Shown: positions 1-64,000 of the stretch, piece by piece
How the letters are laid out: the number at the start of each line of letters is the position of its first letter
Position numbering within the stretch: the first letter of the stretch is position 1
From: a bacterium
GTDB taxonomy: Bacteria; Cyanobacteriota; Vampirovibrionia; Gastranaerophilales; JBAXKC01
Direction: 5' to 3'
NCBI GenBank assembly: GCA_037137535.1
Contig: JBAXKC010000002.1
Location: 32,001-96,000, forward strand
DNA: 64,000 nucleotides
Notes under the pieces: model-generated
Databases searched by the model: none
What the model was told of the DNA's origin: nothing
What the model saw: the letters and a program-made list of their open reading frames with translations, nothing else
Position numbers and translations under genes: made by a program

Positions 1-1603
1 TATGATTAGTTAACCAATCTTTAAGAAAATCTAAGAACTTATCATCAACTTCTAATGAACGACTTTCAAAGCCATTCATGAATCGCTTTAAGTCAGCTAA
101 TAACTTAGTATGCTCGTCTATTTGTTGTGGCAATTGAGGGTAATCATATTTTTTCATTAATATTTGCTCATCAGCAAAGTGAACCCTTGTAATTTCATAT
201 AGTTCTGCAAGTATATTCGATAAATAAGAGCGACTTTCTTTACTCAAATAGCCCTGATATAGTTTGTTAATATGATTAACAATCATAAAGTGTTGATAGT
301 CAATTTCAACAACATGCGTAAATAAACTACTATTCCAAAAGAAAATAACTGGATCATCATCAACCTTAAAGATTGATGAATTGACATTTAAATTTCGTGC
401 TAAAAGCATTACATCATTAGCGTTTGACTCTACCATCGATACACCAGCCGAATGTTCTTCAGTAGATGCAGCCATTTCTTCAGCGGCGGCTGCATTGCTT
501 TCTGTAACACTTGAAACATTTTTCATAGCTTCATTTACAGCTGTATTTTTTTGAACTAAGCCAATAATTTCATTGTCGATTTTATTTGCTTCTTTATCTA
601 TAATCTGAGATTGCAAATAAATTTTTTCAAAATTTTCTTTAATTAAATTAAAGGCCTTAACTCCATCATCGACTTTGACTAGACCATTTTTAGTAGATAC
701 AACGGATTTATCTGATTCAACTTGAATTTTCTGAACCATTTCTTTAATTTGAGTCGCAGAATCAGCTGTTCTTTCTGCCAATTTTTTTACTTCTTCAGCT
801 ACAACAGCAAAACCTTTACCTTCTTGTCCTGCTCTTGCTGCCTCAATTGCTGCGTTTAATGCGAGTAAATTGGTTTGATTTGCAATACTTGTGATTAAAT
901 CTACTATTGCATTAATTTCATTAGCTAATCCTCCCAATGTTTGTATTTGATTAGCTGTTAATTCACTTGAAACTTTAATATCATTAACTTTACTTAGTGC
1001 TGTTTCAATATCAGATTTACTACTTAAAGCAATATGTAAAAAATCAGCAGCAATTTTGTTTATAGTCTTGATTTCATCATTTATCACTTCTGATACATTT
1101 GTAATTTCACGAATATTAGAACTACAATCATTTATATCATTAACTTGGAGAGAAGCACCTTCTGCTAATTGCTCTACTGTTTTCGCAACTTCAAATGCAA
1201 TATACGCAGAATTCTCAGAATATTTTTTTAAATTAGTACCTGCATTGTATAAAGTTGATGTGCCGCTATTTAGCTGAACAACTAAATTTCTTACAACACT
1301 GGCAACATCATAGGCAGATTCATAGACTTTAGACAAAAAACCAAAAGAGCTGGAGTTTTGATTAAAATTCAATTGACTGAAATCACCTTTTTTCATTTTA
1401 TCAAGTGATTTATTTAATTTATCAATTGGTTCAACAATTTTATTGTTAATTAAATATGTAGTGGATGCAGCTAATACAAGACCAGAACCTAAACTAGCTA
1501 TAAAGAATTTATCAGGGCCAAGAATGCTACTTATTGCAAACGGAACGCTAAATATTGCAAAACTGGCAGAAAATATTAAAATATTATTTTTTAATTTCAT
1601 CAT
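1..1603 (-). CDS. Methyl-accepting chemotaxis protein with C-terminal hemerythrin domain (3' end runs off window)
   Basis: Not in the ORF track; translated by hand from ATG 1603 (or 1600), GGAG RBS at 1607-1610. Two N-terminal TM segments, MCP hairpin [37 protein letters not shown], then hemerythrin motifs [32 protein letters not shown]. No stop before position 1. Confidence 0.92.
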
Positions 1604-1674
1604 AAACTCCACTAAAGCTAAAACAGTTAAATATCTCACTATATTAATAATATCTCATTTTTTTAATAAACTGT

Positions 1675-2391
1675 CTATTGTTTTTTTAATATTCCCGCAG
1701 GAATAAGTTTATAACCACCGCCATAAATTGTTTCTATGTATTTTTTTTCAGCGCAGGCTTTTTCCATTTTAGATCTTAAGTGTCTAATATGAACTCTTAT
1801 TGTTTCTATATCGTCCTCTTGAGAATACCCCCAAATATCTTTTAATAATACTCCTGCTGGAACAGCTTGCCCATGTTTTTGAACAAGCGCATTTAGTATT
1901 TCATATTCAATTGGAGTTAATTTGATTTTTGTTCCAGTAATATCAGCTGATAAAGTTTCAGGTAATAAAGTAACATCTCCAATCATTAAAATCTCAGGAG
2001 TTAATAAAGATTCAGGTAAATTTTTTGTTCTGCGTAATAGAGCCAATACCCTTAATTTTAGCTCTTCAATATCAAAAGGTTTAACTAAATAATCATCAGC
2101 ACCAGAGGTAAAACCTTGAGATTTATCCTTAATTTCACCCAATGCAGTCAGCATTAATATACCAACATTTTTTGTTGTTTCATTTTGCCTTAATCGTTGA
2201 GTTACCGTAAAACCATCGACTTCCGGCATCATTACATCAACAATTATTAAATTAGGAATTTCCTGCTTTGCTAACGCCATGCCTTTTATTCCGTCAGGAG
2301 CAGTTATTACATCATGACCGCTAAGTTCAAGATTTATTTTAATCAGCTCAACTATAAAAGGATCATCATCAATAACAAGAACTTTACTCAT
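1675..2391 (-). CDS. rpaA: OmpR-family response regulator, RpaA-like
   Basis: Receiver plus winged helix. Motifs DGIKG, VDGFTV-QRLR, LMLTALG and WGYxxxDDIETIRVHIRHLR match cyanobacterial RpaA as recalled. Confidence 0.85.
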   Translation of the reverse strand: MSKVLVIDDDPFIVELIKINLELSGHDVITAPDGIKGMALAKQEIPNLIIVDVMMPEVDGFTVTQRLRQNETTKNVGILMLTALGEIKDKSQGFTSGADDYLVKPFDIEELKLRVLALLRRTKNLPESLLTPEILMIGDVTLLPETLSADITGTKIKLTPIEYEILNALVQKHGQAVPAGVLLKDIWGYSQEDDIETIRVHIRHLRSKMEKACAEKKYIETIYGGGYKLIPAGILKKQ

Positions 2392-2511
2392 TATTTTTCC
2401 TCAAGAAGTTAGTAATAAACGCGTAAAAATCAAATAAGTCTTAATTTTATTAGTAAAATAATAAATATATTATAGTAAATCTTTTATATTAATCAACTTA
2501 TTACTTATAAA

Positions 2512-3864
2512 TTACCCTATTAAATCACAAGATTTTTTATTTCCTTTTTGATGAAAAAATCCAGAAAAAGAAATGTTTTTAGTTTTATTTTTAATATATT
2601 TTGCCATTGCTAAAGGGGCAGAAAAAGATGTTCCCCAAACCTTACCAACAGATTGTCGCCCTGAACCATCCGGATCATAAACCAATTCATCATCTTTAAG
2701 TTTAAAAGCACGAGTAAAAGTAGCATTGACATATTCTCCCTCGTCCTTAATCTGATCTAATGCATCATTTGACTCGGGGAAAAGATTTTTCACTAAAGTG
2801 ATTGGAAAAACTTTTTTATTTTGACCTTTATCAACTTTATCTTCATCAAAGCAAATACCTACTGTATAATCATCTATGTCTTTTTCTCTTTTAATTAATT
2901 CGACTCTATTCAACATTTCTACAAGTTCTTCATAATCATTATCATTCGCAACAATAGAAGATGATGGCTTATTCGTATAATCAGATACTTCTGATTTATT
3001 ACCGCTTGTCATATAGACAGGAATGGTGATTTTACCCTTACCTAGTAAATCAAATCCTTGAATAATATTATTTTTATTTTTTATTGGAGTAACATTAAAA
3101 ATACCTTGTTGAAACTCTGTCATTAAAGTGTTATCAGCACTAAACGGAGCTAAATTTCCATTATAATCTGTAGCACCAATTGTTTGGACATTTCTCGCCA
3201 ATGAATATAAGTTAAAATATTCTTCACCTGAATTGCCAGCACTTAAAAATACAGGTATTTTTTTATCTGAACAAGTAATTCTTTCGATAGCTTTAATTAC
3301 TTTTGATACTTTTAAAAATTCTTCGTTTAATTTTGCAGTAGAGCCTGGTGATTGAATTTCCATGATTGCAGACATTTTTAAAGCAATTTTTGGATTAAAC
3401 ATCCAATCTCTCATCTCTTCTTTATGATTAATGACATTACAAGAATCAATTTTTTTATCCATTAAATCCCCTATTAAAGATAGTTTCATATCTTTAGAGA
3501 TAGAAATACTCACTGCATCAACTTTTTGACCTTTATCAATCAAATCAGCGGCTTCATTAATTTTTTCTGCTAATTTATCTATTTCAATGGAATAAGCTTC
3601 ATTTGTTGGTATTTTAATTGCAATTACACGAAGTGAACCAACTTCAGCTTGTGCCATTTTTCTACACATTGTTAAGTGTGAAACATCTGGAATATTATCG
3701 CCATCAACATCAACTACTTTATTGATTTTATCGTCTATAATCATAGCGACAGGTATATTGTCTTGCTTTAATACATTATCCTTAGATTGCTTATTTGAAG
3801 TAAATCTTACTGATGTTTTCGCATTATTACATAAATCAAGATTATGAAGCCCCGACATTATCAT
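2512..3864 (-). CDS. Divergent S8 (subtilase)-like serine peptidase with N-terminal extension
   Basis: Candidate triad VAMIIDD, SHLTMC, WGTSFSAP; oxyanion motif LSAGNSG; TIGATD..G.LAPFS. No Sec signal peptide. Confidence 0.7.
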   Translation of the reverse strand: MIMSGLHNLDLCNNAKTSVRFTSNKQSKDNVLKQDNIPVAMIIDDKINKVVDVDGDNIPDVSHLTMCRKMAQAEVGSLRVIAIKIPTNEAYSIEIDKLAEKINEAADLIDKGQKVDAVSISISKDMKLSLIGDLMDKKIDSCNVINHKEEMRDWMFNPKIALKMSAIMEIQSPGSTAKLNEEFLKVSKVIKAIERITCSDKKIPVFLSAGNSGEEYFNLYSLARNVQTIGATDYNGNLAPFSADNTLMTEFQQGIFNVTPIKNKNNIIQGFDLLGKGKITIPVYMTSGNKSEVSDYTNKPSSSIVANDNDYEELVEMLNRVELIKREKDIDDYTVGICFDEDKVDKGQNKKVFPITLVKNLFPESNDALDQIKDEGEYVNATFTRAFKLKDDELVYDPDGSGRQSVGKVWGTSFSAPLAMAKYIKNKTKNISFSGFFHQKGNKKSCDLIG

Positions 3865-3897
3865 TATTCTATTCCTTTGTTATCTCATGACCCAATA

Positions 3898-3922
3898 GTG
3901 TATCTTTTACAATAATACTTAA
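3898..3922 (-). promoter_or_regulatory. TTAAG-N13-GATACAC element upstream of the subtilase-like gene
   Basis: Identical bipartite motif and spacing also at 18473-18497 upstream of the 1147-aa gene. Confidence 0.45.
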
Positions 3923-3988
3923 AATAGAAATATTTTGATATTATTTATTAAGAATATTAAGATCACTTATAAAGATAAAATAAATAGA

Positions 3989-6900
3989 TTAACTTTTTAA
4001 TTTGCAGAAGTATTCTTCTATTTCTTTTAATAACATATCGCAAAGAAATAAATCATTAATTTTAGCAGCCTTTTCTAGGTTTAAAGCCAGTTCACTTAAT
4101 TTATGGATTCTTAAATTACCACTAGAGCCTTTCATTAAATGAGCTTTAGAATAGATAAGATCAAAATCTTTATTATTAATTCCTTCTGTAATGTCATTAA
4201 TTATTATTGATAGTTCTTCAAAGTATTCTTTAAACAAATCTTCAGATTCTTCTTGTGAAAAACCAATTTGTTGAATGAACTCAGTAATTATTGAACTAAT
4301 AGAAGTTATAATTTCAGTACTATTCGAATTTAATTCTGATGTGGGTAAATATTTATTTATTAAGTTTATTAATTTAACTTGATCTATTGGCTTTGAACTA
4401 TAATCATCCATTCCTGCTGATAAACACTTTTCTATATCACCATCAAGCACATGCGCAGTTAATGCAATAATAGGTATATGTAAATTAGTGTCAGATATAA
4501 TTTGATTGGCACTTTCAATATCTCTAATACTTCTTGTTGCGTCATAGCCATCTAAAATAGGCATTTGGCAATCCATTAAAATCAAATCATAATTATTATC
4601 ATTATACATTTTTACGGCTTCCTCTCCATTAGAAGCAATATCACATATAAATCCTGCATTATTTAAAATCTTTTTAGTTAATTTTTGATTAGTTATATTA
4701 TCTTCTACTAGCAATAATTTAAAATTACTATTTAATTTATTATCGAGAATAACGCTATTATGAAGAGTTTCATCAGGTTTATAGCCTCTCTGTTCTATTG
4801 AGGTCTCAAAAATAAGAGCAGTACATTCTATTAATTCTTTTTTTCTTATTGGTTTTGTAAGATAACCACTAAAGCCAGCTTGCTTAATTAAGTTCACATC
4901 GCCTCTATTAGCAATTGATGTAATTAGAACTTGAGGAATATATTCAAAGTCATCAATCGATCTTATATTTGAAGATAATTCATTTACATCTATATCAGGC
5001 ATTAGGTAATCCAATAAAATAATATCAATTTTAGACTTAGATTTTAATATATCTATTGCATTATCTCTATTAGTGGCTTGATATACATTACAACCTGCTT
5101 CTTTTAAATAATATTTAGCTACTTTCAAATTTGTTTCATTATCATCAATAATAAGTACATTAACATTTTCAAGAGATTTTTGTTTCAATACATTTGGACT
5201 TACATCATTCTTTTTAAATCTTGCAGTAAAGCTAAATATTGAACCTTTACCCTCATAGCTAGATACGCTAATATCTCCATCCATCATTTCAACTATTTTC
5301 TTAGAAATAGTCAAGCCTAATCCAGTACCACCATACTTTCTAGTTTTAGATGCATCTGCCTGAGTAAAAGATTCAAAGATTAAATCAAGCTTATCTTTGG
5401 AAATACCTATACCTGTGTCTGAAACATCAAATTTTAAATAAATGTATTCACTGCTTTCCGTATGTTTTTTTACGTTTATTAATATTTCACCGTTACTCGT
5501 AAATTTAACAGAATTATTAACTAAATTATTTAAAACCTGCTTTAATCGCCCTGGGTCTCCACATAGTTTATCTGGAACATCTGAGTGAATTAATGCGTTA
5601 ATTTCAATACCTTTTGTATAAGCACTTGAAGTAGATAATACAGCGACATCTTCAACCGTTGCTCTAACGTCGAAATCTATTGACTCCATTGTCATTTTAC
5701 CTGCTTCAATTTTAGAAAAATCTAATATGTCATTTATAATTGACAATAAAGATTCAGAAGACTTTTTAGCCTCAGCAATAAAGTCCATTTGCTCTTCGTC
5801 AAGTGGTGTATCAGCTAAAAGATTAATAAAACCAATAACACCATTCATAGGTGTTCTAATTTCATGACTCATATTAGCCAAAAATTCACTTTTTGTTATA
5901 TTAGCTAATTCAGCTTGCTCTTTTGCATTTATTATTTGACGCTCTACATTTTTTCTTATAGTAATATCATTAGCTAAACCTGCTGTACCTATAATATTTC
6001 CATTATTATCTTTAATCGGTGATTTGAATGTTTCAAACCAAATTAGACCATCAACAGTTTTAATAGTTTCTTCTATTGTCTTATGTATATCTAAATTTAT
6101 AACTTCACTATCATCAGCAATATACTTTTCGGCTAGATCTTTTGGCCAAATATCAAAATCAGTACAGCCGATAATTTCATTAATCTCTCTATTGCAAGAT
6201 TTTGCAAAGTTATCATTTACTATTATAAATTTACCATCTTTGTCTTTAATCCAAGCCAGAAAAGGTATATTGTCAAGCATAGCATTCAGTTGAGCCTGTT
6301 TTTTCATTAGCTCTAATTCATTAAGTTTTTGCTCAGTTATATCAATTATAGTTTCAACAGCACCTACAACTTCATTGTTTTTATCAAAAACAGGTTCAGC
6401 AGAAACGATAACATATTTTCCATTTTCAGTTAGTCTTTCTTCTCTTGACGAAGCTTTTGTCTTAAATGCTTTAACCACAGGACAATTTCTACATTTATCC
6501 TCAATATTATGTCGTAAATAACAATATTTATTAACAACTTCTTCATTTTTTCTATCAAATAATTTTTCAGATGCATTATTTGTCCATCTAACTATCATAT
6601 CTTTATCGATATAAGATATTACTTCAGAAATATTATTTAAGATCATATTTTTTTCTTTTTCTGAATTAAATAACTGATCTTCTATTAGTTTTTTATCAGT
6701 AATATCTCTTACTATACCTAATAGACCAATAATTTCATTATCAAAGTTATATAACGGAGCTTTTAATATATCAAGCAGGGCTTTTTTTCCATCATAATGA
6801 AACCACTCTTCATTATTTATTGCATGTTTTTCTTGCAATACAACCATATCACCAGATTTACAAATATCAGCTGATTCTTTATCCATTAATTCATAATCAG

Positions 6901-8074
6901 TATAACCAACTATATTATCCTTATTTTTACTCATAATTAATTCAAATTGTTTATTACAACCTAAATAAGAACCATTAAAATCTTTAAAAAATATTGCATC
7001 AGGTATTGAGTTCAATAAACCCTCTAATAACAATGTCTTTTCTTCCAGAATTTTATTAGTTTTAATGGCCTTATATCTTGATAGAAATAAAAATAAACAT
7101 AATATGGCTAAGTTGAAAAATATAAAATAAATTACGGTTATTAATCTATTTATACCTTTATAAGCAGTATTAGAAGGTATAATAATAACCAAATGGTAAC
7201 TATCTGACAAATGTGAAATTATTGCTTCTTTTAAAACATTATTCTCTTTATAATCTTGAAGTTCATCAATTTTTTTATCAATAAGACCATGTTGCTTTGG
7301 GAGTAAATGATTTAGGACCTCTTTATTAAGATTGGAATTTCCATTTTGATTAGCTGAAGCAATATTGGTATAATTTTTACCTATTAAAAATAAGTCAGAA
7401 GCATTATATTTTGCTTTTAGTTCTTTTAATAAAGGCGTTAGATTACTAATTGCAATATCTATACCAGCTACACCTAATAAAACATTATTAATATATATAG
7501 GCTTAGAATAAGTAATCATCGGTATTTTTATATCAGGATCACTATATAAATCGCTCCATATACCTTTTTTAGCTTTTATTGCCTCAAAATAATATGTATC
7601 TTCTTTAGGTGTAAGTCTAGTACTATCCCCATAAGTTTTACTAATTTTATTATTTTTTTTAGTAAACCAAGTATAGTGGTCAGGTTTATTATTTGTCAAT
7701 TGAGGGTTAACTTGAAACCAAACACCTTCAGTCCAAGGAGTATTTTTAGCTATAACATAAATAAATGGTGTTATTTCAGATAAATATTTATCAATATAGT
7801 CCCTATCTTTTATTTTACTTTTATCAAATGAGTTCTCAATATAGTTTGATAATAAAATATTATTATTTTCTACGTTTTTTACTACATCATTTAAAATAGT
7901 AAGTGATGTTCTTGCTTTTATATTGTGCATTAAAGTGTTTTTCATTGTTCTGATAACTATATCAGTACTTTTTATCGCAAATAAAAAAGTCCCTAATAAA
8001 AGAGATATAGTAAATAATAATGAAATAGTAAGTTTCAAGTATTTTTTATCTATTAATTTATTTGTTATATTCAT
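3989..8074 (-). CDS. Hybrid sensor histidine kinase (Cache-like, TM, 3 PAS, HisKA, HATPase, 2 receivers, HPt)
   Basis: [28 protein letters not shown], receivers LLDYLMP and LMDCQMP, HPt [11 protein letters not shown], Cache-type WSDLY..ITYSKPI. Confidence 0.95.
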
Positions 8075-8101
8075 ACACTTAATTGCTCCTAATATAAAGC
8101 A

Positions 8102-9626
<1,525 letters not shown>

Positions 9627-9627
9627 A

Positions 9628-10026
9628 TTATTCCTTAATCAGATTAAATTCTACTAACTTTTGAATGAGTTTTTCTTTGACGATTGGCTTAACAATATAA
9701 GCTTCACATTGTGATCTAAAGGCTTTTTTAATATTATCAGAGTCATCTAGAGCAGTTGTCATTATAACCTTTGTACCATCAAGATCATATTTGCCTTTTT
9801 CTTTTTCTATTTCTCTTATTTTATCAAGTGCAGTATGACCATCCATTTCAGGCATCATAATATCAAGACAAATGAGGTCATAAGCATCCCATTCATCCAA
9901 TGCAAACTTTACCGCTTCTACTGCTTCTACTCCGTTAACTGCTACATCACATTGACCATAAGCAGAAAGATATTTTATAAGAATTTTCCTGTTTACAAAG
10001 TCATCATCGACAATTAATATTTTCAT
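9628..10026 (-). CDS. Single-domain response regulator (CheY-like)
   Basis: ILIVDDD, LDIMMP, YIVKP; inside the che operon. Confidence 0.9.
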   Translation of the reverse strand: MKILIVDDDFVNRKILIKYLSAYGQCDVAVNGVEAVEAVKFALDEWDAYDLICLDIMMPEMDGHTALDKIREIEKEKGKYDLDGTKVIMTTALDDSDNIKKAFRSQCEAYIVKPIVKEKLIQKLVEFNLIKE

Positions 10027-10035
10027 ATTTTACTC

Positions 10036-10851
10036 CTATAAAATGTTTTTTAAGTATACAGTCGGTTGAACATATTCGAATTTATATTGCTTTTGATTAA
10101 GACTTTCTGAATGACCAATAAATAAAAGGCCCCCACCTGTAAGCACATTGTAAAACTTCTTTATAAGTTGTTCTTGAGTCTCAAAATTAAAATATATCAT
10201 TACATTTCTACAAAAAATAATGTCAAAAGTATTTTGAAAGGGAAAATGATCCATTAAGTTAAAGGTCCTAAAAGTTATTAATTGCTTTAACTCAGGAACT
10301 ACAGCGTATTCATCCCCGACACGAGTAAAATATTTTCCAAGAAAATATGGATTAATCATATCTTCAGGATCTAGTTTATAAGTAGCTTTTTGTGCTTTTT
10401 CTATTATACCTGCGCTGACATCTGTTGCTAAAATTTTAATATTAATACCTGGTGGTAAATATTCTTTTAAAACAATTGCCAAAGTATAAGCCTCTTTTCC
10501 ATTAGAACAAGCAGACGACCATACTCTTATTTCATTGTTTCTTAGTATTCTAGGATTTTTTTTAAAAATAGAATCAAGTTTATTTCTAATAAATTCAAAA
10601 TGGTTATCTTCTCTAAAGAAATTAGTTTTATGAATTGTAATCTCATCAACAAATTGAGACCAATGAATACTTTTAGAGTTATTGATAAGAAACGTATAAT
10701 ATTCCTGATAAGTTTCTATGTTAAGCGCTCTCATCAATTTACCGACTTTTGACTGAACCATTTCACGCTTTGCTTCACTTATATGAATACCTAACTTATC
10801 ATATATAAGCATTTTGAAGTTATCAAATTGTTTATCTTTTAGTTTTTCCAA
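10036..10851 (-). CDS. cheR: Chemotaxis methyltransferase CheR (TTG start)
   Basis: TNFFRE, WSSACSNG, DIIFCRNVMIYF, GHSESL. Confidence 0.96.
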   Translation of the reverse strand: MEKLKDKQFDNFKMLIYDKLGIHISEAKREMVQSKVGKLMRALNIETYQEYYTFLINNSKSIHWSQFVDEITIHKTNFFREDNHFEFIRNKLDSIFKKNPRILRNNEIRVWSSACSNGKEAYTLAIVLKEYLPPGINIKILATDVSAGIIEKAQKATYKLDPEDMINPYFLGKYFTRVGDEYAVVPELKQLITFRTFNLMDHFPFQNTFDIIFCRNVMIYFNFETQEQLIKKFYNVLTGGGLLFIGHSESLNQKQYKFEYVQPTVYLKNIL

Positions 10852-10883
10852 AATTTTCTCACTTTATAAATAAAATTAAATAG

Positions 10884-10911
10884 CTGACAGGGCAATATAA
10901 TGCCCTGTCAG
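10884..10911 (-). terminator. Intra-operon stem-loop between MCP and cheR
   Basis: Perfect 11-bp stem CTGACAGGGCA/TGCCCTGTCAG, 6-nt loop, followed by T-rich sequence on the minus strand. Confidence 0.7.
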
Positions 10912-10924
10912 AATACTTTTATTA

Positions 10925-12901
10925 TTAGAAGCCTTGCATATCATCTTCTAAAGGAATTACATCTTCAGGTCTAACTGTTTTTGTAGTTTTATTAGATGCA
11001 AAACTATTATTAGAAATTCTTCTGTTAATATTCGGAATTACTTTTCTTTGAAAAGATCTATCAGAAAGTGCAATTTGAGCTTGTTCCTGAATAGCGTTTG
11101 CGCCATTAACAAGTTGAACCAGAGAATTAACAATCTCTTTCATATTAACAGACTGTGAAGATAATTCTTCTGATGCTGAGGCACTTTCTTCAGCCGTTGA
11201 TGCATTAGATTGAACAACTTGTTCCATTTGTGAAATTGCTTTATTAATTTGAGCAATACCTTGAGCTTGTTCTTGACTTGCTGCTGCAACTTCGTCAAGA
11301 AGTTCACTAACTTTTTGAGCTTGATCATTAATTTCCGCTAATGATTCATTTACGTTTCTTGAAACATTAACACCCTGTTCTGATAAATGAATATTGCTTT
11401 CAATAATTTCAGCAGTGTCTTTAGCAGCTTGAGCACTTCTTTGAGCAAGATTTCTAACTTCTTCGGCAACTACTGCAAAGCCCATACCTGCTTCACCTGC
11501 TCTGGCTGCTTCAACAGCAGCGTTTAATGCAAGAATATTTGTTTGGAAAGCAATTTCATCAATTACTTTAATAATTTTAGCAATTTGATCACTTGATTTT
11601 TTAAGCTCTGCCATAGAAGTCATCATTTCTTGCATTTCATTATTGCCTTTGCTTGCTGCATCTTTGGCATGTTTTGCAAGAATAGCAGCTTGTTTAGTAT
11701 TTTCTGTATTTTGACGAACCATTGATGCAGATTGTTCTAGAGTTGATGATGTTTCTTGAATAGAAGCGGCCTGCTCAGCACTACCTTCTGCAAGTTGTTG
11801 GCTTGATGCCGATAATTGACCTGATGCCGAAGACACTTGGCTTGCACTTTCATTTAAGCCGTCAACAATTCTATTAATAGGTTTGGTTATGCCAATAACA
11901 ATCACCCAAGCTAAGAATGAACCAAGACCGACAGCTGCAATTAATCCAATTATCATTAATCCTGATGAAGCTGCAAGGGCAATAGCTGAACTTGAAGCAG
12001 AACCTTGTGTTGCTTTCATACCGACTTCAGCCGTATCTTTTGCTGCAGCTAATACTAAATCTGCCGTTTCACTGCGTTTTTTACTAATTTCCTGTAATTT
12101 TAACCATTTATCTAAAAATGAATTCATTGTTTCTTTGTAAACAGCTCCTGCCACTTTGTTTTTTGCTATTTGTGATTGCTCAAAAGCTGAGTTATTGAAT
12201 TGTTCGAGTTGCGCAAGTTTTGAAGAAATTGTATCAAAGTTTTTATTTGTATCTCTAATAATTTGAGGATTACGTTCCGCTTGGGATTTAAAAGTATCTC
12301 TTATAATCCAATTACCTGAGTCAATTAAATCATTAACAATACCAGCTTTTTGTGAGAATTCTTTAATTTTAGCTGTCTTACCTGATGCAATTCCTTTTTT
12401 TATTTCAGTATTTTGAAGAGCAAGATAATCATAACAAGTTTTCATATAATCAGCTGCAGATTGATTTAACTTATTTTGATCTTCGTTCATTGCCTTAATT
12501 GTACTTTCTGTATCATTAAGGTGTTGTATATACTCATCAACTTTAGTCTGCGCTTTAGCAGCATTCGCTTTTAAATCACTAAGATCAGAATATTTACTAC
12601 CTAATTCTGTTGCATCTTTTAAATAAGAATTTAATTTTTCCAAACCTTTTCTAGCTTCATCAAGATATTTTGTATCGTAAGTAAATCCATAACTTCTAGC
12701 TGCCAGCATAATAGAAAGTGATGTTCTTTCAACGTTATTTGCTACCGCAACAGAAGGAACATATTCATTTGCTAATTTACCTGATTGTATTTGTGCATTT
12801 TTCATTGCTAAAACACAAAAAGTGCCTAAAACTACAGAAATGAGTAGAATGGCTGCAAAGCCTGCAGATATTTTAAAACCTAATTTCATATTATTAAACA
12901 T
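10925..12901 (-). CDS. Methyl-accepting chemotaxis protein (2 TM, helical periplasmic domain)
   Basis: [39 protein letters not shown]-terminal pentapeptide-like tail DMQGF. Confidence 0.97.
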
Positions 12902-13391
12902 TCACTAAACCCACTTTCGTCTCACTACCTAATAAGCTAACTATTTCATCACAATTTATTATTGTTTCAATATTGAGAAGCATTACAACCTTACCTTTAA
13001 CTTTACCGAGTCCTGTTAAAAAACCTGTTTCAATCTTAGTGCTTCCATATTGTGGTGGTGGTTCTATCTCAGAAGATTGAATATTTACAACCTCTGATAC
13101 AGTATCAACGACAATACCCATAAGCCGTTTAAACTGATTAATATTTACTTCAACAACAATAATACATGTCCGTTCGTTATAATCTTTTTCAGACATTTTA
13201 AATTTGAGGCGTAAGTCCATAATAGGGATAATTTTGCCCCTTAAATTTATTACACCTTTAATAAATTCAGGGGTTTGCGGTACATGAGTAATTTCCATCA
13301 ATCCAATAATCTCTTTGACTTTGAGAATAGGAATTCCATATTCCTCATTGCCCAGCGAGAAAGTTAGATGTTTTCCATCTTGAATTTCCAC
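12894..13391 (-). CDS. cheW: CheW adaptor (GTG start)
   Basis: [38 protein letters not shown]. Confidence 0.97.
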
Positions 13392-16063
13392 TATTGTGCT
13401 CCTTCTTTTTCATATAAGTGCTCAATATCAAGTATTAATGAGACTTTTCCATCTCCTAAAATAGACATTCCGGAAACATATTTTAAATTTGAGAACTCTT
13501 GTCCTGTAGGCTTAACTACAATTTCTTGTCTTCCTATTACATTTCTCACAGGAAGAGCTTTAAATTTTTGATCTAATTCAACAATTACTATTAATCTAGG
13601 CTCTTCTTCAGGTTTTCCTGTCTTAAATAATTCTGATACTGAAATAATAGGCATAATGTCTTCTCTTACTTTAATCATAGACTTAATACCTTGAATACAG
13701 ACCCACTGCTCTTCTTTAGGTTGTAAAATTTGTTTAACGTTTACCGTAGGAATAATATAATTTGAACCTTCAATATCAACAATAGTTCCATTTAAAACGG
13801 CGTGATTTACTGGAATTTTAAGAATAAAGGTGCTACCTTGACCTTTAACACTATTTATCTCAAGTTTTCCTCCTATTTTTAATATTTCTGTTTTTACAAC
13901 ATCCATACCAACTCCTCTGCCTGAAATATTATTAGCTACTTCAACAGTGGAGAAGCCGGGTAACAAAATGAAATCCTGTATTTCTTTTTCACTATAATCT
14001 TTATTAGGATCAATAAGATTTTTTTCTAAGGCCTTATTATAAACTTTATCTATATCAATACCTTTACCGTCATCAGAAATTTCAATATAGATACTGCCTC
14101 TTTTATTGTATGCAAAAACTTGAACGTTACCTTGTGGAGATTTACCAGACTTAATTCTTTCTTCTTTTGTTTCAATTCCATGTGAAATCGAATTTTTGAC
14201 AAGATGAACTAGCGGATCTAGTATTTTTTCTGTGACAATTCTGTCAATTTCAGTATCATCACCTATTGTTGTAAAATTAATATCTTTACCGAGTTCATTA
14301 ATAGTATCTCTCGCAATTCTAGTAATTTTTTGAAATGTAGACTTTAGAGCAACCATTCTAAGAAACATTGAAATATTCTGTAAATCTTTTGTTATTCTTG
14401 TCATTCTTCCAAGATTGGCTATAAAGAAATTATCCGTTGCATATTTATTAATAGAATGTTGCTCAATTAAAGATTGTGCGATTATAAGCTCTCCAACCAT
14501 ATCAACAAGACTATCAACTTTACTGGTTGCAATTCTCATATATTCTTCTGATGAAGCATTTTGTTTAGTTTGTTGTACTTTTAAAGCACCTAGAGCTTCT
14601 ACTGATTTAATTTTATCTTCTTTAACAGCAACTTGACCAAATTTTAAATCTGGATATTGTTCTTTTTGAATTAATAGAACTTCATTTACATCTTCTTGAT
14701 CTAATATCTTTTGTTCAACAAGAATTTCTCCAATTTTTTTACCATTTAAGTTTATAGCTTCAACACAATGAAGTTCATAATATTCAATTTCTTGTAGATG
14801 ATGATTAATAGTGGAAATAAAACCTCTATCTTTTGCAATACTAATATCATCACATATTTTTTTTATAAAATCTGATGAAGCTAGAATTAGATTAACAATA
14901 GTCTTATCAACATCAATCTTTCCTTTTCTGCAACTATCCATTAAAGTTTCAGTTTGATGAGCAATTTTTTGAATTAAAGTTTGATTTACAAAACCTGCTA
15001 ATCCTTTTATAGTATGGAAAGCTCTAAACATTGAATGTATTATTTCAGCATCATCAGGTGTTTTTTCAAGAGAAAGAAGTTGCGTTTCAATTGATTCAAT
15101 ATGTTCTTTTGCTTCAAAGATGAAGTCCTCTAAAAACTCATCATCAACTGCATCTTCAGCATTAAGCTGTTCTTCTTGAATTTGCTCTTCTTCTTTAAGA
15201 TCTGCCAAATATTTATGAACATCATTTAGAAATTCATTATTTTTGATTAAAGTTAAATCATCACAAATCTTTTTTATTAAATCAACAGATTTGAAAAGAA
15301 AAGTTATAGTATTTGAATTTACTCTCATAGTTCTTTTTCTACAACAATCAAGTAAAGATTCAGTATCTTGAGATATTCTCTGAATTAAAACTTGCCCCGA
15401 AAAACCTGCTAAACCTTTAATAGAGTGAATATCTCGAAATAATAAGTGAATAAAGTTATCATCTTCTAAGTTTTTCTCAAGGTTAATTATATTTTTTTCA
15501 ATTGAATCAAGATGATCTTTGGCTTCAAGAACAAAATCTTCCCAAAATTCATCATTAGCAGCTTCGACTATTTCTATCGTCCCCTCGATAATATTATCTA
15601 AATTATTATTTAGCTCTCTTTCAAGGTTTATAAGGTGCTTTTGAATTTGATCGATAAAGTCTTCATCGGTGCTCATATCTAAATTTTCACAAATAGTCTT
15701 AATAAAATCTGCTGATAATAATAATAAATTAGTTATATTTACATTGACCTTACTTGTACCTTTTCTGCAACAATCCATCAATGTCTCAGTTTCATGGGCA
15801 ATTTTCTGTATTAAGGATTGTCCGACAAATCCTGATGAGCCTTTGATATTATGAAAAGCTCTAAACATTATGTTTATAGAATCGATATTATCAAAATCTT
15901 GCTCAAGAACAAGAGCATTAAACTCAATTATCTCGAGTTCCTCAATTGCTTTTATGATAAATTCAGGAAGAAATTCTTGATAATTAATAGTTTGAGTACC
16001 TACAAACATTTCCTCTTCAAGAAGGCTTCTTAATATATCATCAGGATTAAAATCTTCAGTCAA
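13391..16063 (-). CDS. cheA: CheA kinase with three HPt (P1) domains and an MshEN-like segment (TTG start)
   Basis: Three FRxxHxIKG motifs; LVDMVGEL dimerisation domain; HLVKNSISHG, DDGKG, SGRGVGMDVV; C-terminal CheW domain. Confidence 0.96.
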   Translation of the reverse strand: MTEDFNPDDILRSLLEEEMFVGTQTINYQEFLPEFIIKAIEELEIIEFNALVLEQDFDNIDSINIMFRAFHNIKGSSGFVGQSLIQKIAHETETLMDCCRKGTSKVNVNITNLLLLSADFIKTICENLDMSTDEDFIDQIQKHLINLERELNNNLDNIIEGTIEIVEAANDEFWEDFVLEAKDHLDSIEKNIINLEKNLEDDNFIHLLFRDIHSIKGLAGFSGQVLIQRISQDTESLLDCCRKRTMRVNSNTITFLFKSVDLIKKICDDLTLIKNNEFLNDVHKYLADLKEEEQIQEEQLNAEDAVDDEFLEDFIFEAKEHIESIETQLLSLEKTPDDAEIIHSMFRAFHTIKGLAGFVNQTLIQKIAHQTETLMDSCRKGKIDVDKTIVNLILASSDFIKKICDDISIAKDRGFISTINHHLQEIEYYELHCVEAINLNGKKIGEILVEQKILDQEDVNEVLLIQKEQYPDLKFGQVAVKEDKIKSVEALGALKVQQTKQNASSEEYMRIATSKVDSLVDMVGELIIAQSLIEQHSINKYATDNFFIANLGRMTRITKDLQNISMFLRMVALKSTFQKITRIARDTINELGKDINFTTIGDDTEIDRIVTEKILDPLVHLVKNSISHGIETKEERIKSGKSPQGNVQVFAYNKRGSIYIEISDDGKGIDIDKVYNKALEKNLIDPNKDYSEKEIQDFILLPGFSTVEVANNISGRGVGMDVVKTEILKIGGKLEINSVKGQGSTFILKIPVNHAVLNGTIVDIEGSNYIIPTVNVKQILQPKEEQWVCIQGIKSMIKVREDIMPIISVSELFKTGKPEEEPRLIVIVELDQKFKALPVRNVIGRQEIVVKPTGQEFSNLKYVSGMSILGDGKVSLILDIEHLYEKEGAQ

Positions 16064-16081
16064 AATTTAAAATCTCCAATA

Positions 16082-16450
16082 TTAAATTAATGTTTTATTT
16101 AATTTCTCCACAAATTTATCAGGAGTAAACGGCTTTAATAAAAAATTTCTCACGCCAACCGTAATAGCTTCTCGAATAATAGACTCTTGCCCCATCGCAG
16201 AAACCATAAGTATTTTTTTATCAGGGTGTATCTCAAATATTTTTTTAGCAGCTTCTATACCGTTTAGTTCAGGCATAGTAATATCTAAAGTTATCAAATC
16301 ATAATTATTAGCTTTATCCATTTCAATAGCTTTTAGTCCATTTGGTGCATATTCAATATTAGAATAACCATTATCCTTGAAAATCTTTTGAATCATTGAA
16401 AACATAAATGCTTGGTCATCAACAACGAGTATTTTAATATTTTTTTCCAT
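16082..16450 (-). CDS. cheY: CheY-family response regulator
   Basis: VVDDQ, LDITMP, MVSAMGQ, KPF. Start moved from 16483 to ATG 16450 (MEKNIK), behind AAAGGT. Confidence 0.88.
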   Translation of the reverse strand: MEKNIKILVVDDQAFMFSMIQKIFKDNGYSNIEYAPNGLKAIEMDKANNYDLITLDITMPELNGIEAAKKIFEIHPDKKILMVSAMGQESIIREAITVGVRNFLLKPFTPDKFVEKLNKTLI

Positions 16451-16516
16451 AATTTTAATACCTTTATAAAGCAGACCATTCAATTATATAGGTTTTATTA
16501 TTAAATGTCTCCAAAT

Positions 16517-16984
16517 TTATTCTATTGAATATGCAATATTGAATTTAGAGGTACCTAGCTTAAAAAATATTTTTTTTGATGGAGCCCTACTTATCATCAT
16601 AAACATTTTACTACCTGTTACAATTGTAGGCGGAGTAATATCAACAAGCTCATTAATAGCTTCAGCAACTTTTCCAACGGTATTTCCACCAAGCATGTTT
16701 GTAAACTCAGCTAGAGCACTTTTGCCCATAGAGTCAAGCTCTAAAACCTCTGCACCACCCATCATTCCTGAAATAATACTTAATGCAGTCTCTTTCGTCA
16801 GGCCAAGCACTATATTTCCATTTAACCCTTTGGTTAAACCTATTAATACATTAACTTCTTCTCCAGAATTTAATGATTTCTCCGACAATTCGCACAAAAA
16901 TTTTGGTTCAAGGCCAAACATTGGTAAAAGCTCTGAACATGCATTAATTATCGGATCTTTTAAACTAGAAATTTTTGCAGACAA
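16517..16984 (-). CDS. cheX: CheX-family phosphatase (TTG start)
   Basis: VLIGLT..L.G.I, SALAEFTNM (ExxN), ITPPTIVTG. Confidence 0.88.
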   Translation of the reverse strand: MSAKISSLKDPIINACSELLPMFGLEPKFLCELSEKSLNSGEEVNVLIGLTKGLNGNIVLGLTKETALSIISGMMGGAEVLELDSMGKSALAEFTNMLGGNTVGKVAEAINELVDITPPTIVTGSKMFMMISRAPSKKIFFKLGTSKFNIAYSIE

Positions 16985-16987
16985 AGT

Positions 16988-17464
16988 TTATACCTCTTCA
17001 ATACCTATATCAATAATAAAACTACCTTGTTCTCCTGAATAATAAGCAACTTCCGAATGTATTGTCGGTGATAATATTTCAAGATTTTCAGCAGAAAAAA
17101 TAGCAGGAGGACTAAGCCAGAATTCTCTGTTTTGATACTCATTATTTATATATGTAGTAGCTCTACCACAAAACATATTTGCAAACTCTGCTACATACAA
17201 ATACATATCTTTTGGATCTTCGAAAAAATCACCAAAATTCATTGCCACTGCGAAATTACTTGCTGTTTCAAAGTCACTTTCAAGAAGAATTCGACCTTTC
17301 GTATTTCCACATATTCCAATAATAATGGCAACCTTTGCATTATCTTTTAAAATATTTTCTGAGACGACATTGTACTCTGAATCAACAAGCTCTTTTGTAA
17401 TTTCAGTAAATGCTTTTTTCACATAATCAATAAATTTTTCAATTTTAATAACTTCAATAGACAT
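16988..17464 (-). CDS. cheX: CheX-family phosphatase, second copy
   Basis: IIIGICG..KGRI, VAEFANM (ExxN), LSPPAI. Confidence 0.82.
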   Translation of the reverse strand: MSIEVIKIEKFIDYVKKAFTEITKELVDSEYNVVSENILKDNAKVAIIIGICGNTKGRILLESDFETASNFAVAMNFGDFFEDPKDMYLYVAEFANMFCGRATTYINNEYQNREFWLSPPAIFSAENLEILSPTIHSEVAYYSGEQGSFIIDIGIEEV

Positions 17465-17465
17465 A

Positions 17466-17828
17466 TTAAAGACCTAACAATTCATTTGCAGCCGCAATAA
17501 GTTCATCAGGTTTAAAGGGTTTTGTTACAAAATGGGTTATACCTAATGCTTTTGCTTCATTTACTAATACATCATCACCCATCGCGCTCAACATAATTAT
17601 TTTGACATTTTTATTAATCTCAAATAATCTTGCAGCAGTAGCTATACCATCCATTATTGGCATAGTAACATCCAGCGTGATAAGATCAGGCTGATATTTC
17701 TCATACATTTCTAAGCCTATTTGTCCATTTGATGCATTATCAACTACTTCAAATGATTTTGGCTCTAATGCTCTTTTAACAGCTTTGTAGATAAAAGGGG
17801 AATCATCAATTACAAGAACCTTAACCAT
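17466..17828 (-). CDS. cheY: CheY-family response regulator, first gene of the che operon
   Basis: VIDDS, LDVTMP, LSAMG, KPF; AGGAG RBS. Confidence 0.9.
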   Translation of the reverse strand: MVKVLVIDDSPFIYKAVKRALEPKSFEVVDNASNGQIGLEMYEKYQPDLITLDVTMPIMDGIATAARLFEINKNVKIIMLSAMGDDVLVNEAKALGITHFVTKPFKPDELIAAANELLGL

Positions 17829-17967
17829 TCTCTACACTCCTATAAGATGTCTACCGATTTTATGTTATATATTTAACTCGCCTGTAATTATATAATATTT
17901 TTTATACAATTACTAGCATAAATTAATTCTAGTTATAATTTTGTTTACAATTTAATGTTCTATACTT

Positions 17968-18297
17968 TTATGGCGGCTTACGATTAATATATCTGGATCC
18001 TTTTCTAAAAACACCTCCAGTATTAATTCTTACATTTTGACAATCAAGCTGATAGCCCATATCTTCCATTATCTGACGAACCATATGACCTATCATTTGC
18101 CTAATTCGCAATTTATGCAACTCTGATTTATATTTCAGTTCTAAATTGATTGCAATAGCTTCTACGGCAGGTTTGCCTAAATCCGATGCAGTTTGCATTC
18201 TAATTTTCATTTCATCTGTATTTAAAAATACCCATAGGTCTTTACCAAATTCTGTATGAAATAAATCAGAAAAATTACTAGATTTGTACTCAGACAA
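17968..18297 (-). CDS. Hypothetical protein (TTG start)
   Basis: 109-aa ORF with GAGGA RBS and globular composition; no motif assigned. Confidence 0.7.
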   Translation of the reverse strand: MSEYKSSNFSDLFHTEFGKDLWVFLNTDEMKIRMQTASDLGKPAVEAIAINLELKYKSELHKLRIRQMIGHMVRQIMEDMGYQLDCQNVRINTGGVFRKGSRYINRKPP

Positions 18298-18472
18298 AAC
18301 ACTATCCTCTATTATTGCTTTTATATAAAATAAAATATGACATAGTATAAATTACATAGGTCTCATTTGCACTATATTCCATAAAAATACAAATTTAAAA
18401 CTGAATACAATTTATAATTAACAAATATTAATAAAGTTCGTAAACAAATTATTACAAAAGAAGTAGAAAACC

Positions 18473-18497
18473 TTAAGAACTATTGACGATGATACAC
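18473..18497 (+). promoter_or_regulatory. TTAAG-N13-GATACAC element upstream of the 1147-aa gene
   Basis: Same motif and spacing as 3898-3922 (minus strand). Confidence 0.45.
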
Positions 18498-18549
18498 ATG
18501 AATATTAAAATTTATATCTACCGATTTTGAGTTGGAGTAAATCTATTAT

Positions 18550-21500
18550 ATGAAAATTGACTTGGGTTTTAATTCATTCAAGGCTAATATAACTACTAAA
18601 AATAAAGAAAACTCAAATGCAATTGATCAGAACGCTGACAAAATAAATAATGCCAATATAACAACTCAGGTGCAAACTTCTAAACCTCAATCTAATCCAA
18701 TTACAAATGTAATTAATGGATTAAATCTTCATAAAGTTAATAGTAATAGACTTAAACCTTTAGATTCGGATCAATTTAAAACACCTACTAAATCTAATAT
18801 TAATCAAAATCAACATAATATTACTAATTCAGGTGTTTCTAAGCCTGATATTATTTCTAATGCGCCATTGATAAAAAAAACAGGTACAGCAATTAAACAA
18901 ATAATATCTGCTATTGATAACACTGAAAAATCAATTAATAATCTTAAAATACAGCCCGATAAAATAGAAAGCATAATATCAGAGGAAAATGAACTACCAA
19001 TTCATAGTTCAGATTTATTAGAAATAAGTGCATCTGACAAAACAACAAAAACTCCAATATCAAAACAAATTATTGATGCAATTAATAATACAGAAAAATT
19101 AATTACCCCAAAAAGTGATTTTTCTGATAAAAATAAATCTTTAAAAAATGATATACAAATAGCTACAAGCAAAACGAACTCAACATTGCAAAATCAAGAA
19201 GTAAATGTACTAAATAATGAGATAAAATCAATTAACGGTCATGTTGATTTTCAAGATGATGTTAAACCCACTACAGATAAAACTGCAATTTCAAGCATAA
19301 AAAGACAACAACCTATATCACAGCAAATTATTGATACAATTAACAATACAGAAAAATTAATTTCACCTAAAAATCGACCAGATGTTAATGATGTGGCTAA
19401 TTCTAGTCAAATACAAATGGTTGATGATTCGATTATTCCTGCCAATAAAGAAATAAAAGAACTAAATAAAGAAGTTAAAATTAATAATGAGAAAAAAACC
19501 GAACCAATATCTAAACAAATAATATCTGCTATTAATAATACTGAAAAATTAATTTCGACTAAAAATCAAACAGAGATTAATAATCTGGAAAATTCAAATC
19601 AAATAGTAGAAGTTGATGATTCTATTATTCCTAATATGCATCAAAAAAATGATACAAATATTGATGAAAAAACCAAAGTAGATCAATCAAGTTTGGCAGT
19701 AGATAATACTAATAAAAAAGCAGCTACAACCACGCTCAAACAAATTATGAGTGCAATTGATAATACAGAAAAATTAATTAATCCAAAGAATCAATTAAAT
19801 CCTTCTAAAATTAACCTATCTGAAGATATTAAACCAAAAAAAATACAGATTTCTGCAATTCCAAATTTGGTGGATATAAAAGAAAATATTCAAATTGCAG
19901 GTAAAGAAGTAAAAATAGTTGCTAATAAAAATATGACATTTGAATCATGTCCAGTTGCAACATGGAATATTAAAATTGACGAAGATAAGTCAGTTAAAAA
20001 GCAACAAATTCAGTTTGCAAACGGAAGTCAAAACGCATTAATTACGACATATAAATACGAAGCACCGCTAAATGCTCCTGATTTAGATATTGAAGTTCTT
20101 GCTAATAAAAATCCGAATAATTTTGATACAAAATTAAATATAAATATCAGTAGTTCAACAGTTAATAAAAACGAATCACTGAAAGAAAATGAAATAAATA
20201 AAAAAATTATTACAATGAAACCAAATGAAACAGTTTCTATATCAGTTTCTAACACAGAAAAAAATATAAATATCAAACCCGAACAAATAATATCTAGACA
20301 AGACCAAGGAATTGAAAATGCCTTAATAAAAGCAAGGATTCCAACCACTAATGAAGCAAAAGAAGCTTATAGTTTAGCTAAACAGTTTATTTCCATAGGT
20401 AAGGAAATAAATTCGAATTCTGCAGCAGATAAAAATAATAATGCTGATAAAGAAGCTATAACGTTGCTTCCAACTTATGCATTAACACTTAAAAGAAATG
20501 ACATGACAAGAAATTCACTAAAAAATTACTCCGAATATGTAAAAAATGTGCTTTTAACTCCTGATTTAAAGCCAAAAGATAATGTTCATGATGATATTAT
20601 CAAAATTGCAATGCTTTGGAGCTCTTCATTAAATGATTTTAGTAATCAAACTCAATCGCTTGAAGATTTAGACGTGATAAAAGAGCAATATAGTTTAATT
20701 AAAAACATTATGAATATTCAAATTGAAGAAACAAAAAATAGTGAAAAAAGTAATGTTATAGACAATGATGGTTTAATAAAATTAACAAATTCTCAAAACA
20801 CGTTAACATCAGTAAGTTCAACAGAAAATTGTAATATCAATGCCGAAGGGAAATCTTTTGAAGCAAATGTACTTTGGTATAACGGATTAAAATCATTATC
20901 AGACATTGCTAAAACACTTGGTTACACAAGTGAACACGAAAAATTTTCAACAATGGCAAATATAGTTCAACAAAATTTAATGAAGTTCTGGGACGAGAAT
21001 CAAAATGGATTCAATTCTTTTATTGATAAATCAAATCCAGAACTATCAAAAATTGATAATACTTCACTACTGACAGCTTTAACTGTTACTAACAGACCAT
21101 TTGTAAATAAGCCTGAATTAGAAGCTGCAATTTTAAATAATGCCGAATCTCAAATATTTCCTGAAGAAGATAATCTGAATTCACATGTAAAAACAATACC
21201 AAGAGAAAAAACGGCTCAAGCAGCTCAGTATTTTGACGCTCTTATGAACTTTCAAAAAACCAATCCTGAACTTGTTTCGGATATAGAAATTAGCGAAAAT
21301 ATTGCGCCAATAATAAATAATCTCAAAAAGGATATGAATTTATTATTATCAATGAATAAACCACTAAATGGAATAGTTATACCTAATATAGATGCAATTC
21401 AATTGACTAATAGTAATGCTTGGACAGCAACAACAGTTCTTCAATTGATTAAAGGAACAGAGAATAAAATTTATGATGAAAATAAAAAAATAAAAACAGT

Positions 21501-21993
21501 TGAAGAAAATAAAATTCAACAAAAAAATGCTGATGTTATAACTTCTGAACAGCCATCTAAAATTGTGGTACAAAAACCTGAATACACAAATAAGCCTATA
21601 GCTGCATCTGAAGAAGACAGTAAAATTTCAGCTTTAGAAAAAGAAATAATAACAGAGCCAAATATTCAAATTAAAAAAGCAATAATACCAACTACAAAAC
21701 AAGTAGTAACAGAAAGTATAAAAATTGCAGCTCAAAAAGAGTTAAAAGATGCTCAAAGTAAACTGATAATAGAAAAACTTAAAGAGTCCTCAATCAATGA
21801 AGGAGCTGTTAATAATCCTGAAATTGCTAAATCAAGAAGAACTGAAATCATTAAATTCACTAAAAAATCTGATAAAGAAAAAGACAATAAAGAAGAGCTT
21901 GCTGATGGTGTATTAGCTGAAATAATGAGCACTTTTGGCGACCTTATGCAAAGTGTATTTAGCGGAATAACTAACGGAATATCCGGCAAATAA
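18550..21993 (+). CDS. Large protein: N-terminal repeats plus degenerate amylo-alpha-1,6-glucosidase (glycogen debranching C-terminal)-like domain
   Basis: EGKSFEANVLWYNGL resembles the GDE_C motif GKxVExNALWYNAL; also FWDE and NAWTATTVL (cf. QAWSVAE). Five internal repeats. Confidence 0.6.
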   Translation: MKIDLGFNSFKANITTKNKENSNAIDQNADKINNANITTQVQTSKPQSNPITNVINGLNLHKVNSNRLKPLDSDQFKTPTKSNINQNQHNITNSGVSKPDIISNAPLIKKTGTAIKQIISAIDNTEKSINNLKIQPDKIESIISEENELPIHSSDLLEISASDKTTKTPISKQIIDAINNTEKLITPKSDFSDKNKSLKNDIQIATSKTNSTLQNQEVNVLNNEIKSINGHVDFQDDVKPTTDKTAISSIKRQQPISQQIIDTINNTEKLISPKNRPDVNDVANSSQIQMVDDSIIPANKEIKELNKEVKINNEKKTEPISKQIISAINNTEKLISTKNQTEINNLENSNQIVEVDDSIIPNMHQKNDTNIDEKTKVDQSSLAVDNTNKKAATTTLKQIMSAIDNTEKLINPKNQLNPSKINLSEDIKPKKIQISAIPNLVDIKENIQIAGKEVKIVANKNMTFESCPVATWNIKIDEDKSVKKQQIQFANGSQNALITTYKYEAPLNAPDLDIEVLANKNPNNFDTKLNINISSSTVNKNESLKENEINKKIITMKPNETVSISVSNTEKNINIKPEQIISRQDQGIENALIKARIPTTNEAKEAYSLAKQFISIGKEINSNSAADKNNNADKEAITLLPTYALTLKRNDMTRNSLKNYSEYVKNVLLTPDLKPKDNVHDDIIKIAMLWSSSLNDFSNQTQSLEDLDVIKEQYSLIKNIMNIQIEETKNSEKSNVIDNDGLIKLTNSQNTLTSVSSTENCNINAEGKSFEANVLWYNGLKSLSDIAKTLGYTSEHEKFSTMANIVQQNLMKFWDENQNGFNSFIDKSNPELSKIDNTSLLTALTVTNRPFVNKPELEAAILNNAESQIFPEEDNLNSHVKTIPREKTAQAAQYFDALMNFQKTNPELVSDIEISENIAPIINNLKKDMNLLLSMNKPLNGIVIPNIDAIQLTNSNAWTATTVLQLIKGTENKIYDENKKIKTVEENKIQQKNADVITSEQPSKIVVQKPEYTNKPIAASEEDSKISALEKEIITEPNIQIKKAIIPTTKQVVTESIKIAAQKELKDAQSKLIIEKLKESSINEGAVNNPEIAKSRRTEIIKFTKKSDKEKDNKEELADGVLAEIMSTFGDLMQSVFSGITNGISGK
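18892..19780 (+). repeat. Five dispersed coding repeats, consensus (PIS)KQIIsAInNTEKLI
   Basis: IKQIISAIDNTEKSI, PISKQIIDAINNTEKLI, PISQQIIDTINNTEKLI, PISKQIISAINNTEKLI, LKQIMSAIDNTEKLI. Confidence 0.9.
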
Positions 21994-22004
21994 TTCTGAA
22001 ATAA

Positions 22005-22748
22005 TTAATCCTCTATTTCAACTTTTGCATTGGGATTAAAGGGATTAGTCCGCAATATAAGTGAATATACAAAAGGATAATCAGTTCTTAAATGGTTAAC
22101 ATATAATAACCATTGGCTTATTAGTGAAACATAAACTCTTTTTATATCATTTGAAATATGCTCATAGTCATTTTTTGATAAATTATCAATATCTTTTCTA
22201 TATTCAAGTTCTTGCATTAAATGACAAACTGCCCACAACAAATCACTAAAAAGTTCATGTTCTAATAGGTTTTGATTTTCTAAAAGACTCAACAAGAAAC
22301 TTTTATTATTAATTAGTATATCTTTAATTTTTTTTATAATTATAGAGTCATTTTTAATTTTATAATTATGGTTCTCTATGTTTTTCTTTACAGAAATAAA
22401 ATCTTTTTCTTTCCATTTTGCAGAAATATTCAATAACTCTCTTATTTTATCAAGATTTATATCACTATTAGAGAGTATTTTTAATAATTCTACTCCTAAT
22501 TGAGTAAAAAAAGCACCGATAACCATATACATTTTATTTTGAAGTGCATTTTTCTCTCTAACTGCAATTATTTTGGTAATAATTAAAGTCACAATTAAAA
22601 TTTGCAATGGCAAGAAAGCTAAATCCTGAAATAAGTAAAAAAAGGTGTCCTGTGGTTTATTAAAAATAAAAATCTGAAGAACGTAGATTCCTGTTGAAAT
22701 GAAAACCAGTAAAAAGCCCATTAATATATATTTCAGCAATTTATTCAT
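22005..22748 (-). CDS. Hypothetical membrane protein (2 N-terminal TM helices)
   Basis: Hydrophobic N-terminus with QDLAFLPLQILIVTLII, then a soluble helical C-terminal region. Confidence 0.8.
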   Translation of the reverse strand: MNKLLKYILMGFLLVFISTGIYVLQIFIFNKPQDTFFYLFQDLAFLPLQILIVTLIITKIIAVREKNALQNKMYMVIGAFFTQLGVELLKILSNSDINLDKIRELLNISAKWKEKDFISVKKNIENHNYKIKNDSIIIKKIKDILINNKSFLLSLLENQNLLEHELFSDLLWAVCHLMQELEYRKDIDNLSKNDYEHISNDIKRVYVSLISQWLLYVNHLRTDYPFVYSLILRTNPFNPNAKVEIED

Positions 22749-22770
22749 TATCTTAAATCCATTATTAATC

Positions 22771-22796
22771 TAATAATCTATTCAAATAGATTATTA
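22771..22796. promoter_or_regulatory. Perfect inverted repeat TAATAATCTATT-CA-AATAGATTATTA in a divergent promoter region
   Basis: 12-bp arms with a 2-nt spacer, too short a loop for a terminator; lies between divergent genes. Confidence 0.45.
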
Positions 22797-22950
22797 AGAA
22801 TAGAAGTAAGTGTAAAGCATAATCAATTTTAAATACTTTTATAAATTTTTATTAATTAAATTTAGAAAGATAGAGATGACTTTTATCAAAATATCTTCGG
22901 TTTGCCTTATAATATAAGCAAGTTACGTATAAAAAATTGGAAAAAAGTCA

Positions 22951-23868
22951 TTGAAAACTATAAATGAAAAATCTAAGCTTTCTCTCATAAAAAAAACAGC
23001 TGATGGAATAAGAAAAAGAGTTCTTGAGCACACTATCACCAATAATGGCGGTTATTTGAGTCAGGCATGCTCTTCTGCCGAAATATTCGCATCACTTTAT
23101 GAAGAAATCATGAATTTAGGTTCAATAGAAGCACCAATGATGCCTGAACAATTCGTTAGTGTCCCGAATAAAAACTTTCCTTTCAAAACAGGGGCTGATT
23201 TTAATGGTAAAAAGTCTGAAGAAACAGATAGGTTTATACTATCGCCAGCACAATATGCTTTAGTTCTATATGCAGCTTTAGTTGAAGTAGGGCGTATGGA
23301 CAATGAAGGAATGCTTCAATTCAACAAAGACGGAAGTACCGTTGAAATGATCGGTGCAGAACATTCACCCGGAATGGAAGTTATGACCGGCTCATTAGGG
23401 CAAGGATTAAGTCAGGCTTCAGGCATTGCAATGGCAAGAAAATTAAAGGGTGAAACCGGTAATGTATGGGTATTTATGTCAGACGGAGAGTTTCAGTCCG
23501 GTCAAAACTGGGAAGCTATTCAAGCAGCTTCATTTCATGAATTAAGCAATCTTAAAATTATTGTTGATGTAAACAGACAACAATGCGATGGAGCAATTAG
23601 CTCTGTTATGACTATTGAACCCTTTGATACTAGATTATCGTCTTTTGGCGCTCATGTAGTTTCACTTAACGGGCATGATATTCAAGGAATAATTGACGCA
23701 GCAAATGTCGATACGGGAAATAAACCACTTGTTATTCTTGCAAATACTAACCCATCAGAAGGATTTGAACTTTTAAATAAAAGAGCTCCGAAGCTTCATT
23801 ATGTTAGATTTACAAGTGCCGAAGAAAAAAGTATGTATGAAAAAGTCCTTGCGGACATAAATAAATAA
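22951..23868 (+). CDS. Split transketolase, N-terminal ThDP-binding subunit (divergent active site; TTG start)
   Basis: DRFILS, TGSLGQG, SDGEFQSGQNWEA..N ThDP motif, NGHD. Confidence 0.9.
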   Translation: MKTINEKSKLSLIKKTADGIRKRVLEHTITNNGGYLSQACSSAEIFASLYEEIMNLGSIEAPMMPEQFVSVPNKNFPFKTGADFNGKKSEETDRFILSPAQYALVLYAALVEVGRMDNEGMLQFNKDGSTVEMIGAEHSPGMEVMTGSLGQGLSQASGIAMARKLKGETGNVWVFMSDGEFQSGQNWEAIQAASFHELSNLKIIVDVNRQQCDGAISSVMTIEPFDTRLSSFGAHVVSLNGHDIQGIIDAANVDTGNKPLVILANTNPSEGFELLNKRAPKLHYVRFTSAEEKSMYEKVLADINK

Positions 23869-23881
23869 TTTAGGAAGAATA

Positions 23882-24889
23882 ATGGAAGTATTATCAAAAG
23901 TTCACGCTAAAAACCTTATAAAATGGGCAGAAGATAAAAAAGAAGTAGTTGTTTTATCAGCTGATTTAACAAGCTCTACAGAAGCAGATTTATTTAGAGA
24001 CACTTACCCTGAAAGATTCTTTTCGATGGGAATAGCAGAACAAAATATGCTAAGTTTTGCAGGTGGAATGGCACGAGAAGGATTTATTCCTTTTATTCAC
24101 ACTTTTGCCGTTTTCATATACAGAAGAGCTTACGATCAAATTGCTATGTCTGTTGCATATCCAAACCTTCCTGTAAAAATGTTTGGATTTTTGCCTGGTA
24201 TAACAACACCTGGTGGAGCTACTCATCAGGCAATAGAAGATATTTCCGTAATGCGCTCGCTTCCTAATATGACAATCTTAGAATGTGGAGATGCAACGGA
24301 AGTTGAATCCGTTACAGAACTTGCCTATTCAATTGATGGACCTGTTTATATAAGAATGTTAAGAGGCGAAATACCTAGATTATTTGATAAATCAGAACCT
24401 ATGGAATTTAAAAAGCCAAGATTACTTTCATCAGGAACTGATATAACGATAATTTCAAGCGGAATATGTACAGAAGAAGCAATGAGGGCAATTACCGCAA
24501 TTAAAAAACGAGGAATATCAGTTTGTCATTACCATATTTCAACATTAAAGCCGTTTGATTTTGACAGTATTGCTGATTCTGTAAAAAACACTAAATATGG
24601 TGTTATAACCATGGAAAATCATTCTGTAATTGGTGGATTAGGCAGTATTATTGCCGAAGGTATTGCAGAAGCAGGAATAAGCACTAAATTCAAAAAAATA
24701 GGACTTCGTGATACGTTTGCTCATGGTGGAAGCAAAAGCTATTTAATGAGCAAATATAAAATTGATGCGATTGCATTAATTGAAGAAGTTGAAAAAATAA
24801 TTGGCGAAAAGCTTAACATTCAAGAGGCCGAACTTGCAAAGGTTCATATTACAGCCGTTCATAGTTTGGCAAAAGCGGAGGCTCTCTAA
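23882..24889 (+). CDS. Split transketolase, C-terminal subunit
   Basis: SADL, MGIAEQNM, RAYDQI, ATHQAIED, GPVYIR, ENHSVIGGLG. Confidence 0.92.
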   Translation: MEVLSKVHAKNLIKWAEDKKEVVVLSADLTSSTEADLFRDTYPERFFSMGIAEQNMLSFAGGMAREGFIPFIHTFAVFIYRRAYDQIAMSVAYPNLPVKMFGFLPGITTPGGATHQAIEDISVMRSLPNMTILECGDATEVESVTELAYSIDGPVYIRMLRGEIPRLFDKSEPMEFKKPRLLSSGTDITIISSGICTEEAMRAITAIKKRGISVCHYHISTLKPFDFDSIADSVKNTKYGVITMENHSVIGGLGSIIAEGIAEAGISTKFKKIGLRDTFAHGGSKSYLMSKYKIDAIALIEEVEKIIGEKLNIQEAELAKVHITAVHSLAKAEAL

Positions 24890-26008
24890 ATGATTTCTAA
24901 TGATCGTTTTATTGTCGAATATTTAATCAAAGGAACAGAAAAAGAAGCCTATGCTAAGGCAGAAGACATTTGCGTAGAACAGACTATAGAATTTCCTAAA
25001 GATTTAGTAACAAGTCAACTAATTCTTGATCAAATAATTGGTAAGATTGATTCATTTGAAAAAGTAGCCGAGGGTTACTTAGCAAAAATCAGCTTTGCAA
25101 TAGAAATAACATCTTTTGAATTTACTCAACTATTAAACGTTATTTTTGGAAATATCAGTATAAAACCAGGCATAAAAGTTCAAAAAATTGACCTGCCAGA
25201 CTCTTTATTAAAACATTTTAGCGGACCTCGTTTTGGAAGAGAAGGAATAAGAAAACTTTTAAATGTCTATGACAGACCATTACTTTTTACTGCTTTAAAA
25301 CCGATGGGTTTATCAGCAAAAGAACTTGGGGAATTAGCTTATAAATTTGCACTAGGCGGAATTGACATAATAAAAGACGATCATGGACTTACAAATCAAA
25401 TTTTTGCACCATTTAACGACAGAGTAAAATACTGCGTTGAAGGTGTAGAAAAGGCTAATGAGGAAACAGGTTTAAACTGTATTTACGTTCCCAATATCAC
25501 AGCATCGTATGATGATACAATGACAAGAGCTGTAAAAGCTAAAGAACTTGGTGCAAAAGGGATTATGCTTGCACCTGCTATTACAGGACTTGATGCAATA
25601 AAAAAACTAGCTGACGATGATAATATGAATCTACCTATTTTTAGTCACCCAGCCTTTCAAGGAAGCTACTTAACCTGTTCTGAAAGTGGATTTTCTCATT
25701 ATGCACTTTTAGGTCAAATTACAAGATTAGCTGGAGCAGATGGAGTTATATATCCAAACTTCGGTGGTCGTTTTGCGTTTACAAAAGAAGAATGTAACAG
25801 TATTGCAAATGGTACTGCTGTTAAAATGGGTGATATAAAAGAAATATTTCCTTGCCCAGGCGGAGGAATGAGCCTTGATAAAATACCTGAAATGGTTGAA
25901 GTATACGGAAAAGAAGTTATTTTCTTAATGGGGGGCGGATTATTCAGACACAGCGATGATCTGGTCGAGAATTGTAGATATTTTAAGAAAATGGTTCAAC
26001 AATTTTAG
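24890..26008 (+). CDS. rlp: RuBisCO-like protein (form IV), resembling the Rhodospirillum rubrum (DeepYkr-type) RLP
   Basis: VEQTIE, FGNIS, GPRFG, ALKPMGL, GGIDIIKDDHGL, SHPA, YPNFGGRF, PGGGM, GGG; ATG immediately follows the upstream TAA. Confidence 0.92.
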   Translation: MISNDRFIVEYLIKGTEKEAYAKAEDICVEQTIEFPKDLVTSQLILDQIIGKIDSFEKVAEGYLAKISFAIEITSFEFTQLLNVIFGNISIKPGIKVQKIDLPDSLLKHFSGPRFGREGIRKLLNVYDRPLLFTALKPMGLSAKELGELAYKFALGGIDIIKDDHGLTNQIFAPFNDRVKYCVEGVEKANEETGLNCIYVPNITASYDDTMTRAVKAKELGAKGIMLAPAITGLDAIKKLADDDNMNLPIFSHPAFQGSYLTCSESGFSHYALLGQITRLAGADGVIYPNFGGRFAFTKEECNSIANGTAVKMGDIKEIFPCPGGGMSLDKIPEMVEVYGKEVIFLMGGGLFRHSDDLVENCRYFKKMVQQF

Positions 26009-26039
26009 GCAGAAATATTTGTTTAAAACAAAATCACTC

Positions 26040-27377
26040 TCAAGCAAACCTATCAATATACAATTTAATATCGAATTTACTTTTTAGTCCGTTATAACTC
26101 ATATAACGGACTTTTCCAAATACTTCTCGATCTTTCCAAGCTCGGTCATGAAGTCCACCTATTGACCATAAAATACCAACATATCCATTTGGATCTCTAC
26201 CATCAAGTTCATATTTATCATTAAGGTAAATGGCTATTTTAATTGCATCTTCAGGTGATCGTGTCCATTCAAGAATTTTTTTTGCCCAATACATTCTTAG
26301 ATAACCATGCATTTTACCTTTTATTTTCATTTCATTCTGACAAGCATTCCATATTAAATCATGCGTTTTTGCACTTTCAAACTCTTCCAACGAATAAATA
26401 TAACTTCTTATATCACTTCTATGATTATTTAAACTTTGCTTTGCCCAGTTAGGTAGTCCATTAAAATTATCATAATCAGAGTTATAATAACAAAAATTAT
26501 CTGATAACTCTTTGCGTACAATTAATTCTTCTAAAAAACTTTCTTTAGATAACTCAAAATTTGATTTATTTACTTCAATAGCAATTCGTTGTGAAGAAAT
26601 TTGCCCAAAATGTAAATATGGTGATAAGTTTGACAAAGCTGGAACATTTGGATTATTTCTATCTTTAGAATAATTACAAAGCTTTTCTTCAATAAAACTC
26701 TGCAATAATAATTTAGCTTCTTCTTCACCTGATTTCAGACCGTCAACAGGTTTTACTTCAAAATTGATTTCTAAATTTCTATAAACTAAATCCCAATTAT
26801 TAATATATTTATATTTAGAACAATCATATTCATTTGGATTAACAGAAGGAAATTCTTCTAAAAACTCGGGCAATTGACGCTTAATTTTATTTCTAATCGT
26901 ATAAGCACCATATTCTAACTTTGGTGATGCCTCCCATACCGGAACAATATTATGAGTATCCACTTCAAAAAAAGGAATATAAATTTTATTTAGAATATTA
27001 TTTTTCCACTCTCTTTTTATTTTTAATGGATCAAAATCTGTAATCAAACATGAAGCTTGTACCTCAGAAATAAAATTTGATAATTCTTCAACAGGATTAC
27101 CACTCAATAAAATAAAAGGAAAGTTATAATCAGTAAACTTCTTTTCTAACTCGATTAATCCATTTATCATAAAATCATATTGCTTAAATGTTGCATCTAA
27201 AAAATTTGGAACAAGACAAAAGCACACAATAACAGGTTGTTTGAATTTATTAGACAGTTCTTGAGCATAAACTAAAGCCCAATTATCACTAAATCGCTGA
27301 TCACGACTAATCCATAAAACAATAGGACCTGTTTTAAATTCTTTATCATTAAGTTTTCTTATACGTTTTAAATTCAT
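26040..27377 (-). CDS. phrB: Class II CPD DNA photolyase
   Basis: RDQR..DNWAL, SNLSPYLHFGQIS, EELIVRKELSDNF, KMHGYLRMYWAKKILEW, DGRDPNGY. Confidence 0.95.
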   Translation of the reverse strand: MNLKRIRKLNDKEFKTGPIVLWISRDQRFSDNWALVYAQELSNKFKQPVIVCFCLVPNFLDATFKQYDFMINGLIELEKKFTDYNFPFILLSGNPVEELSNFISEVQASCLITDFDPLKIKREWKNNILNKIYIPFFEVDTHNIVPVWEASPKLEYGAYTIRNKIKRQLPEFLEEFPSVNPNEYDCSKYKYINNWDLVYRNLEINFEVKPVDGLKSGEEEAKLLLQSFIEEKLCNYSKDRNNPNVPALSNLSPYLHFGQISSQRIAIEVNKSNFELSKESFLEELIVRKELSDNFCYYNSDYDNFNGLPNWAKQSLNNHRSDIRSYIYSLEEFESAKTHDLIWNACQNEMKIKGKMHGYLRMYWAKKILEWTRSPEDAIKIAIYLNDKYELDGRDPNGYVGILWSIGGLHDRAWKDREVFGKVRYMSYNGLKSKFDIKLYIDRFA

Positions 27378-27520
27378 TATTAAAAAATTATCTCTAAATT
27401 ATTATTTATTATTACATTTATAATCATTTAAATATATAATCAGTAAAACTGAAATTTACACTATAATATAAGTATATTAAATATTTCTGTATTAATTAAA
27501 TAAACTAAGTAAAGTATTAA

Positions 27521-28042
27521 ATGATAGATTTATTAATTTTCTCCACTATATATAAACAAAACCTTAGCGGCTATGCGATAAAGGCTTACATAGACGGCAA
27601 TTACAGTCCATTCTTTAAAATAAGCACAGGTGCAATATATCCTGTTTTAAAAAAATTGATAAATAATAATTTAATTATAGAAAATTCTTCCTTTTCTCAA
27701 GGTGGCCAAAAAAAAATTATTTATTCCATAACAAATAAAGGAAAAGATTTCTTTTTAAAAAAATTATTGGAAAATTTTTCCAATTCTCCTCAAAATGCTC
27801 AAAATGAATTTATTGCAAAATTTCTTTGCTTAAATGAATTAGAAATAGAATATAAATTAGAAATTATTAATAAATTAGACAAATATCTCGAATATGAAAA
27901 ATTAAAACTGGAAAAACATATATTAAAGTTAAAAGAAAATTCTCAAAATAAATTTTTACTAAGATTAGTTGAATCAAAGCAGTTTGAACTTAATGAAAAG
28001 AAAATGATGCTTAAACAAATAAAATCAGTACAAAATCTATAA
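27521..28042 (+). CDS. PadR-family transcriptional regulator
   Basis: SGYAI, STGAIYPVLKKL, KIIYSITNKG. Confidence 0.88.
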   Translation: MIDLLIFSTIYKQNLSGYAIKAYIDGNYSPFFKISTGAIYPVLKKLINNNLIIENSSFSQGGQKKIIYSITNKGKDFFLKKLLENFSNSPQNAQNEFIAKFLCLNELEIEYKLEIINKLDKYLEYEKLKLEKHILKLKENSQNKFLLRLVESKQFELNEKKMMLKQIKSVQNL

Positions 28043-28047
28043 GTTCA

Positions 28048-29394
28048 TTATTTTTTTACCTTTTCAAGAACTTTTGAAATTGTAACTCTAAATTTTCCAT
28101 TTTTATCAGGTAAAATTTCATCTGGATACTCAAATTCATAACGAATATCTTCTTTTTGAGTCAGATTATTAAGAATTTTAATCATTTTATCTTGATTATA
28201 AGGTCTACTTTCAGCTGAACAAACTAGATTAATCCTAAAGTAATCAAAATCTTCTTGAATTATTTTATATTGCTTAACTTCTTTCATTTCACGAGCAATA
28301 AACCAACCCATTGCCGATGTGGGTATGACTTTACCATCACTTAAAAGAAAATGATCGCTTATTCGGCCTACTTTAAAGTCCATTAAAGGATAAGGTAATC
28401 CACAAGTACAAGTTTTGTCGGTTGGTAAGCCTGTATCGCCGATATCATATCTTAACAACGGCATCCCTTTAATATATAAAGGCGTACAAATTATTTTTTT
28501 TACATCATTTGTACCTTCTATATCTTCATATTCAACTAAAACCTCATCAATATTGACATGCATGTTGCCATGCCTGCACTCATGCGCAATACAAGGCATT
28601 TCTGAAGAACCGTATTGATCATAAACAGGAGCATTAAAAGCTTTATTTAAAACATCTCTACCATTTAACGGTTCAGCGGTAGAAAAAACGCCTTCGACAC
28701 CATCAATTTTAATATTGTTCTCAACTATAAACTTTGCAAACTCTGTCAAAAGAGCAGAATATCCGTAAACTTGTTTAGGCTTAAATTGTTGTAAATCTTC
28801 AACCCATTTCATCATGTCTGATTTTGATGATTTTCTTGTATCTAAAAGAAGTTTCCGCCTTAAAGTTAAGCCCATCTTTCTTTTGAAATTATTTAGCTCA
28901 TCAAGTCTTTTTAAATCTGAAACAACCCATGCAGATTTATCCCAATAATTCCAGCCCACCCATGAGTTAGATCGGTATCTTAAAGCAAAACCATATTCCT
29001 GATCCTCTTTGCTTTTATATATTTTTAACGGAATACCTGTAGAGCCGCCTGTTGTAGAAAAAATCAAATCATTTTGACTTAAACTCATATCTAAAAGTTT
29101 TTCATGTTGATCCCTGATTACAGTTTTATCCAAAATAGGAATTTGGGAATAATCCTTTAATGTTTTGATATCATCAGGAATAATATTAAGAGAATTGAAC
29201 AATTCAGTATAATATGGGATATTTTTATAACAATGATTTAGTAATTTCTTTAAATTAGACCATTGTAAATTTTTTAATTCCTCTGTCATCAAATAATCGC
29301 GTTTTTTTATTTGATTATAATACTTAATTCTATTATGACCTTTATAAATATTTATCGAAGGCAAAATTATATTTTTATAAAAAAAATCTTCCAT
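28048..29394 (-). CDS. Phenylacetate-CoA ligase / CapK-like adenylate-forming enzyme
   Basis: TTGGSTG, YGSSE, MPLLRYDIGD, CTCG, GRISD. Confidence 0.85.
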   Translation of the reverse strand: MEDFFYKNIILPSINIYKGHNRIKYYNQIKKRDYLMTEELKNLQWSNLKKLLNHCYKNIPYYTELFNSLNIIPDDIKTLKDYSQIPILDKTVIRDQHEKLLDMSLSQNDLIFSTTGGSTGIPLKIYKSKEDQEYGFALRYRSNSWVGWNYWDKSAWVVSDLKRLDELNNFKRKMGLTLRRKLLLDTRKSSKSDMMKWVEDLQQFKPKQVYGYSALLTEFAKFIVENNIKIDGVEGVFSTAEPLNGRDVLNKAFNAPVYDQYGSSEMPCIAHECRHGNMHVNIDEVLVEYEDIEGTNDVKKIICTPLYIKGMPLLRYDIGDTGLPTDKTCTCGLPYPLMDFKVGRISDHFLLSDGKVIPTSAMGWFIAREMKEVKQYKIIQEDFDYFRINLVCSAESRPYNQDKMIKILNNLTQKEDIRYEFEYPDEILPDKNGKFRVTISKVLEKVKK

Positions 29395-29583
29395 TTATAA
29401 CCTCAGTCCAATGTTAATACCATCCGATAAACTTTATACAAAAAATTATAAATATTTGTTATAGCCTATTGACTAATAGCCAAAGGTATTTAACGAGTTA
29501 AATTAGATAAAATATTATATATTAGAGCAATTTTTGACATTTTATTGTTTTAATATATGTATAGATGTTTATGAGGTTGGCAA

Positions 29584-30249
29584 ATGAATTTAGTAAGATT
29601 ACCAATAATAGACAAAAGCCATCTTAAAACCTATAGTCAACTGATTGTCCCTACTGTTGCAGTAGCGGCAACTTTTAGCAAAGCCTATCAATTTGACGAT
29701 AAACAAGAACAAGTGAACCACTTATCTAATAATTTATCAACAAATTTTACAGCAGTAGCACTTCAAAAAATTCCTTACGGAGTTTTCAATGTGGTTGCAG
29801 CAGCAGCAACATTTATAAGAACTTTTGATGAAAAGACAAAATATGATAAAGTCTGCTCAGTCGTTCAAGATAGCAGTTGGATTGCATGCGGTCTTGCAGT
29901 TCAACGATTATTAAAAAATAACCCTTTATTTAAACACTCTGTTTGTGCAGGAAATGGAGCAGTTAATAAATTAATGGCTTTTATATATGATTTATGCACA
30001 TTTACAATTGGTACAAACCTAGTTGCTCCTAAACTGGAGAAATTTATACGACATATATTTGTAGATCCGTTTGTGGCAAGAAATCCTCAAAGTAGATTCG
30101 GCAAGGAAAATGACCTTAACTCTTACGATAAATTTGAACTTGTAAGCGATAAATTAAAAGAAGCACAAAGTGCTGATTCTCCGTTACCTATAAGAATGGA
30201 TAGATTTAATCTTGCAAGAATTCGTGAGGCAAAACCCGGAAAAGCATAA
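29584..30249 (+). CDS. Hypothetical protein
   Basis: 221-aa ORF with GAGGT RBS; no motif assigned. Confidence 0.7.
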   Translation: MNLVRLPIIDKSHLKTYSQLIVPTVAVAATFSKAYQFDDKQEQVNHLSNNLSTNFTAVALQKIPYGVFNVVAAAATFIRTFDEKTKYDKVCSVVQDSSWIACGLAVQRLLKNNPLFKHSVCAGNGAVNKLMAFIYDLCTFTIGTNLVAPKLEKFIRHIFVDPFVARNPQSRFGKENDLNSYDKFELVSDKLKEAQSADSPLPIRMDRFNLARIREAKPGKA

Positions 30250-30348
30250 TTTGAAATATGTAATTAAATAGTTAGGTCTTGTGATGGCTTCTATTAACAT
30301 GATAAGATTTATCCATTGCTTTTAAATAAGGTTTTGGAGAAATATTTT

Positions 30349-30879
30349 ATGACAAAAGGATATTTAAAAAAATGTATCCTCGGAGCTATGTCAATATTGA
30401 TACTAACAGGATGTGTCTACAATCCTTCCATTGAAAAATTAAATAAAATGGCAATGGATCAAATGCAAAGCGGTAATTATGATGCTGCAATACAAAAATT
30501 ACAAGCAATAAATGATCTGGATTCAACAATAGCAAATAACTACTATAATCTTGGTATTGCATATTCACAAAAAGAAGATTATGAAAATTCAATAAAAAAT
30601 TTCAGAAAAGCAATAAGACTAAATCCTACCTACGCTAAATCTTATTTCAGCTTAGCCGTTGTAGAGGAAAATTATTCAATAACATTAAGTAATGATGAAA
30701 ATAAATTAAAAGATAAAAATAAAGTTAAACAAATTATTGATTTATTAACAGATGCAAATAAAAACTACTCTGACTATATAACTAAACCAAAAGCGCAAGA
30801 TATTCCGACTGTTAACCAAAAATTCGCTGTTATTAAAGCTGATATAGAAAAATATAGCCAAATATACTCAAAACTCTAA
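30349..30879 (+). CDS. TPR-containing lipoprotein
   Basis: Lipobox LTGC after a hydrophobic stretch; TPR YYNLGIAY..AIRLNP. Start moved to ATG 30349 behind GGAGA. Confidence 0.82.
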   Translation: MTKGYLKKCILGAMSILILTGCVYNPSIEKLNKMAMDQMQSGNYDAAIQKLQAINDLDSTIANNYYNLGIAYSQKEDYENSIKNFRKAIRLNPTYAKSYFSLAVVEENYSITLSNDENKLKDKNKVKQIIDLLTDANKNYSDYITKPKAQDIPTVNQKFAVIKADIEKYSQIYSKL

Positions 30880-30896
30880 GAAAAGAGTTTAAATTA

Positions 30897-31694
30897 ATGT
30901 TTAGATCTCCTGGAGAAATTGCACTTAAATTAGGATTATTCCAAATTCACTGGTATGGAATAATAATTTGTATTGCGTTCTTTACAGGCTTTGTAATTGT
31001 CTTAAAATTATCGAAAAAGTTTGATATGTCAGAAGATCAAATTTACGATATATCTTTTTATTCCTTAATTAGCGCTATTATAGGGGCTAGGTTTTATTAT
31101 GTTCTTGTAAACCTACATTATTTTCTTACATATCCTCAAGAAATAATAATGGTATGGCATGGTGGAATATCAATACATGGTGCAATCTTTGGCGGTCTTA
31201 TATCGCTTTATGTTTATTCAAAAAAACAAAGTATAAATTTTCTGAAATTGACAGATTTATTTTCCATAGGACTTATATTAGGTCAATCAATTGGAAGATG
31301 GGGAAATTTCTTTAATTCGGAAGCCTTTGGAAAACCAACCAATTTACCATGGAAACTATACATACCTTTAGCCAAAAGACCTGTAGAGTACATAAATTAT
31401 CAATATTTTCATCCTACATTCTTATATGAATCAGTCTGGAACTTAATAGTATTTATATTGTTATTATTAACTCTTAACTATAAAAAGAACTTAAAAATAG
31501 GAGAATTAACCTGTTTATATTTCATTTTTTATTCAATAGGCAGAGCTTTTATTGAACAATTAAGAGTAGATAGTGTTTTTAGTCCGCATAACATCCCAAT
31601 TGCTTTTATTATCAGCATATTTTTAATTTTAACAGGTATTACAGGATTAGTTCTTATAGCTTTTCACGGCAAAAAATACAAAGAGAACATTTAA
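30897..31694 (+). CDS. lgt: Prolipoprotein diacylglyceryl transferase
   Basis: HWYG, GARFYY, GGISIHG, IGRWGNFFNSE, HPTFLYES. Confidence 0.97.
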   Translation: MFRSPGEIALKLGLFQIHWYGIIICIAFFTGFVIVLKLSKKFDMSEDQIYDISFYSLISAIIGARFYYVLVNLHYFLTYPQEIIMVWHGGISIHGAIFGGLISLYVYSKKQSINFLKLTDLFSIGLILGQSIGRWGNFFNSEAFGKPTNLPWKLYIPLAKRPVEYINYQYFHPTFLYESVWNLIVFILLLLTLNYKKNLKIGELTCLYFIFYSIGRAFIEQLRVDSVFSPHNIPIAFIISIFLILTGITGLVLIAFHGKKYKENI

Positions 31695-31774
31695 TTTTAA
31701 ATGCATTTATTTGAAATTGAAGTTTTTGCGTTGTATGCTTTAACGTGGAAATAAATTAATAAAGGGTAATATTT

Positions 31775-32548
31775 ATGACCTTAACAATAGCAGGCAAAAC
31801 ATTTAATTCCAGACTAATGGCTGGAACAGGAAAATTCAAAGATTTTGAAACAATGCAGAAAGCTCACGCAGCAAGCGGAGCAGAAATTATAACTGTTGCG
31901 GTAAGAAGAGTTGATACAGGAGCTCCCGGTCATGTAGGGTTAATGGACTATATAGACATGGACAAATACTGGATTCTACCAAACACAGCGGGTTGCGCAA
32001 CGGCCGAAGAAGCTGTAAGAGTTGCTAGACTGGCAAAAGCAATGGGCTTAAATAATTGGATAAAACTTGAAGTAATTCCAGATCCAAAATATTTACTGCC
32101 CGATCCGGTTGGAACGTATGAAGCAGCAAAAATATTAGTTGATGAAGGTTTTGTAGTTCTTCCTTATATTAATGCTGACCCGATACTTGCAAAAAGATTG
32201 GAAGATATTGGTTGCGCTACAGTAATGCCTTTAGCTTCGCCAATTGGCACAGGACAAGGCGTTAAAACACTTGAACAAATTAAAATTATTATTGAACAAT
32301 CAAATGTACCTGTTGTTGTTGATGCAGGACTGGGCGTTCCATCGGAAGCAGCGCAAGTTATGGAACTTGGTGCAGACTTTGTAATGGTAAATACTGCCAT
32401 TGCTGGAGCAGAAGCCCCTGTAAAAATGGCAGAAGCATTTAAACTCGGAGTAGAAGCAGGAAGATTAGCTTATGAGTCAGGAAGAATGCCTATTAAAGCA
32501 TATGCAAGTGCATCATCTCCACTAACAGGAATAGTTGGAAAGAACTAA
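31775..32548 (+). CDS. thiG: Thiazole synthase
   Basis: [36 protein letters not shown]. Confidence 0.97.
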
Positions 32549-32550
32549 AC

Positions 32551-33312
32551 TTAATTATTTAGTCCAAATAGCAAACTTAACCCATCAAGAGTTAAATTAG
32601 GACTAAAATAATCAATAGGTCTTTTTAAATAATTTTTAATAATTTGAGAATATCCGCCCGTTGCTATTGTAGTGACGGGCATATTTAATTCATCTTCTAT
32701 TCTGGCAATAATACCTTCAGTTAAAGCAGCATGCCCGATTACAATACCACTTAACATATTATCAATAGTATTACGACCAATTACATTTTGCGGAGTTGCA
32801 ATTTTTATATTAGGCAATAAAGAAGTATTTGAACTTAAGGCATTAGCTGAAATATTTAAGCCTGGAGCAATTACACCACCTATAAACTCGTCTTTATATA
32901 AAACATCAAAAGTAGTAGCTGTACCAAAATCGATTACAACAGCAGGCGAACCATACGTTTTATAAGCAGCATAAGCATTTGCAATTCTATCCGCACCAAC
33001 CTGCTTGGGGTTTTCAACATTTAATTTTACACCTGTATTTATTTTATGAGATAAAACCATAACAGGTATACCTAAATATTTTTTAATAGCTTTCTCAAAG
33101 GTTTCAGTCAAGGGAAGAACAACACTTGCGACAATTGCATGATTAATTTTATTTTCTAAACCTTTATGATTAATAATCGAACTTAAAATAATGCCATATT
33201 CATCTTCAAGTCTGTCTTTTTCACTTTTAAAACGCCAACAGTCTAATAAAATACCATTTTCATAAATTCCAAGCGTTATATTTGTGTTTCCAATGTCTGC
33301 AGTAAGAAGCAT
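32551..33312 (-). CDS. coaX: Type III pantothenate kinase
   Basis: DIGNTN, VGADR, DFGTATT, ATGG. Confidence 0.96.
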   Translation of the reverse strand: MLLTADIGNTNITLGIYENGILLDCWRFKSEKDRLEDEYGIILSSIINHKGLENKINHAIVASVVLPLTETFEKAIKKYLGIPVMVLSHKINTGVKLNVENPKQVGADRIANAYAAYKTYGSPAVVIDFGTATTFDVLYKDEFIGGVIAPGLNISANALSSNTSLLPNIKIATPQNVIGRNTIDNMLSGIVIGHAALTEGIIARIEDELNMPVTTIATGGYSQIIKNYLKRPIDYFSPNLTLDGLSLLFGLNN

Positions 33313-33327
33313 TTTAACCTCAACTTA

Positions 33328-34236
33328 TTATTTAGTAGATACGTCCTGTTTAAATTTTGTTTCAGCTTCAACCAATGCATCATTACCGACAAGTTGTTCT
33401 AGTGAAGCTCTAGCCTTTAAAGCATCCTGTTTAGCCTGAAATTGAAGATCGGTAGATTCTCGATAAAATACATCAGCTATTGAGTGCTGCTCAACGGATT
33501 TATTTTGAGATTTCAGGTAAAAGTCATATCTGTTTTTTACAATTTCATCAATTTTATCAAGTCTTTCTAACGCATTTTTATAATCATAATATTGCTTAAC
33601 TAAAGTACTTTGAAGATTATCCGTCTGTTGAGCAAGCAATACCAATTCTGTATCAGTAACTCTTGATAACTTATTATTGACAAAACTATCATCTGATAAC
33701 ACCGAGGATAAAAGACTACCGCCTAAAATAGTGCTGCTGCCTGCAATAACGTTACTTGCTCCCATACCTAAGATAGGAGTAACACTTGCCAGAGGAGATA
33801 ATATTTTTTTTACAATACTTTTCTTTTGCTCTTCTCCATTAGGATTAGAAAGTTTATAAATTGCAAACCTTAGCGTTTCGCTTTTAGCAACAGTTGCTTG
33901 CCACAAAACTCTTAAATTTTCCAAATCAGCAGTTTTTGTATCGTCTATTCCCCACTTAACTTCTTTCGCTAATTGTTTAATATCAAAATCTGTATAATTA
34001 ATTTCTTTACTCAAATTATTCTCAAGACTTGGCACGCCCTTTTGTAATGAACTATCTTTGATTTTCTCAGGCAAAACAGCAGGCATATCAACTTTATTGT
34101 ATTCAACCATACCGTTTAATCCGATTCTTGGAATAATAGACTTAACCTTATCTGATGGTGAAGAAAAAACCGCATTGCTATAAAGAACAGACAATAATAG
34201 AGAAGAACAAAATAATATTTTTTTAATTTTCATCAT
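33328..34236 (-). CDS. Exported hypothetical protein, paralogue of the adjacent gene; weak TolC-like helical motifs
   Basis: Signal-peptide-like N-terminus; shares LW..V..FA..KLS, DTEL..LA...D.LQ...YYDYK..LE.L and R..LE.L.G.D with 34233-35099. Confidence 0.75.
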   Translation of the reverse strand: MMKIKKILFCSSLLLSVLYSNAVFSSPSDKVKSIIPRIGLNGMVEYNKVDMPAVLPEKIKDSSLQKGVPSLENNLSKEINYTDFDIKQLAKEVKWGIDDTKTADLENLRVLWQATVAKSETLRFAIYKLSNPNGEEQKKSIVKKILSPLASVTPILGMGASNVIAGSSTILGGSLLSSVLSDDSFVNNKLSRVTDTELVLLAQQTDNLQSTLVKQYYDYKNALERLDKIDEIVKNRYDFYLKSQNKSVEQHSIADVFYRESTDLQFQAKQDALKARASLEQLVGNDALVEAETKFKQDVSTK

Positions 34237-35099
34237 TTATTTGTTCCTTCCGACTTTACATCATCTAATTTAATATTCTCAGGAACAGCCAGATTAAGTT
34301 TATCAACCGTATCAGCACCTGATAGCCTTTCAAGCTCAAGCCTGCTTAACTTAGCCTGTTGCATTAACTTCATCTCAACCAGCTCTTCTTTGTCATATAA
34401 AGCTGATGTAGCAATCATAGATATAGCATTTTGACTTTTTATAGCATCAGAATAATTTTTTGAATGAATTGCTAAATTTTGCCTGCAAACTCTAAGAGCT
34501 TCTAAAGAAGATTTATAATCATAATAATTTTTTATAACTTTTCCCTGCAAACCATCTATAAGTTCAGCAAGGTGGATAAGCTCCGTATCACTCAGAGGTA
34601 AATCAGTAGGCATATTTTTTTGAGTTAAAACCCTACTTGCCAAACTACCTCCGGCACTTGCAGCTGAAGCAGTAAAAGCATCAGCACCAAACAATCCTGG
34701 TAATATGGCGACTCCGTTTATTAGAGCTGAAAGGCTTTTTGTCATTAAAGAAGAGTGTAATCTTCTTTGTTCAGGAGGAGCTGACAATTTTCTCAATGCA
34801 AATTTAATAACAGTATTTCTTGCTACTGCCTCATCCCATAAAAATTTTATATCTTTTGAATCTTCTTCTTTTTGAATAGCTATAGTTTTATTAATTTTAT
34901 TCTGATCATTTTCAAAAAGGTTTCCATCTAGAGTTTTAGGGGAACTATGAATTCTTAATTCGCTTTTTTCAGAAGGAGTTAAGTTTATTTTAATATCAGT
35001 ATTTTTTGGAACATCAAGCTTTAATTCTTCAGTAAATCCAACATTACAGAATAAAATTGATGCACAAACAGTTAAAATAACTTTATTTTTGATTCGCAT
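34233..35099 (-). CDS. Exported hypothetical protein, paralogue of the adjacent gene
   Basis: Start moved from 35162 to ATG 35099 (MRIKNKVILTVCASILFC signal peptide); same shared motifs; 4-nt overlap with the next gene. Confidence 0.75.
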   Translation of the reverse strand: MRIKNKVILTVCASILFCNVGFTEELKLDVPKNTDIKINLTPSEKSELRIHSSPKTLDGNLFENDQNKINKTIAIQKEEDSKDIKFLWDEAVARNTVIKFALRKLSAPPEQRRLHSSLMTKSLSALINGVAILPGLFGADAFTASAASAGGSLASRVLTQKNMPTDLPLSDTELIHLAELIDGLQGKVIKNYYDYKSSLEALRVCRQNLAIHSKNYSDAIKSQNAISMIATSALYDKEELVEMKLMQQAKLSRLELERLSGADTVDKLNLAVPENIKLDDVKSEGTNK

Positions 35100-35301
35100 T
35101 GAATATACCCGATAACTCCTGCCTCTATAGTATTTATAACACATAATAAAGAATAAGTTCATAAATATATTACATTTTTTTACTTAATGCCCTAATTTTT
35201 CATGAATTATAAAATTGGGCTTTTAATAAATCAATTTATAATATTAAAATATTCTAATTGTAAATTATTTTTTACAATTTTCTTTAAAGAGTAAATTAAA
35301 G

Positions 35302-35330
35302 CTGCAAACTTTTCTTATTCTCAATATAAA
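35302..35330 (+). promoter_or_regulatory. Sigma70-like promoter CTGCAA-N17-TATAAA
   Basis: Correct 17-nt spacing directly upstream of the candidate sRNA. Confidence 0.4.
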
Positions 35331-35385
35331 TATCCCCAAACACCTCCCCAGATAAATTATGACCGCCCTATTGGCGGTTTTTTCA
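35331..35385 (+). ncRNA. Candidate small RNA (or attenuated leader) with a C-rich anti-SD segment and intrinsic terminator
   Basis: CCCCAAACACCTCCCC followed by ACCGCC-CTATT-GGCGGT plus T-run, in a divergent intergenic region where no upstream plus-strand gene needs terminating. Confidence 0.5.
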
Positions 35386-35541
35386 TAGAGCTTAAATATA
35401 TATAATTTTATTTGCTACAATAAAGATAAAAAAAAATTCAATTATTTATATTTATGAAATATTTTTGAAACAATTAAGTGATATATTTCACGATAAAGGG
35501 ATAAAACTGTTTTTTAATTATTATGCACGATTACAAAGAAA

Positions 35542-35973
35542 GTGGGAATCATGATCAATTACTTAAATGAAATGGAACACGCAGGGCTGGATAATGATAA
35601 ACCTGTATTTCCAATTAGCGTAGTTGCTGAAATACTAGGTGTACACCAAAGGACACTAAGAATTTATGATGAAGCAAACATACTTGCTCCTTCAAGATCA
35701 GCTAAAAATCGTAGATTATACTCAGTAAAAGATATTGAAAAAGGAAAATTTGTTCAATATTTAACAAGAGAATTAGGAATTAATTTAGCTGGAATAAAAA
35801 TTATTTTTTATCTACTAGAACAACAAAAAATCAATCCTGCTAATTATGTGGATCACATAAATCAAATTGCTTTAAAGCTAGATATATCAACAGAAATACA
35901 GCAAGAAAACAGAATTAAACTTTCAAGAAGAGGCAGAAAACCTTCTAAAGCTAAAGAAGAAATTGAAGCTTAA
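35542..35973 (+). CDS. MerR-family regulator, HspR-like
   Basis: PVFPISVVAEILGVHQRTLRIYD, RRLYS, ELGINLAGI. True start may be ATG 35551. Confidence 0.85.
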   Translation: MGIMINYLNEMEHAGLDNDKPVFPISVVAEILGVHQRTLRIYDEANILAPSRSAKNRRLYSVKDIEKGKFVQYLTRELGINLAGIKIIFYLLEQQKINPANYVDHINQIALKLDISTEIQQENRIKLSRRGRKPSKAKEEIEA

Positions 35974-35990
35974 ATAAAGTTTATAAGAGC

Positions 35991-36030
35991 AAAAAAAGAA
36001 ACCTCCATAATAATGGCAGGTTTCTTTTTT
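35991..36030 (+). terminator. Intrinsic terminator after the HspR-like gene
   Basis: AAAAAAAGAAACCT-CCAT-AATA-ATGG-C-AGGTTTCTTTTTT. Confidence 0.8.
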
Positions 36031-36081
36031 TGTATAAAAGTAGTAAAATACAGAATAATAGTAGATTTATGGTCGGTTTAT

Positions 36082-36759
36082 ATGAAATATTTATCAGTAT
36101 TTGACATTATCGGACCTGTTATGGTCGGCCCCTCAAGCTCTCACACAGCAGGAGCTGTAAGAATAGGACTTATTACAAGAACAATTTTTGGAGAAAGACC
36201 TGATTTTGTAAAATTTACTTTATATAATTCTTTTGCTAAAACAGGAAAAGGGCATGGAACTGACAAAGGTCTCGTTGGCGGATTGTTAGGCTTTAGAGTT
36301 GATGATGAAAGAATAAAAGATGCCTATAAATTTGCGGAAAGCAACAAGATAAAAATATTTTTTGATTATAAATATGATTCAGAAAGACACCCAAATTCAG
36401 TAGACATTGAACTGGCAAAATTTGATAGCGGACACAATATGGTTATCAAAGGTAATTCACTCGGTGCAGGTTCAATACAAATATCTTCTATTGACGGCAT
36501 AGAAGTCGATATTAGAGGTGATTATCATACTTTACTTTTGGTTTACAAAGACCAACCAGGAATGATATGGAAAGTAAGTAAATGCATTCAAGACTATGGC
36601 ATAAATATTGCTTATCTTAGTTGCGGAAGAAGTGAAAAAGGGCAAAAAGCCACCATGTCAATATTTTTGGATGGTATTTTATCAAATGAAGCAACAAAAG
36701 ACTTATACCAAATTCCTGATATGTATTTAATAAGAACCGTAGAAAAACTGGAAAAATAA
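36082..36759 (+). CDS. sdaAB: L-serine dehydratase beta subunit with ACT domain
   Basis: FDIIGPVMVGPSSSHTAG, TGKGHGTD, HPNSV, DQPGMI. Start moved from 36013 to ATG 36082. Confidence 0.95.
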   Translation: MKYLSVFDIIGPVMVGPSSSHTAGAVRIGLITRTIFGERPDFVKFTLYNSFAKTGKGHGTDKGLVGGLLGFRVDDERIKDAYKFAESNKIKIFFDYKYDSERHPNSVDIELAKFDSGHNMVIKGNSLGAGSIQISSIDGIEVDIRGDYHTLLLVYKDQPGMIWKVSKCIQDYGINIAYLSCGRSEKGQKATMSIFLDGILSNEATKDLYQIPDMYLIRTVEKLEK

Positions 36760-36761
36760 TT

Positions 36762-37655
36762 ATGAAAAATGCCGAAAATTTTAAAGAGCTTATAAATATT
36801 TTAGAAATTAATAATTTTGCGATGTCAGAATATTTTATAAAACTGGAAGCCTGTTATCTTGAAAAGTCAGTTGAAGAAATTAGAAACTTAATGCTAATTA
36901 ATTTTACTGAAATGAAAAACAGTATTAAATCTGGACTTGAGAAAACAACCTTATCCTATAGCGGAATGTCAGGTAACGACAGTTGTAAAATACAACAAAG
37001 ATACACTTCAAATAGCAAAAGCCCTATGAATAATCTATTTGGCAAACTATTAAACTACTCAATAGCCGTAATGGAAGAAAACTCTCGAATGGGTAAAATA
37101 GTAGCTTGTCCAACAGCTGGATCATGCGGTATTTTACCTGCAGTAGTTATAGCTTATGCGGAAGAACTTAATATCGCGGATGATTTGGTAATAAACTCTT
37201 TATTTACAGCTGGAGGCATTGGAAAAATCATTGCTCAACAAATGCCTTTATCAGGAGCTGTTGCTGGATGTCAAGCGGAATGCGGTGTTTCATCAGCAAT
37301 GGCGGCATCCGCCGTAACAGAATTACTTGGTGGAAATAATCATCAAATAATCAACTCAAGCACATTAGCTTTAAAAAATGTATTGGGATTAACGTGTGAC
37401 CCAGTTGCAGGTCTTGTTGAAGTACCTTGTGTAAAAAGGAATGCTTTTTATTCTATTCATGCCGTTACTGCAAGCGAGTTATCCTTATCAGGAGTAACAT
37501 CTGTAATCCCTGCTGATGAAGTTGTAAGCTCAATGAAACAAATTGGAAATCTTATGTCGCCCTTACTGAAAGAAACCTCTTGTGCAGGTCTGGCTGTAAC
37601 TCCTACAGCAGAAATAATCACAACAAAAATAGAAAAGCAGGATGCTAAAGTCTAA
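36762..37655 (+). CDS. sdaAA: L-serine dehydratase alpha subunit (Fe-S)
   Basis: ACPTAGSCG, GCQAECG, LGLTCDPVAGLVEVPCVKRN. Confidence 0.96.
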   Translation: MKNAENFKELINILEINNFAMSEYFIKLEACYLEKSVEEIRNLMLINFTEMKNSIKSGLEKTTLSYSGMSGNDSCKIQQRYTSNSKSPMNNLFGKLLNYSIAVMEENSRMGKIVACPTAGSCGILPAVVIAYAEELNIADDLVINSLFTAGGIGKIIAQQMPLSGAVAGCQAECGVSSAMAASAVTELLGGNNHQIINSSTLALKNVLGLTCDPVAGLVEVPCVKRNAFYSIHAVTASELSLSGVTSVIPADEVVSSMKQIGNLMSPLLKETSCAGLAVTPTAEIITTKIEKQDAKV

Positions 37656-37666
37656 CATCCTGCTTT
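37634..37666. terminator. Bidirectional terminator between convergent genes
   Basis: AAAGCAGGATG...CATCCTGCTTT, 11-bp stem overlapping the sdaAA stop. Confidence 0.65.
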
Positions 37667-37693
37667 AATTATTATTTGAAATAAAACTTGCTA

Positions 37694-38266
37694 CTATTTA
37701 GCAAGTTTTCCTAATTTGTAGACATCCTCTAAAAAATTGCCTATTCTTGCTTTTGAAGCTTTAGATATATTATCAAGATAAGTTCTTTTTACAGGGGAAA
37801 AACCACAAAAGCCCAATATGCCAATTTTCAAAGAAGTCCAGAAAGCATCTCTCAAAAATAAAGTTGTAAAAAAGGCGGGACTTCCTTGTGTATAGATTAC
37901 TCGAGCAGTTTTATCCTTTAATAAAGGTTTCAATTTGCCATTTTCTGTAAATTGAAAAGCAAAACCGGGTAATAGAACTCTATCAACAAACCCCTTGAAT
38001 AAAGCAGGTAAACCGGACCACCAATAAGGTAAAACCAAAACTATATGATCGCATTCTCTAATTAAATCTTGAACCTTTATTAAATCTTGCTCTAAATCCA
38101 TTGGTTTAGCATATCCATACTGTAGATTAGGATTAAAATCCAAATCTCTTATTTTTAATAAATCAACTTCATGTCCACCTGCATTTGCACCTTGCACATA
38201 CTTTTCGGCTAAAGTAGAACATAAACTTTCATTATTAGGATGACCATCTATTACTAATATTTTCAT
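37694..38266 (-). CDS. NAD(P)H-dependent quinone oxidoreductase (flavodoxin-2 family)
   Basis: IDGHP, PYWWSGLPALFKGFVDRV..PGFAF. Confidence 0.92.
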   Translation of the reverse strand: MKILVIDGHPNNESLCSTLAEKYVQGANAGGHEVDLLKIRDLDFNPNLQYGYAKPMDLEQDLIKVQDLIRECDHIVLVLPYWWSGLPALFKGFVDRVLLPGFAFQFTENGKLKPLLKDKTARVIYTQGSPAFFTTLFLRDAFWTSLKIGILGFCGFSPVKRTYLDNISKASKARIGNFLEDVYKLGKLAK

Positions 38267-38338
38267 TACATCACCTCATAAACAATAATATTTCAATATC
38301 AATATTATTACATATTTTTCAGTCAATGTTACATAAAA

Positions 38339-38896
38339 TTAAAAAACTATTCTGCAAATAATCAATGCAGCAGTAAGACCTGCAATATCAGCTATTAAAC
38401 CTGCAATTAAAGCATGTCTGAACTTTTTTATTCCAACCGAACCAAAATATACAGCAAGAACATAAAAAGTAGTTTCTGTGCTTCCGACCATAACCCCTGC
38501 AAGTTTTGAGATAAAAGCATTGCCACCATATTTATGGCAAATCTCTGACATTATACCCAAAGCACCGCTACCTGATAAAGGTCTTATTATTGCTAAAGGG
38601 AGAATATCAGCAGGCATTCCTATAACTTTTAAGAAAGGGGAAAATACATGAGCTATAAAATCAATAGCTCCAGAAGCTCTAAACATTGAAACCGCAGTGA
38701 TTATTGCAACAAGATAGGGAATAATACTTACACCTGTTTGAAATCCTTCTTTTGCCCCTTCTATGAAAGTTTCATAAACAGGCACTTTTTTAATTAATCC
38801 ATATAAACAGATGCCTACAACTATGACTGGTATTATAAAAGCTGAAAAAACACTTAATACAGTTTTAAATAAATATAAGAATTCATTCATTTTCAA
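38339..38896 (-). CDS. spmB: SpmB-like membrane protein (nucleoside-recognition/Gate domain)
   Basis: YETFIEGAKEG, RPLSGSG, GSTETTFYVLAVYFGSV. Confidence 0.92.
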   Translation of the reverse strand: MKMNEFLYLFKTVLSVFSAFIIPVIVVGICLYGLIKKVPVYETFIEGAKEGFQTGVSIIPYLVAIITAVSMFRASGAIDFIAHVFSPFLKVIGMPADILPLAIIRPLSGSGALGIMSEICHKYGGNAFISKLAGVMVGSTETTFYVLAVYFGSVGIKKFRHALIAGLIADIAGLTAALIICRIVF

Positions 38897-39542
38897 CTAA
38901 CTCCTTCAAAACAAGGTTAGAATCAGCTTTAATAGACGGATAATCTTTAAGCTTAAAAAACGGCAGCTTTTCAAGAGTCTTTACAGTAAAAATAGCTATG
39001 GTTAAAGCTATTGCAGTAGACATTAAAGTAGGAGCTATAATCTCTGAAGGATTTTTATTTCCTGTAGAAGCAAGCACCGCCATTATTGTAACTGGTATTA
39101 ACTGAAATCCTGCCGTATTTATGGCTAAAAAAGTACACATAGCATTTGTTGCAGTATCTTTTGTTTTATTTAATTCCTGTAATTCTTTCATTGCCTTAAT
39201 CCCTAAAGGTGTTGCAGCATTAGATAAACCTAAAGCATTAGCTGAAAAATTCATAGCAATTGAAGTCACTGCGGGATGATCAGAAGGAATATCAGGAAAA
39301 AGCCTTGAAGCTAAAGGCTTTAATAATTTTGAAAAAGAATTTACTAATCCTGATTGTTCAGCTATTTTCATTATCCCCATCCAAAAAGACATAATACCAA
39401 TTAAAGAAATTGATATTGTTACTGCATCTGTAGCAGCTTGCATTGAACTCTCTGAAATTTTCTGAGCAGTTGAAACATTCCCGCTGAAAACTGCAACAAT
39501 TAATGCAAATAGCATCAATCCAACCCAAATATATCCTATCAA
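38883..39542 (-). CDS. spmA: SpmA-like membrane protein (TTG start)
   Basis: LFPDIP..HPA, ANALGLSNAATPLGIKAM, FLAINT. Confidence 0.92.
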   Translation of the reverse strand: MIGYIWVGLMLFALIVAVFSGNVSTAQKISESSMQAATDAVTISISLIGIMSFWMGIMKIAEQSGLVNSFSKLLKPLASRLFPDIPSDHPAVTSIAMNFSANALGLSNAATPLGIKAMKELQELNKTKDTATNAMCTFLAINTAGFQLIPVTIMAVLASTGNKNPSEIIAPTLMSTAIALTIAIFTVKTLEKLPFFKLKDYPSIKADSNLVLKELVENE

Positions 39543-39747
39543 ATGAACTCACTCCTTTACATAATATATATATAATCTTTAAACATTATCTTTAACTTCT
39601 CCTAATTATAAAAACTTTCAGTAAATTCGTTATATTAATAAATAGATACATATTTGAATAAACACTTGAAGTTTTTTAAATTAACCTGTTTAATGTATAA
39701 GGGAATTTTTTTCTAAAGGTATAATAGAGAGAAAATATGAAAACGTT

Positions 39748-40710
39748 ATGAATAAGACAAGTTCATTAAAAGAAACAAATAATATGGATAATATAAGCTT
39801 AACTGCTTATAGAATTATCAGCATATTTAAACTTTTAAATGAAAAGCCTGTATCAGATAAAGATATTAACATACACCTGCAAAATATTATACCTGAAAGC
39901 CGTCCACTCTCTCAAGACACCATAGGTATATATATTAACACCCTAAAAGCAGTTGGTTGTAATATATCAAGACCTAAAAAATCTAATGATTATAAGTTTG
40001 AACTAATTGACCATCCTTTTAAGCCCAATATATCAAAAGAAGAAATAAGTGCGCTTTTTAATCTAAGAAAATTTATTGTATCTTTAGATGATTGGAAATT
40101 GATAGTTGAAACAGAAAAACTACTTGAAAGAGTTATAAATTCACTTACAGAAGTACAAAAAAATGAATATCTTTCGCTGAAAAAAACTTTATTCAGAGGC
40201 TATTCATTAATTGGTAAATATGAACTTATAGATACTTTGGAAAAATACTGTAACAAAAAAAGATATGTAAATTTCCACTATGAATCAGCTAGTGGAAATG
40301 AAAAACTCATAAATCTAGTTGCTGAAAAACTTTCTTATGAAAACGATGCTTTATATTTATGGGGATTTGATGTTCTAAATGATGAAATAAGATATTATAG
40401 AGTTGACAGAATAAATAAAATAACAACTATTAATATTGTAATGCCATCATATAGCGCTGAAGCGATAAAAATAAAATATAAACTTTCAGATTATTCAGCT
40501 GAAATGTTTACACCCTCATCAACTGATATTATAGTAGAAGAAGCAAACAATGTAAAAATAATTACTTCACAAATAAATAATAAATTTAAATTTTTTCAGG
40601 ATATACTATCCTATGGATCAGAATGTATTATTTTAGAACCACTAGAAATAAAAGAAGAACATATTAAAAGATTAAGCAATGTATTAAAATATTATACAGG
40701 TGAAAATTAA
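39748..40710 (+). CDS. HTH-WYL-WCX regulator (PafB/DriD-like)
   Basis: N-terminal HTH (DTIGIYINTLKAVG), WYL segment LYLWG..RYYRVDRI, WCX segment ILSYG.EC.ILEP. Confidence 0.87.
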   Translation: MNKTSSLKETNNMDNISLTAYRIISIFKLLNEKPVSDKDINIHLQNIIPESRPLSQDTIGIYINTLKAVGCNISRPKKSNDYKFELIDHPFKPNISKEEISALFNLRKFIVSLDDWKLIVETEKLLERVINSLTEVQKNEYLSLKKTLFRGYSLIGKYELIDTLEKYCNKKRYVNFHYESASGNEKLINLVAEKLSYENDALYLWGFDVLNDEIRYYRVDRINKITTINIVMPSYSAEAIKIKYKLSDYSAEMFTPSSTDIIVEEANNVKIITSQINNKFKFFQDILSYGSECIILEPLEIKEEHIKRLSNVLKYYTGEN

Positions 40711-40713
40711 GAT

Positions 40714-41673
40714 ATGTCTAAAAAATATAATGTAAGCGCTACAGCATATAAGGTTTTAGCTTTGCTTAAATTGCTTTGCTCAGAGAACATGGATATGAAT
40801 AAACTAATACATGAGCTTGAAAAAGATATAAACATAGGAAAATATATATCTAAAGAAGTTATTATTAAATATATCGGAACATTGAGATTAGCAGATATTA
40901 AAATACAAAAACCTACAAAAATAAATGATTATTCCTATACAATTGAAAAAGCGATTACATTAATCAATTTGAGTCCAAGCGATATAAAAATATTTGCTAC
41001 ATTATATTTTATTAGTAAAAAACTATCACAAAAAAAAATAATCAAAAATACTGAATCACTACTTTCGACACTACTTAAGTTCCTACCTGCAGAACATAAT
41101 GAAATTTTCAAGAAGTATTTAAAAGAGCTAAGTGAAACAAAATACAAACATGAAATATTAGAAAAAGTAATTCCTGAAGAATTAACTCAAAAAATTGAAA
41201 AATTAGAAAAATTTTGCAATGAAGATATGAGAAGTCTGGTATCTTACTTGCTACCAAACTCAAATAAACAAATTGAACTTGTTTTTGAACCTAAATATAT
41301 CAAATATGAAAAAACATCTATTTATCTGGCTGGTTATAACTTCATAACAGGAGAAAAACAACTTTTAGATATAAAAAACATTGATGATATAAAACAACTA
41401 CCTGTTAAATCGAAGTATAATAATATTCTGTCCCCCATAATTTTCAAATTAAGAGGAAAAATAGCTCATTCATACAGAATTTATGAAGGAGAGAAAATAA
41501 CTGAGAAAAATGGTTTTAATAGTGAAATAACTGTTACATCTTATATAGAAGATAAAGATTTATTATTAAAACGACTTTTAAAATATGGTGATGCCTGTGA
41601 AATAATTTATCCAGCATATATTAGAGAAGAAGTAAAAAATATTCTTTTAAAGAGTTTAGCAAATTATAACTAA
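40714..41673 (+). CDS. HTH-WYL-WCX regulator, second copy with degenerate WYL motif
   Basis: YIGTLRLAD HTH, FEPKYI..IYLAGY..LLDIKNI, LLKYGDACEIIYP; starts 3 nt after the first gene. Confidence 0.82.
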   Translation: MSKKYNVSATAYKVLALLKLLCSENMDMNKLIHELEKDINIGKYISKEVIIKYIGTLRLADIKIQKPTKINDYSYTIEKAITLINLSPSDIKIFATLYFISKKLSQKKIIKNTESLLSTLLKFLPAEHNEIFKKYLKELSETKYKHEILEKVIPEELTQKIEKLEKFCNEDMRSLVSYLLPNSNKQIELVFEPKYIKYEKTSIYLAGYNFITGEKQLLDIKNIDDIKQLPVKSKYNNILSPIIFKLRGKIAHSYRIYEGEKITEKNGFNSEITVTSYIEDKDLLLKRLLKYGDACEIIYPAYIREEVKNILLKSLANYN

Positions 41674-41676
41674 AAT

Positions 41677-41703
41677 CAAAGCCGGTAAAAATTACCGGCT
41701 TTG
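41677..41703. terminator. Bidirectional terminator between the WYL pair and the pilin gene
   Basis: CAAAGCCGGTAA-AAA-TTACCGGCTTTG, perfect 12-bp stem. Confidence 0.8.
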
Positions 41704-41730
41704 TTAATTGATCAATTTTAATTTATTAGA

Positions 41731-42159
41731 CTAATTTCCCCCAAGACCTGTTAAGGAACCAGCTGTTGTTGGAGGTGCTACTTTTTTAACGCATTCTGTA
41801 GCAGTTGCAAGCTTACAACTTCCTTGAATAGCAACTAATCCATCATCACCTAAAGAGATACCTACTTGACCTAAAGTAGGCGTTGCACCTGCGGCATAAG
41901 CACTTCCAGTACCTGTAACAGGATTAACTGTACCTAAAGCCGCTAATGCTGTACGTGTAGCGGTAATAGCAGTAGCAGTATCAGCCTCTGTCGCAAATTT
42001 ACCTGATAATGTAGAAGCAGCGGAAGCAATATTTTGCTTAACAGCAGCGTCTTTTGATTTGTCTGTTGCATTTAATAAAGCAGGAGCAGCGATTAATGCT
42101 AAAACACCGAGAATAACAACAACGATTAATAATTCTAATAAAGTAAAACCTTTTTTCAT
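41731..42159 (-). CDS. Type IV pilin-like protein
   Basis: Class III signal MKKG|FTLLELLIVVVILGVLA with Glu+5; C-terminal Cys pair. Confidence 0.92.
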   Translation of the reverse strand: MKKGFTLLELLIVVVILGVLALIAAPALLNATDKSKDAAVKQNIASAASTLSGKFATEADTATAITATRTALAALGTVNPVTGTGSAYAAGATPTLGQVGISLGDDGLVAIQGSCKLATATECVKKVAPPTTAGSLTGLGGN

Positions 42160-42503
42160 TTTTGACCCTTTCGCAGATAAATTAAATACTACACAACACT
42201 AAACACTAAAACATATTTGACTTATAAGGTTAAACTCGTACCTCCTTTTTAAAATAAATTTTTAATTAACCTATTTATTATATATTTTTTTAAACCTTAT
42301 GGGAACAAGTATATATTTCCACTAATTTTATTAAATTAAACTCAATTACTATTAAATTGTTATATTTAGAAACAGTATTTCCGATATTTCAAAATTTCGC
42401 AAAAAATCATCAAAATACGGTATAAAAAAGAGATGAAATTTTGGAAAATAAAAAACATAATTGAGGTAAAATACTAACAAAGATATTTCTGGAGTACTAA
42501 AAA

Positions 42504-43718
42504 TTGATTGAAGATATAAAAAAATTTACAGCTGAAATAGAACAAGAAATTATAAATATAAGAAGACATCTGCACCAAAACCCCGAACTGTCGGGAGAAG
42601 AGCATAAAACAGCAGAATATATTTCAAATATCCTCACAAAAAACTCTATAAAACATGAGTTAACAGTTTTAGAAGCAGGCCCTGTTGTCATTGCTGAAAT
42701 ACATAAATCATCAGAGCTTAAAACTATTGCATTTAGAGCCGATATGGACGCTTTACCTCTAATTGAATGTACAGATAAACCTTATTGCTCAAAAGCACAC
42801 GGTGTTATGCATGCCTGCGGACATGATTTTAATGTAGCATCTGTATTAGGAACAGCAATTATTCTAAATAAAATAAAAGATAAAATAGACCTAAATATTA
42901 AATTTATATTTCAACCAAAAGAAGAAAAATCAGAAAGTGGCGCAAAAGCAATTGTTAAAGCAGGATTAATTAAAAATATTGATGCAATATGGGCAATACA
43001 TGCATATCCATGCCTTGAAGCGGGTAAAATAGGTATTAGATATGGAGTAACAACAGCATCAGCCGATATTTTCGAAATTGAAGTAATAGGAAAGGGCGGT
43101 CACTCTGCAAGACCTCATCAGTGCATTGATTCTATTTATATAATGAATAAAATAATTAATGACTTTTACTCAGAAATATCAAGAAAATTTGATCCAATAA
43201 AACCTGTTATTTTTACAGTCGGGCAAATAACAGGCGGAACTGCCGCGAATATTATTTCCGAAAAATGCAAATGCACAGGAACTGTAAGAACCTTTGAAGA
43301 AAGTATTCGTAAAGAACTCATGGTTTATATTAATAAAAAAGCATCAGAAACTGCTGCACTTTATGGTGCAACTACACATATAAATTGGACTTACGGCCCT
43401 CCTTCAGTAATTAATGACGAAAAACTCGCATCAATTACTGAAAAAACCGCGACAGAATTAATTGGAGCAAGCAATACGGTAATTCTAAATGAACCAAGCA
43501 TGGGAGCTGAAGATTTTGCATTATACTTAGAACAAACACCAGGGGTGCTGCTTAGAATTGGAACAGGTGGAAATGACTGCCATCATCCGCTTCATTCTTG
43601 TTACTTTGATATAAACGAACATAGCATACCCGTTACAATAAATCTTTTAAGCTTTATTGCTGTTTCTTACTCACTAAAATTTTCAAACACCGAAATTGCT
43701 ATACCTAACACTCAATAA
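42504..43718 (+). CDS. M20D amidohydrolase (TTG start)
   Basis: HQNPEL, RADMDALP, MHACGHD, FQPKEE, GGHSARPH, GAEDF, LHS. Confidence 0.94.
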   Translation: MIEDIKKFTAEIEQEIINIRRHLHQNPELSGEEHKTAEYISNILTKNSIKHELTVLEAGPVVIAEIHKSSELKTIAFRADMDALPLIECTDKPYCSKAHGVMHACGHDFNVASVLGTAIILNKIKDKIDLNIKFIFQPKEEKSESGAKAIVKAGLIKNIDAIWAIHAYPCLEAGKIGIRYGVTTASADIFEIEVIGKGGHSARPHQCIDSIYIMNKIINDFYSEISRKFDPIKPVIFTVGQITGGTAANIISEKCKCTGTVRTFEESIRKELMVYINKKASETAALYGATTHINWTYGPPSVINDEKLASITEKTATELIGASNTVILNEPSMGAEDFALYLEQTPGVLLRIGTGGNDCHHPLHSCYFDINEHSIPVTINLLSFIAVSYSLKFSNTEIAIPNTQ

Positions 43719-43726
43719 CTTTAATA

Positions 43727-43900
43727 CTACATATCCTCAGGTAAATAAAAACATGATTTTGCTAAGGCATCTCTGACTTCATCATATGTATACTCTTTAC
43801 AGTTACATCTTTGCTGATACATTGTAACAATCATTAAGATATCATCTGTTGTAAGTCTAATTGCCCTTCTACCATTCGGATTATCTATGATTCTAGCCAT
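43727..43900 (-). CDS. Small hypothetical protein, 57 aa (below the ORF-track cutoff)
   Basis: MARIIDNPNGRRAIRLTTDDILMIVTMYQQRCNCKEYTYDEVRDALAKSCFYLPEDM; GGAG RBS; convergent with the amidohydrolase gene. Confidence 0.75.
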   Translation of the reverse strand: MARIIDNPNGRRAIRLTTDDILMIVTMYQQRCNCKEYTYDEVRDALAKSCFYLPEDM

Positions 43901-43940
43901 AGTTTTTTTGTACTCCGGCTCAATATTACCTCACCATGGT

Positions 43941-43967
43941 CATTCGGCAATTTTTATCAAACCTTTA
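43941..43967 (-). promoter_or_regulatory. Sigma28 (FliA/SigD)-like promoter TAAA-N15-GCCGAATG
   Basis: Minus strand reads TAAAGGTTTGATAAAAATTGCCGAATG, matching TAAA-N15-GCCGATAA with exact spacing. Confidence 0.6.
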
Positions 43968-44171
43968 ATATTTTTTTTGTTTCTATTAACAATTATTAAC
44001 ATTTATGCTGAAATTATCAAAGATTAATAGCCCTAAATGAAATGATAGCTTTAAAATACAGTAATATATGATTCTAACTTGTTAATATTGTAGACTCAGA
44101 AAAATCAACTATGCATCTTTTAGTTGCGACATCGTAAAGTTATTAAAGACTAAGCCAAAAATAGTTAACCA

Positions 44172-44209
44172 ATACCCCTAGTTTAGTAATAAAACTAAAC
44201 TAGGGGTAT
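44172..44209 (-). terminator. Perfect 16-bp inverted repeat downstream of the PhoB-like gene
   Basis: ATACCCCTAGTTTAGT-AATAAA-ACTAAACTAGGGGTAT. Confidence 0.65.
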
Positions 44210-44247
44210 CCATAGTTAATTATTAAATTGATATAATACTGAAAATT

Positions 44248-44937
44248 TTAAGCAGCATTATTAAACCTATAACCCATACCATATATAGTTTCAATGTTTT
44301 TACCATAAGAACCTATTTTTTTTCTCAATCTAGCGAGCATAACGTCAATTGAGCGATCGTTGACAATAGCATCATCACCTTTTATTTCTTCTAAAAGTTG
44401 GTTTCTTGTATAAACTCTATTAACATTACACACTAAAAAGTACAAAAGACGAAATTCAGATGAAGTTAAACTGATTTTTTTATTTTTAATTCTTACTTCA
44501 AAAGTATCAGCACAAATACAAAGGTCTTTAATAGCTATTGCTGACTTGTTTAATCGATCTATACAACTTTTTCTAATTGCACAATTTACCCTTGCCGCTA
44601 AAATCTTCATATTAAAAGGCTTAGTAACATAATCATCCACACCAAAGTTAAAAGCATTAATTATATCATGTTCATGACAACGAGAAGAAACCACAATAAC
44701 AGGAATGTTTGAACATTTGTTATTATTTTTTACCATGTGACAAAAGTCATAACCATTTACTCCAGGTAACATTAAATCAACTAAGATACAATCAGGTCTT
44801 TGCAATTGTAAAGTATCAAAAGCTTCATAACAATCATTAAAACAATGCGTTTTAAACCCTTCTTTAGTAAGACTGCAAGACAAAAGTCCAGACAAATCTT
44901 CTTCATCTTGAATAATAAAAAGATTTTTTGCCTTCAT
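44248..44937 (-). CDS. Orphan OmpR/PhoB-family response regulator
   Basis: VDLMLPG, DDYVTKPF, RSIDV..RLRKK, IETIYGMGYRF. Confidence 0.92.
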   Translation of the reverse strand: MKAKNLFIIQDEEDLSGLLSCSLTKEGFKTHCFNDCYEAFDTLQLQRPDCILVDLMLPGVNGYDFCHMVKNNNKCSNIPVIVVSSRCHEHDIINAFNFGVDDYVTKPFNMKILAARVNCAIRKSCIDRLNKSAIAIKDLCICADTFEVRIKNKKISLTSSEFRLLYFLVCNVNRVYTRNQLLEEIKGDDAIVNDRSIDVMLARLRKKIGSYGKNIETIYGMGYRFNNAA

Positions 44938-45269
44938 AACAATTAACGCTCCACTATGTTTGTATTTTTATTCTAAACTTAATTTCAATTCATCTGGCAA
45001 TAGATATAAATTTAGTTTAGCAAATTAAAACCATAAATGACATAACATATTTTCGGTTTTACATATTTTACAAAGATTTACAAGTAACTAATATACAACT
45101 CATAGTGATATGACAATACCTATAAACAGCTTTAAACAAGGAATCTATCCAAATCAAACAATTTAAGACATGTAAAAGCAAGCAAACAAGAATATTAATA
45201 CTTATATACCAGATTGTAATAAAATGCCAAGAATTGTCTTACAGAGGTTTATCTTCTAAATATCTAGGC

Positions 45270-45542
45270 TTATTGAACATTTTTAGGTCTGGGCTTTTTA
45301 ATTACCAAAATCAATCCACTTACAATCATAGAAAATAAACAAAAACCGACAAATAAAGGATAAATTTTTTGCAAACCAAAGATTTCCATTGTATGAATAC
45401 TTATTAAAAAATCAGCAAATTTTTCATTACCAAAGTAATCTTCAGAAATAACAGCTCCCATACCTGTAATAAGAGTTAATAACACTGGTATTGCGCAAAT
45501 CACGCCAAGTGTAATATGTACTTTTCTAGCATTTTTTTTCAT
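45270..45542 (-). CDS. Small membrane protein, PepSY-associated TM-helix-like
   Basis: RKVHITLG..P..LITG and ISIH..IVSG motifs; two TM helices with His. Confidence 0.7.
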   Translation of the reverse strand: MKKNARKVHITLGVICAIPVLLTLITGMGAVISEDYFGNEKFADFLISIHTMEIFGLQKIYPLFVGFCLFSMIVSGLILVIKKPRPKNVQ

Positions 45543-45728
45543 AATATTTTCTCATCCGGTATTATCAAAGTTAAACAAACTAATTATATCATTTACAATT
45601 ATAAGAAAAAGATATTAAATTTGACATTCTATAGATAAAAAATATAAACAAAATACTGATTATAATAATCTAAAAGCATACTAAAATAACGATAAACTCT
45701 CCTTAAAAAATTTAGGAGTTTAAAACAA

Positions 45729-46421
45729 ATGACAATAAAAAAAATAACCGATAAACTTTTAAATCTTGATAATTTTATCACTATAACATTGATTGGTGTG
45801 TCATTATTTAACTTTGTAAGCACTACAATAGAAGTGATAATTAATAAAAAACTTACCTTTTACGATTCAGCAATAGTAAAATCTTTGAATGTTACAGCTT
45901 CAGAACATTCTGATAAATTTGCAATATTTATAACAAATTTTGGTGGAATCCTAACCAGTACAATTATAATAATTCTATTAATTACAATACTTCTTTATTA
46001 TCGCAAATATAAAGACAGCTTGTTTATTATCATGGTTACAAGTGGCGGATATATTTTATTTAATAGCTTAAAACTAATAATAAACAGAGAAAGACCTATT
46101 GTTAATACATCTTTAATTGAAGCATCGGGATACAGCTACCCATCGGGACATGCAACTATATCAACGTGTTTATACGGAGCTTTGATTTACTTAACTTATA
46201 AATATATTAAAAATACACATGTGAAAATCATAATTATATTAATATTAAGCATCCTTATTTTATTAATTGGAGCAAGTAGAGTTTATTTAGGTGTTCATTA
46301 TCCCTCTGATGTTTTTGCAGGAATAAACCTAGGAATATTTTGGCTTAGCTTAAATATTTATATATATAAACATATTAATCAGAAACAAATAATAAAAATA
46401 AAAAAACTCACAGAATTTTAA
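45729..46421 (+). CDS. PAP2-family phosphatase
   Basis: KLIINRERP, SYPSGHA, SRVYLGVHYPSDV. Confidence 0.94.
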   Translation: MTIKKITDKLLNLDNFITITLIGVSLFNFVSTTIEVIINKKLTFYDSAIVKSLNVTASEHSDKFAIFITNFGGILTSTIIIILLITILLYYRKYKDSLFIIMVTSGGYILFNSLKLIINRERPIVNTSLIEASGYSYPSGHATISTCLYGALIYLTYKYIKNTHVKIIIILILSILILLIGASRVYLGVHYPSDVFAGINLGIFWLSLNIYIYKHINQKQIIKIKKLTEF

Positions 46422-46435
46422 TCTGTGAGTTTTTT
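46401..46435. terminator. Bidirectional terminator
   Basis: AAAAAACTCACAGA-N7-TCTGTGAGTTTTTT between convergent genes. Confidence 0.8.
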
Positions 46436-46453
46436 AAAATATAAAGTTAATAA

Positions 46454-47737
46454 TTAAGCATTTAATAATGAAGCAACGTTTAAAGCTTGTTCCAGATCAG
46501 CAATTATATCTTTTATGTCTTCAATACCGATTGATAGACGAATATAATCGCTAGTCACACCGGATGATACTCTTTCTTCTTCTGTAAGCTGTTGATGTGT
46601 AGTGCTTGCAGGATGAATAACTAAAGATTTTACATCACCGATATTTGCAACATGTGAAAGAAGCTTTAAGTTATCAATAAACTTAATAGCAGACTCTTTT
46701 CCGCCTTTTATTCCAAATCCAATTAATGCTCCCTGACCATTTGGTAGATATTTTTGAGCTAATTCATAATTTTCATTTTCTTCTAAGCCCGAATAGTTTA
46801 CCCAACTGACATTTTTATTAGAACTCAAGTATTTTGCAACAGCCAAAGCGTTTTCACAATGTCGTTGAAGCCTTACATGGAGAGTTTCAATTCCTTGTAT
46901 TATCATGAATGCATTAAAAGGACTGATTGCGGAGCCTACATCTCTTAATAATTGAACCCTAGCTTTAATAATATAAGCTAAATTACCAAAATCTCTTGAA
47001 TAAACAACACCATGGTAACTATCATCAGTTTCAGTAAATTCAGGAAATTTACCAGATCCTGCCCAATCAAATTTTCCTGAATCAACAATAATACCGCCAA
47101 TAGAAGTACCATGTCCGCCTAAAAACTTAGTCGCCGAATGTACTACAATATCAGCCCCAAAATCAATTGGTCTTAGAAGATACGGCGTAGCGACAGTATT
47201 ATCTACGATTAATGGTATATTATGACTATGAGCAATATCCGCAAGCTTTTCTATATCTGCTATTGCAAGCTTAGGATTTCCAATTGATTCAGTATAAAGA
47301 AGTTTAGTATTTTCATTAATAGCTTCTTCAAAAGCCTCATGATCTCCAGGTTCAATAAATTTAACATTGATACCAAGTCTTTTTAAAGTATGTGAAAAAA
47401 GATTATAAGTTCCACCATAAAGAGCAGAGGAAGCGACAATTTCATCTCCAGGTTTTGCTATATTTAAAATTGCATAAGTAATAGCTGATTGCCCTGATGC
47501 CACAGCTAAAGCTGCAACTCCGCCTTCAAGCTGAGCTACCCTTTTTTCTAAAACATCAGTTGTAGGATTCATTAACCTTGTATAAATATTACCAAACTTT
47601 TTTAATGCAAATAAATCAGCTGCATCTTGAGTGTCTTCGAAAACATAAGAAGTTGTCTGATAAATGGGAACAGCTCTTGAATGAGTGGTAGCGTCAACTT
47701 CCTGTCCACCATGAAGTGCAACTGTATTTAATTCCAT
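46454..47737 (-). CDS. metY: O-acetylhomoserine sulfhydrylase
   Basis: [48 protein letters not shown]. Confidence 0.95.
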
Positions 47738-47831
47738 TATTTTCTCCTTTTCAAAATAAATTCTTACAAGGTTATAAACTTAAATAGTTTTCTAACAAAA
47801 TTTAACAATAATAATTTCTGCGATTTGAATT

Positions 47832-47851
47832 TTATTCGGTTTCCCGTATAA
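47832..47851. promoter_or_regulatory. Imperfect palindrome TTATTCGG-TTTC-CCGTATAA overlapping the promoter of the DtxR-family gene
   Basis: 8-bp arms with one mismatch, overlapping TATAAT (47847-47852), with TTGAAT 16 nt upstream. Confidence 0.45.
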
Positions 47852-47904
47852 TGTTTATATAAAAAAATATTCGTCTCGTCAATAGAGTAGAGGTAAATTT
47901 ATTC

Positions 47905-48435
47905 ATGAAAAGAACTAAAACACTTACAGCAAGCTTAGAAAACTACATTAAAGCAATATACAACATTATGAAAACAAAACCAGCTGCACGAGTTAAAGAC
48001 GTAGCGGCAAGCTTAGGAATAGGCGCTTCATCAGTATCAGAAGCTCTAAAAAACCTAGCCGAAAAAGGAATGGTAAACTATGAACCATACGGATTTATAA
48101 CTTTAACCGATGAAGGCAATAAAATAGCGCAAGAACTTGCCCAAAGACACAATATTATAAAAAACTTTTTTGAAAACGTACTTGTATTACCTTCAGAATT
48201 AGCAGAAGAAAGCTCAAAAGAAATTGAACACAGAATGGCAGAAGAAGTTCTTGAAAAATTTATTATGTTTCTCGAATTCATGTCAAGCTGCTCATGCAAA
48301 GAACCTAAATGGATGAAAAGTTTCAAAGAATTCTCTTCAAATAATGGAAGATTAAGCGATAAATGCACAAGGTGCATCGAAGCAAAAAAGAATAACCCTA
48401 AATTAAGCAACAGCCAATGTTGCGGAATGTCATAG
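47905..48435 (+). CDS. DtxR/MntR-family metalloregulator with Cys-rich tail
   Basis: SLENYIKAIY, RVKDVA, YEPYG.ITLT, RH, IEH; tail CSC..CTRC..CC. Confidence 0.92.
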   Translation: MKRTKTLTASLENYIKAIYNIMKTKPAARVKDVAASLGIGASSVSEALKNLAEKGMVNYEPYGFITLTDEGNKIAQELAQRHNIIKNFFENVLVLPSELAEESSKEIEHRMAEEVLEKFIMFLEFMSSCSCKEPKWMKSFKEFSSNNGRLSDKCTRCIEAKKNNPKLSNSQCCGMS

Positions 48436-48448
48436 AAAAACCAATTAA

Positions 48449-49402
48449 TTAAACTTCAGATTTTTCTATATTAGATAATTCTTTAATAAAAATTGGCGGA
48501 TCATTTTTTGGCACATCATTTGAATATGCAGCAAAAGTTTCAAAGAGATTTTTATCATGTTCAAATAATTGCGTATAATTTTCTTTTGGTTTATCTCCTA
48601 AATACTCATGAATTAAGGTTTCAGTAAATCTTCCACTTTTTTGAAATCTATTTATTGCTCTTTGAGCTGCAACATCTTTATCAACTTCAACAAAACGTAA
48701 GTGAACTTTATAACCTTTATCTTTTGCAGTTTGAGCAAGTTGCTTCACATCCTCATAAACTGTCCCGATATTTGGCATGACCAAATTAAATCTACTCTCT
48801 AAAGCCTTATTAAAGGCAAGATGAATAATATCATCAGCTTCATCGCACACAACATAATTAGCTTTACCATTTTTATATTCGGGCAAAAATTCCTTTGCAT
48901 CATCCTTATCAAGAACAACAGCTTTAATTTTTTTTAGTAATGGTTTCTCTATAACAGAAGATTTACCTGATCCGGGCAACCCCATAGTAATATAAAGCTC
49001 TGGGTCTATACCAGATTTAACCGGAGTAGCATCTTTTAATAATTTTTTTACTACATCTAGTCTTAATAGTTTTCTCTCTTCAGTCTGAATTAAATCGGTA
49101 GATATAACACCAAATTTTTCTTGCAAAGAATGTTGTGCATTTAATTGATCAATTCTAGCAGCTAAAACACGTTCGGTGTCATATTTTGTCAAATGCACTT
49201 TTAAAGGACTAAGTTTAATAACTAAATTTTTATATAACCCTTTTATTACATGTTTTAAACCAGTAAAATTTTGCTCTTTATTTTTAACAAAACAGTCATT
49301 TTCATAAAACCCACTTGAAATTTTAGGACTATGATTTCTGCTCATAGAAATATTTACAGTATTAACAAATTGATAAGAATTAACATTGATTAACTTAATC
49401 AT
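48449..49402 (-). CDS. Zeta-toxin-like P-loop kinase with N-terminal extension
   Basis: GLPGSGKS, LDKDDAK, GYKVHLRFV, RAINRF..SGR, YSND. Confidence 0.75.
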   Translation of the reverse strand: MIKLINVNSYQFVNTVNISMSRNHSPKISSGFYENDCFVKNKEQNFTGLKHVIKGLYKNLVIKLSPLKVHLTKYDTERVLAARIDQLNAQHSLQEKFGVISTDLIQTEERKLLRLDVVKKLLKDATPVKSGIDPELYITMGLPGSGKSSVIEKPLLKKIKAVVLDKDDAKEFLPEYKNGKANYVVCDEADDIIHLAFNKALESRFNLVMPNIGTVYEDVKQLAQTAKDKGYKVHLRFVEVDKDVAAQRAINRFQKSGRFTETLIHEYLGDKPKENYTQLFEHDKNLFETFAAYSNDVPKNDPPIFIKELSNIEKSEV

Positions 49403-49513
49403 AAGATCTTATACCCCACTATATATAAGATTAATATCTTAATGTAAAAATGAAATTAAGGTTGTAAATTTTTATTTATTTTATAATTCAAATTAACATA
49501 CTATATATGATAA

Positions 49514-49542
49514 AAGAGATTAGAAAAAACATCTAATCTCTT
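49514..49542 (-). terminator. Putative terminator after upp
   Basis: AAGAGATTAGA-N7-TCTAATCTCTT. Confidence 0.6.
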
Positions 49543-49576
49543 AAACTTATTAATATTAGGTTATTTAGAATCTCAA

Positions 49577-50242
49577 CTAATAAATACTATTATAAGTTCT
49601 ATCGCCTGCATCTCCTAAACCTGGAACAATATATCCATTCTCATTTAGTTGCTCATCAATACAAGCTGTAACTATTTTTACATTCGGATAGCAATGTTGA
49701 ACTTTTGATATACCTTCATTTACAGCGATTAAAGAAACAAATCTAATATTTTCTTCAGGAACTTTAAGATCAATAAATAATTTAATTGCAGCTACAGCAG
49801 AACCACCGGTCGCAAGCATAGGATCAAGAATATAAATATAAGTTTTATCGGGGTTTTTAAAGCTCTGCGGTAAATTATTATAATAAGAAACAGGTTGTAA
49901 TGTTTTTTCGTCACGATATAAGCCAATATGATGAACTCTGGCAGTTGGGATTATTTCACTTGCTGCATCAGCAAAAATCAAACCAGCTCTTAGTATTGGA
50001 GCAATAACAACTTCAGAATCAGGATCAATTATTTTTGATATTGTTTTAGTTAACGGAGTTTCTATTTCTGTATCCACAAGTGGTAAATTTTCGGAGGCTT
50101 TGAAAAACAATATCTGAGCAATTCTTTTAGTTGCATTTCTAAATAATTCTGATGAAGTATTTTTATCTCGTAAAACAGTTAGATTTTGATTTGTTATAGG
50201 ATAATTGCAAACTATAACATTATTTTTAACGCATGTGTTCAT
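49577..50242 (-). CDS. upp: Uracil phosphoribosyltransferase
   Basis: PILRAG, GLYRDE, DPMLATGGS, YIVPGLGDAGDR. Confidence 0.97.
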   Translation of the reverse strand: MNTCVKNNVIVCNYPITNQNLTVLRDKNTSSELFRNATKRIAQILFFKASENLPLVDTEIETPLTKTISKIIDPDSEVVIAPILRAGLIFADAASEIIPTARVHHIGLYRDEKTLQPVSYYNNLPQSFKNPDKTYIYILDPMLATGGSAVAAIKLFIDLKVPEENIRFVSLIAVNEGISKVQHCYPNVKIVTACIDEQLNENGYIVPGLGDAGDRTYNSIY

Positions 50243-50303
50243 TTTGATACCTTGAGTTTATAAATTATATCTAATGTACAACGGTTTAGCGTTTAGTTCA
50301 ACA

Positions 50304-51350
50304 TTAAAGTTTATTTTTTAATTTTTTTATGGAGCAATTAATATTTTGAATAGTGCAATTCAATTTTTGAATTTTTTTATTTGATATGGACTTACTTAAA
50401 TTATTGGAAGTTACATCAATTTGCTCAAATGTTGAATTAATCCAAAAGAAAGTATAGTTAATTGAATCAGAATTGAGTTTTTTATGCTTTAACCAGCTAC
50501 TTGAGATATTTTTAGCCTGATAAGCAGAATTTATTACCTGCATTAGATGTTTTTCACGCCAATCATTTATACCATTGCTATATAAATTTGAATAATCACT
50601 TAAAATATAAATGTTCTGCAAAGTCTGAGCTTTATCAAGTTCATTAGCAAATGATTCTAATCGTTGATTACTTTCATTTATATTATCCTCTGAGGTGTTA
50701 ACAACAGGAACTTTTTGCTTACCTATATTAGTAATTGCATTTGCACATTCCCTAAATGTGGTGTTAATGTTGTGTGAAATAGTTTTTGACTGCACAATAT
50801 TATTTTCCAGTTTTTCAATGCCACCGGAACCAAAAGTTTTTAATATATTTGTAGATAAATCTAAAACAGAAAGAGATACATCTTTCTGTAAATCAAACAC
50901 TTGCCCTACTCGTACAGGTTCAACCACTTTAAAATTATTTTCTTCAATATGAGTAGTCTGCTCTGGAGCTTTTACATTTAAAGGATTAACAGTTTTTTCT
51001 TTTAATTTATTAGGCGGAATTATCTCAATAGATCTTGAACCTGCTAATCCTGTAAATTGAACACTTATAGCAGATGATGGCGGAATCTCAACATCATTAT
51101 TATTTATTTTTATACTTATTAATGCTTTATTATTATCTTTATTTTGAACTTCTGTTACATTTCCAACAGTAATCCCCATAATTCTTACAGGCGAACCAAC
51201 AATTACACTATCAGCATCATTAAATTCAAACTGATAAGTAGTTCCCTGATTGAATTTATCGTCAAGATAACTAACGCCCAGGTGAAGTAGCCCACCAAGA
51301 ACAATTATCCATATAAAGATTTCCAATAGTAAAATATGTTTTCTACTCAT
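50304..51350 (-). CDS. MlaD/MCE-domain protein
   Basis: N-terminal TM, FNDADS..VGSPVRIMGITVGNV, GLAG.RSIEIIP, then a helical tail. Confidence 0.85.
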   Translation of the reverse strand: MSRKHILLLEIFIWIIVLGGLLHLGVSYLDDKFNQGTTYQFEFNDADSVIVGSPVRIMGITVGNVTEVQNKDNNKALISIKINNNDVEIPPSSAISVQFTGLAGSRSIEIIPPNKLKEKTVNPLNVKAPEQTTHIEENNFKVVEPVRVGQVFDLQKDVSLSVLDLSTNILKTFGSGGIEKLENNIVQSKTISHNINTTFRECANAITNIGKQKVPVVNTSEDNINESNQRLESFANELDKAQTLQNIYILSDYSNLYSNGINDWREKHLMQVINSAYQAKNISSSWLKHKKLNSDSINYTFFWINSTFEQIDVTSNNLSKSISNKKIQKLNCTIQNINCSIKKLKNKL

Positions 51351-51415
51351 ATCATTATATTAAGGGAATTTGACTTTTTTTAAAAGAAAAAATTTTATTA
51401 GAGGGAGAGAGAATC

Positions 51416-52138
51416 ATGGTAGAAAAAAGAGCTTCGTATATTACTAAGCACAATTATAATTTTTATAGCACCGTTCCTTGGGGAATAAACGATGTTTTAT
51501 CATCATATGCCTTTATTTTTATATTAGCTGTATTGTTTTTTTCAGCTTTTATCTTTACAGGACAAAATGCAGAAATGTTAACTTTTGCAATAGTTCAACT
51601 TATTTTATCACTTGCAACTCTTGGAATCGTCTATATTTTTATTCATAAAAAATACCATCTTAATTTTCTGGAATCTATGGGAATTGATTTTTCAGAAACT
51701 CCTAAATACTTATCACAAGGGTTAACTACCTCTTTTTTTATCTTACTTGGTACTGCTTTGATTACTTATCTATTTACAAATTATACAGCCACTAGTGATG
51801 ATAGCGCATATGCGAACCTTTCCATTGATAAATTAAGAATAATATCATTGTTTGCAGTATTTTTTGCACCGATAGTCGAAGAAGTATTTTTCAGGGGGTT
51901 TATGCAACCTGCAATGAGCAAGTATATGGGAGCAGCAGGAGGAATAATCGCAACTGCATTAGTATTCGGCTTTTCACATACACAATACTATGGAAGTTAT
52001 GTCGCACTTGTTTCTGTTATATTTATAGGCTTAGTTTTAGGCATGGCAAGACATATTTCAGGCTCAATCATGCCTGGAGTATTCGCACATTTAATAAACA
52101 ACCTTATTGCTGCAATTGCATTATTATCAATGCAATAA
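51416..52138 (+). CDS. CPBP (CAAX/Abi) intramembrane metalloprotease
   Basis: APIVEEVFFRG, FGFSH, AHLINN. Confidence 0.92.
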   Translation: MVEKRASYITKHNYNFYSTVPWGINDVLSSYAFIFILAVLFFSAFIFTGQNAEMLTFAIVQLILSLATLGIVYIFIHKKYHLNFLESMGIDFSETPKYLSQGLTTSFFILLGTALITYLFTNYTATSDDSAYANLSIDKLRIISLFAVFFAPIVEEVFFRGFMQPAMSKYMGAAGGIIATALVFGFSHTQYYGSYVALVSVIFIGLVLGMARHISGSIMPGVFAHLINNLIAAIALLSMQ

Positions 52139-52496
52139 CTATACCTATAGAAGAAAATAATTGATAAAACATCTTTCGAAAAATTTTTCATATTTACTAA
52201 ATTCATTCAACACAACAAAATTTCGATAGCTAAAGCCATCGACTAACTTTTCATTTTTCAAAAAACAAAAAAGTCAACAAAAACGCGGCGCATCTGAACG
52301 CTACTGGATTCTTTTCTTACTCTTTGGGTTAATTTACACAATAATTTTTGAGAAAAGAAGCAAACCGCTCGAGTTGTGTCTGTTTATAATTTCATTTTCA
52401 CAAAATATCAGTCTAAATTTGATTTAGAGTAATTAAAATTATCAAAAAAGTTAATTGTATTAATAGAATAAATTATTAATTGAACAATAACTATTT

Positions 52497-53012
52497 TTAT
52501 TTTTTCTTATTAACCTTTATTAAATGCCAACCAAACTTTGTTTTAACAGGATCTGAAATCTCTCCTATTTCTAAATTAGCTGCAGCATTTTCAAAAGCAA
52601 GAACCATATCGCCTTTGGAAAACTCTCCAAGATCGCCTTCTTTTTTTCCTGATGGGCATGTTGAATACTTCTTAGCTAATTCAGCAAATTTTTTATTTTT
52701 TTCTTCGGGAGATTTACATTGATCTAATTCTTTTTTGAGCTGTATTGCAAGTTGTTCATCTTTGACAAGAATATGTTGAGCTGACATTTTAGTAAAACTT
52801 TTATTAGCAGTAGTTTTTGCTGTTTTATTGGCTTTTTGCATTAATATATTTGCTCGAAAACTTAATTCAGCAGGACTTTTAGCATTACTATCAATATTTT
52901 CATCTTTGAATTGAGAATAATTTGGCATTGTTTGTTCATTTGTATTTTTTTCTTTTACATTTTGTTTAATTGGAATATTGTTATTCACAGATAAATTAGT
53001 TGGAAAATTCAT
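52497..53012 (-). CDS. Parvulin-type PPIase with a ~75-aa N-terminal extension
   Basis: AQHILV, FAELAKKYSTCPS, GDLGEF, FENAA, PVKTKFGWHLI. Confidence 0.92.
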   Translation of the reverse strand: MNFPTNLSVNNNIPIKQNVKEKNTNEQTMPNYSQFKDENIDSNAKSPAELSFRANILMQKANKTAKTTANKSFTKMSAQHILVKDEQLAIQLKKELDQCKSPEEKNKKFAELAKKYSTCPSGKKEGDLGEFSKGDMVLAFENAAANLEIGEISDPVKTKFGWHLIKVNKKK

Positions 53013-53130
53013 TAAAACTACCCTTATTAATCATGCTCCTATATTATTAAAAACAATATATTGATTAATATTGACAGGCCTTCTGAATTTTTACAATTTT
53101 AATAATGTAATTTAACATAATTAATAAGTT

Positions 53131-54333
53131 TTAGTTAAAAATATTAACATCTTTTACAATGATTTTATAGTTTGAGAATTCATTAGCTATATTTTCTAAT
53201 TCCTTTATAGATTTTAAACCGCTTTGAGCTCCATAATTTTGAGTGATAGAGGCAGAATTAATAGAAGCCAATTTTAATGCTTTATCTATCTTCCACTCTT
53301 TCATTAAAGCCCCTATAAATGTACTTGCAAAAGCATCTCCTGCTCCTAATGTGCTAACAACTTCAGCAGGAAAACAAGGTGCGTAATATATTTGCTTCCC
53401 GTCAAAGGCTTGCGCTCCATTTGAACCATCTGTTATTACAACAATATCAGGACCCATTTCTTTTAAACATTTCAATTTATTAATTGCAAAAAATCCCCAT
53501 GGCTCAAGCAACAGCGAGCTTTGTGGGCATAATTCCATACATTTTGAGCAACCTTTAATGCATTTATCTATACTGCTATCTATATAGAGCTTACCTTCTT
53601 CTATGTTAAAAACTCTTTGAGGACAAGCTTTTAAACATTCATAACAAGATTTGCATTTTTCTTTATCAATTTTCAAAGTTTCATCATAAATTTTTGTTAC
53701 TAATTCAGCTTCCGATTTATTCAAAACAAGAATTGATACTTTTGATAATATTTTTTTGAAATCATCAAAACCTCTTTTTAGCTGCCTGGTACCAGGATTA
53801 AAACCTACCTTAATATTGTTCTTTTGTGCAAAATGAGTTATTTCATCAAGTATAATATTCGAATCGCCACTTAATGAAGAAATATAAAACCATTTTGTGT
53901 TTTTTAAAGCCTCTAACTTGATTTCATCTAATATTATCGAGCTATTTGCACCCCTATGAGTTAAGACAGTACGCTCACCCTCAAAACTGTTAAGAATAAC
54001 ACTAAAGCCGGTTTTAAAATCCTTGCATTTGATAATACTAGATTTATCAACATTTTGCTCTGTTAATCGGTTTAATATCGCTTTAGCATTAAGGTCATTA
54101 CCTATTTTTATAATGGTACTTGTATTAAAACCTAATATTGAAAAGTTTACTGCCGTATTAACTGCTCCCCCGCCAATATCAAAAGCTAAATTATCAATTT
54201 CAATTTTCGCTCCAAAATCAAAACATAACAATTTATTTACGTCTTCTAAAGTTTTTGTAGTTATTATTTTTGCAAATTCAGTTTGAATAAAAATATCTTG
54301 AGTAGCTCCACCAATAGTTATTACATCAAACAT
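53131..54333 (-). CDS. PfkB-family carbohydrate kinase with an inserted 2x[4Fe-4S] ferredoxin-like domain
   Basis: GGGAVN, LNKSEA, ITDGSNG, STLGAGDAF; insert CKSCYECLKACP and CIKGCSKCMELCP. Confidence 0.88.
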   Translation of the reverse strand: MFDVITIGGATQDIFIQTEFAKIITTKTLEDVNKLLCFDFGAKIEIDNLAFDIGGGAVNTAVNFSILGFNTSTIIKIGNDLNAKAILNRLTEQNVDKSSIIKCKDFKTGFSVILNSFEGERTVLTHRGANSSIILDEIKLEALKNTKWFYISSLSGDSNIILDEITHFAQKNNIKVGFNPGTRQLKRGFDDFKKILSKVSILVLNKSEAELVTKIYDETLKIDKEKCKSCYECLKACPQRVFNIEEGKLYIDSSIDKCIKGCSKCMELCPQSSLLLEPWGFFAINKLKCLKEMGPDIVVITDGSNGAQAFDGKQIYYAPCFPAEVVSTLGAGDAFASTFIGALMKEWKIDKALKLASINSASITQNYGAQSGLKSIKELENIANEFSNYKIIVKDVNIFN

Positions 54334-54433
54334 AAGCCCCCTTTATTTTCATAGTTTTTTGAAGTTTAATAATAAAAAGCTTTTGACATAATAAAGTATT
54401 AAATTAGAGTTTTGAATAAGACAGGCGTTTTAT

Positions 54434-55204
54434 ATGTTTCAAAAAGAGATTATAAACAGTATTAGTTATTACACCTCAAACATGCTTAAATCTGATAAAT
54501 TCATTCATGCTTTTACTACAAGATTGTTTGAAGATGCAGCAAATTTTACATTAGGGACAGGTGGTAATCCTGAAAATAAATTGTTAGTTGATGTGAATAG
54601 AAAAAACATATGTGAAGCATTTAATTTAGATATTAATAAATTAATAATTCCCGATCAGAAACATACTGATAATATAAAAATTGTTACATCAGTTGACGAT
54701 AATGTCAGCGAAACTGATGCTTTGATAACTAATGTAAAAAACTTGCCGATATTATTGTTATTTGCTGATTGTACGCCAATAATACTTTATTCGGAAATAG
54801 ATAATGTAATAGCAGTAATTCATGCCGGCTGGAGAGGAACTGCAAAAAATATAGCCCGCAAGACGGTTGCCCAAATGGGTGATTTTTTAGGCATTAAGGC
54901 TGAAAACATTAAAGCTGCTATCGGACAGGCAATTGGAATGTGCTGTTACGAAGTATCACAAGAAGTTAAGGACTTTTTATTATCAACATTAACTCATGAT
55001 TATGATAATATTATTAAGTCTACCGAAAATGATAAATTCTTTGTAGATTTGAAAAAAATAAATGAATACCAGCTTTTAGAATCAGGAGTAAATAATATAG
55101 ATGTATTTGATATCTGTACCTCCTGCGAAAGTAATCAGTTCTTTTCTTATAGGGCTGAGAATGGTAAAACCGGACGACATGGTGCAATAGCTTGTTTAAA
55201 GTGA
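54434..55204 (+). CDS. pgeF: PgeF/YfiH-family protein
   Basis: FTTR, QKH, DALIT, ADCTP, HAGWRG, CT..FFSYR..TGR. Confidence 0.93.
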   Translation: MFQKEIINSISYYTSNMLKSDKFIHAFTTRLFEDAANFTLGTGGNPENKLLVDVNRKNICEAFNLDINKLIIPDQKHTDNIKIVTSVDDNVSETDALITNVKNLPILLLFADCTPIILYSEIDNVIAVIHAGWRGTAKNIARKTVAQMGDFLGIKAENIKAAIGQAIGMCCYEVSQEVKDFLLSTLTHDYDNIIKSTENDKFFVDLKKINEYQLLESGVNNIDVFDICTSCESNQFFSYRAENGKTGRHGAIACLK

Positions 55205-55213
55205 GGACTCAAA

Positions 55214-56521
55214 ATGGTTGCCATTGACAGACGTGAAACGGTTAGTCAAGTACTTAATAAACTTTTTGATTTTGTAAAATCTGATCAGTTTATTGCTGAA
55301 GATGTAAAAAAATATGCAAATGCCTTTATAACAACAGAAGAACAGGCAAAAAACGTTGATATTGAAGGACTTTTGCTTGCTTATGTTTTTGAAAGAAAAA
55401 TAGATGATAAATTTGTAATGGATTTATTCATTGAAAAACAGACAGATTTATCTGATGAAGAAAAAGAAATCATTGACGGTCTTAAAAAATCCATTTATTC
55501 TATCTTTGAAATCAAAAAAGTATTAAAAAATGGATTTGAACTTTATAATATAGTTAATGAAAAAACTTATCCGACTTCAACAATTATTAAATCAAGTAAC
55601 TTTAGAGGAGTAGGTTCTGGAGAATATATTTTAGGACGAATCTTCCCATGCAAAGAAACTAATTATCTTATTGTATTGAACAAAATTTTCCCGTCAGCAG
55701 CTAAAACTGAAGTTTTCAGATATGCTGTAATGATGCAAATGGAAAAACCGGAAGCTGTTTATCAAGATAATGAAACTAAATTTCAAGAAATAGAAAAAAT
55801 GACTAAAGAACTTGCAACTACGTTTCAAGAATATTTTAACTCTTTAGAAATTGTTACAACAACAGAAAATCTTGACGAAATTTTAGCAGGCTTTAATGAC
55901 TTTGTTGAATCTGGTGAAAAAACAAATATAGACAAACTGCCTGAACTGATTAAACAACCTGATGAATACAAATATTTTGATATAAATGAAGTATCAAAAA
56001 CTCAAGAAGGTGACTTTATTGATCAAGCGACAAAAGGTTTTTCTTCGGCTCCTGCAAGTTATGATGTTGGACTGATGTATGATGCAGAAACAGGTCTATT
56101 AGTTGTTCCTTTTTACGCTACATTTAGAGAAATTTTCAAAAGAGAAGATTATAAATCAGTTGAAGGATACCAAGATTGCATTAAAGAAATTTTTAATAAT
56201 GATAAAGTTCCTCCATCTGTAATTGAAAAAGTTTATAATGAATTTTCTTCTAATTTTATGAATATTGTCAAAGAAGTATTAGAAGAAACAGAACTTCAAT
56301 CTCTTGATGAACTTCTTAAAAAATACAAAAAAGACTATTATACACACAGGAAATTCTCTGTTCCTACAATGTTATACTCTTCCGAAGCATTTAATGAACT
56401 TATGTACCTTCTTCAAGAAGAGCAGTTGATGTCTTATATGAATAAAACTACGGAAAAAGTAGGAAGAAATGATTCTTGCCCTTGTGGAAGCGGCAAAAAA
56501 TATAAAAAATGTTGCATGTAA
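55214..56521 (+). CDS. SEC-C motif protein (acidic, function unknown)
   Basis: C-terminal KVGRNDSCPCGSGKKYKKCC. Confidence 0.85.
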   Translation: MVAIDRRETVSQVLNKLFDFVKSDQFIAEDVKKYANAFITTEEQAKNVDIEGLLLAYVFERKIDDKFVMDLFIEKQTDLSDEEKEIIDGLKKSIYSIFEIKKVLKNGFELYNIVNEKTYPTSTIIKSSNFRGVGSGEYILGRIFPCKETNYLIVLNKIFPSAAKTEVFRYAVMMQMEKPEAVYQDNETKFQEIEKMTKELATTFQEYFNSLEIVTTTENLDEILAGFNDFVESGEKTNIDKLPELIKQPDEYKYFDINEVSKTQEGDFIDQATKGFSSAPASYDVGLMYDAETGLLVVPFYATFREIFKREDYKSVEGYQDCIKEIFNNDKVPPSVIEKVYNEFSSNFMNIVKEVLEETELQSLDELLKKYKKDYYTHRKFSVPTMLYSSEAFNELMYLLQEEQLMSYMNKTTEKVGRNDSCPCGSGKKYKKCCM

Positions 56522-56543
56522 GAAAAATCTTTAATAGTAAAAA

Positions 56544-56575
56544 AATAAGACATCATTTTATAATGGTGTCTTATT
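56544..56575 (+). terminator. Putative terminator after the SEC-C gene
   Basis: AATAAGACATCATT-TTAT-AATGGTGTCTTATT, one G-U pair. Confidence 0.65.
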
Positions 56576-56689
56576 AATATGTAACAAAATTAGTAAATTT
56601 TGGCAAAAAACAGCCTATTTCCCTTGAATTCAGCGTGCTGTTTGGTATAACCTGTATCCATGTATGAAATTTGAAAGAATAAACTTTAA

Positions 56690-57439
56690 ATGATAACCCC
56701 TAGTAAAAATCAAACTGAAGAAATAGCAAATTTAGTCCGTAAAACTGAATTAAAGCATATTGCAATTATTATGGACGGCAACAGACGTTGGGCTAAAAAA
56801 CGCTTTTTGCCAACGCCTGCGGGACATAATGAAGGTGTTAAAAGCTTAAAAAAAGTTGTAAAAGCTTGCGGTGAATTTGGGATTAAGTATTTAACGGTTT
56901 ATGCATTTTCTACAGAAAATTGGGGAAGAAAGCAAGACGAAGTTGATTTTTTAATGAAACTTCTTGCAGAAACAATCAAAAAAGAAACTAAAGATTTACA
57001 TGCTAACAATGTAAAAATAAAAATCATTGGCAATATTGCCGCATTATCAAAAGATTTACAGGCTATATTAAACGAATCGATGGACTACACTTCTCAAAAT
57101 ACAGGTCTTAATTTACAGATAGCTATTAATTACGGCTCAAGAGATGAAATAATTTCAGCCGTTAAAAATATTGCAGAAGAAGTTAAACTTGGAAATATTG
57201 ATACAGACTCAATTAACCAGGAACTTATATCAAGTTATCTTTATACATCAGAAATCCCCGATCCTGATCTTTTAATTAGAACTGGCGGCGATTTTAGAAT
57301 AAGTAATTATTTATTATGGCAGGCAGCTTATGCTGAAATACTTGTTATTGATACATTATGGCCAGATTTTGATAAAGAAATACTAGCAGATGCAATTATA
57401 AATTTTTCTAATCGTGATAGAAGATTTGGAAAAGGTTAA
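56690..57439 (+). CDS. uppS: Undecaprenyl diphosphate synthase
   Basis: HIAIIMDGNRRWA, FSTENW, NYGSR, PDLLIRTGG, RISNYLLWQ. Confidence 0.97.
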   Translation: MITPSKNQTEEIANLVRKTELKHIAIIMDGNRRWAKKRFLPTPAGHNEGVKSLKKVVKACGEFGIKYLTVYAFSTENWGRKQDEVDFLMKLLAETIKKETKDLHANNVKIKIIGNIAALSKDLQAILNESMDYTSQNTGLNLQIAINYGSRDEIISAVKNIAEEVKLGNIDTDSINQELISSYLYTSEIPDPDLLIRTGGDFRISNYLLWQAAYAEILVIDTLWPDFDKEILADAIINFSNRDRRFGKG

Positions 57440-57440
57440 C

Positions 57441-58019
57441 ATGAAAAAAATTGTACTTGCAACTTCAAATGCAAAAAAAATAATAGAAATGGAAAACATT
57501 TTAAAAAACTACTCTATAAATGTAGATAAAGTACCTGATACTTTTAATCCAGATGAAACAGGAACTACTTTTGAGGAAAATGCTTACATAAAAGCATATG
57601 AAGCGGCAAAGTTGACGAATCTACCCTCGTTGGCGGATGATTCAGGATTAGTAGTTGATGCACTTGACGGTAAACCTGGTATTTACTCTTCAAGATACGA
57701 ATCAACCGATGAAAAAAGAATTAATCGTATATTAAACGAATTATCTGAATATAAAAATAATGAGAGAACGGCAAGATTTGTTTGTGCTATGGCTCTTGTA
57801 AAACCTGACGGCGAAACATTATTTTCTTGCAAAGGAATTTGTGAGGGAATTATAACAGCTACACGTTCAGGTAGTGGAGGATTTGGCTATGATCCTATTT
57901 TTCATGTTACAGATAAAAATAAAACAATGGCAGAACTTACATTAGAAGAAAAAAATCTTGTAAGCCATAGAGGCAAAGCATTAAAACAAATGTTGGAATG
58001 GATGAAAAACAATTTTTAA
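57441..58019 (+). CDS. rdgB: Non-canonical purine NTP pyrophosphatase
   Basis: LATSN, ADDSGL, GFGYDPIF, SHRGKAL. Start moved from 57414 to ATG 57441. Confidence 0.96.
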   Translation: MKKIVLATSNAKKIIEMENILKNYSINVDKVPDTFNPDETGTTFEENAYIKAYEAAKLTNLPSLADDSGLVVDALDGKPGIYSSRYESTDEKRINRILNELSEYKNNERTARFVCAMALVKPDGETLFSCKGICEGIITATRSGSGGFGYDPIFHVTDKNKTMAELTLEEKNLVSHRGKALKQMLEWMKNNF

Positions 58020-58045
58020 ATGAAAGACAATAAAGGGGATGGTAG

Positions 58046-59098
58046 ATGATAAACAGGCTGTTAATAATTTTTATATTGTTAATTTTTGCTTTTTCAAAGC
58101 CTGCATATTCTGAAATAAGCGATAAAAAAATACAAAATATATTTAATACAGGCAGTGCGACGGGTGAGGCTTATTATAATCTCATAACGATTTACCAAGG
58201 CTCAAGTGTAAATGAAGTTAAATACAATAAACTTAAATTTCAACATGCATTTCAATCTTTAAGTATTATTGATTTAATTTCGGAAGACTTACAGCTAAGT
58301 AATCAATCATTATGTTTATTGAAAAATATAAGATCAAATTTATATGAATCTCTAAATGAAGAAAAAATAAATTACGCGATGTTAGAGCAAACAATAAAAC
58401 TGCTTAATCAGTTTTATAACTCTTTTAATCTTGATATAGCTAATTCTTATGGAACAGATTCAGATTGGTATTCAGATTTAGGTTTTTATTCCTCTTTTCA
58501 ACTGGAATCAATAAATACAAATAAATCCTCTGCGCTTTTGTTGGACGGTTCACAAAAATTATATGAACAAGTACCTGCAAGCGTACCTCAAACATCATCA
58601 GAAATGGTTAAAAGTTTAAAAAGTTTTGATAAACCAACACTTACTGTTGATGAAATTCAAGCATTAAAAAATGAGTTAAATTATTTAATAAGTTATTTTT
58701 CCAATTATCCGAATAAAGTTGCTGATAATGCTAATATAAAAGCTTTAAAAGGCTTTTGGCAAGGAATAATGATTAATCCATACGGACAAAAATACAATAT
58801 ATCTTTAAACTTTAATGATGTAAACAATTCGAGTCTAACGATAGAAGGCATTGCCTCAAATATACCTCTTGAAAATATTGATTTACTTGATAGTTATTTC
58901 AGTTTTACCTTTAAACCTGTTGGAACAGAAAAATTCAATGTAAGATTTAACGCTAAAATAAATAACGATATGTTTTCAGGAAATATTACAAACTCTCTAA
59001 ATGAGCAAGGTTATTGGGTTTTAACAAAAACAACAGATAATAAACCTTTATCTTCAGAAAAGATTAACCAGTTAAGCTCATATATAAATAAAAATTAA
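58046..59098 (+). CDS. Exported hypothetical protein
   Basis: Sec signal peptide ending PAYS; helical N-terminal part and beta-rich C-terminal part (LKGFWQG). Confidence 0.75.
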   Translation: MINRLLIIFILLIFAFSKPAYSEISDKKIQNIFNTGSATGEAYYNLITIYQGSSVNEVKYNKLKFQHAFQSLSIIDLISEDLQLSNQSLCLLKNIRSNLYESLNEEKINYAMLEQTIKLLNQFYNSFNLDIANSYGTDSDWYSDLGFYSSFQLESINTNKSSALLLDGSQKLYEQVPASVPQTSSEMVKSLKSFDKPTLTVDEIQALKNELNYLISYFSNYPNKVADNANIKALKGFWQGIMINPYGQKYNISLNFNDVNNSSLTIEGIASNIPLENIDLLDSYFSFTFKPVGTEKFNVRFNAKINNDMFSGNITNSLNEQGYWVLTKTTDNKPLSSEKINQLSSYINKN

Positions 59099-59103
59099 TA
59101 GGC

Positions 59104-59955
59104 TTAACCATTGAGAGTTTTATTAACTAAATCTCTCAATTCCTTAAAAAATATAAGTATTTTAGGAGTTGGTTTGTTGTCATTTCTTTTAGTTTTTTGA
59201 TGCTGTACTGCAATTAAATCCGAATATTGTTTGTTTAACTTATTTACTTCATTAAAATAATCAGCTAAATTTCTTTGACTAGTCAAGGAACCAAAAGCTA
59301 CTTTTTTATCCGAAATTCTATTAATTGAACCTGTTAAAAACAAGAACTTTCTGTTAATTTCTTTTAAATCATCACTTTTTTTAACCATAGGAATACTTCT
59401 TCTGAAGTTTTTGCTTATTGGATTTTCGAATACTAAAGTTTTTGCATTATCAGCCCCATTTTTGGCTACACCATATAAATCATTAAATACATCTGAAATT
59501 GCATTAAATTTATCTAGCGTTCTGTATTGCTTTTTATAATGACTTAATTTATCAAGTATTTCAATTCTTCTATTTTCTAATTCAGTTAATTTTATTTTAG
59601 CCGATGACAAATTCATTAATTTTATACTTTGAATTTCACTATCAACTTCTTTGAGTTCTTTTTCAGCTTTTTCAATCATAAACTCAATCTTTAAACTCTC
59701 AGTAGGAAGATGTTGAGCTAGACTGTCATTAATCAAATTTGAATCATAATCATTAATTCTGTTTAAAGTAATGGGATTAGAATTATTTTTAGTTTCAACT
59801 GAATTTTGATTATTCAAATCCAATAATTTATCTGATACTTCATCCTTTTCTGAAATCAACTCTTGCAAAGTTGGATTTAAGAAAAAGTTATTATCACTTA
59901 ATTCATTATTAAATTGTTCAAAATCAGCGAAAAAATTCACCAAAGATCCCCTCAA
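59104..59955 (-). CDS. Hypothetical coiled-coil protein
   Basis: 283-aa ORF; true start may be GTG 59940 behind GAGGGG. Confidence 0.7.
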   Translation of the reverse strand: MRGSLVNFFADFEQFNNELSDNNFFLNPTLQELISEKDEVSDKLLDLNNQNSVETKNNSNPITLNRINDYDSNLINDSLAQHLPTESLKIEFMIEKAEKELKEVDSEIQSIKLMNLSSAKIKLTELENRRIEILDKLSHYKKQYRTLDKFNAISDVFNDLYGVAKNGADNAKTLVFENPISKNFRRSIPMVKKSDDLKEINRKFLFLTGSINRISDKKVAFGSLTSQRNLADYFNEVNKLNKQYSDLIAVQHQKTKRNDNKPTPKILIFFKELRDLVNKTLNG

Positions 59956-60024
59956 CCTTAAATATATATTTATATTTTCTCAGATTAACAGATATTTGTT
60001 ATCATTCACTGAAATGATTTTATA

Positions 60025-60687
60025 TTATCTACTAAATTTTAAAGAACTTATAGCAGACTTAATATCGACTGCACAATACACATAAGAGCCTGCAACCAGA
60101 GCATTAGCACCCGCATCAACGCACAGTTTGCCCGTATGATTATTAATACCGCCATCAACTTCTATAATCAAATCATTTAAGTTTTGCTCAACAGCAAGTG
60201 ATTTAATAAAACTAATTTTATCTAAACTATCATTAATAAAAGATTGTCCGCCAAATCCTGGTTCAACTGACATAATTAAAACTAAATCTAATTCTTTAAT
60301 TAATGTACCAATTTCTTCTATATTAGTTTTAGGTTTAACAGAAAGACCAACTTTAACATTAAAACTCTTAATTAATTGAATAACCTCAGCAATATTTTCT
60401 TTACAGGCTTCATAATGAACAGTGATATAGTCTGCCCCTGCTGAAGCAAAATCTTCAATATAATTTTGTGGATGTTCAATCATCAAATGAACATCTAATG
60501 TCATATCAGTGATTTTTCTTAATGCTTTTACTACAGGAGCGCCAATTGTTATATTGGGAACAAAATGTCCGTCCATAACATCAACATGTACCCAATCTGC
60601 TCCAGCTAATTTAATTATATTAATATCTCTTTCAAGGTTTGCAAAATCAGCAGAAAGAATTGATGGCGCAACAATAATATTACTCAT
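60025..60687 (-). CDS. rpe: Ribulose-phosphate 3-epimerase
   Basis: APSILSADF, HVDVMDGHFVPNIT, DVHLM, MSVEPGFGGQ, EVDGG. Confidence 0.98.
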   Translation of the reverse strand: MSNIIVAPSILSADFANLERDINIIKLAGADWVHVDVMDGHFVPNITIGAPVVKALRKITDMTLDVHLMIEHPQNYIEDFASAGADYITVHYEACKENIAEVIQLIKSFNVKVGLSVKPKTNIEEIGTLIKELDLVLIMSVEPGFGGQSFINDSLDKISFIKSLAVEQNLNDLIIEVDGGINNHTGKLCVDAGANALVAGSYVYCAVDIKSAISSLKFSR

Positions 60688-61417
60688 TTTTTATTAGCTC
60701 TTCCGGCAATAGCCCTAAACTTATTACTCCCATTTTTGCAGCTTTTTGATGAGCCTCTTTTTTAGACTTACCTGTCCCAAATCCACAAACTTCATCATTA
60801 ATGACTACTTCAATTTCAAAAGTTCTGTTATGAGGTGGGCCCTCTTCTTTTACAACATTGTAAATTGGAAGATCAATAGCTTCAGCTTGTGTATACTCTT
60901 GAAGAATTGCTTTAAAGTTGTGCTTTGCAGCACTTTGATCGATTTCTGTAACTTCACTTTCAAGTAGATTTGTTAAACTTAGGTGTAATTCGTTGAACTT
61001 ACCATCTACATACAAAGCTCCAAGTAATGCTTCAAAAGCACAGGCTAAAGTAGATGCTCTGGTTCTTCCGCCTAATTTTTCTTCATGAAATCCAAGTCTG
61101 AGATATTTACCGAGATCAATACTATTTGCAATTTTTGTAAGTGTAACATCACTTATTAATATAGCTCTTATTTTTGTTAAATCGCCTTCCGTATAAGTCG
61201 GAAAGCGTTTTAACAAATAATCACTGGCAATAAGCTTTAGAACTGCATCACCTAAGAACTCAAGTCTTTCATTATTTATTAATGGACATAACTTATTTTC
61301 AAAGGTGTATGAACTATGAGTCAGAGAATTTTCAATCAGTTCATAATTATCACTATGCATACCAATTTTGGTAAGCAATTCATTGATTTTTTGGGTTTTA
61401 TTGCGGTTATCATTCAT
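60680..61417 (-). CDS. rnc: Ribonuclease III
   Basis: NERLEFLGDAVL, FEALLGA, dsRBD GPPH..GKSKKEA. Start likely ATG 61417 (track gives 61465). Confidence 0.96.
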   Translation of the reverse strand: MNDNRNKTQKINELLTKIGMHSDNYELIENSLTHSSYTFENKLCPLINNERLEFLGDAVLKLIASDYLLKRFPTYTEGDLTKIRAILISDVTLTKIANSIDLGKYLRLGFHEEKLGGRTRASTLACAFEALLGALYVDGKFNELHLSLTNLLESEVTEIDQSAAKHNFKAILQEYTQAEAIDLPIYNVVKEEGPPHNRTFEIEVVINDEVCGFGTGKSKKEAHQKAAKMGVISLGLLPEELIKNE

Positions 61418-61433
61418 ATTATAAACCTGATTA

Positions 61434-62294
61434 TTAAAAAATGTTAATAATTGCTGTCTTGCCAAGAACTATCATAGAAAAGTAATAAAAAGCTATAGCA
61501 CCGGTTATTACATAACTATCTGCTCTATCTAAAACACCACCATGCCCTGGGAATAAATTGCCTGAATCTTTGACACCTGCATCTCTTTTTATCATAGATT
61601 CACATAAATCTCCAAGTTGAGCAGAGGCAGTTAACAAAAGACCTGCAAAAAATGAATGAATTATATTTAAATTTATTATTGAACCAATCAATAATGCGCC
61701 GATTATGCCAGCAATTGTAGCAGCAGCAGCTCCTTCAATCGTTTTGTTAGGACTTATTGTAGGACAAAGTTTATGTTTACCAAAGTTTGTTCCAATATAA
61801 TAAGCCGCAATGTCAGAAACTGATATAACTACAAACAGAAGTAAAATATAGCCTAATCCATCTGAGAAGTGATGACCAAAAATATCAAAACCTTTTTCAT
61901 TCAGATTTCTGATAAATAATAGATGCAATGGCAACCATCCACCATAAAAGAAGCAAAGCATACTAACAGCCGAATCAGCAATTTTCCCATTTTGTCCTCT
62001 AAGCATAGTTAATACAAGAGATAAAATCCCAGACAAACTGAACAGTATAGGGATTAGGCTATATAATTTAAAGGATGCCGCTGCTAATAAAGCTAAATTA
62101 GATGTTAAGATTAATGGAGTGTTAAGATTAAAGCCTTTTAATCTGCAAAGCTTAATTAACTCTAATGTTCCTAAAACTATTAAAACAGATAAAAACAAAC
62201 TGAAAGCCAAACCACCATATGCAAACATAACAAGAGCAATAGCTAAAAATATTACGGCAACAGTTACTCTTATAAATTGAGCTGAAACTTTCAC
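61434..62294 (-). CDS. cdsA: Phosphatidate cytidylyltransferase (GTG start)
   Basis: SDIAAY, ISPNKTIEG, GDLCESMIKRDAGVKDSG..PGHGGVLDR.DS. Confidence 0.97.
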   Translation of the reverse strand: MKVSAQFIRVTVAVIFLAIALVMFAYGGLAFSLFLSVLIVLGTLELIKLCRLKGFNLNTPLILTSNLALLAAASFKLYSLIPILFSLSGILSLVLTMLRGQNGKIADSAVSMLCFFYGGWLPLHLLFIRNLNEKGFDIFGHHFSDGLGYILLLFVVISVSDIAAYYIGTNFGKHKLCPTISPNKTIEGAAAATIAGIIGALLIGSIINLNIIHSFFAGLLLTASAQLGDLCESMIKRDAGVKDSGNLFPGHGGVLDRADSYVITGAIAFYYFSMIVLGKTAIINIF

Positions 62295-62854
62295 TAAACC
62301 GACATAACCTCTTTTTCTTTATCCATAACGATTGTATCAATTTCTTTTGTATATTTATCTGTGATTTTTTGAATTCTATCCTGTTCTTTTTTTACTTCAT
62401 CTTCAGGAAGATTTTCGTCTTTTTCAGCTTTTTTTAGAGCATCTGACATTTCACGTCTGATATTTCTAACAGCAACTTTATTTTCTTCCCCAATTTTTTT
62501 AACTTGTTTAACAAGTTCTTTTCTTCTGTCTTCAGTTAAAGGCGGGAAAGTAATTCTAATATTTGCACCGTCATTATTAGGTGTTACGCCCAAATCAGAC
62601 TTTAAAATAGCTTTTTCAATATCTTTAATAATAGTTTTATCGTATGGCTGAATGAAAAGAGTTGTTCCATCCTGAACAGATACGTTAGCAGCCTGCCTGA
62701 TAGGTGTAGCTGAACCATAATAGTCAATAGATAGTCTGTCTAATACAACCGGATTTGCTCTGCCTGTTCTTATTGACAGAAATTCTCTTTTTGTTTCTGC
62801 AATAGTTTTTTGCATTTTAGCATCGCCACTTTTGATAATTTCTTCTATTGGCAT
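62294..62854 (-). CDS. frr: Ribosome recycling factor
   Basis: [28 protein letters not shown]. Confidence 0.98.
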
Positions 62855-63594
62855 TTTTCTGTTTCTCCTATTAAAGTACCAATCTTTTCACCTGTTACAA
62901 TTTTCTCAATACTTTGTTCACTTTGTGAGTTAAACACAATAATTGGAATACTACTATTTTTACATAAAGAAATTGCTGATGTATCAATAATCTTCAGATC
63001 TTTTACAATGAAATCATCATAAGTAAGATGGTCAAATTTAACTGCATCATCAAATTTTCTTGGATCTTTTGAATAAACGCCATCAACTTTATTTTTAGCC
63101 ATAAGCATAACTTCTGCATTAATTTCAGCAGCTCTAAGTGCAGCAGCGGTATCAGTAGTAAAGAAAGGATTTCCTGTTCCTGCCGCAAATATAACAACTC
63201 TGCCTTTTTCTAAATGTCTGATTGCTTTAAATCTTGTATATGATTCTGTTATTTCATTCATTGAAATAGCTGTTTGTACCCTAGTAGAAACATTGTTTTT
63301 TCTAAGCATACTTTGTAGAACCATAGCATTCATTACGGTAGCAAGCATACCGACATAGTCAGCTGAAGCTTGTTCCATTCCAAGCTTAGCACTATTTTGG
63401 ACGCCTCTGAAAATATTACCGCCACCCACAACGATAGCCACTTCAACGCCAAGGTCGTGCACTCTTTTAATTTCAAGAGCAACATTATTTATAACCTCTG
63501 GGTCAATACCAAAACCCAGATTGCCCATTAGAGCTTCACCACTAACTTTTATTAAAACTCTTTTATAAGCTAATTTGGTTTTATCTTCGCTCAT
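62845..63594 (-). CDS. pyrH: UMP kinase
   Basis: [33 protein letters not shown]. Confidence 0.98.
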
Positions 63595-63799
63595 ATATAC
63601 ATTTTCCTATTAGCCGTATTTTTACAAAACTTGTTACTATTTTACCCGAAACATAATATTTTTTACCACTATAAAAAAATAACTGCAATATTATTATTTA
63701 TGAGAGATAAGATATTATTATATAAATCTTATCATTTATTAGTTTTTTTAGTTGATTTTAAGACAATTAGATAAGATTTAATAAGTTTTTAAAAAATAG

Positions 63800-63828
63800 T
63801 TGCAAAATATTTATTAATTGATTAGAAT
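63800..63828 (+). promoter_or_regulatory. Sigma70-like promoter TTGCAA-N17-TAGAAT, divergent from pyrH
   Basis: Near-consensus hexamers with 17-nt spacing. Confidence 0.6.
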
Positions 63829-63855
63829 TTAAAGAAAAGAAAAATTCAGGATCAA

Positions 63856-63924
63856 ATGAAATATTTAATTAAAAATAACAATCGACGCCAATTACGTAAA
63901 GACTCATCAGGAGGCTTATGTTAG
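63856..63924 (+). CDS. Candidate 22-aa leader peptide MKYLIKNNNRRQLRKDSSGGLC
   Basis: ATG 63856 behind AGGA; contains CAGGAGG (63908-63914), complementary to the 5' arm of the downstream terminator. Confidence 0.4.
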   Translation: MKYLIKNNNRRQLRKDSSGGLC

Positions 63925-63972
63925 GCTGTGTTTGTTATTTTGCCGATACATATATAAAGTTTTTAAACTTTT

Positions 63973-64000
63973 TACCTCCTGTATTTCAGGGGGTATTTTT
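63973..64000 (+). terminator. Intrinsic terminator / attenuator hairpin
   Basis: TACCTCCTG-TATTT-CAGGGGGTA (9 bp, one G-U) followed by TTTTT at the window edge. Confidence 0.7.

Follow-up and report, generated by a model that had tools for sequence, protein, structure and literature searches.

A RuBisCO-like protein (RLP) and a two-part transketolase-like enzyme probably constitute a novel route by which sulfur-containing remnants of S-adenosylmethionine (SAM) are recycled; our literature search found no paper describing such a transketolase-RLP route. The sugars left from the use of SAM are 5-methylthioribose and 5-deoxyribose. The genes lie in a stretch of bacterial DNA of 64,000 nucleotides, which was analysed as a whole and is called the window below. 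On balance, we favor the view that they represent a conserved module for a branch of methylthioribose and probably also 5-deoxyribose salvage that needs no cupin and relies on a thiamine diphosphate (ThDP)-dependent enzyme, which would split the product of the RLP.

Organization of the locus

According to ORF calls, positions 22951-26008 of the window contain three co-directional genes in the order tktN, tktC, and form IV RLP. The relevant features are as follows:

22749-22950, no strand: divergent intergenic region 5' of tktN, presumed promoter region (202 nt)
22951-23868, + strand: tktN (305 aa, TTG start), for the ThDP diphosphate-binding N-terminal half of the split transketolase-like enzyme
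23882-24889, + strand: tktC (335 aa), for the C-terminal half of the enzyme, with pyrimidine-binding and C domains
24890-26008, + strand: form IV RLP of the short R. rubrum/R. palustris (DeepYkr) type (372 aa)
46454-47737, - strand: metY, O-acetylhomoserine sulfhydrylase/homocysteine synthase (NF006096, 735.4 bits vs. a cut-off of 726)

The tight linkage described in an earlier, sequence-only reading of this DNA can be seen directly: the TAA stop codon of tktN (23866-23868) is separated by a 13-nt gap from the ATG of tktC at 23882, and the TAA of tktC (24887-24889) is directly abutted by the ATG of the RLP gene at 24890. Upstream of tktN, one promoter-like site was located at 22794-22823, although the count of such sites did not exceed that in shuffled sequences. 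No Rfam family was detected at E<=1 across positions 21900-27600 and hence no SAM riboswitch at this locus. Likewise, none of the genes mtnK, mtnA, mtnP, and mtnN is present within the 64-kb window.

Type of the RuBisCO-like protein

The RLP combines a RuBisCO large-subunit catalytic domain (Pfam RuBisCO_large, PF00016; 122.9 bits, residues 120-357 of 372 aa) with the size of about 370-380 aa that is characteristic of its class. Its top match in the PDB is 3qfw (378 aa; 230 bits, E 4.9e-67, residues 4-368 aligned), which we take to be an R. palustris RLP1-type protein. In PMC13454268, this entry is termed merely 'an RLP structure'. Lower scores were obtained for the MtnW-type structures 4nas, 3fk4, and 2oek (160-163 bits), the Photo-type structure 1ykw (140 bits), and 2qyg (123 bits). 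The motifs KDDH, ALKPMGL, and YPNFGGRF, on which the initial assignment to the R. rubrum type had been based, are all found in the protein; KDDH and GGRF are common to the RLP and 3qfw, whereas 4nas has KDDE instead. Judged by the scores against solved structures, the assignment to the short R. rubrum/R. palustris type holds.

Two other functions were considered and rejected. The 2,3-diketo-5-methylthiopentyl-1-P enolase MtnW/YkrW is represented by NF007095 (244.8 bits vs. a cut-off of 409) and TIGR03332 (188.7 vs. 513.6), and the RLP carries KDDH, not KDDE. The model for the 3-oxo-isoapionate-4-P decarboxylase OiaX (NF042437) matched residues 65-215 only, with 78.5 bits vs. a cut-off of 700. 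The RLP thus stands outside the enolase-type and OiaX groups; none of the NCBIfam equivalog cut-offs was reached. [quoted passage not shown]

Conservation of the transketolase-RLP linkage

We subsequently surveyed the neighborhoods of the best 80 of 539 confirmed RLP relatives in GTDB species genomes by tblastn. Of these 80 loci, 65 have a tktC gene 5' of the RLP gene in the same orientation, and 62 encode both halves of the enzyme there. This indicates that the linkage is not due to chance. The tkt-linked loci are distributed over 12 named phyla, including one Promethearchaeota metagenome-assembled genome (MAG); most of them belong to Bacillota (25), Chloroflexota (17), Spirochaetota (6), and Planctomycetota (4). 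Identity to the proteins of the window is higher for TktC (58-74%) than for the RLP (51-64%). Conservation of the tkt-tkt-rlp triplet, which had been anticipated from the window, is therefore borne out.

The neighborhoods also contain the methionine-salvage genes that are missing from the window. As predicted for mtnA, these genes co-occur with the module, although only 14 of the 65 tkt loci carry mtnK and/or mtnA at a distance of up to 10 kb. The representatives of the two gene clusters score well above the respective cut-offs (mtnK: TIGR01767, 464 vs. 275 bits; mtnA: TIGR00512, 450 vs. 279). Genes for ribose-type ABC transporters are a frequent addition. Beyond mtnK/mtnA and transporters, no gene cluster is common to more than 14 of the 80 loci. 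In some loci (L017, L061), the RLP gene is followed by genes for a thiolase of the LsrF type, an epimerase similar to Rpe, and a Zn-dependent alcohol dehydrogenase. A class II aldolase match was obtained within 10 kb in seven tkt loci and adjoins mtnA in two of them (L035 and L040). Therefore, the module is no simple replacement of the dihydroxyacetone phosphate (DHAP) shunt.

A regulatory context was observed in Clostridium ljungdahlii, where a SAM riboswitch with terminator precedes genes for a substrate-binding protein, an ABC ATPase, and a permease, followed by mtnK, mtnA, tktN, tktC, and the RLP gene; the operon ends with a strong terminator. In C. drakei, a SAM riboswitch is located near the start of the locus, 5' of the same genes. 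These are the only two of 24 scanned loci with a SAM riboswitch directly before the operon, and they count as one event, since both are sister Clostridium species. In a further locus (L004), a SAM riboswitch, metX, and a gene for a Cys/Met PLP enzyme lie downstream of the RLP gene.

A cupin as the alternative partner

In R. rubrum and R. palustris, the MTA-isoprenoid shunt consists of MtnP, MtnA, the DeepYkr RLP, a cupin methylsulfurylase, and O-acetylhomoserine sulfhydrylase, as outlined in the excerpted text of PMC5893883. The window shares the RLP type with this shunt, and orthologous RLPs accompanied by a cupin were found in 8 of the best 80 loci. All eight belong to the 15 loci without tkt; the locus of the window and the 65 tkt loci all lack a cupin. 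Five of the eight cupins are clearly Rru_A2000-like, such as that of L016 (157 bits, E 3e-45 to Rru_A2000, 3jzv). The remaining three are weak: the cupin of L039 scores 63.5 bits with Rru_A2000 vs. 61.5 with an unrelated cupin. An O-acetylhomoserine sulfhydrylase is also encoded in four of the cupin loci (cluster representative: TIGR01326, 584 bits vs. a cut-off of 495).

In the RLP tree, cupin-linked and tkt-linked proteins interleave, with five changes of partner, at least four of which are forced by the starred branches. The RLP alignment has no column that splits the two groups; 67 columns show the same residue in 79 or more of the 81 rows. A phylogenetically independent test of the swap comprised only four pairs; all of them behaved as expected, but with p = 0.125. 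The initial suggestion that a ThDP enzyme takes the place of the cupin is in line with these data: within one interleaved RLP clade, the transketolase pair and the Rru_A2000-type cupin exclude each other as partners. The missing cupin pairing is a point of difference and not evidence against the predicted RLP reaction.

The presence of metY in the window, which had been linked to the same pathway, was confirmed at a distance of 20.4 kb from the RLP end on the opposite strand. As an unlinked gene, it adds little to the argument. By comparison with the cupin-linked loci that have an adjoining sulfhydrylase, MetY is a possible user of released methanethiol.

The transketolase and RLP parts also occur as single chains. 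Of 47 long RLP relatives, 12 combine the RLP with transketolase domains in one polypeptide, including proteins of the diatoms Cyclotella, Thalassiosira, and Skeletonema. The order is RLP-TktN-TktC in all four fusions scanned with Pfam, and the BLASTP coordinates agree in 12 of 12. The transketolase parts are 48-56% identical to those of the window, and 10 of the 12 fusions carry the signature G[LI][TI][TS]PGG[VI]THQ. Another 23 of the 47 long relatives are RLP-cupin fusions.

Active site of the split transketolase-like enzyme

TktN contains the Pfam domain Transketolase_N (72.6 bits), TktC the domains Transket_pyr (114.6 bits) and Transketolase_C (69.9 bits). For TktN, the top PDB match is 6yak chain A (125 bits), which represents the N-terminal portion of a split transketolase; for TktC, it is 6yaj (220.7 bits). 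Against the NCBIfam transketolase model NF004559, TktN scores 172.6 and TktC 218.7 bits, and the sum of 391 stays below the cut-off of 488. 1-Deoxy-D-xylulose-5-P synthase (DXS) was rejected as an identity, with TIGR00204 scores of 171.8 (TktC) and 23.5 (TktN) vs. a cut-off of 465.95. Phosphoketolase families were not among the Pfam or NCBIfam matches of the locus proteins.

The cofactor site is preserved. The Mg/ThDP ligands D155, G156, and N185 of E. coli TktA correspond to D178, G179, and N208 of TktN, and the cofactor-activating E411 to E53 of TktC; the ThDP/Mg motif and the Glu are each invariant in 45-49 of 45-49 family members. For the sugar-phosphate site, we relied on the substrate-binding and catalytic roles that we take to apply to H26, H66, H100, H461, D469, H473, R358, and R520 of the E. 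coli enzyme. H473 and R520 are retained (H115 and R161 of TktC), and the R358 position is occupied by K or R. In TktN, H26, H66, and H100 are replaced by Y35, Q101, and M133. In TktC, H461 is replaced by F103, and TTPGGATHQ stands where canonical enzymes have GEDGxxHQ, so that D469 is lost. These substitutions, corroborated by HMMER alignments to 6yak, 6yaj, and human transketolase, recur in the family: H26 is Y in 49/49 and H100 is M in 48/49 members, H66 is Q (32) or H (17), H461 is F in 45/45, and E468-D469 is P-G in 45/45, together with a one-residue deletion. E132 and H138 are newly invariant.

Taken together, the enzyme resembles E. coli TktA and the split transketolase of Carboxydothermus hydrogenoformans (6yak/6yaj) in its fold, the ThDP/Mg motif, E411, H473, and R520, and the latter also in its two-gene split, but differs from canonical transketolases at H26, H66, H100, H461, and D469. 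Since D469 and H461 are lost, sugar-phosphate binding may be different from that of canonical transketolases, and the real substrate could differ as well. In transketolases, H100 contacts the C1 hydroxyl of the donor. A Met at this position would be compatible with a methyl or methylthio group on C1.

A proposed salvage pathway

For the pathway, we infer the RLP reaction, the substrate of the transketolase-like enzyme, and the whole fate of the C2 fragment as follows. MtnK would phosphorylate the sugar, and MtnA would isomerize it to the ribulose-1-phosphate; their genes adjoin the module in other genomes, not in this window. A 1,3-isomerization by the RLP, a reaction known from its R. rubrum and R. 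palustris relatives, would then yield 1-methylthio-xylulose-5-P, and probably also 1-deoxy-xylulose-5-P from the deoxy sugar. In place of the cupin methylsulfurylase of the classical shunt, the split ThDP-dependent enzyme would take this product and cleave its C2-C3 bond, releasing glyceraldehyde-3-P and keeping the C2 fragment on ThDP. In the preferred version of the next step, the enamine would lose methanethiolate to give acetyl-ThDP, and from this acetate or acetyl-phosphate plus methanethiol; as the main alternative, the C2 fragment would leave as 2-(methylthio)acetaldehyde. An O-acetylhomoserine sulfhydrylase such as MetY could finally convert methanethiol to methionine. We only tentatively propose that the split enzyme is a new ThDP lyase that cleaves 1-methylthio-xylulose-5-P, expels methanethiol, and gives acetyl-ThDP or acetyl-phosphate. 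Phosphoketolase performs a ThDP-dependent cleavage of xylulose-5-P to glyceraldehyde-3-P in which a beta-leaving group is lost from the C2 fragment to give acetyl-ThDP. The likeness is a mechanistic analogy only and wholly hypothetical, and the leaving group here would be methanethiolate, not water.

Compared to the MTA-isoprenoid shunt, a split transketolase-like enzyme takes the place of the cupin in the window and the 65 tkt loci, the predicted products are glyceraldehyde-3-P and a C2 unit instead of DXP, no thiol co-substrate would be needed, and the linked operons show MtnK rather than MtnP. The DHAP shunt, which according to the excerpted text of PMC5893883 comprises MtnK or MtnP, MtnA, and the class II aldolase Ald2 and handles both MTA and 5'-deoxyadenosine, is similar in its entry enzymes MtnK and MtnA, in the triose phosphate and C2 fragment predicted here, and in its oxygen independence. 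It differs in that the work of one aldolase would be done by an RLP and a ThDP enzyme, with glyceraldehyde-3-P and not DHAP as the predicted product.

Alternative functions of the module

It is conceivable, if rather unlikely, that the main task of the module is to remove 5-deoxyribose formed by radical-SAM enzymes and to use its carbon, with sulfur salvage secondary or absent. The RLP would then form 1-deoxy-xylulose-5-P, and the transketolase-like enzyme would cleave it to glyceraldehyde-3-P and acetaldehyde. This would suit the origin of most tkt-linked loci from the four anaerobic lineages named above, whose members are rich in radical-SAM enzymes, and the sugar ABC transporters within the operons. 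MtnK and MtnA, as known from the DHAP shunt, are bifunctional for both sugars, and the hydrophobic Met at the H100 position would suit a C1 methyl equally well as a methylthiomethyl group. But the SAM-riboswitch control in the two Clostridium species points to sulfur and methionine, as does the S-box-metX neighbor in L004, and the partner exchanged for the transketolase is a methylsulfurylase-type cupin alongside O-acetylhomoserine sulfhydrylase.

We consider it more doubtful still that the enzyme transfers the C2 unit to an acceptor aldose, or acts as a synthase feeding the RLP, so that the module would build or rearrange a thio- or deoxy-sugar phosphate. Canonical transketolases are transferases, and ThDP, Mg, the cofactor Glu, H473, and R520 are retained here; the thiolase, epimerase, and alcohol dehydrogenase genes of L017 and L061 hint at further sugar-phosphate processing. 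However, acceptor-supplying or biosynthetic genes are not conserved with the triplet in the 80 loci, the acceptor-binding Asp (D469) is lost, and the import and kinase-isomerase genes suggest catabolism.

A branched-sugar (apiose/apionate) pathway, in which the RLP would catalyze a decarboxylation or transcarboxylation and apulose-4-P would be the substrate of the split transketolase, had been raised as an alternative in the sequence-only reading and now appears very improbable. The likeness is the joint occurrence of an RLP (OiaX-type) and a split transketolase (for apulose-4-P) in one pathway, which Carter and coworkers reportedly described for apiose catabolism in 2018. Apiose RLPs are also cited in the excerpted text of PMC6302742. 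Nevertheless, the OiaX score is far below its cut-off, the short RLP 3qfw is the closest among the solved structures, the neighbors are mtnK, mtnA, cupin, and methionine genes, and recognised apiose-catabolism families match none of the clusters common to at least three loci. Finally, generic transketolase models are the best matches for both halves, but an ordinary pentose-phosphate transketolase placed beside the RLP by chance is hardly credible given the linkage in 65 of 80 loci, the single-chain diatom fusions, the replacement of H26, H100, H461, and D469 in 45-49 of 45-49 family members, and a summed NF004559 score below the cut-off.

Implications

Almost no cell can do without the salvage of methylthioadenosine and 5'-deoxyadenosine, and several of its bacterial variants were discovered only within the last 15 years. 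If true, our proposal would add a further branch, in which a RuBisCO-like isomerase is reused and a thiamine enzyme replaces the thiol-requiring cupin. Among the 80 closest relatives, this arrangement is commoner than that with a cupin (65 vs. 8). Acetogens such as C. ljungdahlii carry the module, and bloom-forming diatoms have it in fused form. In addition, the proposal would provide a function for a large, distinct 'transketolase' subfamily that is now annotated generically, and possibly point to new sources of methanethiol or methylthio-aldehyde in anoxic habitats and the sea. Should the enzyme indeed be a ThDP lyase, methionine salvage by this route would be independent of thiol and oxygen, possibly energy-conserving, and common to anaerobes from a dozen bacterial phyla, to an Asgard archaeal MAG, and, in the form of a single RLP-transketolase fusion protein, to diatoms.

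Organization of the transketolase-like and RLP genes

The gene triplet comprises the N- and C-terminal halves (tktN, tktC) of a split, transketolase-like ThDP enzyme, followed by the gene encoding the form IV RuBisCO-like protein (RLP). Together with the converging neighbor, the features are:

22951-23868, + strand: tktN, 305 aa, TTG start, Pfam Transketolase_N
23882-24889, + strand: tktC, 335 aa, Pfam Transket_pyr and Transketolase_C
24890-26008, + strand: RLP gene, 372 aa, Pfam RuBisCO_large
26040-27377, - strand: class II photolyase (TIGR00591, 618 bits), convergent with the RLP gene and 31 nt away from it

The tight linkage described in the sequence-only reading is borne out: the TAA stop codon of tktN (23866-23868) is separated by 13 nt from the next ATG, and the TAA of tktC (24887-24889) directly abuts the following one. 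The RLP motifs it had listed (KDDH, ALKPMGL, and YPNFGGRF) are all found in the ORF 24890-26008. Its metY gene is present in the window on the opposite strand (46454-47737), but lies distant from the triplet. NCBIfam searches detected no mtnK, mtnA, mtnP, or mtnN in the 64-kb window, and no riboswitch was found at E≤1 in the part covering the triplet (21900-27600). The scan for promoter-like sites was uninformative (17 in the window vs. 14.6 in shuffled sequences), a terminator scan of the window gave none, and no terminator-like hairpin was found between the RLP and photolyase genes. According to family scans, the genes flanking the triplet are unrelated to it. The 5' neighbor is divergently transcribed and encodes a membrane protein that matches no family, and a PadR regulator and a PaaK-like ligase are encoded beyond the photolyase.

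Among the genes of the window, which has a G+C content of ~30%, are those for diderm-type functions (MlaD, Lgt, a pilin) and a chemotaxis operon. Upstream of the triplet, beyond the gene at 22005-22748, a 1147-aa protein rich in Asn, Lys, and Ile (18550-21993, + strand) repeats a motif similar to 'ISKQIISAINNTEKLI' about six times. At 53131-54333 (- strand), a PfkB-family sugar kinase with ribokinase-like matches contains an unusual insertion of ~60 residues (217-274) with a match to a ferredoxin (HgcB model).

Classification of the RLP

We placed the RLP by its PDB and NCBIfam scores. It remained below every NCBIfam equivalog cut-off, including those for MtnW (244.8 vs. a cut-off of 409 and 188.7 vs. 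513.6 with the two models) and type III RuBisCO (176.4 vs. 497). By a wide margin, the top PDB match was 3qfw, a 378-aa RLP (230 bits, E 4.9e-67, residues 4-368), which we take to be an R. palustris RLP1-type protein and which has the motifs ALKPxGL, KDDH, and PN(F/Y)GGRF in common with the window RLP. The MtnW-type structures 4nas, 3fk4, and 2oek scored 160-163 bits and have KDDE in place of KDDH; 1ykw (Photo-type) and 2qyg reached 140 and 123 bits. The RLP thus groups neither with MtnW/YkrW nor with OiaX, both cut-offs being missed and 3qfw being closest by PDB score. A role in apiose or apionate catabolism, which had been the alternative in the sequence-only reading, is rejected on the OiaX score of 78.5 vs. 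a cut-off of 700 together with the gene neighborhoods of related loci.

PMC13454268 terms 3qfw simply an RLP structure. PMC5893883 describes the conversion of 5-methylthioribulose-1-P by the RLPs of R. palustris (RLP1) and R. rubrum, with 1-methylthio-xylulose-5-P and 1-methylthio-ribulose-5-P as products in a 3:1 ratio; in the next step of the shunt, a cupin frees the methylthio group and DXP remains, and in R. palustris the cupin gene adjoins rlp1. Our protein search returned more than 4900 relatives of the window RLP. Those with a named source share 60-65% identity and belong to Propionispora, heliobacteria, Acetivibrio, Clostridium, and various MAGs; the protein names are generic throughout.

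Conservation and fusion of the triplet

We scanned one genome per GTDB species with an alignment of 29 RLPs (A1). At least 599 stretches matched and 539 proved to be relatives; the top 80 of these (51-64% identity; loci numbered with the prefix L) were analyzed by tblastn with the three proteins of the window. The triplet is conserved: among these best 80 of 539, tktC lies 5' of the RLP gene on the same strand in 65 loci (hereafter tkt loci), and both halves were found in 62 of them. The other three are L014 and L072, which have less than 1 kb of upstream sequence, and L077 with tktC only. TktC is the more conserved protein, with 58-74% identity to that of the window vs. 51-64% for the RLP. 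The 65 tkt loci span 12 named phyla, namely Bacillota (25), Chloroflexota (17), Spirochaetota (6), Planctomycetota (4), Nitrospirota (3), and one each from seven others including a Promethearchaeota MAG; three are from unnamed taxa.

The Promethearchaeota (Asgard) locus, L057, has the order mtnK-mtnA-tktN-tktC-RLP (5000-10200), and the amino-acid composition of its RLP departs from the rest of the alignment; either a binning artefact or lateral transfer could account for this operon. Within the clade that includes the window RLP, two loci encode a small DUF2325 protein, which the window lacks, just 5' of tktN (L004, 7625-7975) or of the RLP gene (L011, 3826-4110).

A search for RLP relatives longer than 651 aa returned 47 proteins, which fall into five groups.

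Domain content of long RLP relatives
RLP-cupin fusions (PF00016 + PF07883): 23/47
RLP with transketolase domains: 12/47
RLP with a ThiF/E1-like adenylyltransferase domain: 1/47 (P0121, 674 aa)
RLP with a SorC-type sugar-binding regulator domain: 1/47 (P0132, 743 aa)
PF00016 only: 10/47

Since both cupin and transketolase fusions exist, both alternative partners also occur fused to the RLP. The RLP-transketolase fusions are 730-1363 aa long. Four were scanned with Pfam and have the order RLP, Transketolase_N, Transket_pyr, Transketolase_C (the last without a match in P0167), and the same order fits the BLASTP coordinates of all 12. The named ones are from diatoms (Cyclotella atomus, Thalassiosira exigua, T. 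profunda, Skeletonema marinoi), in addition to an EukProt entry. In their transketolase parts, identity to the window proteins amounts to 48-53% for the N half and 51-56% for the C half, and 10 of the 12 carry the signature G[LI][TI][TS]PGG[VI]THQ, the other two lacking most of the C half. Conserved linkage and single-chain fusions together reject a chance neighborhood of RLP and transketolase.

The cupin fusions (P0129-P0155) represent 23 clusters of ~700-780 aa, some of them standing for hundreds of sequences. The ~200 residues between their RLP and cupin domains gave no Pfam match in P0141 and P0130.

A cupin as the alternative partner

The 15 of 80 loci without a tkt match were characterized by clustering of neighboring ORFs and family scans. 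Eight have a cupin near the RLP, six have neither partner (L011, L022, L025, L066, L074, L076), and L070, with only 244 nt upstream of the RLP gene, cannot be judged. ORF clustering revealed no alternative partner common to the six. Five cupin loci (L002, L007, L015, L016, L024) encode a 145-aa Cupin_2 protein, the other four copies being 59-94% identical to that of L016; weaker versions (33-38%) occur in L031, L033, and L039. The L016 cupin matches Rru_A2000 (3jzv), presumably the R. rubrum methylsulfurylase, with 157 bits (E 3e-45). For the L039 cupin the margin is slight (63.5 bits to the Rru_A2000 group vs. 61.5 to unrelated cupins). An O-acetylhomoserine sulfhydrylase is encoded in L007, L015, L016, and L024 (in L015, TIGR01326 with 584 bits vs. 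a cut-off of 495), and a CoA_binding_2 protein was also found alongside cupin and sulfhydrylase. L002 additionally harbors a group II intron (18838-19148, - strand; D1-D4 domains, 154 bits).

Cupin and tkt genes occur together in none of the best 80 of 539 loci. A quick maximum-likelihood tree of 81 RLPs (LG+G4, SH-aLRT support) intermingles cupin-linked with tkt-linked proteins; it requires five changes of partner, and starred branches force at least four. Within Syntrophomonadaceae, for instance, L005 (tkt) has L002 and L007 (cupin) as its sisters; the window RLP falls into a starred six-row clade with Bacillota sequences. Four of four phylogenetically independent pairs show loss of tkt where the cupin is present (p = 0.125; four pairs cannot reach significance). 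Because no column of the 81-row alignment separates cupin-linked from tkt-linked RLPs, and at least 79 rows share one residue in 67 columns, we read these proteins as a single isofunctional RLP that has exchanged its downstream partner several times.

Pathway genes and SAM riboswitches at related loci

The window triplet had been proposed to act in salvage of SAM by-products, and genes for the enzymes that would supply the ribulose-1-P substrate do co-occur with it elsewhere: mtnK and/or mtnA lie within 10 kb in 14 of the 65 tkt loci and in none of the eight cupin loci. Most tkt loci are without mtn genes within this distance. The cluster representatives score well above the cut-offs (mtnK of L013, TIGR01767, 464 bits vs. 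275; mtnA of L057, TIGR00512, 450 bits vs. 279). In L013, L041, L047, L054, L057, and L059, both genes are directly upstream in the order mtnK-mtnA-tktN-tktC-RLP. Genes for ribose-type ABC transporters are often nearby at tkt loci, and seven of these loci (L008, L009, L010, L017, L035, L040, L067) have a class II aldolase match within 10 kb, which adjoins mtnA in L035 and L040.

An Rfam scan covered 24 of the 80 loci. In L054 (Clostridium ljungdahlii), a promoter-like site is at the head of the unit; next come the aptamer of a SAM riboswitch (88.8 bits) with the riboswitch terminator and eight genes (sugar-binding protein, ABC ATPase, permease, mtnK, mtnA, tktN, tktC, RLP), and a terminator with a 17-bp stem closes it. 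L059 (C. drakei) has a SAM riboswitch near the locus start (1440-1550), 5' of the same genes. In L004, the RLP gene is followed by a SAM riboswitch, metX (478 bits vs. 331), and a Cys/Met PLP enzyme gene. The remaining 21 scanned loci, five cupin loci among them, gave no SAM riboswitch. The riboswitch evidence comes, in effect, from one lineage. Further SAM riboswitches flank the operon in L054 (1129-1237, - strand; 14411-14521, + strand, preceding ABC transporter genes) and L059 (11248-11360; 14110-14221), which makes this region a small methionine-regulon island.

Downstream of the RLP gene in L017 (11100-15200) and L061 (11100-15300), and after or near it in L056 and L080, three extra genes encode an LsrF-type 3-hydroxy-5-phosphonooxypentane-2,4-dione thiolase (NF006081, 481 bits vs. 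297), a Zn-dependent alcohol dehydrogenase, and an epimerase resembling Rpe. By means of the epimerase, the ribulose epimer made by the RLP could be recycled, and dehydrogenase and thiolase could provide a second route from the 1-substituted xylulose-5-P to DHAP and acyl-CoA.

The active site of the transketolase-like enzyme is altered

Among solved structures, the split transketolase of Carboxydothermus hydrogenoformans is closest, its two chains scoring 125 and 221 bits. We aligned 48 of 51 clustered N-half ORFs and 44 of 59 clustered C-half ORFs, plus the window proteins, to E. coli TktA (from NC_000913.3); ORFs whose length fell outside 290-345 aa (N half) or 325-345 aa (C half) were considered mis-called and excluded. 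E. coli Dxs was left out of the comparison at the H100 position, where its MAFFT alignment looked shifted. In TktA numbering, the Mg/ThDP motif (D155, G156, N185) is kept, as are E411, H473, R520, S385, and, as Lys or Arg, R358. The substitutions are H26 to Tyr (49/49), H66 to Gln (32; His retained in 17), H100 to Met (48/49), H461 to Phe (45/45), and E468-D469 to Pro-Gly with a one-residue deletion (45/45); they recur in HMMER alignments to 6yak, 6yaj, and human transketolase. E132, H138, and H283-Y284 are new invariant residues of TktN.

In the transketolases of yeast and E. coli, H100 and H473 contact the C1 hydroxyl of the donor, while the pair H26 and H261 acts at the C3 hydroxyl; the C2 hydroxyl of the acceptor is bound by D469, and the phosphate by H461, R358, and R520. 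Having Met at position 100 fits a donor that would carry a methyl or methylthio group at C1 and not a hydroxyl. That D469 and H461 are lost is a warning that the remainder of the sugar phosphate may also be bound differently.

A proposed role in methylthioribose or 5-deoxyribose salvage

The simplest account of these results is a salvage branch for methylthioribose or 5-deoxyribose. In it, the RLP would form a C1-substituted xylulose-5-P, and the ThDP enzyme, in place of the cupin, would cleave it between C2 and C3 to yield glyceraldehyde-3-P (GAP). The ThDP-bound 2-methylthio-1-hydroxyethyl fragment would then lose methanethiolate to give acetyl-ThDP, a step that we liken to acetyl-ThDP formation in phosphoketolase. 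The main alternative is that the fragment would be released as 2-(methylthio)acetaldehyde. We favor methanethiolate loss because the cupin serves to free the methylthio group so that methionine can be resynthesized and because one operon is SAM-regulated. A module centered on 5-deoxyribose, in which DXP would be split into GAP and acetaldehyde, is compatible with the altered active site and with anaerobic hosts, but accords less well with the sulfur-related regulation and neighbors.

Within the full-text library searched, no paper ties an RLP to a transketolase in SAM by-product salvage, and the word "ketolase" is absent from a 2018 review (PMC6302742). Two candidate reports, PMC7895386 and bioRxiv 386292, contain the terms and are unrelated in content. 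NCBIfam release 20 contains no specific model for the transketolase-like protein or for the RLP, and database names of the RLP relatives, the long ones included, are generic. RLP-based methionine salvage is the known frame, and what is possibly new is a ThDP-dependent reaction within it.

Follow-up and report, generated by a model that had tools for sequence, protein, structure and literature searches.

What reaction is carried out by an enzyme that has the domains of a transketolase (TK), is encoded directly before a RuBisCO-like protein (RLP), and departs from TKs at the residues facing the substrate? The question is raised by positions 22951-24889 of the window, by which we mean the whole stretch of 64,000 nucleotides analysed here. 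A sequence-only reading had proposed that the active site is rewired for a donor lacking a C1 hydroxyl, in keeping with the products of the neighbouring RLP.

Gene layout and family of the enzyme

Two open reading frames (ORFs), not one, occupy 22951-24889, and they encode the halves of a split TK-like enzyme; these and the other features described below between 22951 and 26008 lie on the + strand. The N-half (TK-N, 22951..23868; 305 amino acids, TTG start) is recognised by Pfam, AF2 and Foldseek as the ThDP-binding PP domain. It is followed by a 13-nucleotide spacer (23869..23881), where AGGAAG stands ahead of the next start codon, and then by the C-half (TK-C, 23882..24889; 335 amino acids), which the same three approaches and the match to 6yaj identify as the Pyr and C-terminal domains. 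The ATG of a form IV RLP (24890..26008; 372 amino acids) abuts the TK-C stop codon, and GGAGG is found upstream of it in the junction sequence. TK-N, TK-C and RLP are contiguous in the window and constitute one operon. Within the window, no riboswitch or leader reached the Rfam gathering score (the lone match in 22600-23100 is at chance level, E 0.83), no terminator-like site was found, promoter-like sites did not exceed chance level, and neither mtnK, mtnA nor mtnP was found in its 64 kb.

The enzyme belongs to the TK superfamily, with its ThDP cofactor and its PP, Pyr and C domains. Pfam Transketolase_N scores 72.6 bits in the N-half (cut-off 22), and the C-half holds both Transket_pyr (114.6 bits, cut-off 27) and Transketolase_C (69.9 bits, cut-off 25.9). 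The AF2 model of the N-half (pLDDT 87.2) finds 6yak as its best Foldseek match (TMq 0.75) and that of the C-half (pLDDT 81.6) finds 6yaj (TMq 0.80), the best matches overall being the split TK and human TK. Against the split TK of Carboxydothermus hydrogenoformans, HMMER gives E values of 2.6e-35 for the N-half (6YAK) and 2.8e-64 for the C-half (6YAJ). None of the NCBIfam equivalogs for canonical TK is above cut-off. The best, NF004559, reaches 172.4 (N-half) and 218.7 (C-half) against 488, and TIGR00232 reaches 64.9 and 46.4 bits against 682; these models are full-length, which lowers the scores of halves, and even the sum of both halves falls short of the cut-off.

Residue replacements in the active site

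Residues were mapped by sequence and profile alignments and are given in E. coli TktA numbering for the reference positions; in the window enzyme, primed numbers refer to TK-C and unprimed numbers to TK-N. HMMER used the Carboxydothermus hydrogenoformans split TK (6YAK/6YAJ) and human TK as references, hhalign compared the family alignments with E. coli TktA, and MAFFT was also used. E. coli residue identities were checked by script at 26, 66, 100, 155, 185, 261, 358, 385, 411, 461, 468, 469, 473 and 520. Conservation was counted in 240 aligned N-half homologues and 120 C-half sequences. Each motif quoted in the sequence-only reading is present in the translations of 22951-23868 and 23882-24889, and all four alignment methods agree on the replacements that had been aligned by eye (Tyr for H26, Gln for H66, Ile for H100, SDG for GDG and Gly for D469), with Met as the other reading at H100, and also on Pro for E468, Asn for R91 and Leu for H461. 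The HMMER pairs, window enzyme first and solved TKs second, are GGY/SGH, SPAQY/SKGHA, SDGE/GDGE and PGGATHQ/EDGASHQ. The alignments restore neither His nor Asp at H26, H100 or D469, while H66 is Gln or His depending on the homologue.

Starting from the N-half, GGYLSQACS (23047..23073) places Tyr35 at the H26 position and contains the invariant Q38 and C40. Between helix 1 and the DRF motif lies an insertion peculiar to the family, some 25-30 residues long (residues 55-90; 23113..23220). The HMMER and hhalign alignments break there, and all 26 sequences of alignment A1 share its P62, P65, F68, G81 and G86. SPAQYA (23242..23259) has Pro99 at the position of Lys68 in the split TK and Gln101 at H66, and by hhalign against E. 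coli TktA, R91 has become Asn125. In the DGSTVEMIGAEHSPG loop (23329..23373), Met133/Ile134 stand in place of the G-H100 pair, and H138 is invariant. Two comparisons, hhalign and HMMER with 6YAK, put the H100 column on M133, and two others, MAFFT and HMMER with human TK, put it on I134; neither placement gives His. This loop is poorly modelled (pLDDT <50 for residues 128-138, invariant H138 included). The cofactor motif MSDGEFQSGQ (23476..23505) has Ser in place of the first Gly and keeps the metal ligand Asp178. DVNRQQCDG (23566..23592) keeps the metal ligand Asn208 and has Cys212 at the Ile position that contacts the thiazolium, Ile182 of the split TK (PMC7661550). His283 in PKLHYVRF (23788..23811) occupies the H261 position and is identical in 240/240 homologues; the LHY that the sequence-only reading had called retained lies in this motif.

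In the C-half, the segment GFLPGITTPGGATHQ (24185..24229) has Leu104' at H461 and Pro110'-Gly111' at E468-D469, and keeps H473 as His115'. Of the canonical His cluster (H26, H66, H100, H261 and H473), only His283 and His115' are always His here. At the phosphate site, H461 has given way to Leu104', the equivalents of S385 (Ser32') and R520 (Arg161') are invariant, and that of R358 is Arg or Lys (Arg/Lys6', where the hhalign placement is off by one); together these three would fit a 5-phosphate tail. His73', His8', R286 and R81' are further invariant residues. The protein ends in a family-conserved tail, ...HSxAKAEAL (24809..24886), which lies outside the alignments to solved TKs (that to 6yaj stops at residue 307) and is modelled at pLDDT <50 for residues 322-335; S328, K331, E333 and L335 are kept in 118 of the 120 sequences.

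Apart from position 101, the residues at these positions do not vary among some 240 homologues. Y35, M133, I134 and S177 are identical in 239/240 homologues, the remaining one being a gap, and L104', P110' and G111' in 120/120; for comparison, D178 is identical in 239/240 (one gap), N208 in 240/240 and E53' in 120/120. At least seven substrate-side residues are unlike every solved TK aligned here and are invariant in the family. Since the replaced positions are themselves invariant, they point to a selected active site, and judged by this conservation the replacements are not chance. The equivalents of E411, D155, N185, H261 and H473 are also invariant, which marks the catalytic machinery as complete and strongly selected, and hence an active ThDP enzyme is predicted.

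How far does this pattern argue for a donor without a C1 hydroxyl? The support is partial, and the hydrophobic H100 position contributes to it. The Geobacillus TK acquires activity towards pyruvate, which lacks that hydroxyl, in its H100F/L variants (PMC7661550), and the same H100 effect is reported for E. coli TK in bioRxiv 10.1101/719906. PMC7661550 also gives Phe as the consistent residue of DXP synthase at this position, in agreement with the sequence-only reading. The changes at H26, R91, E468 and D469, on the other hand, are not explained by C1. Gln101, which had been counted as C1 evidence, is present in the window protein but is not family-wide: it is Gln in 223/240 and His in 16/240, with Gln in the closest clade and mostly His among the more distant 50%-identity representatives. 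Moreover, the residue at H66 binds the cofactor diphosphate according to the split-TK structure paper (PMC7661550), and so its change to Gln says little about C1. H26, R91, E468 and D469 are placed in a network round the C3/C4 acceptor side by PMC3657141, where Asp469 with Arg91 and His26 fixes the acceptor C2-hydroxyl; this set reads Gly111'/Asn125/Tyr35 here. DXP synthase works with a deoxy C2 unit and retains the D469 and H26 equivalents, and the loss of D469, E468, R91, H26 and H461 is not predicted from a C1 change alone. A polar site could be re-created by the invariant H138 of the H100 loop, and a polar His cluster could be rebuilt from H138, His73' and His8'. Methyl and methylthiomethyl at C1 of the substrate are not distinguishable from these data.

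The RLP, its neighbours and the proposed reaction

The RLP scores 122.9 bits with Pfam RuBisCO_large and stays below cut-off with the NCBIfam MtnW equivalogs. Its best PDB relative is 3qfw (230 bits, E 4.9e-67), which we take to be a DeepYkr RLP; all others, MtnW-type enolases included, score 163 bits or less. We infer that the window RLP is a DeepYkr-type isomerase, that is, a 5-methylthioribulose-1-P 1,3-isomerase. DeepYkr RLPs yield 1-methylthio-xylulose-5-P and -ribulose-5-P in a ratio of 3:1 (PMC5893883). The similarity of the window RLP to its best solved relative is only moderate.

The link between the two enzymes, which the sequence-only reading had taken from adjacency in one genome, proves to be strong. 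In a sample of 80 related genome loci, 76 have a complete TK-C and could be assessed, and RLP follows it in 69 of these. MtnA-like genes are present in 60 of the 80 loci, MtnK-like genes in 59, and parts of a ribose-type ABC transporter in 57-60; the proteins scanned (3 MtnK and 2 MtnA) all exceed the NCBIfam equivalog cut-offs. The association with RLP, MtnK and MtnA has been kept across phyla. In two diatoms, and in three further fragments, RLP, TK-N and TK-C are fused in a single polypeptide with the family motifs present. An O-acetylhomoserine-sulfhydrylase-like gene follows TK-C in 3 myxobacterial loci, and a CysK-like gene does so in a fourth, neighbours that connect it with the assimilation of thiols. 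A class II aldolase-SDR fusion is also present in 35 of the 80 loci; it might cleave methylthioribulose-1-P by itself, blurring the role of RLP and TK.

From the gene anatomy, replacements, conservation, linkage and fusions observed, we infer a substrate, a direction and products, and lean, slightly past even, to the following reaction: the TK-like enzyme would cleave the RLP product 1-methylthio-xylulose-5-P (perhaps DXP as well) to glyceraldehyde-3-P and a C2 unit. TK-N and TK-C would form a heteromeric ThDP enzyme partnered with the DeepYkr-type isomerase. MtnK or MtnP, together with MtnA, would supply 5-methylthioribulose-1-P and possibly 5-deoxyribulose-1-P from elsewhere, and RLP would isomerise the former to 1-methylthio-xylulose/ribulose-5-P (or the latter to DXP). 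The cofactor would then add at C2, the C2-C3 bond would be cut, and glyceraldehyde-3-P would be released, leaving on the cofactor a C2 fragment that bears CH2-SCH3 (or CH3) and not CH2OH. The pocket that receives the donor C1-hydroxyl in an ordinary TK would be less polar (Met133/Ile134, Tyr35), the C3/C4 side would be remodelled (Asn125, Pro110', Gly111'), perhaps to admit both C3 epimers from RLP, and the distal phosphate site would be partly retained (Arg/Lys6', Ser32', Arg161').

The C2 fragment could leave as (methylthio)acetaldehyde or acetaldehyde, and no obvious partner taking the C2 unit is encoded in the window. Its alternative fate would be elimination of methanethiol to give acetyl-ThDP. 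As a ThDP-dependent C-S lyase, on the model of phosphoketolase or sulfoacetaldehyde acetyltransferase, the enzyme would let the enamine expel methanethiolate after cleavage; we give this version an outside but serious chance. With the invariant Cys212 beside the thiazolium as a possible way out, the acetyl group might then leave as acetate, acetyl phosphate or an acyl-enzyme.

The strongest competing explanation keeps the methylthioribose/5-deoxyribose pathway and changes the substrate or the order of steps, for example by cleavage of 5-methylthioribulose-1-P, which has its phosphate on C1 and SCH3 on the tail, or by an RLP product different from that known from Rhodospirillum or Rhodopseudomonas. 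The tail channel has lost one phosphate ligand and become more hydrophobic (H461 to Leu, E468-D469 to Pro-Gly), the newly invariant R286 and R81' could bind a C1 phosphate, and RLP, given its moderate similarity noted above, may make another product. Against this, the equivalents of S385 and R520 do not vary and that of R358 is Arg or Lys, as for a distal phosphate; the C1 pocket is less polar, not more basic (M133, I134, Y35); and the coupling and fusion with RLP are most simply read as consecutive steps, with RLP acting on the MtnA product. We consider this explanation unlikely, if well short of negligible.

Cleavage might also be the wrong direction. A DXP-synthase-like carboligase would take a deoxy C2 unit from pyruvate or a similar donor and attach it to an aldehyde, glyceraldehyde-3-P or some other, yielding a 1-deoxy or 1-methylthio ketose phosphate. 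The hydrophobic H100 position is shared with DXP synthase, and the C-half profile is closer to E. coli Dxs (hhalign probability 99.6, with a gapless active-site loop) than to TktA (95.3); the N-half comparison with Dxs (19.9) is too weak for use. Yet the Arg (DRAG) and Asp (GADG) with which Dxs binds G3P correspond to Leu104' and Gly111', the NCBIfam model TIGR00204 for DXP synthase gives 171.8 bits with the C-half and 23.5 with the N-half, far below its cut-off of 465.95, no DXS entry is among the N-half Foldseek matches listed, and the context of kinase, isomerase and transporter is catabolic. We think a carboligase improbable.

It is more improbable again that the enzyme is an ordinary pentose-phosphate TK of a divergent lineage, beside RLP without functional meaning. 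The Pfam TK domains exceed their cut-offs, homologues are named just "transketolase" in the sources, and a ribulose-phosphate 3-epimerase gene is present in the window (60025-60687); but the family-invariant departures from the aligned solved TKs, the failure of every NCBIfam TK equivalog to reach cut-off, the RLP/MtnK/MtnA linkage across phyla and the existence of fusions all argue otherwise. Least credible of all is that the protein has lost catalysis and serves RLP as a scaffold or regulator. The absence of several canonical catalytic His residues speaks for this; against it stand the invariance of the activating Glu, of the metal-binding Asp and Asn, of the GSLGQG loop and of the counterparts of H261 and H473, and that of the substituted positions, which points to a selected active site.

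Comparison with known enzymes and salvage routes

The by-products methylthioadenosine and 5'-deoxyadenosine are known to be salvaged along three routes: the classical pathway, which depends on oxygen, the DHAP shunt, and the isoprenoid shunt that pairs RLP with a cupin. If the cleavage proposed here is correct, the RLP and TK-like module would add a salvage branch in which ThDP chemistry of a new kind acts on a thioether or deoxy ketose, and it would explain many "transketolase" annotations beside form IV RuBisCO genes. If the C-S lyase version is correct, the enzyme and RLP together would open a third way to get from methylthioribose to methanethiol, one that needs neither cupin nor oxygen, recovers all five carbons and occurs from Bacillota and rhizobia to diatoms. 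In the open full-text papers searched, no description of a TK linked with RLP or methylthioribose genes was found, and a term look-up did not find "transketolase" in PMC6302742, PMC8914248, PMC13454268 or PMC5893883. A Brachyspira genome paper lists a split tkt and partial mtn genes but is unrelated to the window, as the closest homologues of the window's protein do not bear such a name.

Among solved enzymes, the split TK of Carboxydothermus hydrogenoformans (6YAK/6YAJ; PMC7661550) is the best match in sequence and fold, has the same two-chain, three-domain layout and uses the same Asp, Asn and Glu cofactor ligands. It is an active canonical TK with SGH, KGH, GHP, GDG and GEDG, whereas the window enzyme replaces all of these and adds the N-half insertion of some 25-30 residues and the conserved C-terminal tail. 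Dxs, a ThDP enzyme of the same superfamily, also handles a C2 unit without the hydroxyl, has a non-polar H100 column and matches the length of the C-half active-site loop. Unlike the window enzyme, it is a single biosynthetic chain, and it keeps the counterparts of H26 and D469 and carries Arg for H461, where the window enzyme has Tyr, Gly and Leu. The engineered H100L/F TKs of E. coli and Geobacillus show that a hydrophobic H100 lets a donor without the carbonyl-adjacent hydroxyl (pyruvate) be accepted. The window enzyme differs from these laboratory variants in that its change is natural and invariant and is accompanied by changes at H26, R91, E468, D469 and H461; it would supply, from nature, donor-pocket changes of the kind that engineers make in enzymes by hand. 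In phosphoketolase and sulfoacetaldehyde acetyltransferase, the ThDP enamine expels a beta leaving group (water or sulfite) to give acetyl-ThDP, a precedent for the possible release of methanethiol by the window enzyme.

Among pathways, the nearest is the MTA-isoprenoid shunt of Rhodospirillum rubrum and Rhodopseudomonas palustris, in which, according to PMC5893883, MtnA supplies an RLP, probably of the same type, that makes 1-methylthio-xylulose-5-P. There, RLP works with a cupin methylsulfurylase; in the window it adjoins the TK-like enzyme, and no cupin domain was seen at 1e-3 and 1e-10 in the 61 window ORFs, or at E 1e-8 in 54 ORFs from the neighbourhoods of 8 loci, settings that a weak match could escape. 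Carbon flows to DXP in that shunt and would flow to glyceraldehyde-3-P in the RLP/TK module. The DHAP shunt (MtnK/MtnP, MtnA and a class II aldolase) shares the upstream steps and likewise ends in a triose phosphate and a C2 sulfur compound; its aldolase acts on the 1-phosphate to give DHAP, whereas here an isomerase and a ThDP enzyme would give glyceraldehyde-3-P.

Gene anatomy and surroundings

The interval that had been read from the sequence alone as one transketolase (TK) comprises two plus-strand ORFs, TK-N (22951-23868; 305 aa, TTG start; Pfam Transketolase_N) and TK-C (23882-24889; 335 aa; Transket_pyr and Transketolase_C), separated by a 13-nt spacer containing AGGAAG. The gene for the RuBisCO-like protein (RLP; 24890-26008, plus strand, 372 aa; RuBisCO_large) starts on the base right after the TK-C stop codon, with GGAGG immediately 5′ of it. 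All three proteins score under the cut-offs of the NCBIfam equivalogs for transketolase, DXP synthase, MtnW, and RuBisCO. The neighbors are unrelated (upstream, a minus-strand hypothetical membrane protein; downstream, a convergent class 2 photolyase), and no mtnK, mtnA, or cupin gene was seen among the 61 ORFs of at least 90 aa in the window, which has the triad alone. No terminator-like site was found, promoter-like sites are no commoner than chance, and an Rfam scan of the window gave no family at gathering score.

Directly 5′ of the operon region, a 1147-aa protein (18550-21993, plus strand) has GDE_C (amylo-alpha-1,6-glucosidase) as its sole Pfam match. A large minus-strand chemotaxis cluster (8102-17828) encodes CheB, CheD, a response regulator, CheR, an MCP, CheW, an 890-aa CheA, two CheY-like proteins, and CheX, with a 1361-aa hybrid PAS histidine kinase (3989-8074) upstream; a 317-aa ORF (48449-49402, minus strand) carries a Zeta_toxin/AAA_33 kinase-like domain. 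A Cys/Met-metabolism PLP enzyme of the sulfhydrylase or gamma-lyase type (46454-47737, minus strand, 427 aa) and a Cu-oxidase_4 (YfiH-like) protein (54434-55204, plus strand), 20-30 kb from the operon and not linked to it, could touch thiol/nucleoside salvage. A look-up of 7 window proteins, some of them housekeeping proteins, gave a singleton at 90% identity each time; the collection searched contains no close sequenced relative of this organism (~29% G+C).

Active-site replacements and their conservation

The two halves were aligned by HMMER with the split TK of Carboxydothermus hydrogenoformans (6YAK/6YAJ) and with human TK, family alignments were compared by hhalign with E. coli TktA and Dxs (both from the K-12 record), and the full-length representatives (at least 250 aa) among 150 listed were aligned by MAFFT with both E. 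coli references; the expected residues at the cited TktA numbers were confirmed by script. All of the substitutions proposed in the sequence-only reading hold in these alignments: H26 is Tyr35, H66 is Gln101, the first Gly of GDG is Ser177, E468-D469 is Pro110′-Gly111′ (primes denote TK-C), and H100 falls on Met133 (hhalign; HMMER against 6YAK) or Ile134 (HMMER against human TK; MAFFT). The H261-like His thought to be retained is indeed kept, as His283, and H473 is kept as His115′. Further replacements, absent from that reading, are R91 by Asn125 (hhalign), H461 by Leu104′ (HMMER alignment), and, in split-TK numbering, Lys68 by Pro99, Lys240 by Pro268, and Ile182 by Cys212; in the split enzyme, the 2 lysines are described as binding the cofactor diphosphate and Ile182 as touching the thiazolium (PMC7661550).

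The family also has its own elements. An insertion of ~25-30 residues at TK-N 55-90 (23113-23220), after the first helix and ahead of the DRF motif, is family-specific and not in the solved TKs aligned; its Pro62, Pro65, Phe68, Gly81, and Gly86 are invariant across 26 sequences. The TK-C tail (~25 residues, 310-335; 24809-24886), ending in HSxAKAEAL, extends past the region aligned with the solved split TK and could reach an active site or contact the RLP; 118 of 120 homologues share its S328, K331, E333, and L335.

A protein search gave 7218 relatives at E <=1e-3 among 8000 candidates scored, the best 120 having 54-100% identity (58-82% for all except two). Across 240 homologues (120 split, 120 fused), Asn208, His283, Tyr284, and Arg286 are identical in every one, and Tyr35, Gln38, Cys40, Pro99, Tyr102, Glu132, Met133, Ile134, His138, Ser177, and Asp178 in 239, the remaining one being a gap. 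At position 212 there are 239 Cys and 1 Ala, and at position 101, 223 Gln and 16 His. The 120 fused forms all share Ser32′, Glu53′, His73′, Arg81′, Arg82′, Phe103′, Leu104′, Pro105′, Pro110′, Gly111′, His115′, and Arg161′, with position 6′ Arg (103) or Lys (17). Two near-invariant residues are cysteines, Cys40 (23068-23070) and Cys212 (23584-23586), which might conceivably take part in catalysis, for example by acyl transfer. Besides the split form there is a one-chain form of ~660 aa (315 proteins at E <=1e-40), and HMMER, run exhaustively over 1.84 billion representatives, returned 83 matches at E <=1e-30. Below ~45% identity, the motifs shade into other divergent TK-like groups and next into canonical split TKs (SGH / KGH / GHP / GDG / WHGK), and position 101 is mostly His.

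AlphaFold2 models from the family alignments (N-half, pLDDT 87.2, pTM 0.89; C-half, pLDDT 81.6, pTM 0.85) place the split TK on top in Foldseek for both halves (TMq 0.75 and 0.80, respectively) and human TK next; DXP synthases start at rank 14 for the C-half and are not among the matches listed for the N-half. This comparison gives overall similarity alone, the residue mapping being that of the sequence and profile alignments. The pLDDT is below 50 in the C-terminal tail (322-335) and in the H100 loop (128-138), and the modeled loop, including its invariant His138, is unreliable.

The RLP partnership across genomes

Taking one genome per species gave 80 loci, from Rhizobium, Ensifer, Shinella, Devosia, Brucella, Rubellimicrobium, Myxococcales, Bacillota, Chloroflexota, one actinobacterium, and one gammaproteobacterium. 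TK-C follows TK-N in 78, the other 2 stopping at a contig edge; in 2 of the 78, TK-C is itself truncated by the contig end. Of the 76 loci whose TK-C is complete, 69 have an RLP after it. Among the 7 exceptions, the place of the RLP is taken in 3 myxobacterial loci by an O-acetylhomoserine-sulfhydrylase-like gene and in a fourth by a CysK-like gene, and in 1 an NMT1-like gene and then ABC transporter genes come after TK-C. Such sulfhydrylase- or CysK-like genes of some Myxococcales lie at L015:9956-11299, L022:9846-11210, L048:9918-10724, and L036:7607-8557 (L numbers denote homologous loci), and L049 has both kinds upstream of its triad (3924-5171, 6755-7687).

At E <=1e-8 and query coverage of at least half, an MtnA-like gene is present at 60 of the 80 loci, an MtnK-like gene at 59, and the 3 parts of a ribose-type ABC transporter at 57-60. 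The MtnK-like (3/3; 378-506 bits against 275) and MtnA-like (2/2; 430-450 bits against 279) proteins scanned all exceed their equivalog cut-offs. At 35 loci, counted by the dehydrogenase part, a class II aldolase is joined to a short-chain dehydrogenase; this 684-aa fusion accompanies a SorC-type regulator in rhizobial clusters and one actinobacterial cluster (in L014, regulator at 11144-12091, then fusion at 12154-14208) and could be a fused DHAP-shunt step parallel to the RLP/TK pair. In the myxobacterial L004, 2 radical-SAM genes 3′ of the RLP (12893-16062) may hint at 5′-deoxyadenosine salvage; no query ORF from this segment matched as many as 8 of the 80 loci.

Diatom fusions independently support a joint function of the RLP and the TK-like enzyme. 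Three representatives (P0126, P0130, P0131) are fragments reading from RLP into TK-N and TK-C, and their clusters hold 2 full-length proteins of that order, P0402 from the diatom Discostella pseudostelligera (1066 aa) and P0416 from a Conticribra weissflogii transcriptome (1130 aa). Both have RuBisCO_large, Transketolase_N, Transket_pyr, and Transketolase_C domains, the family motifs, and 43-54% identity to the 3 window proteins. Centric diatoms encode the triad as one polypeptide, and the module is thus present in eukaryotic algae.

Candidate substrate and reaction

Because its cofactor-binding apparatus is both intact and invariant, we regard the TK-like protein as an enzyme; its substrate side, by the alignments, is rebuilt. 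The sequence-only reading had explained this by a donor with a methyl or methylthio group in place of the C1 hydroxyl. In TK the donor is bound by H66, H100, G114, and H473; DXP synthase consistently has Phe in place of H100, and H100F/L variants of TK are active with pyruvate (PMC7661550). The methyl of a hydroxyethyl intermediate in wild-type TK would fall among H26, H66, H100, H261, D469, and H473, a placement relieved by Leu at 100 (bioRxiv 10.1101/719906). The natural Met/Ile at H100, beside a putative isomerase whose product would bear CH2-SCH3 at C1, fits a C1-altered donor. The other replacements are not explained by C1. Gln at H66 is a poor C1 signal, because H66 also binds cofactor and is often still His in homologues. 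In TK, hydrogen bonds join H26, R91, and D469 into a network, and co-variation is described between H26 and H66 (PMC3657141); all 3 network members are replaced here, as is E468. Such remodeling on the C3/C4 side possibly reflects an RLP that supplies both C3 epimers.

The top solved relative of the RLP is 3qfw (E 4.9e-67, 230 bits), which we take to be a DeepYkr-clade RLP; MtnW-type enolases and other RLPs reach at most 163 bits. DeepYkr RLPs convert 5-methylthioribulose-1-P to 1-methylthio-xylulose-5-P and -ribulose-5-P in a 3:1 ratio, after which a cupin takes off the sulfur as a glutathione adduct, forming DXP, and O-acetylhomoserine sulfhydrylase recaptures methanethiol (PMC5893883). The partly retained phosphate site favors a 5-phosphate substrate. 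Weighing this and the C1 fit against the changes that do not follow from C1, we lean slightly towards a reaction in which the TK-like enzyme would cleave the RLP product to glyceraldehyde-3-P and a C2 unit with a thioether or deoxy end. That unit could be freed as an aldehyde, by analogy with the DHAP shunt. Alternatively, it could lose methanethiol to leave acetyl-ThDP, an option that sulfhydrylase genes, found at a few of the loci, make attractive but do not demonstrate. Phosphoketolase and sulfoacetaldehyde acetyltransferase are the analogues here, each losing a leaving group to give acetyl-ThDP.
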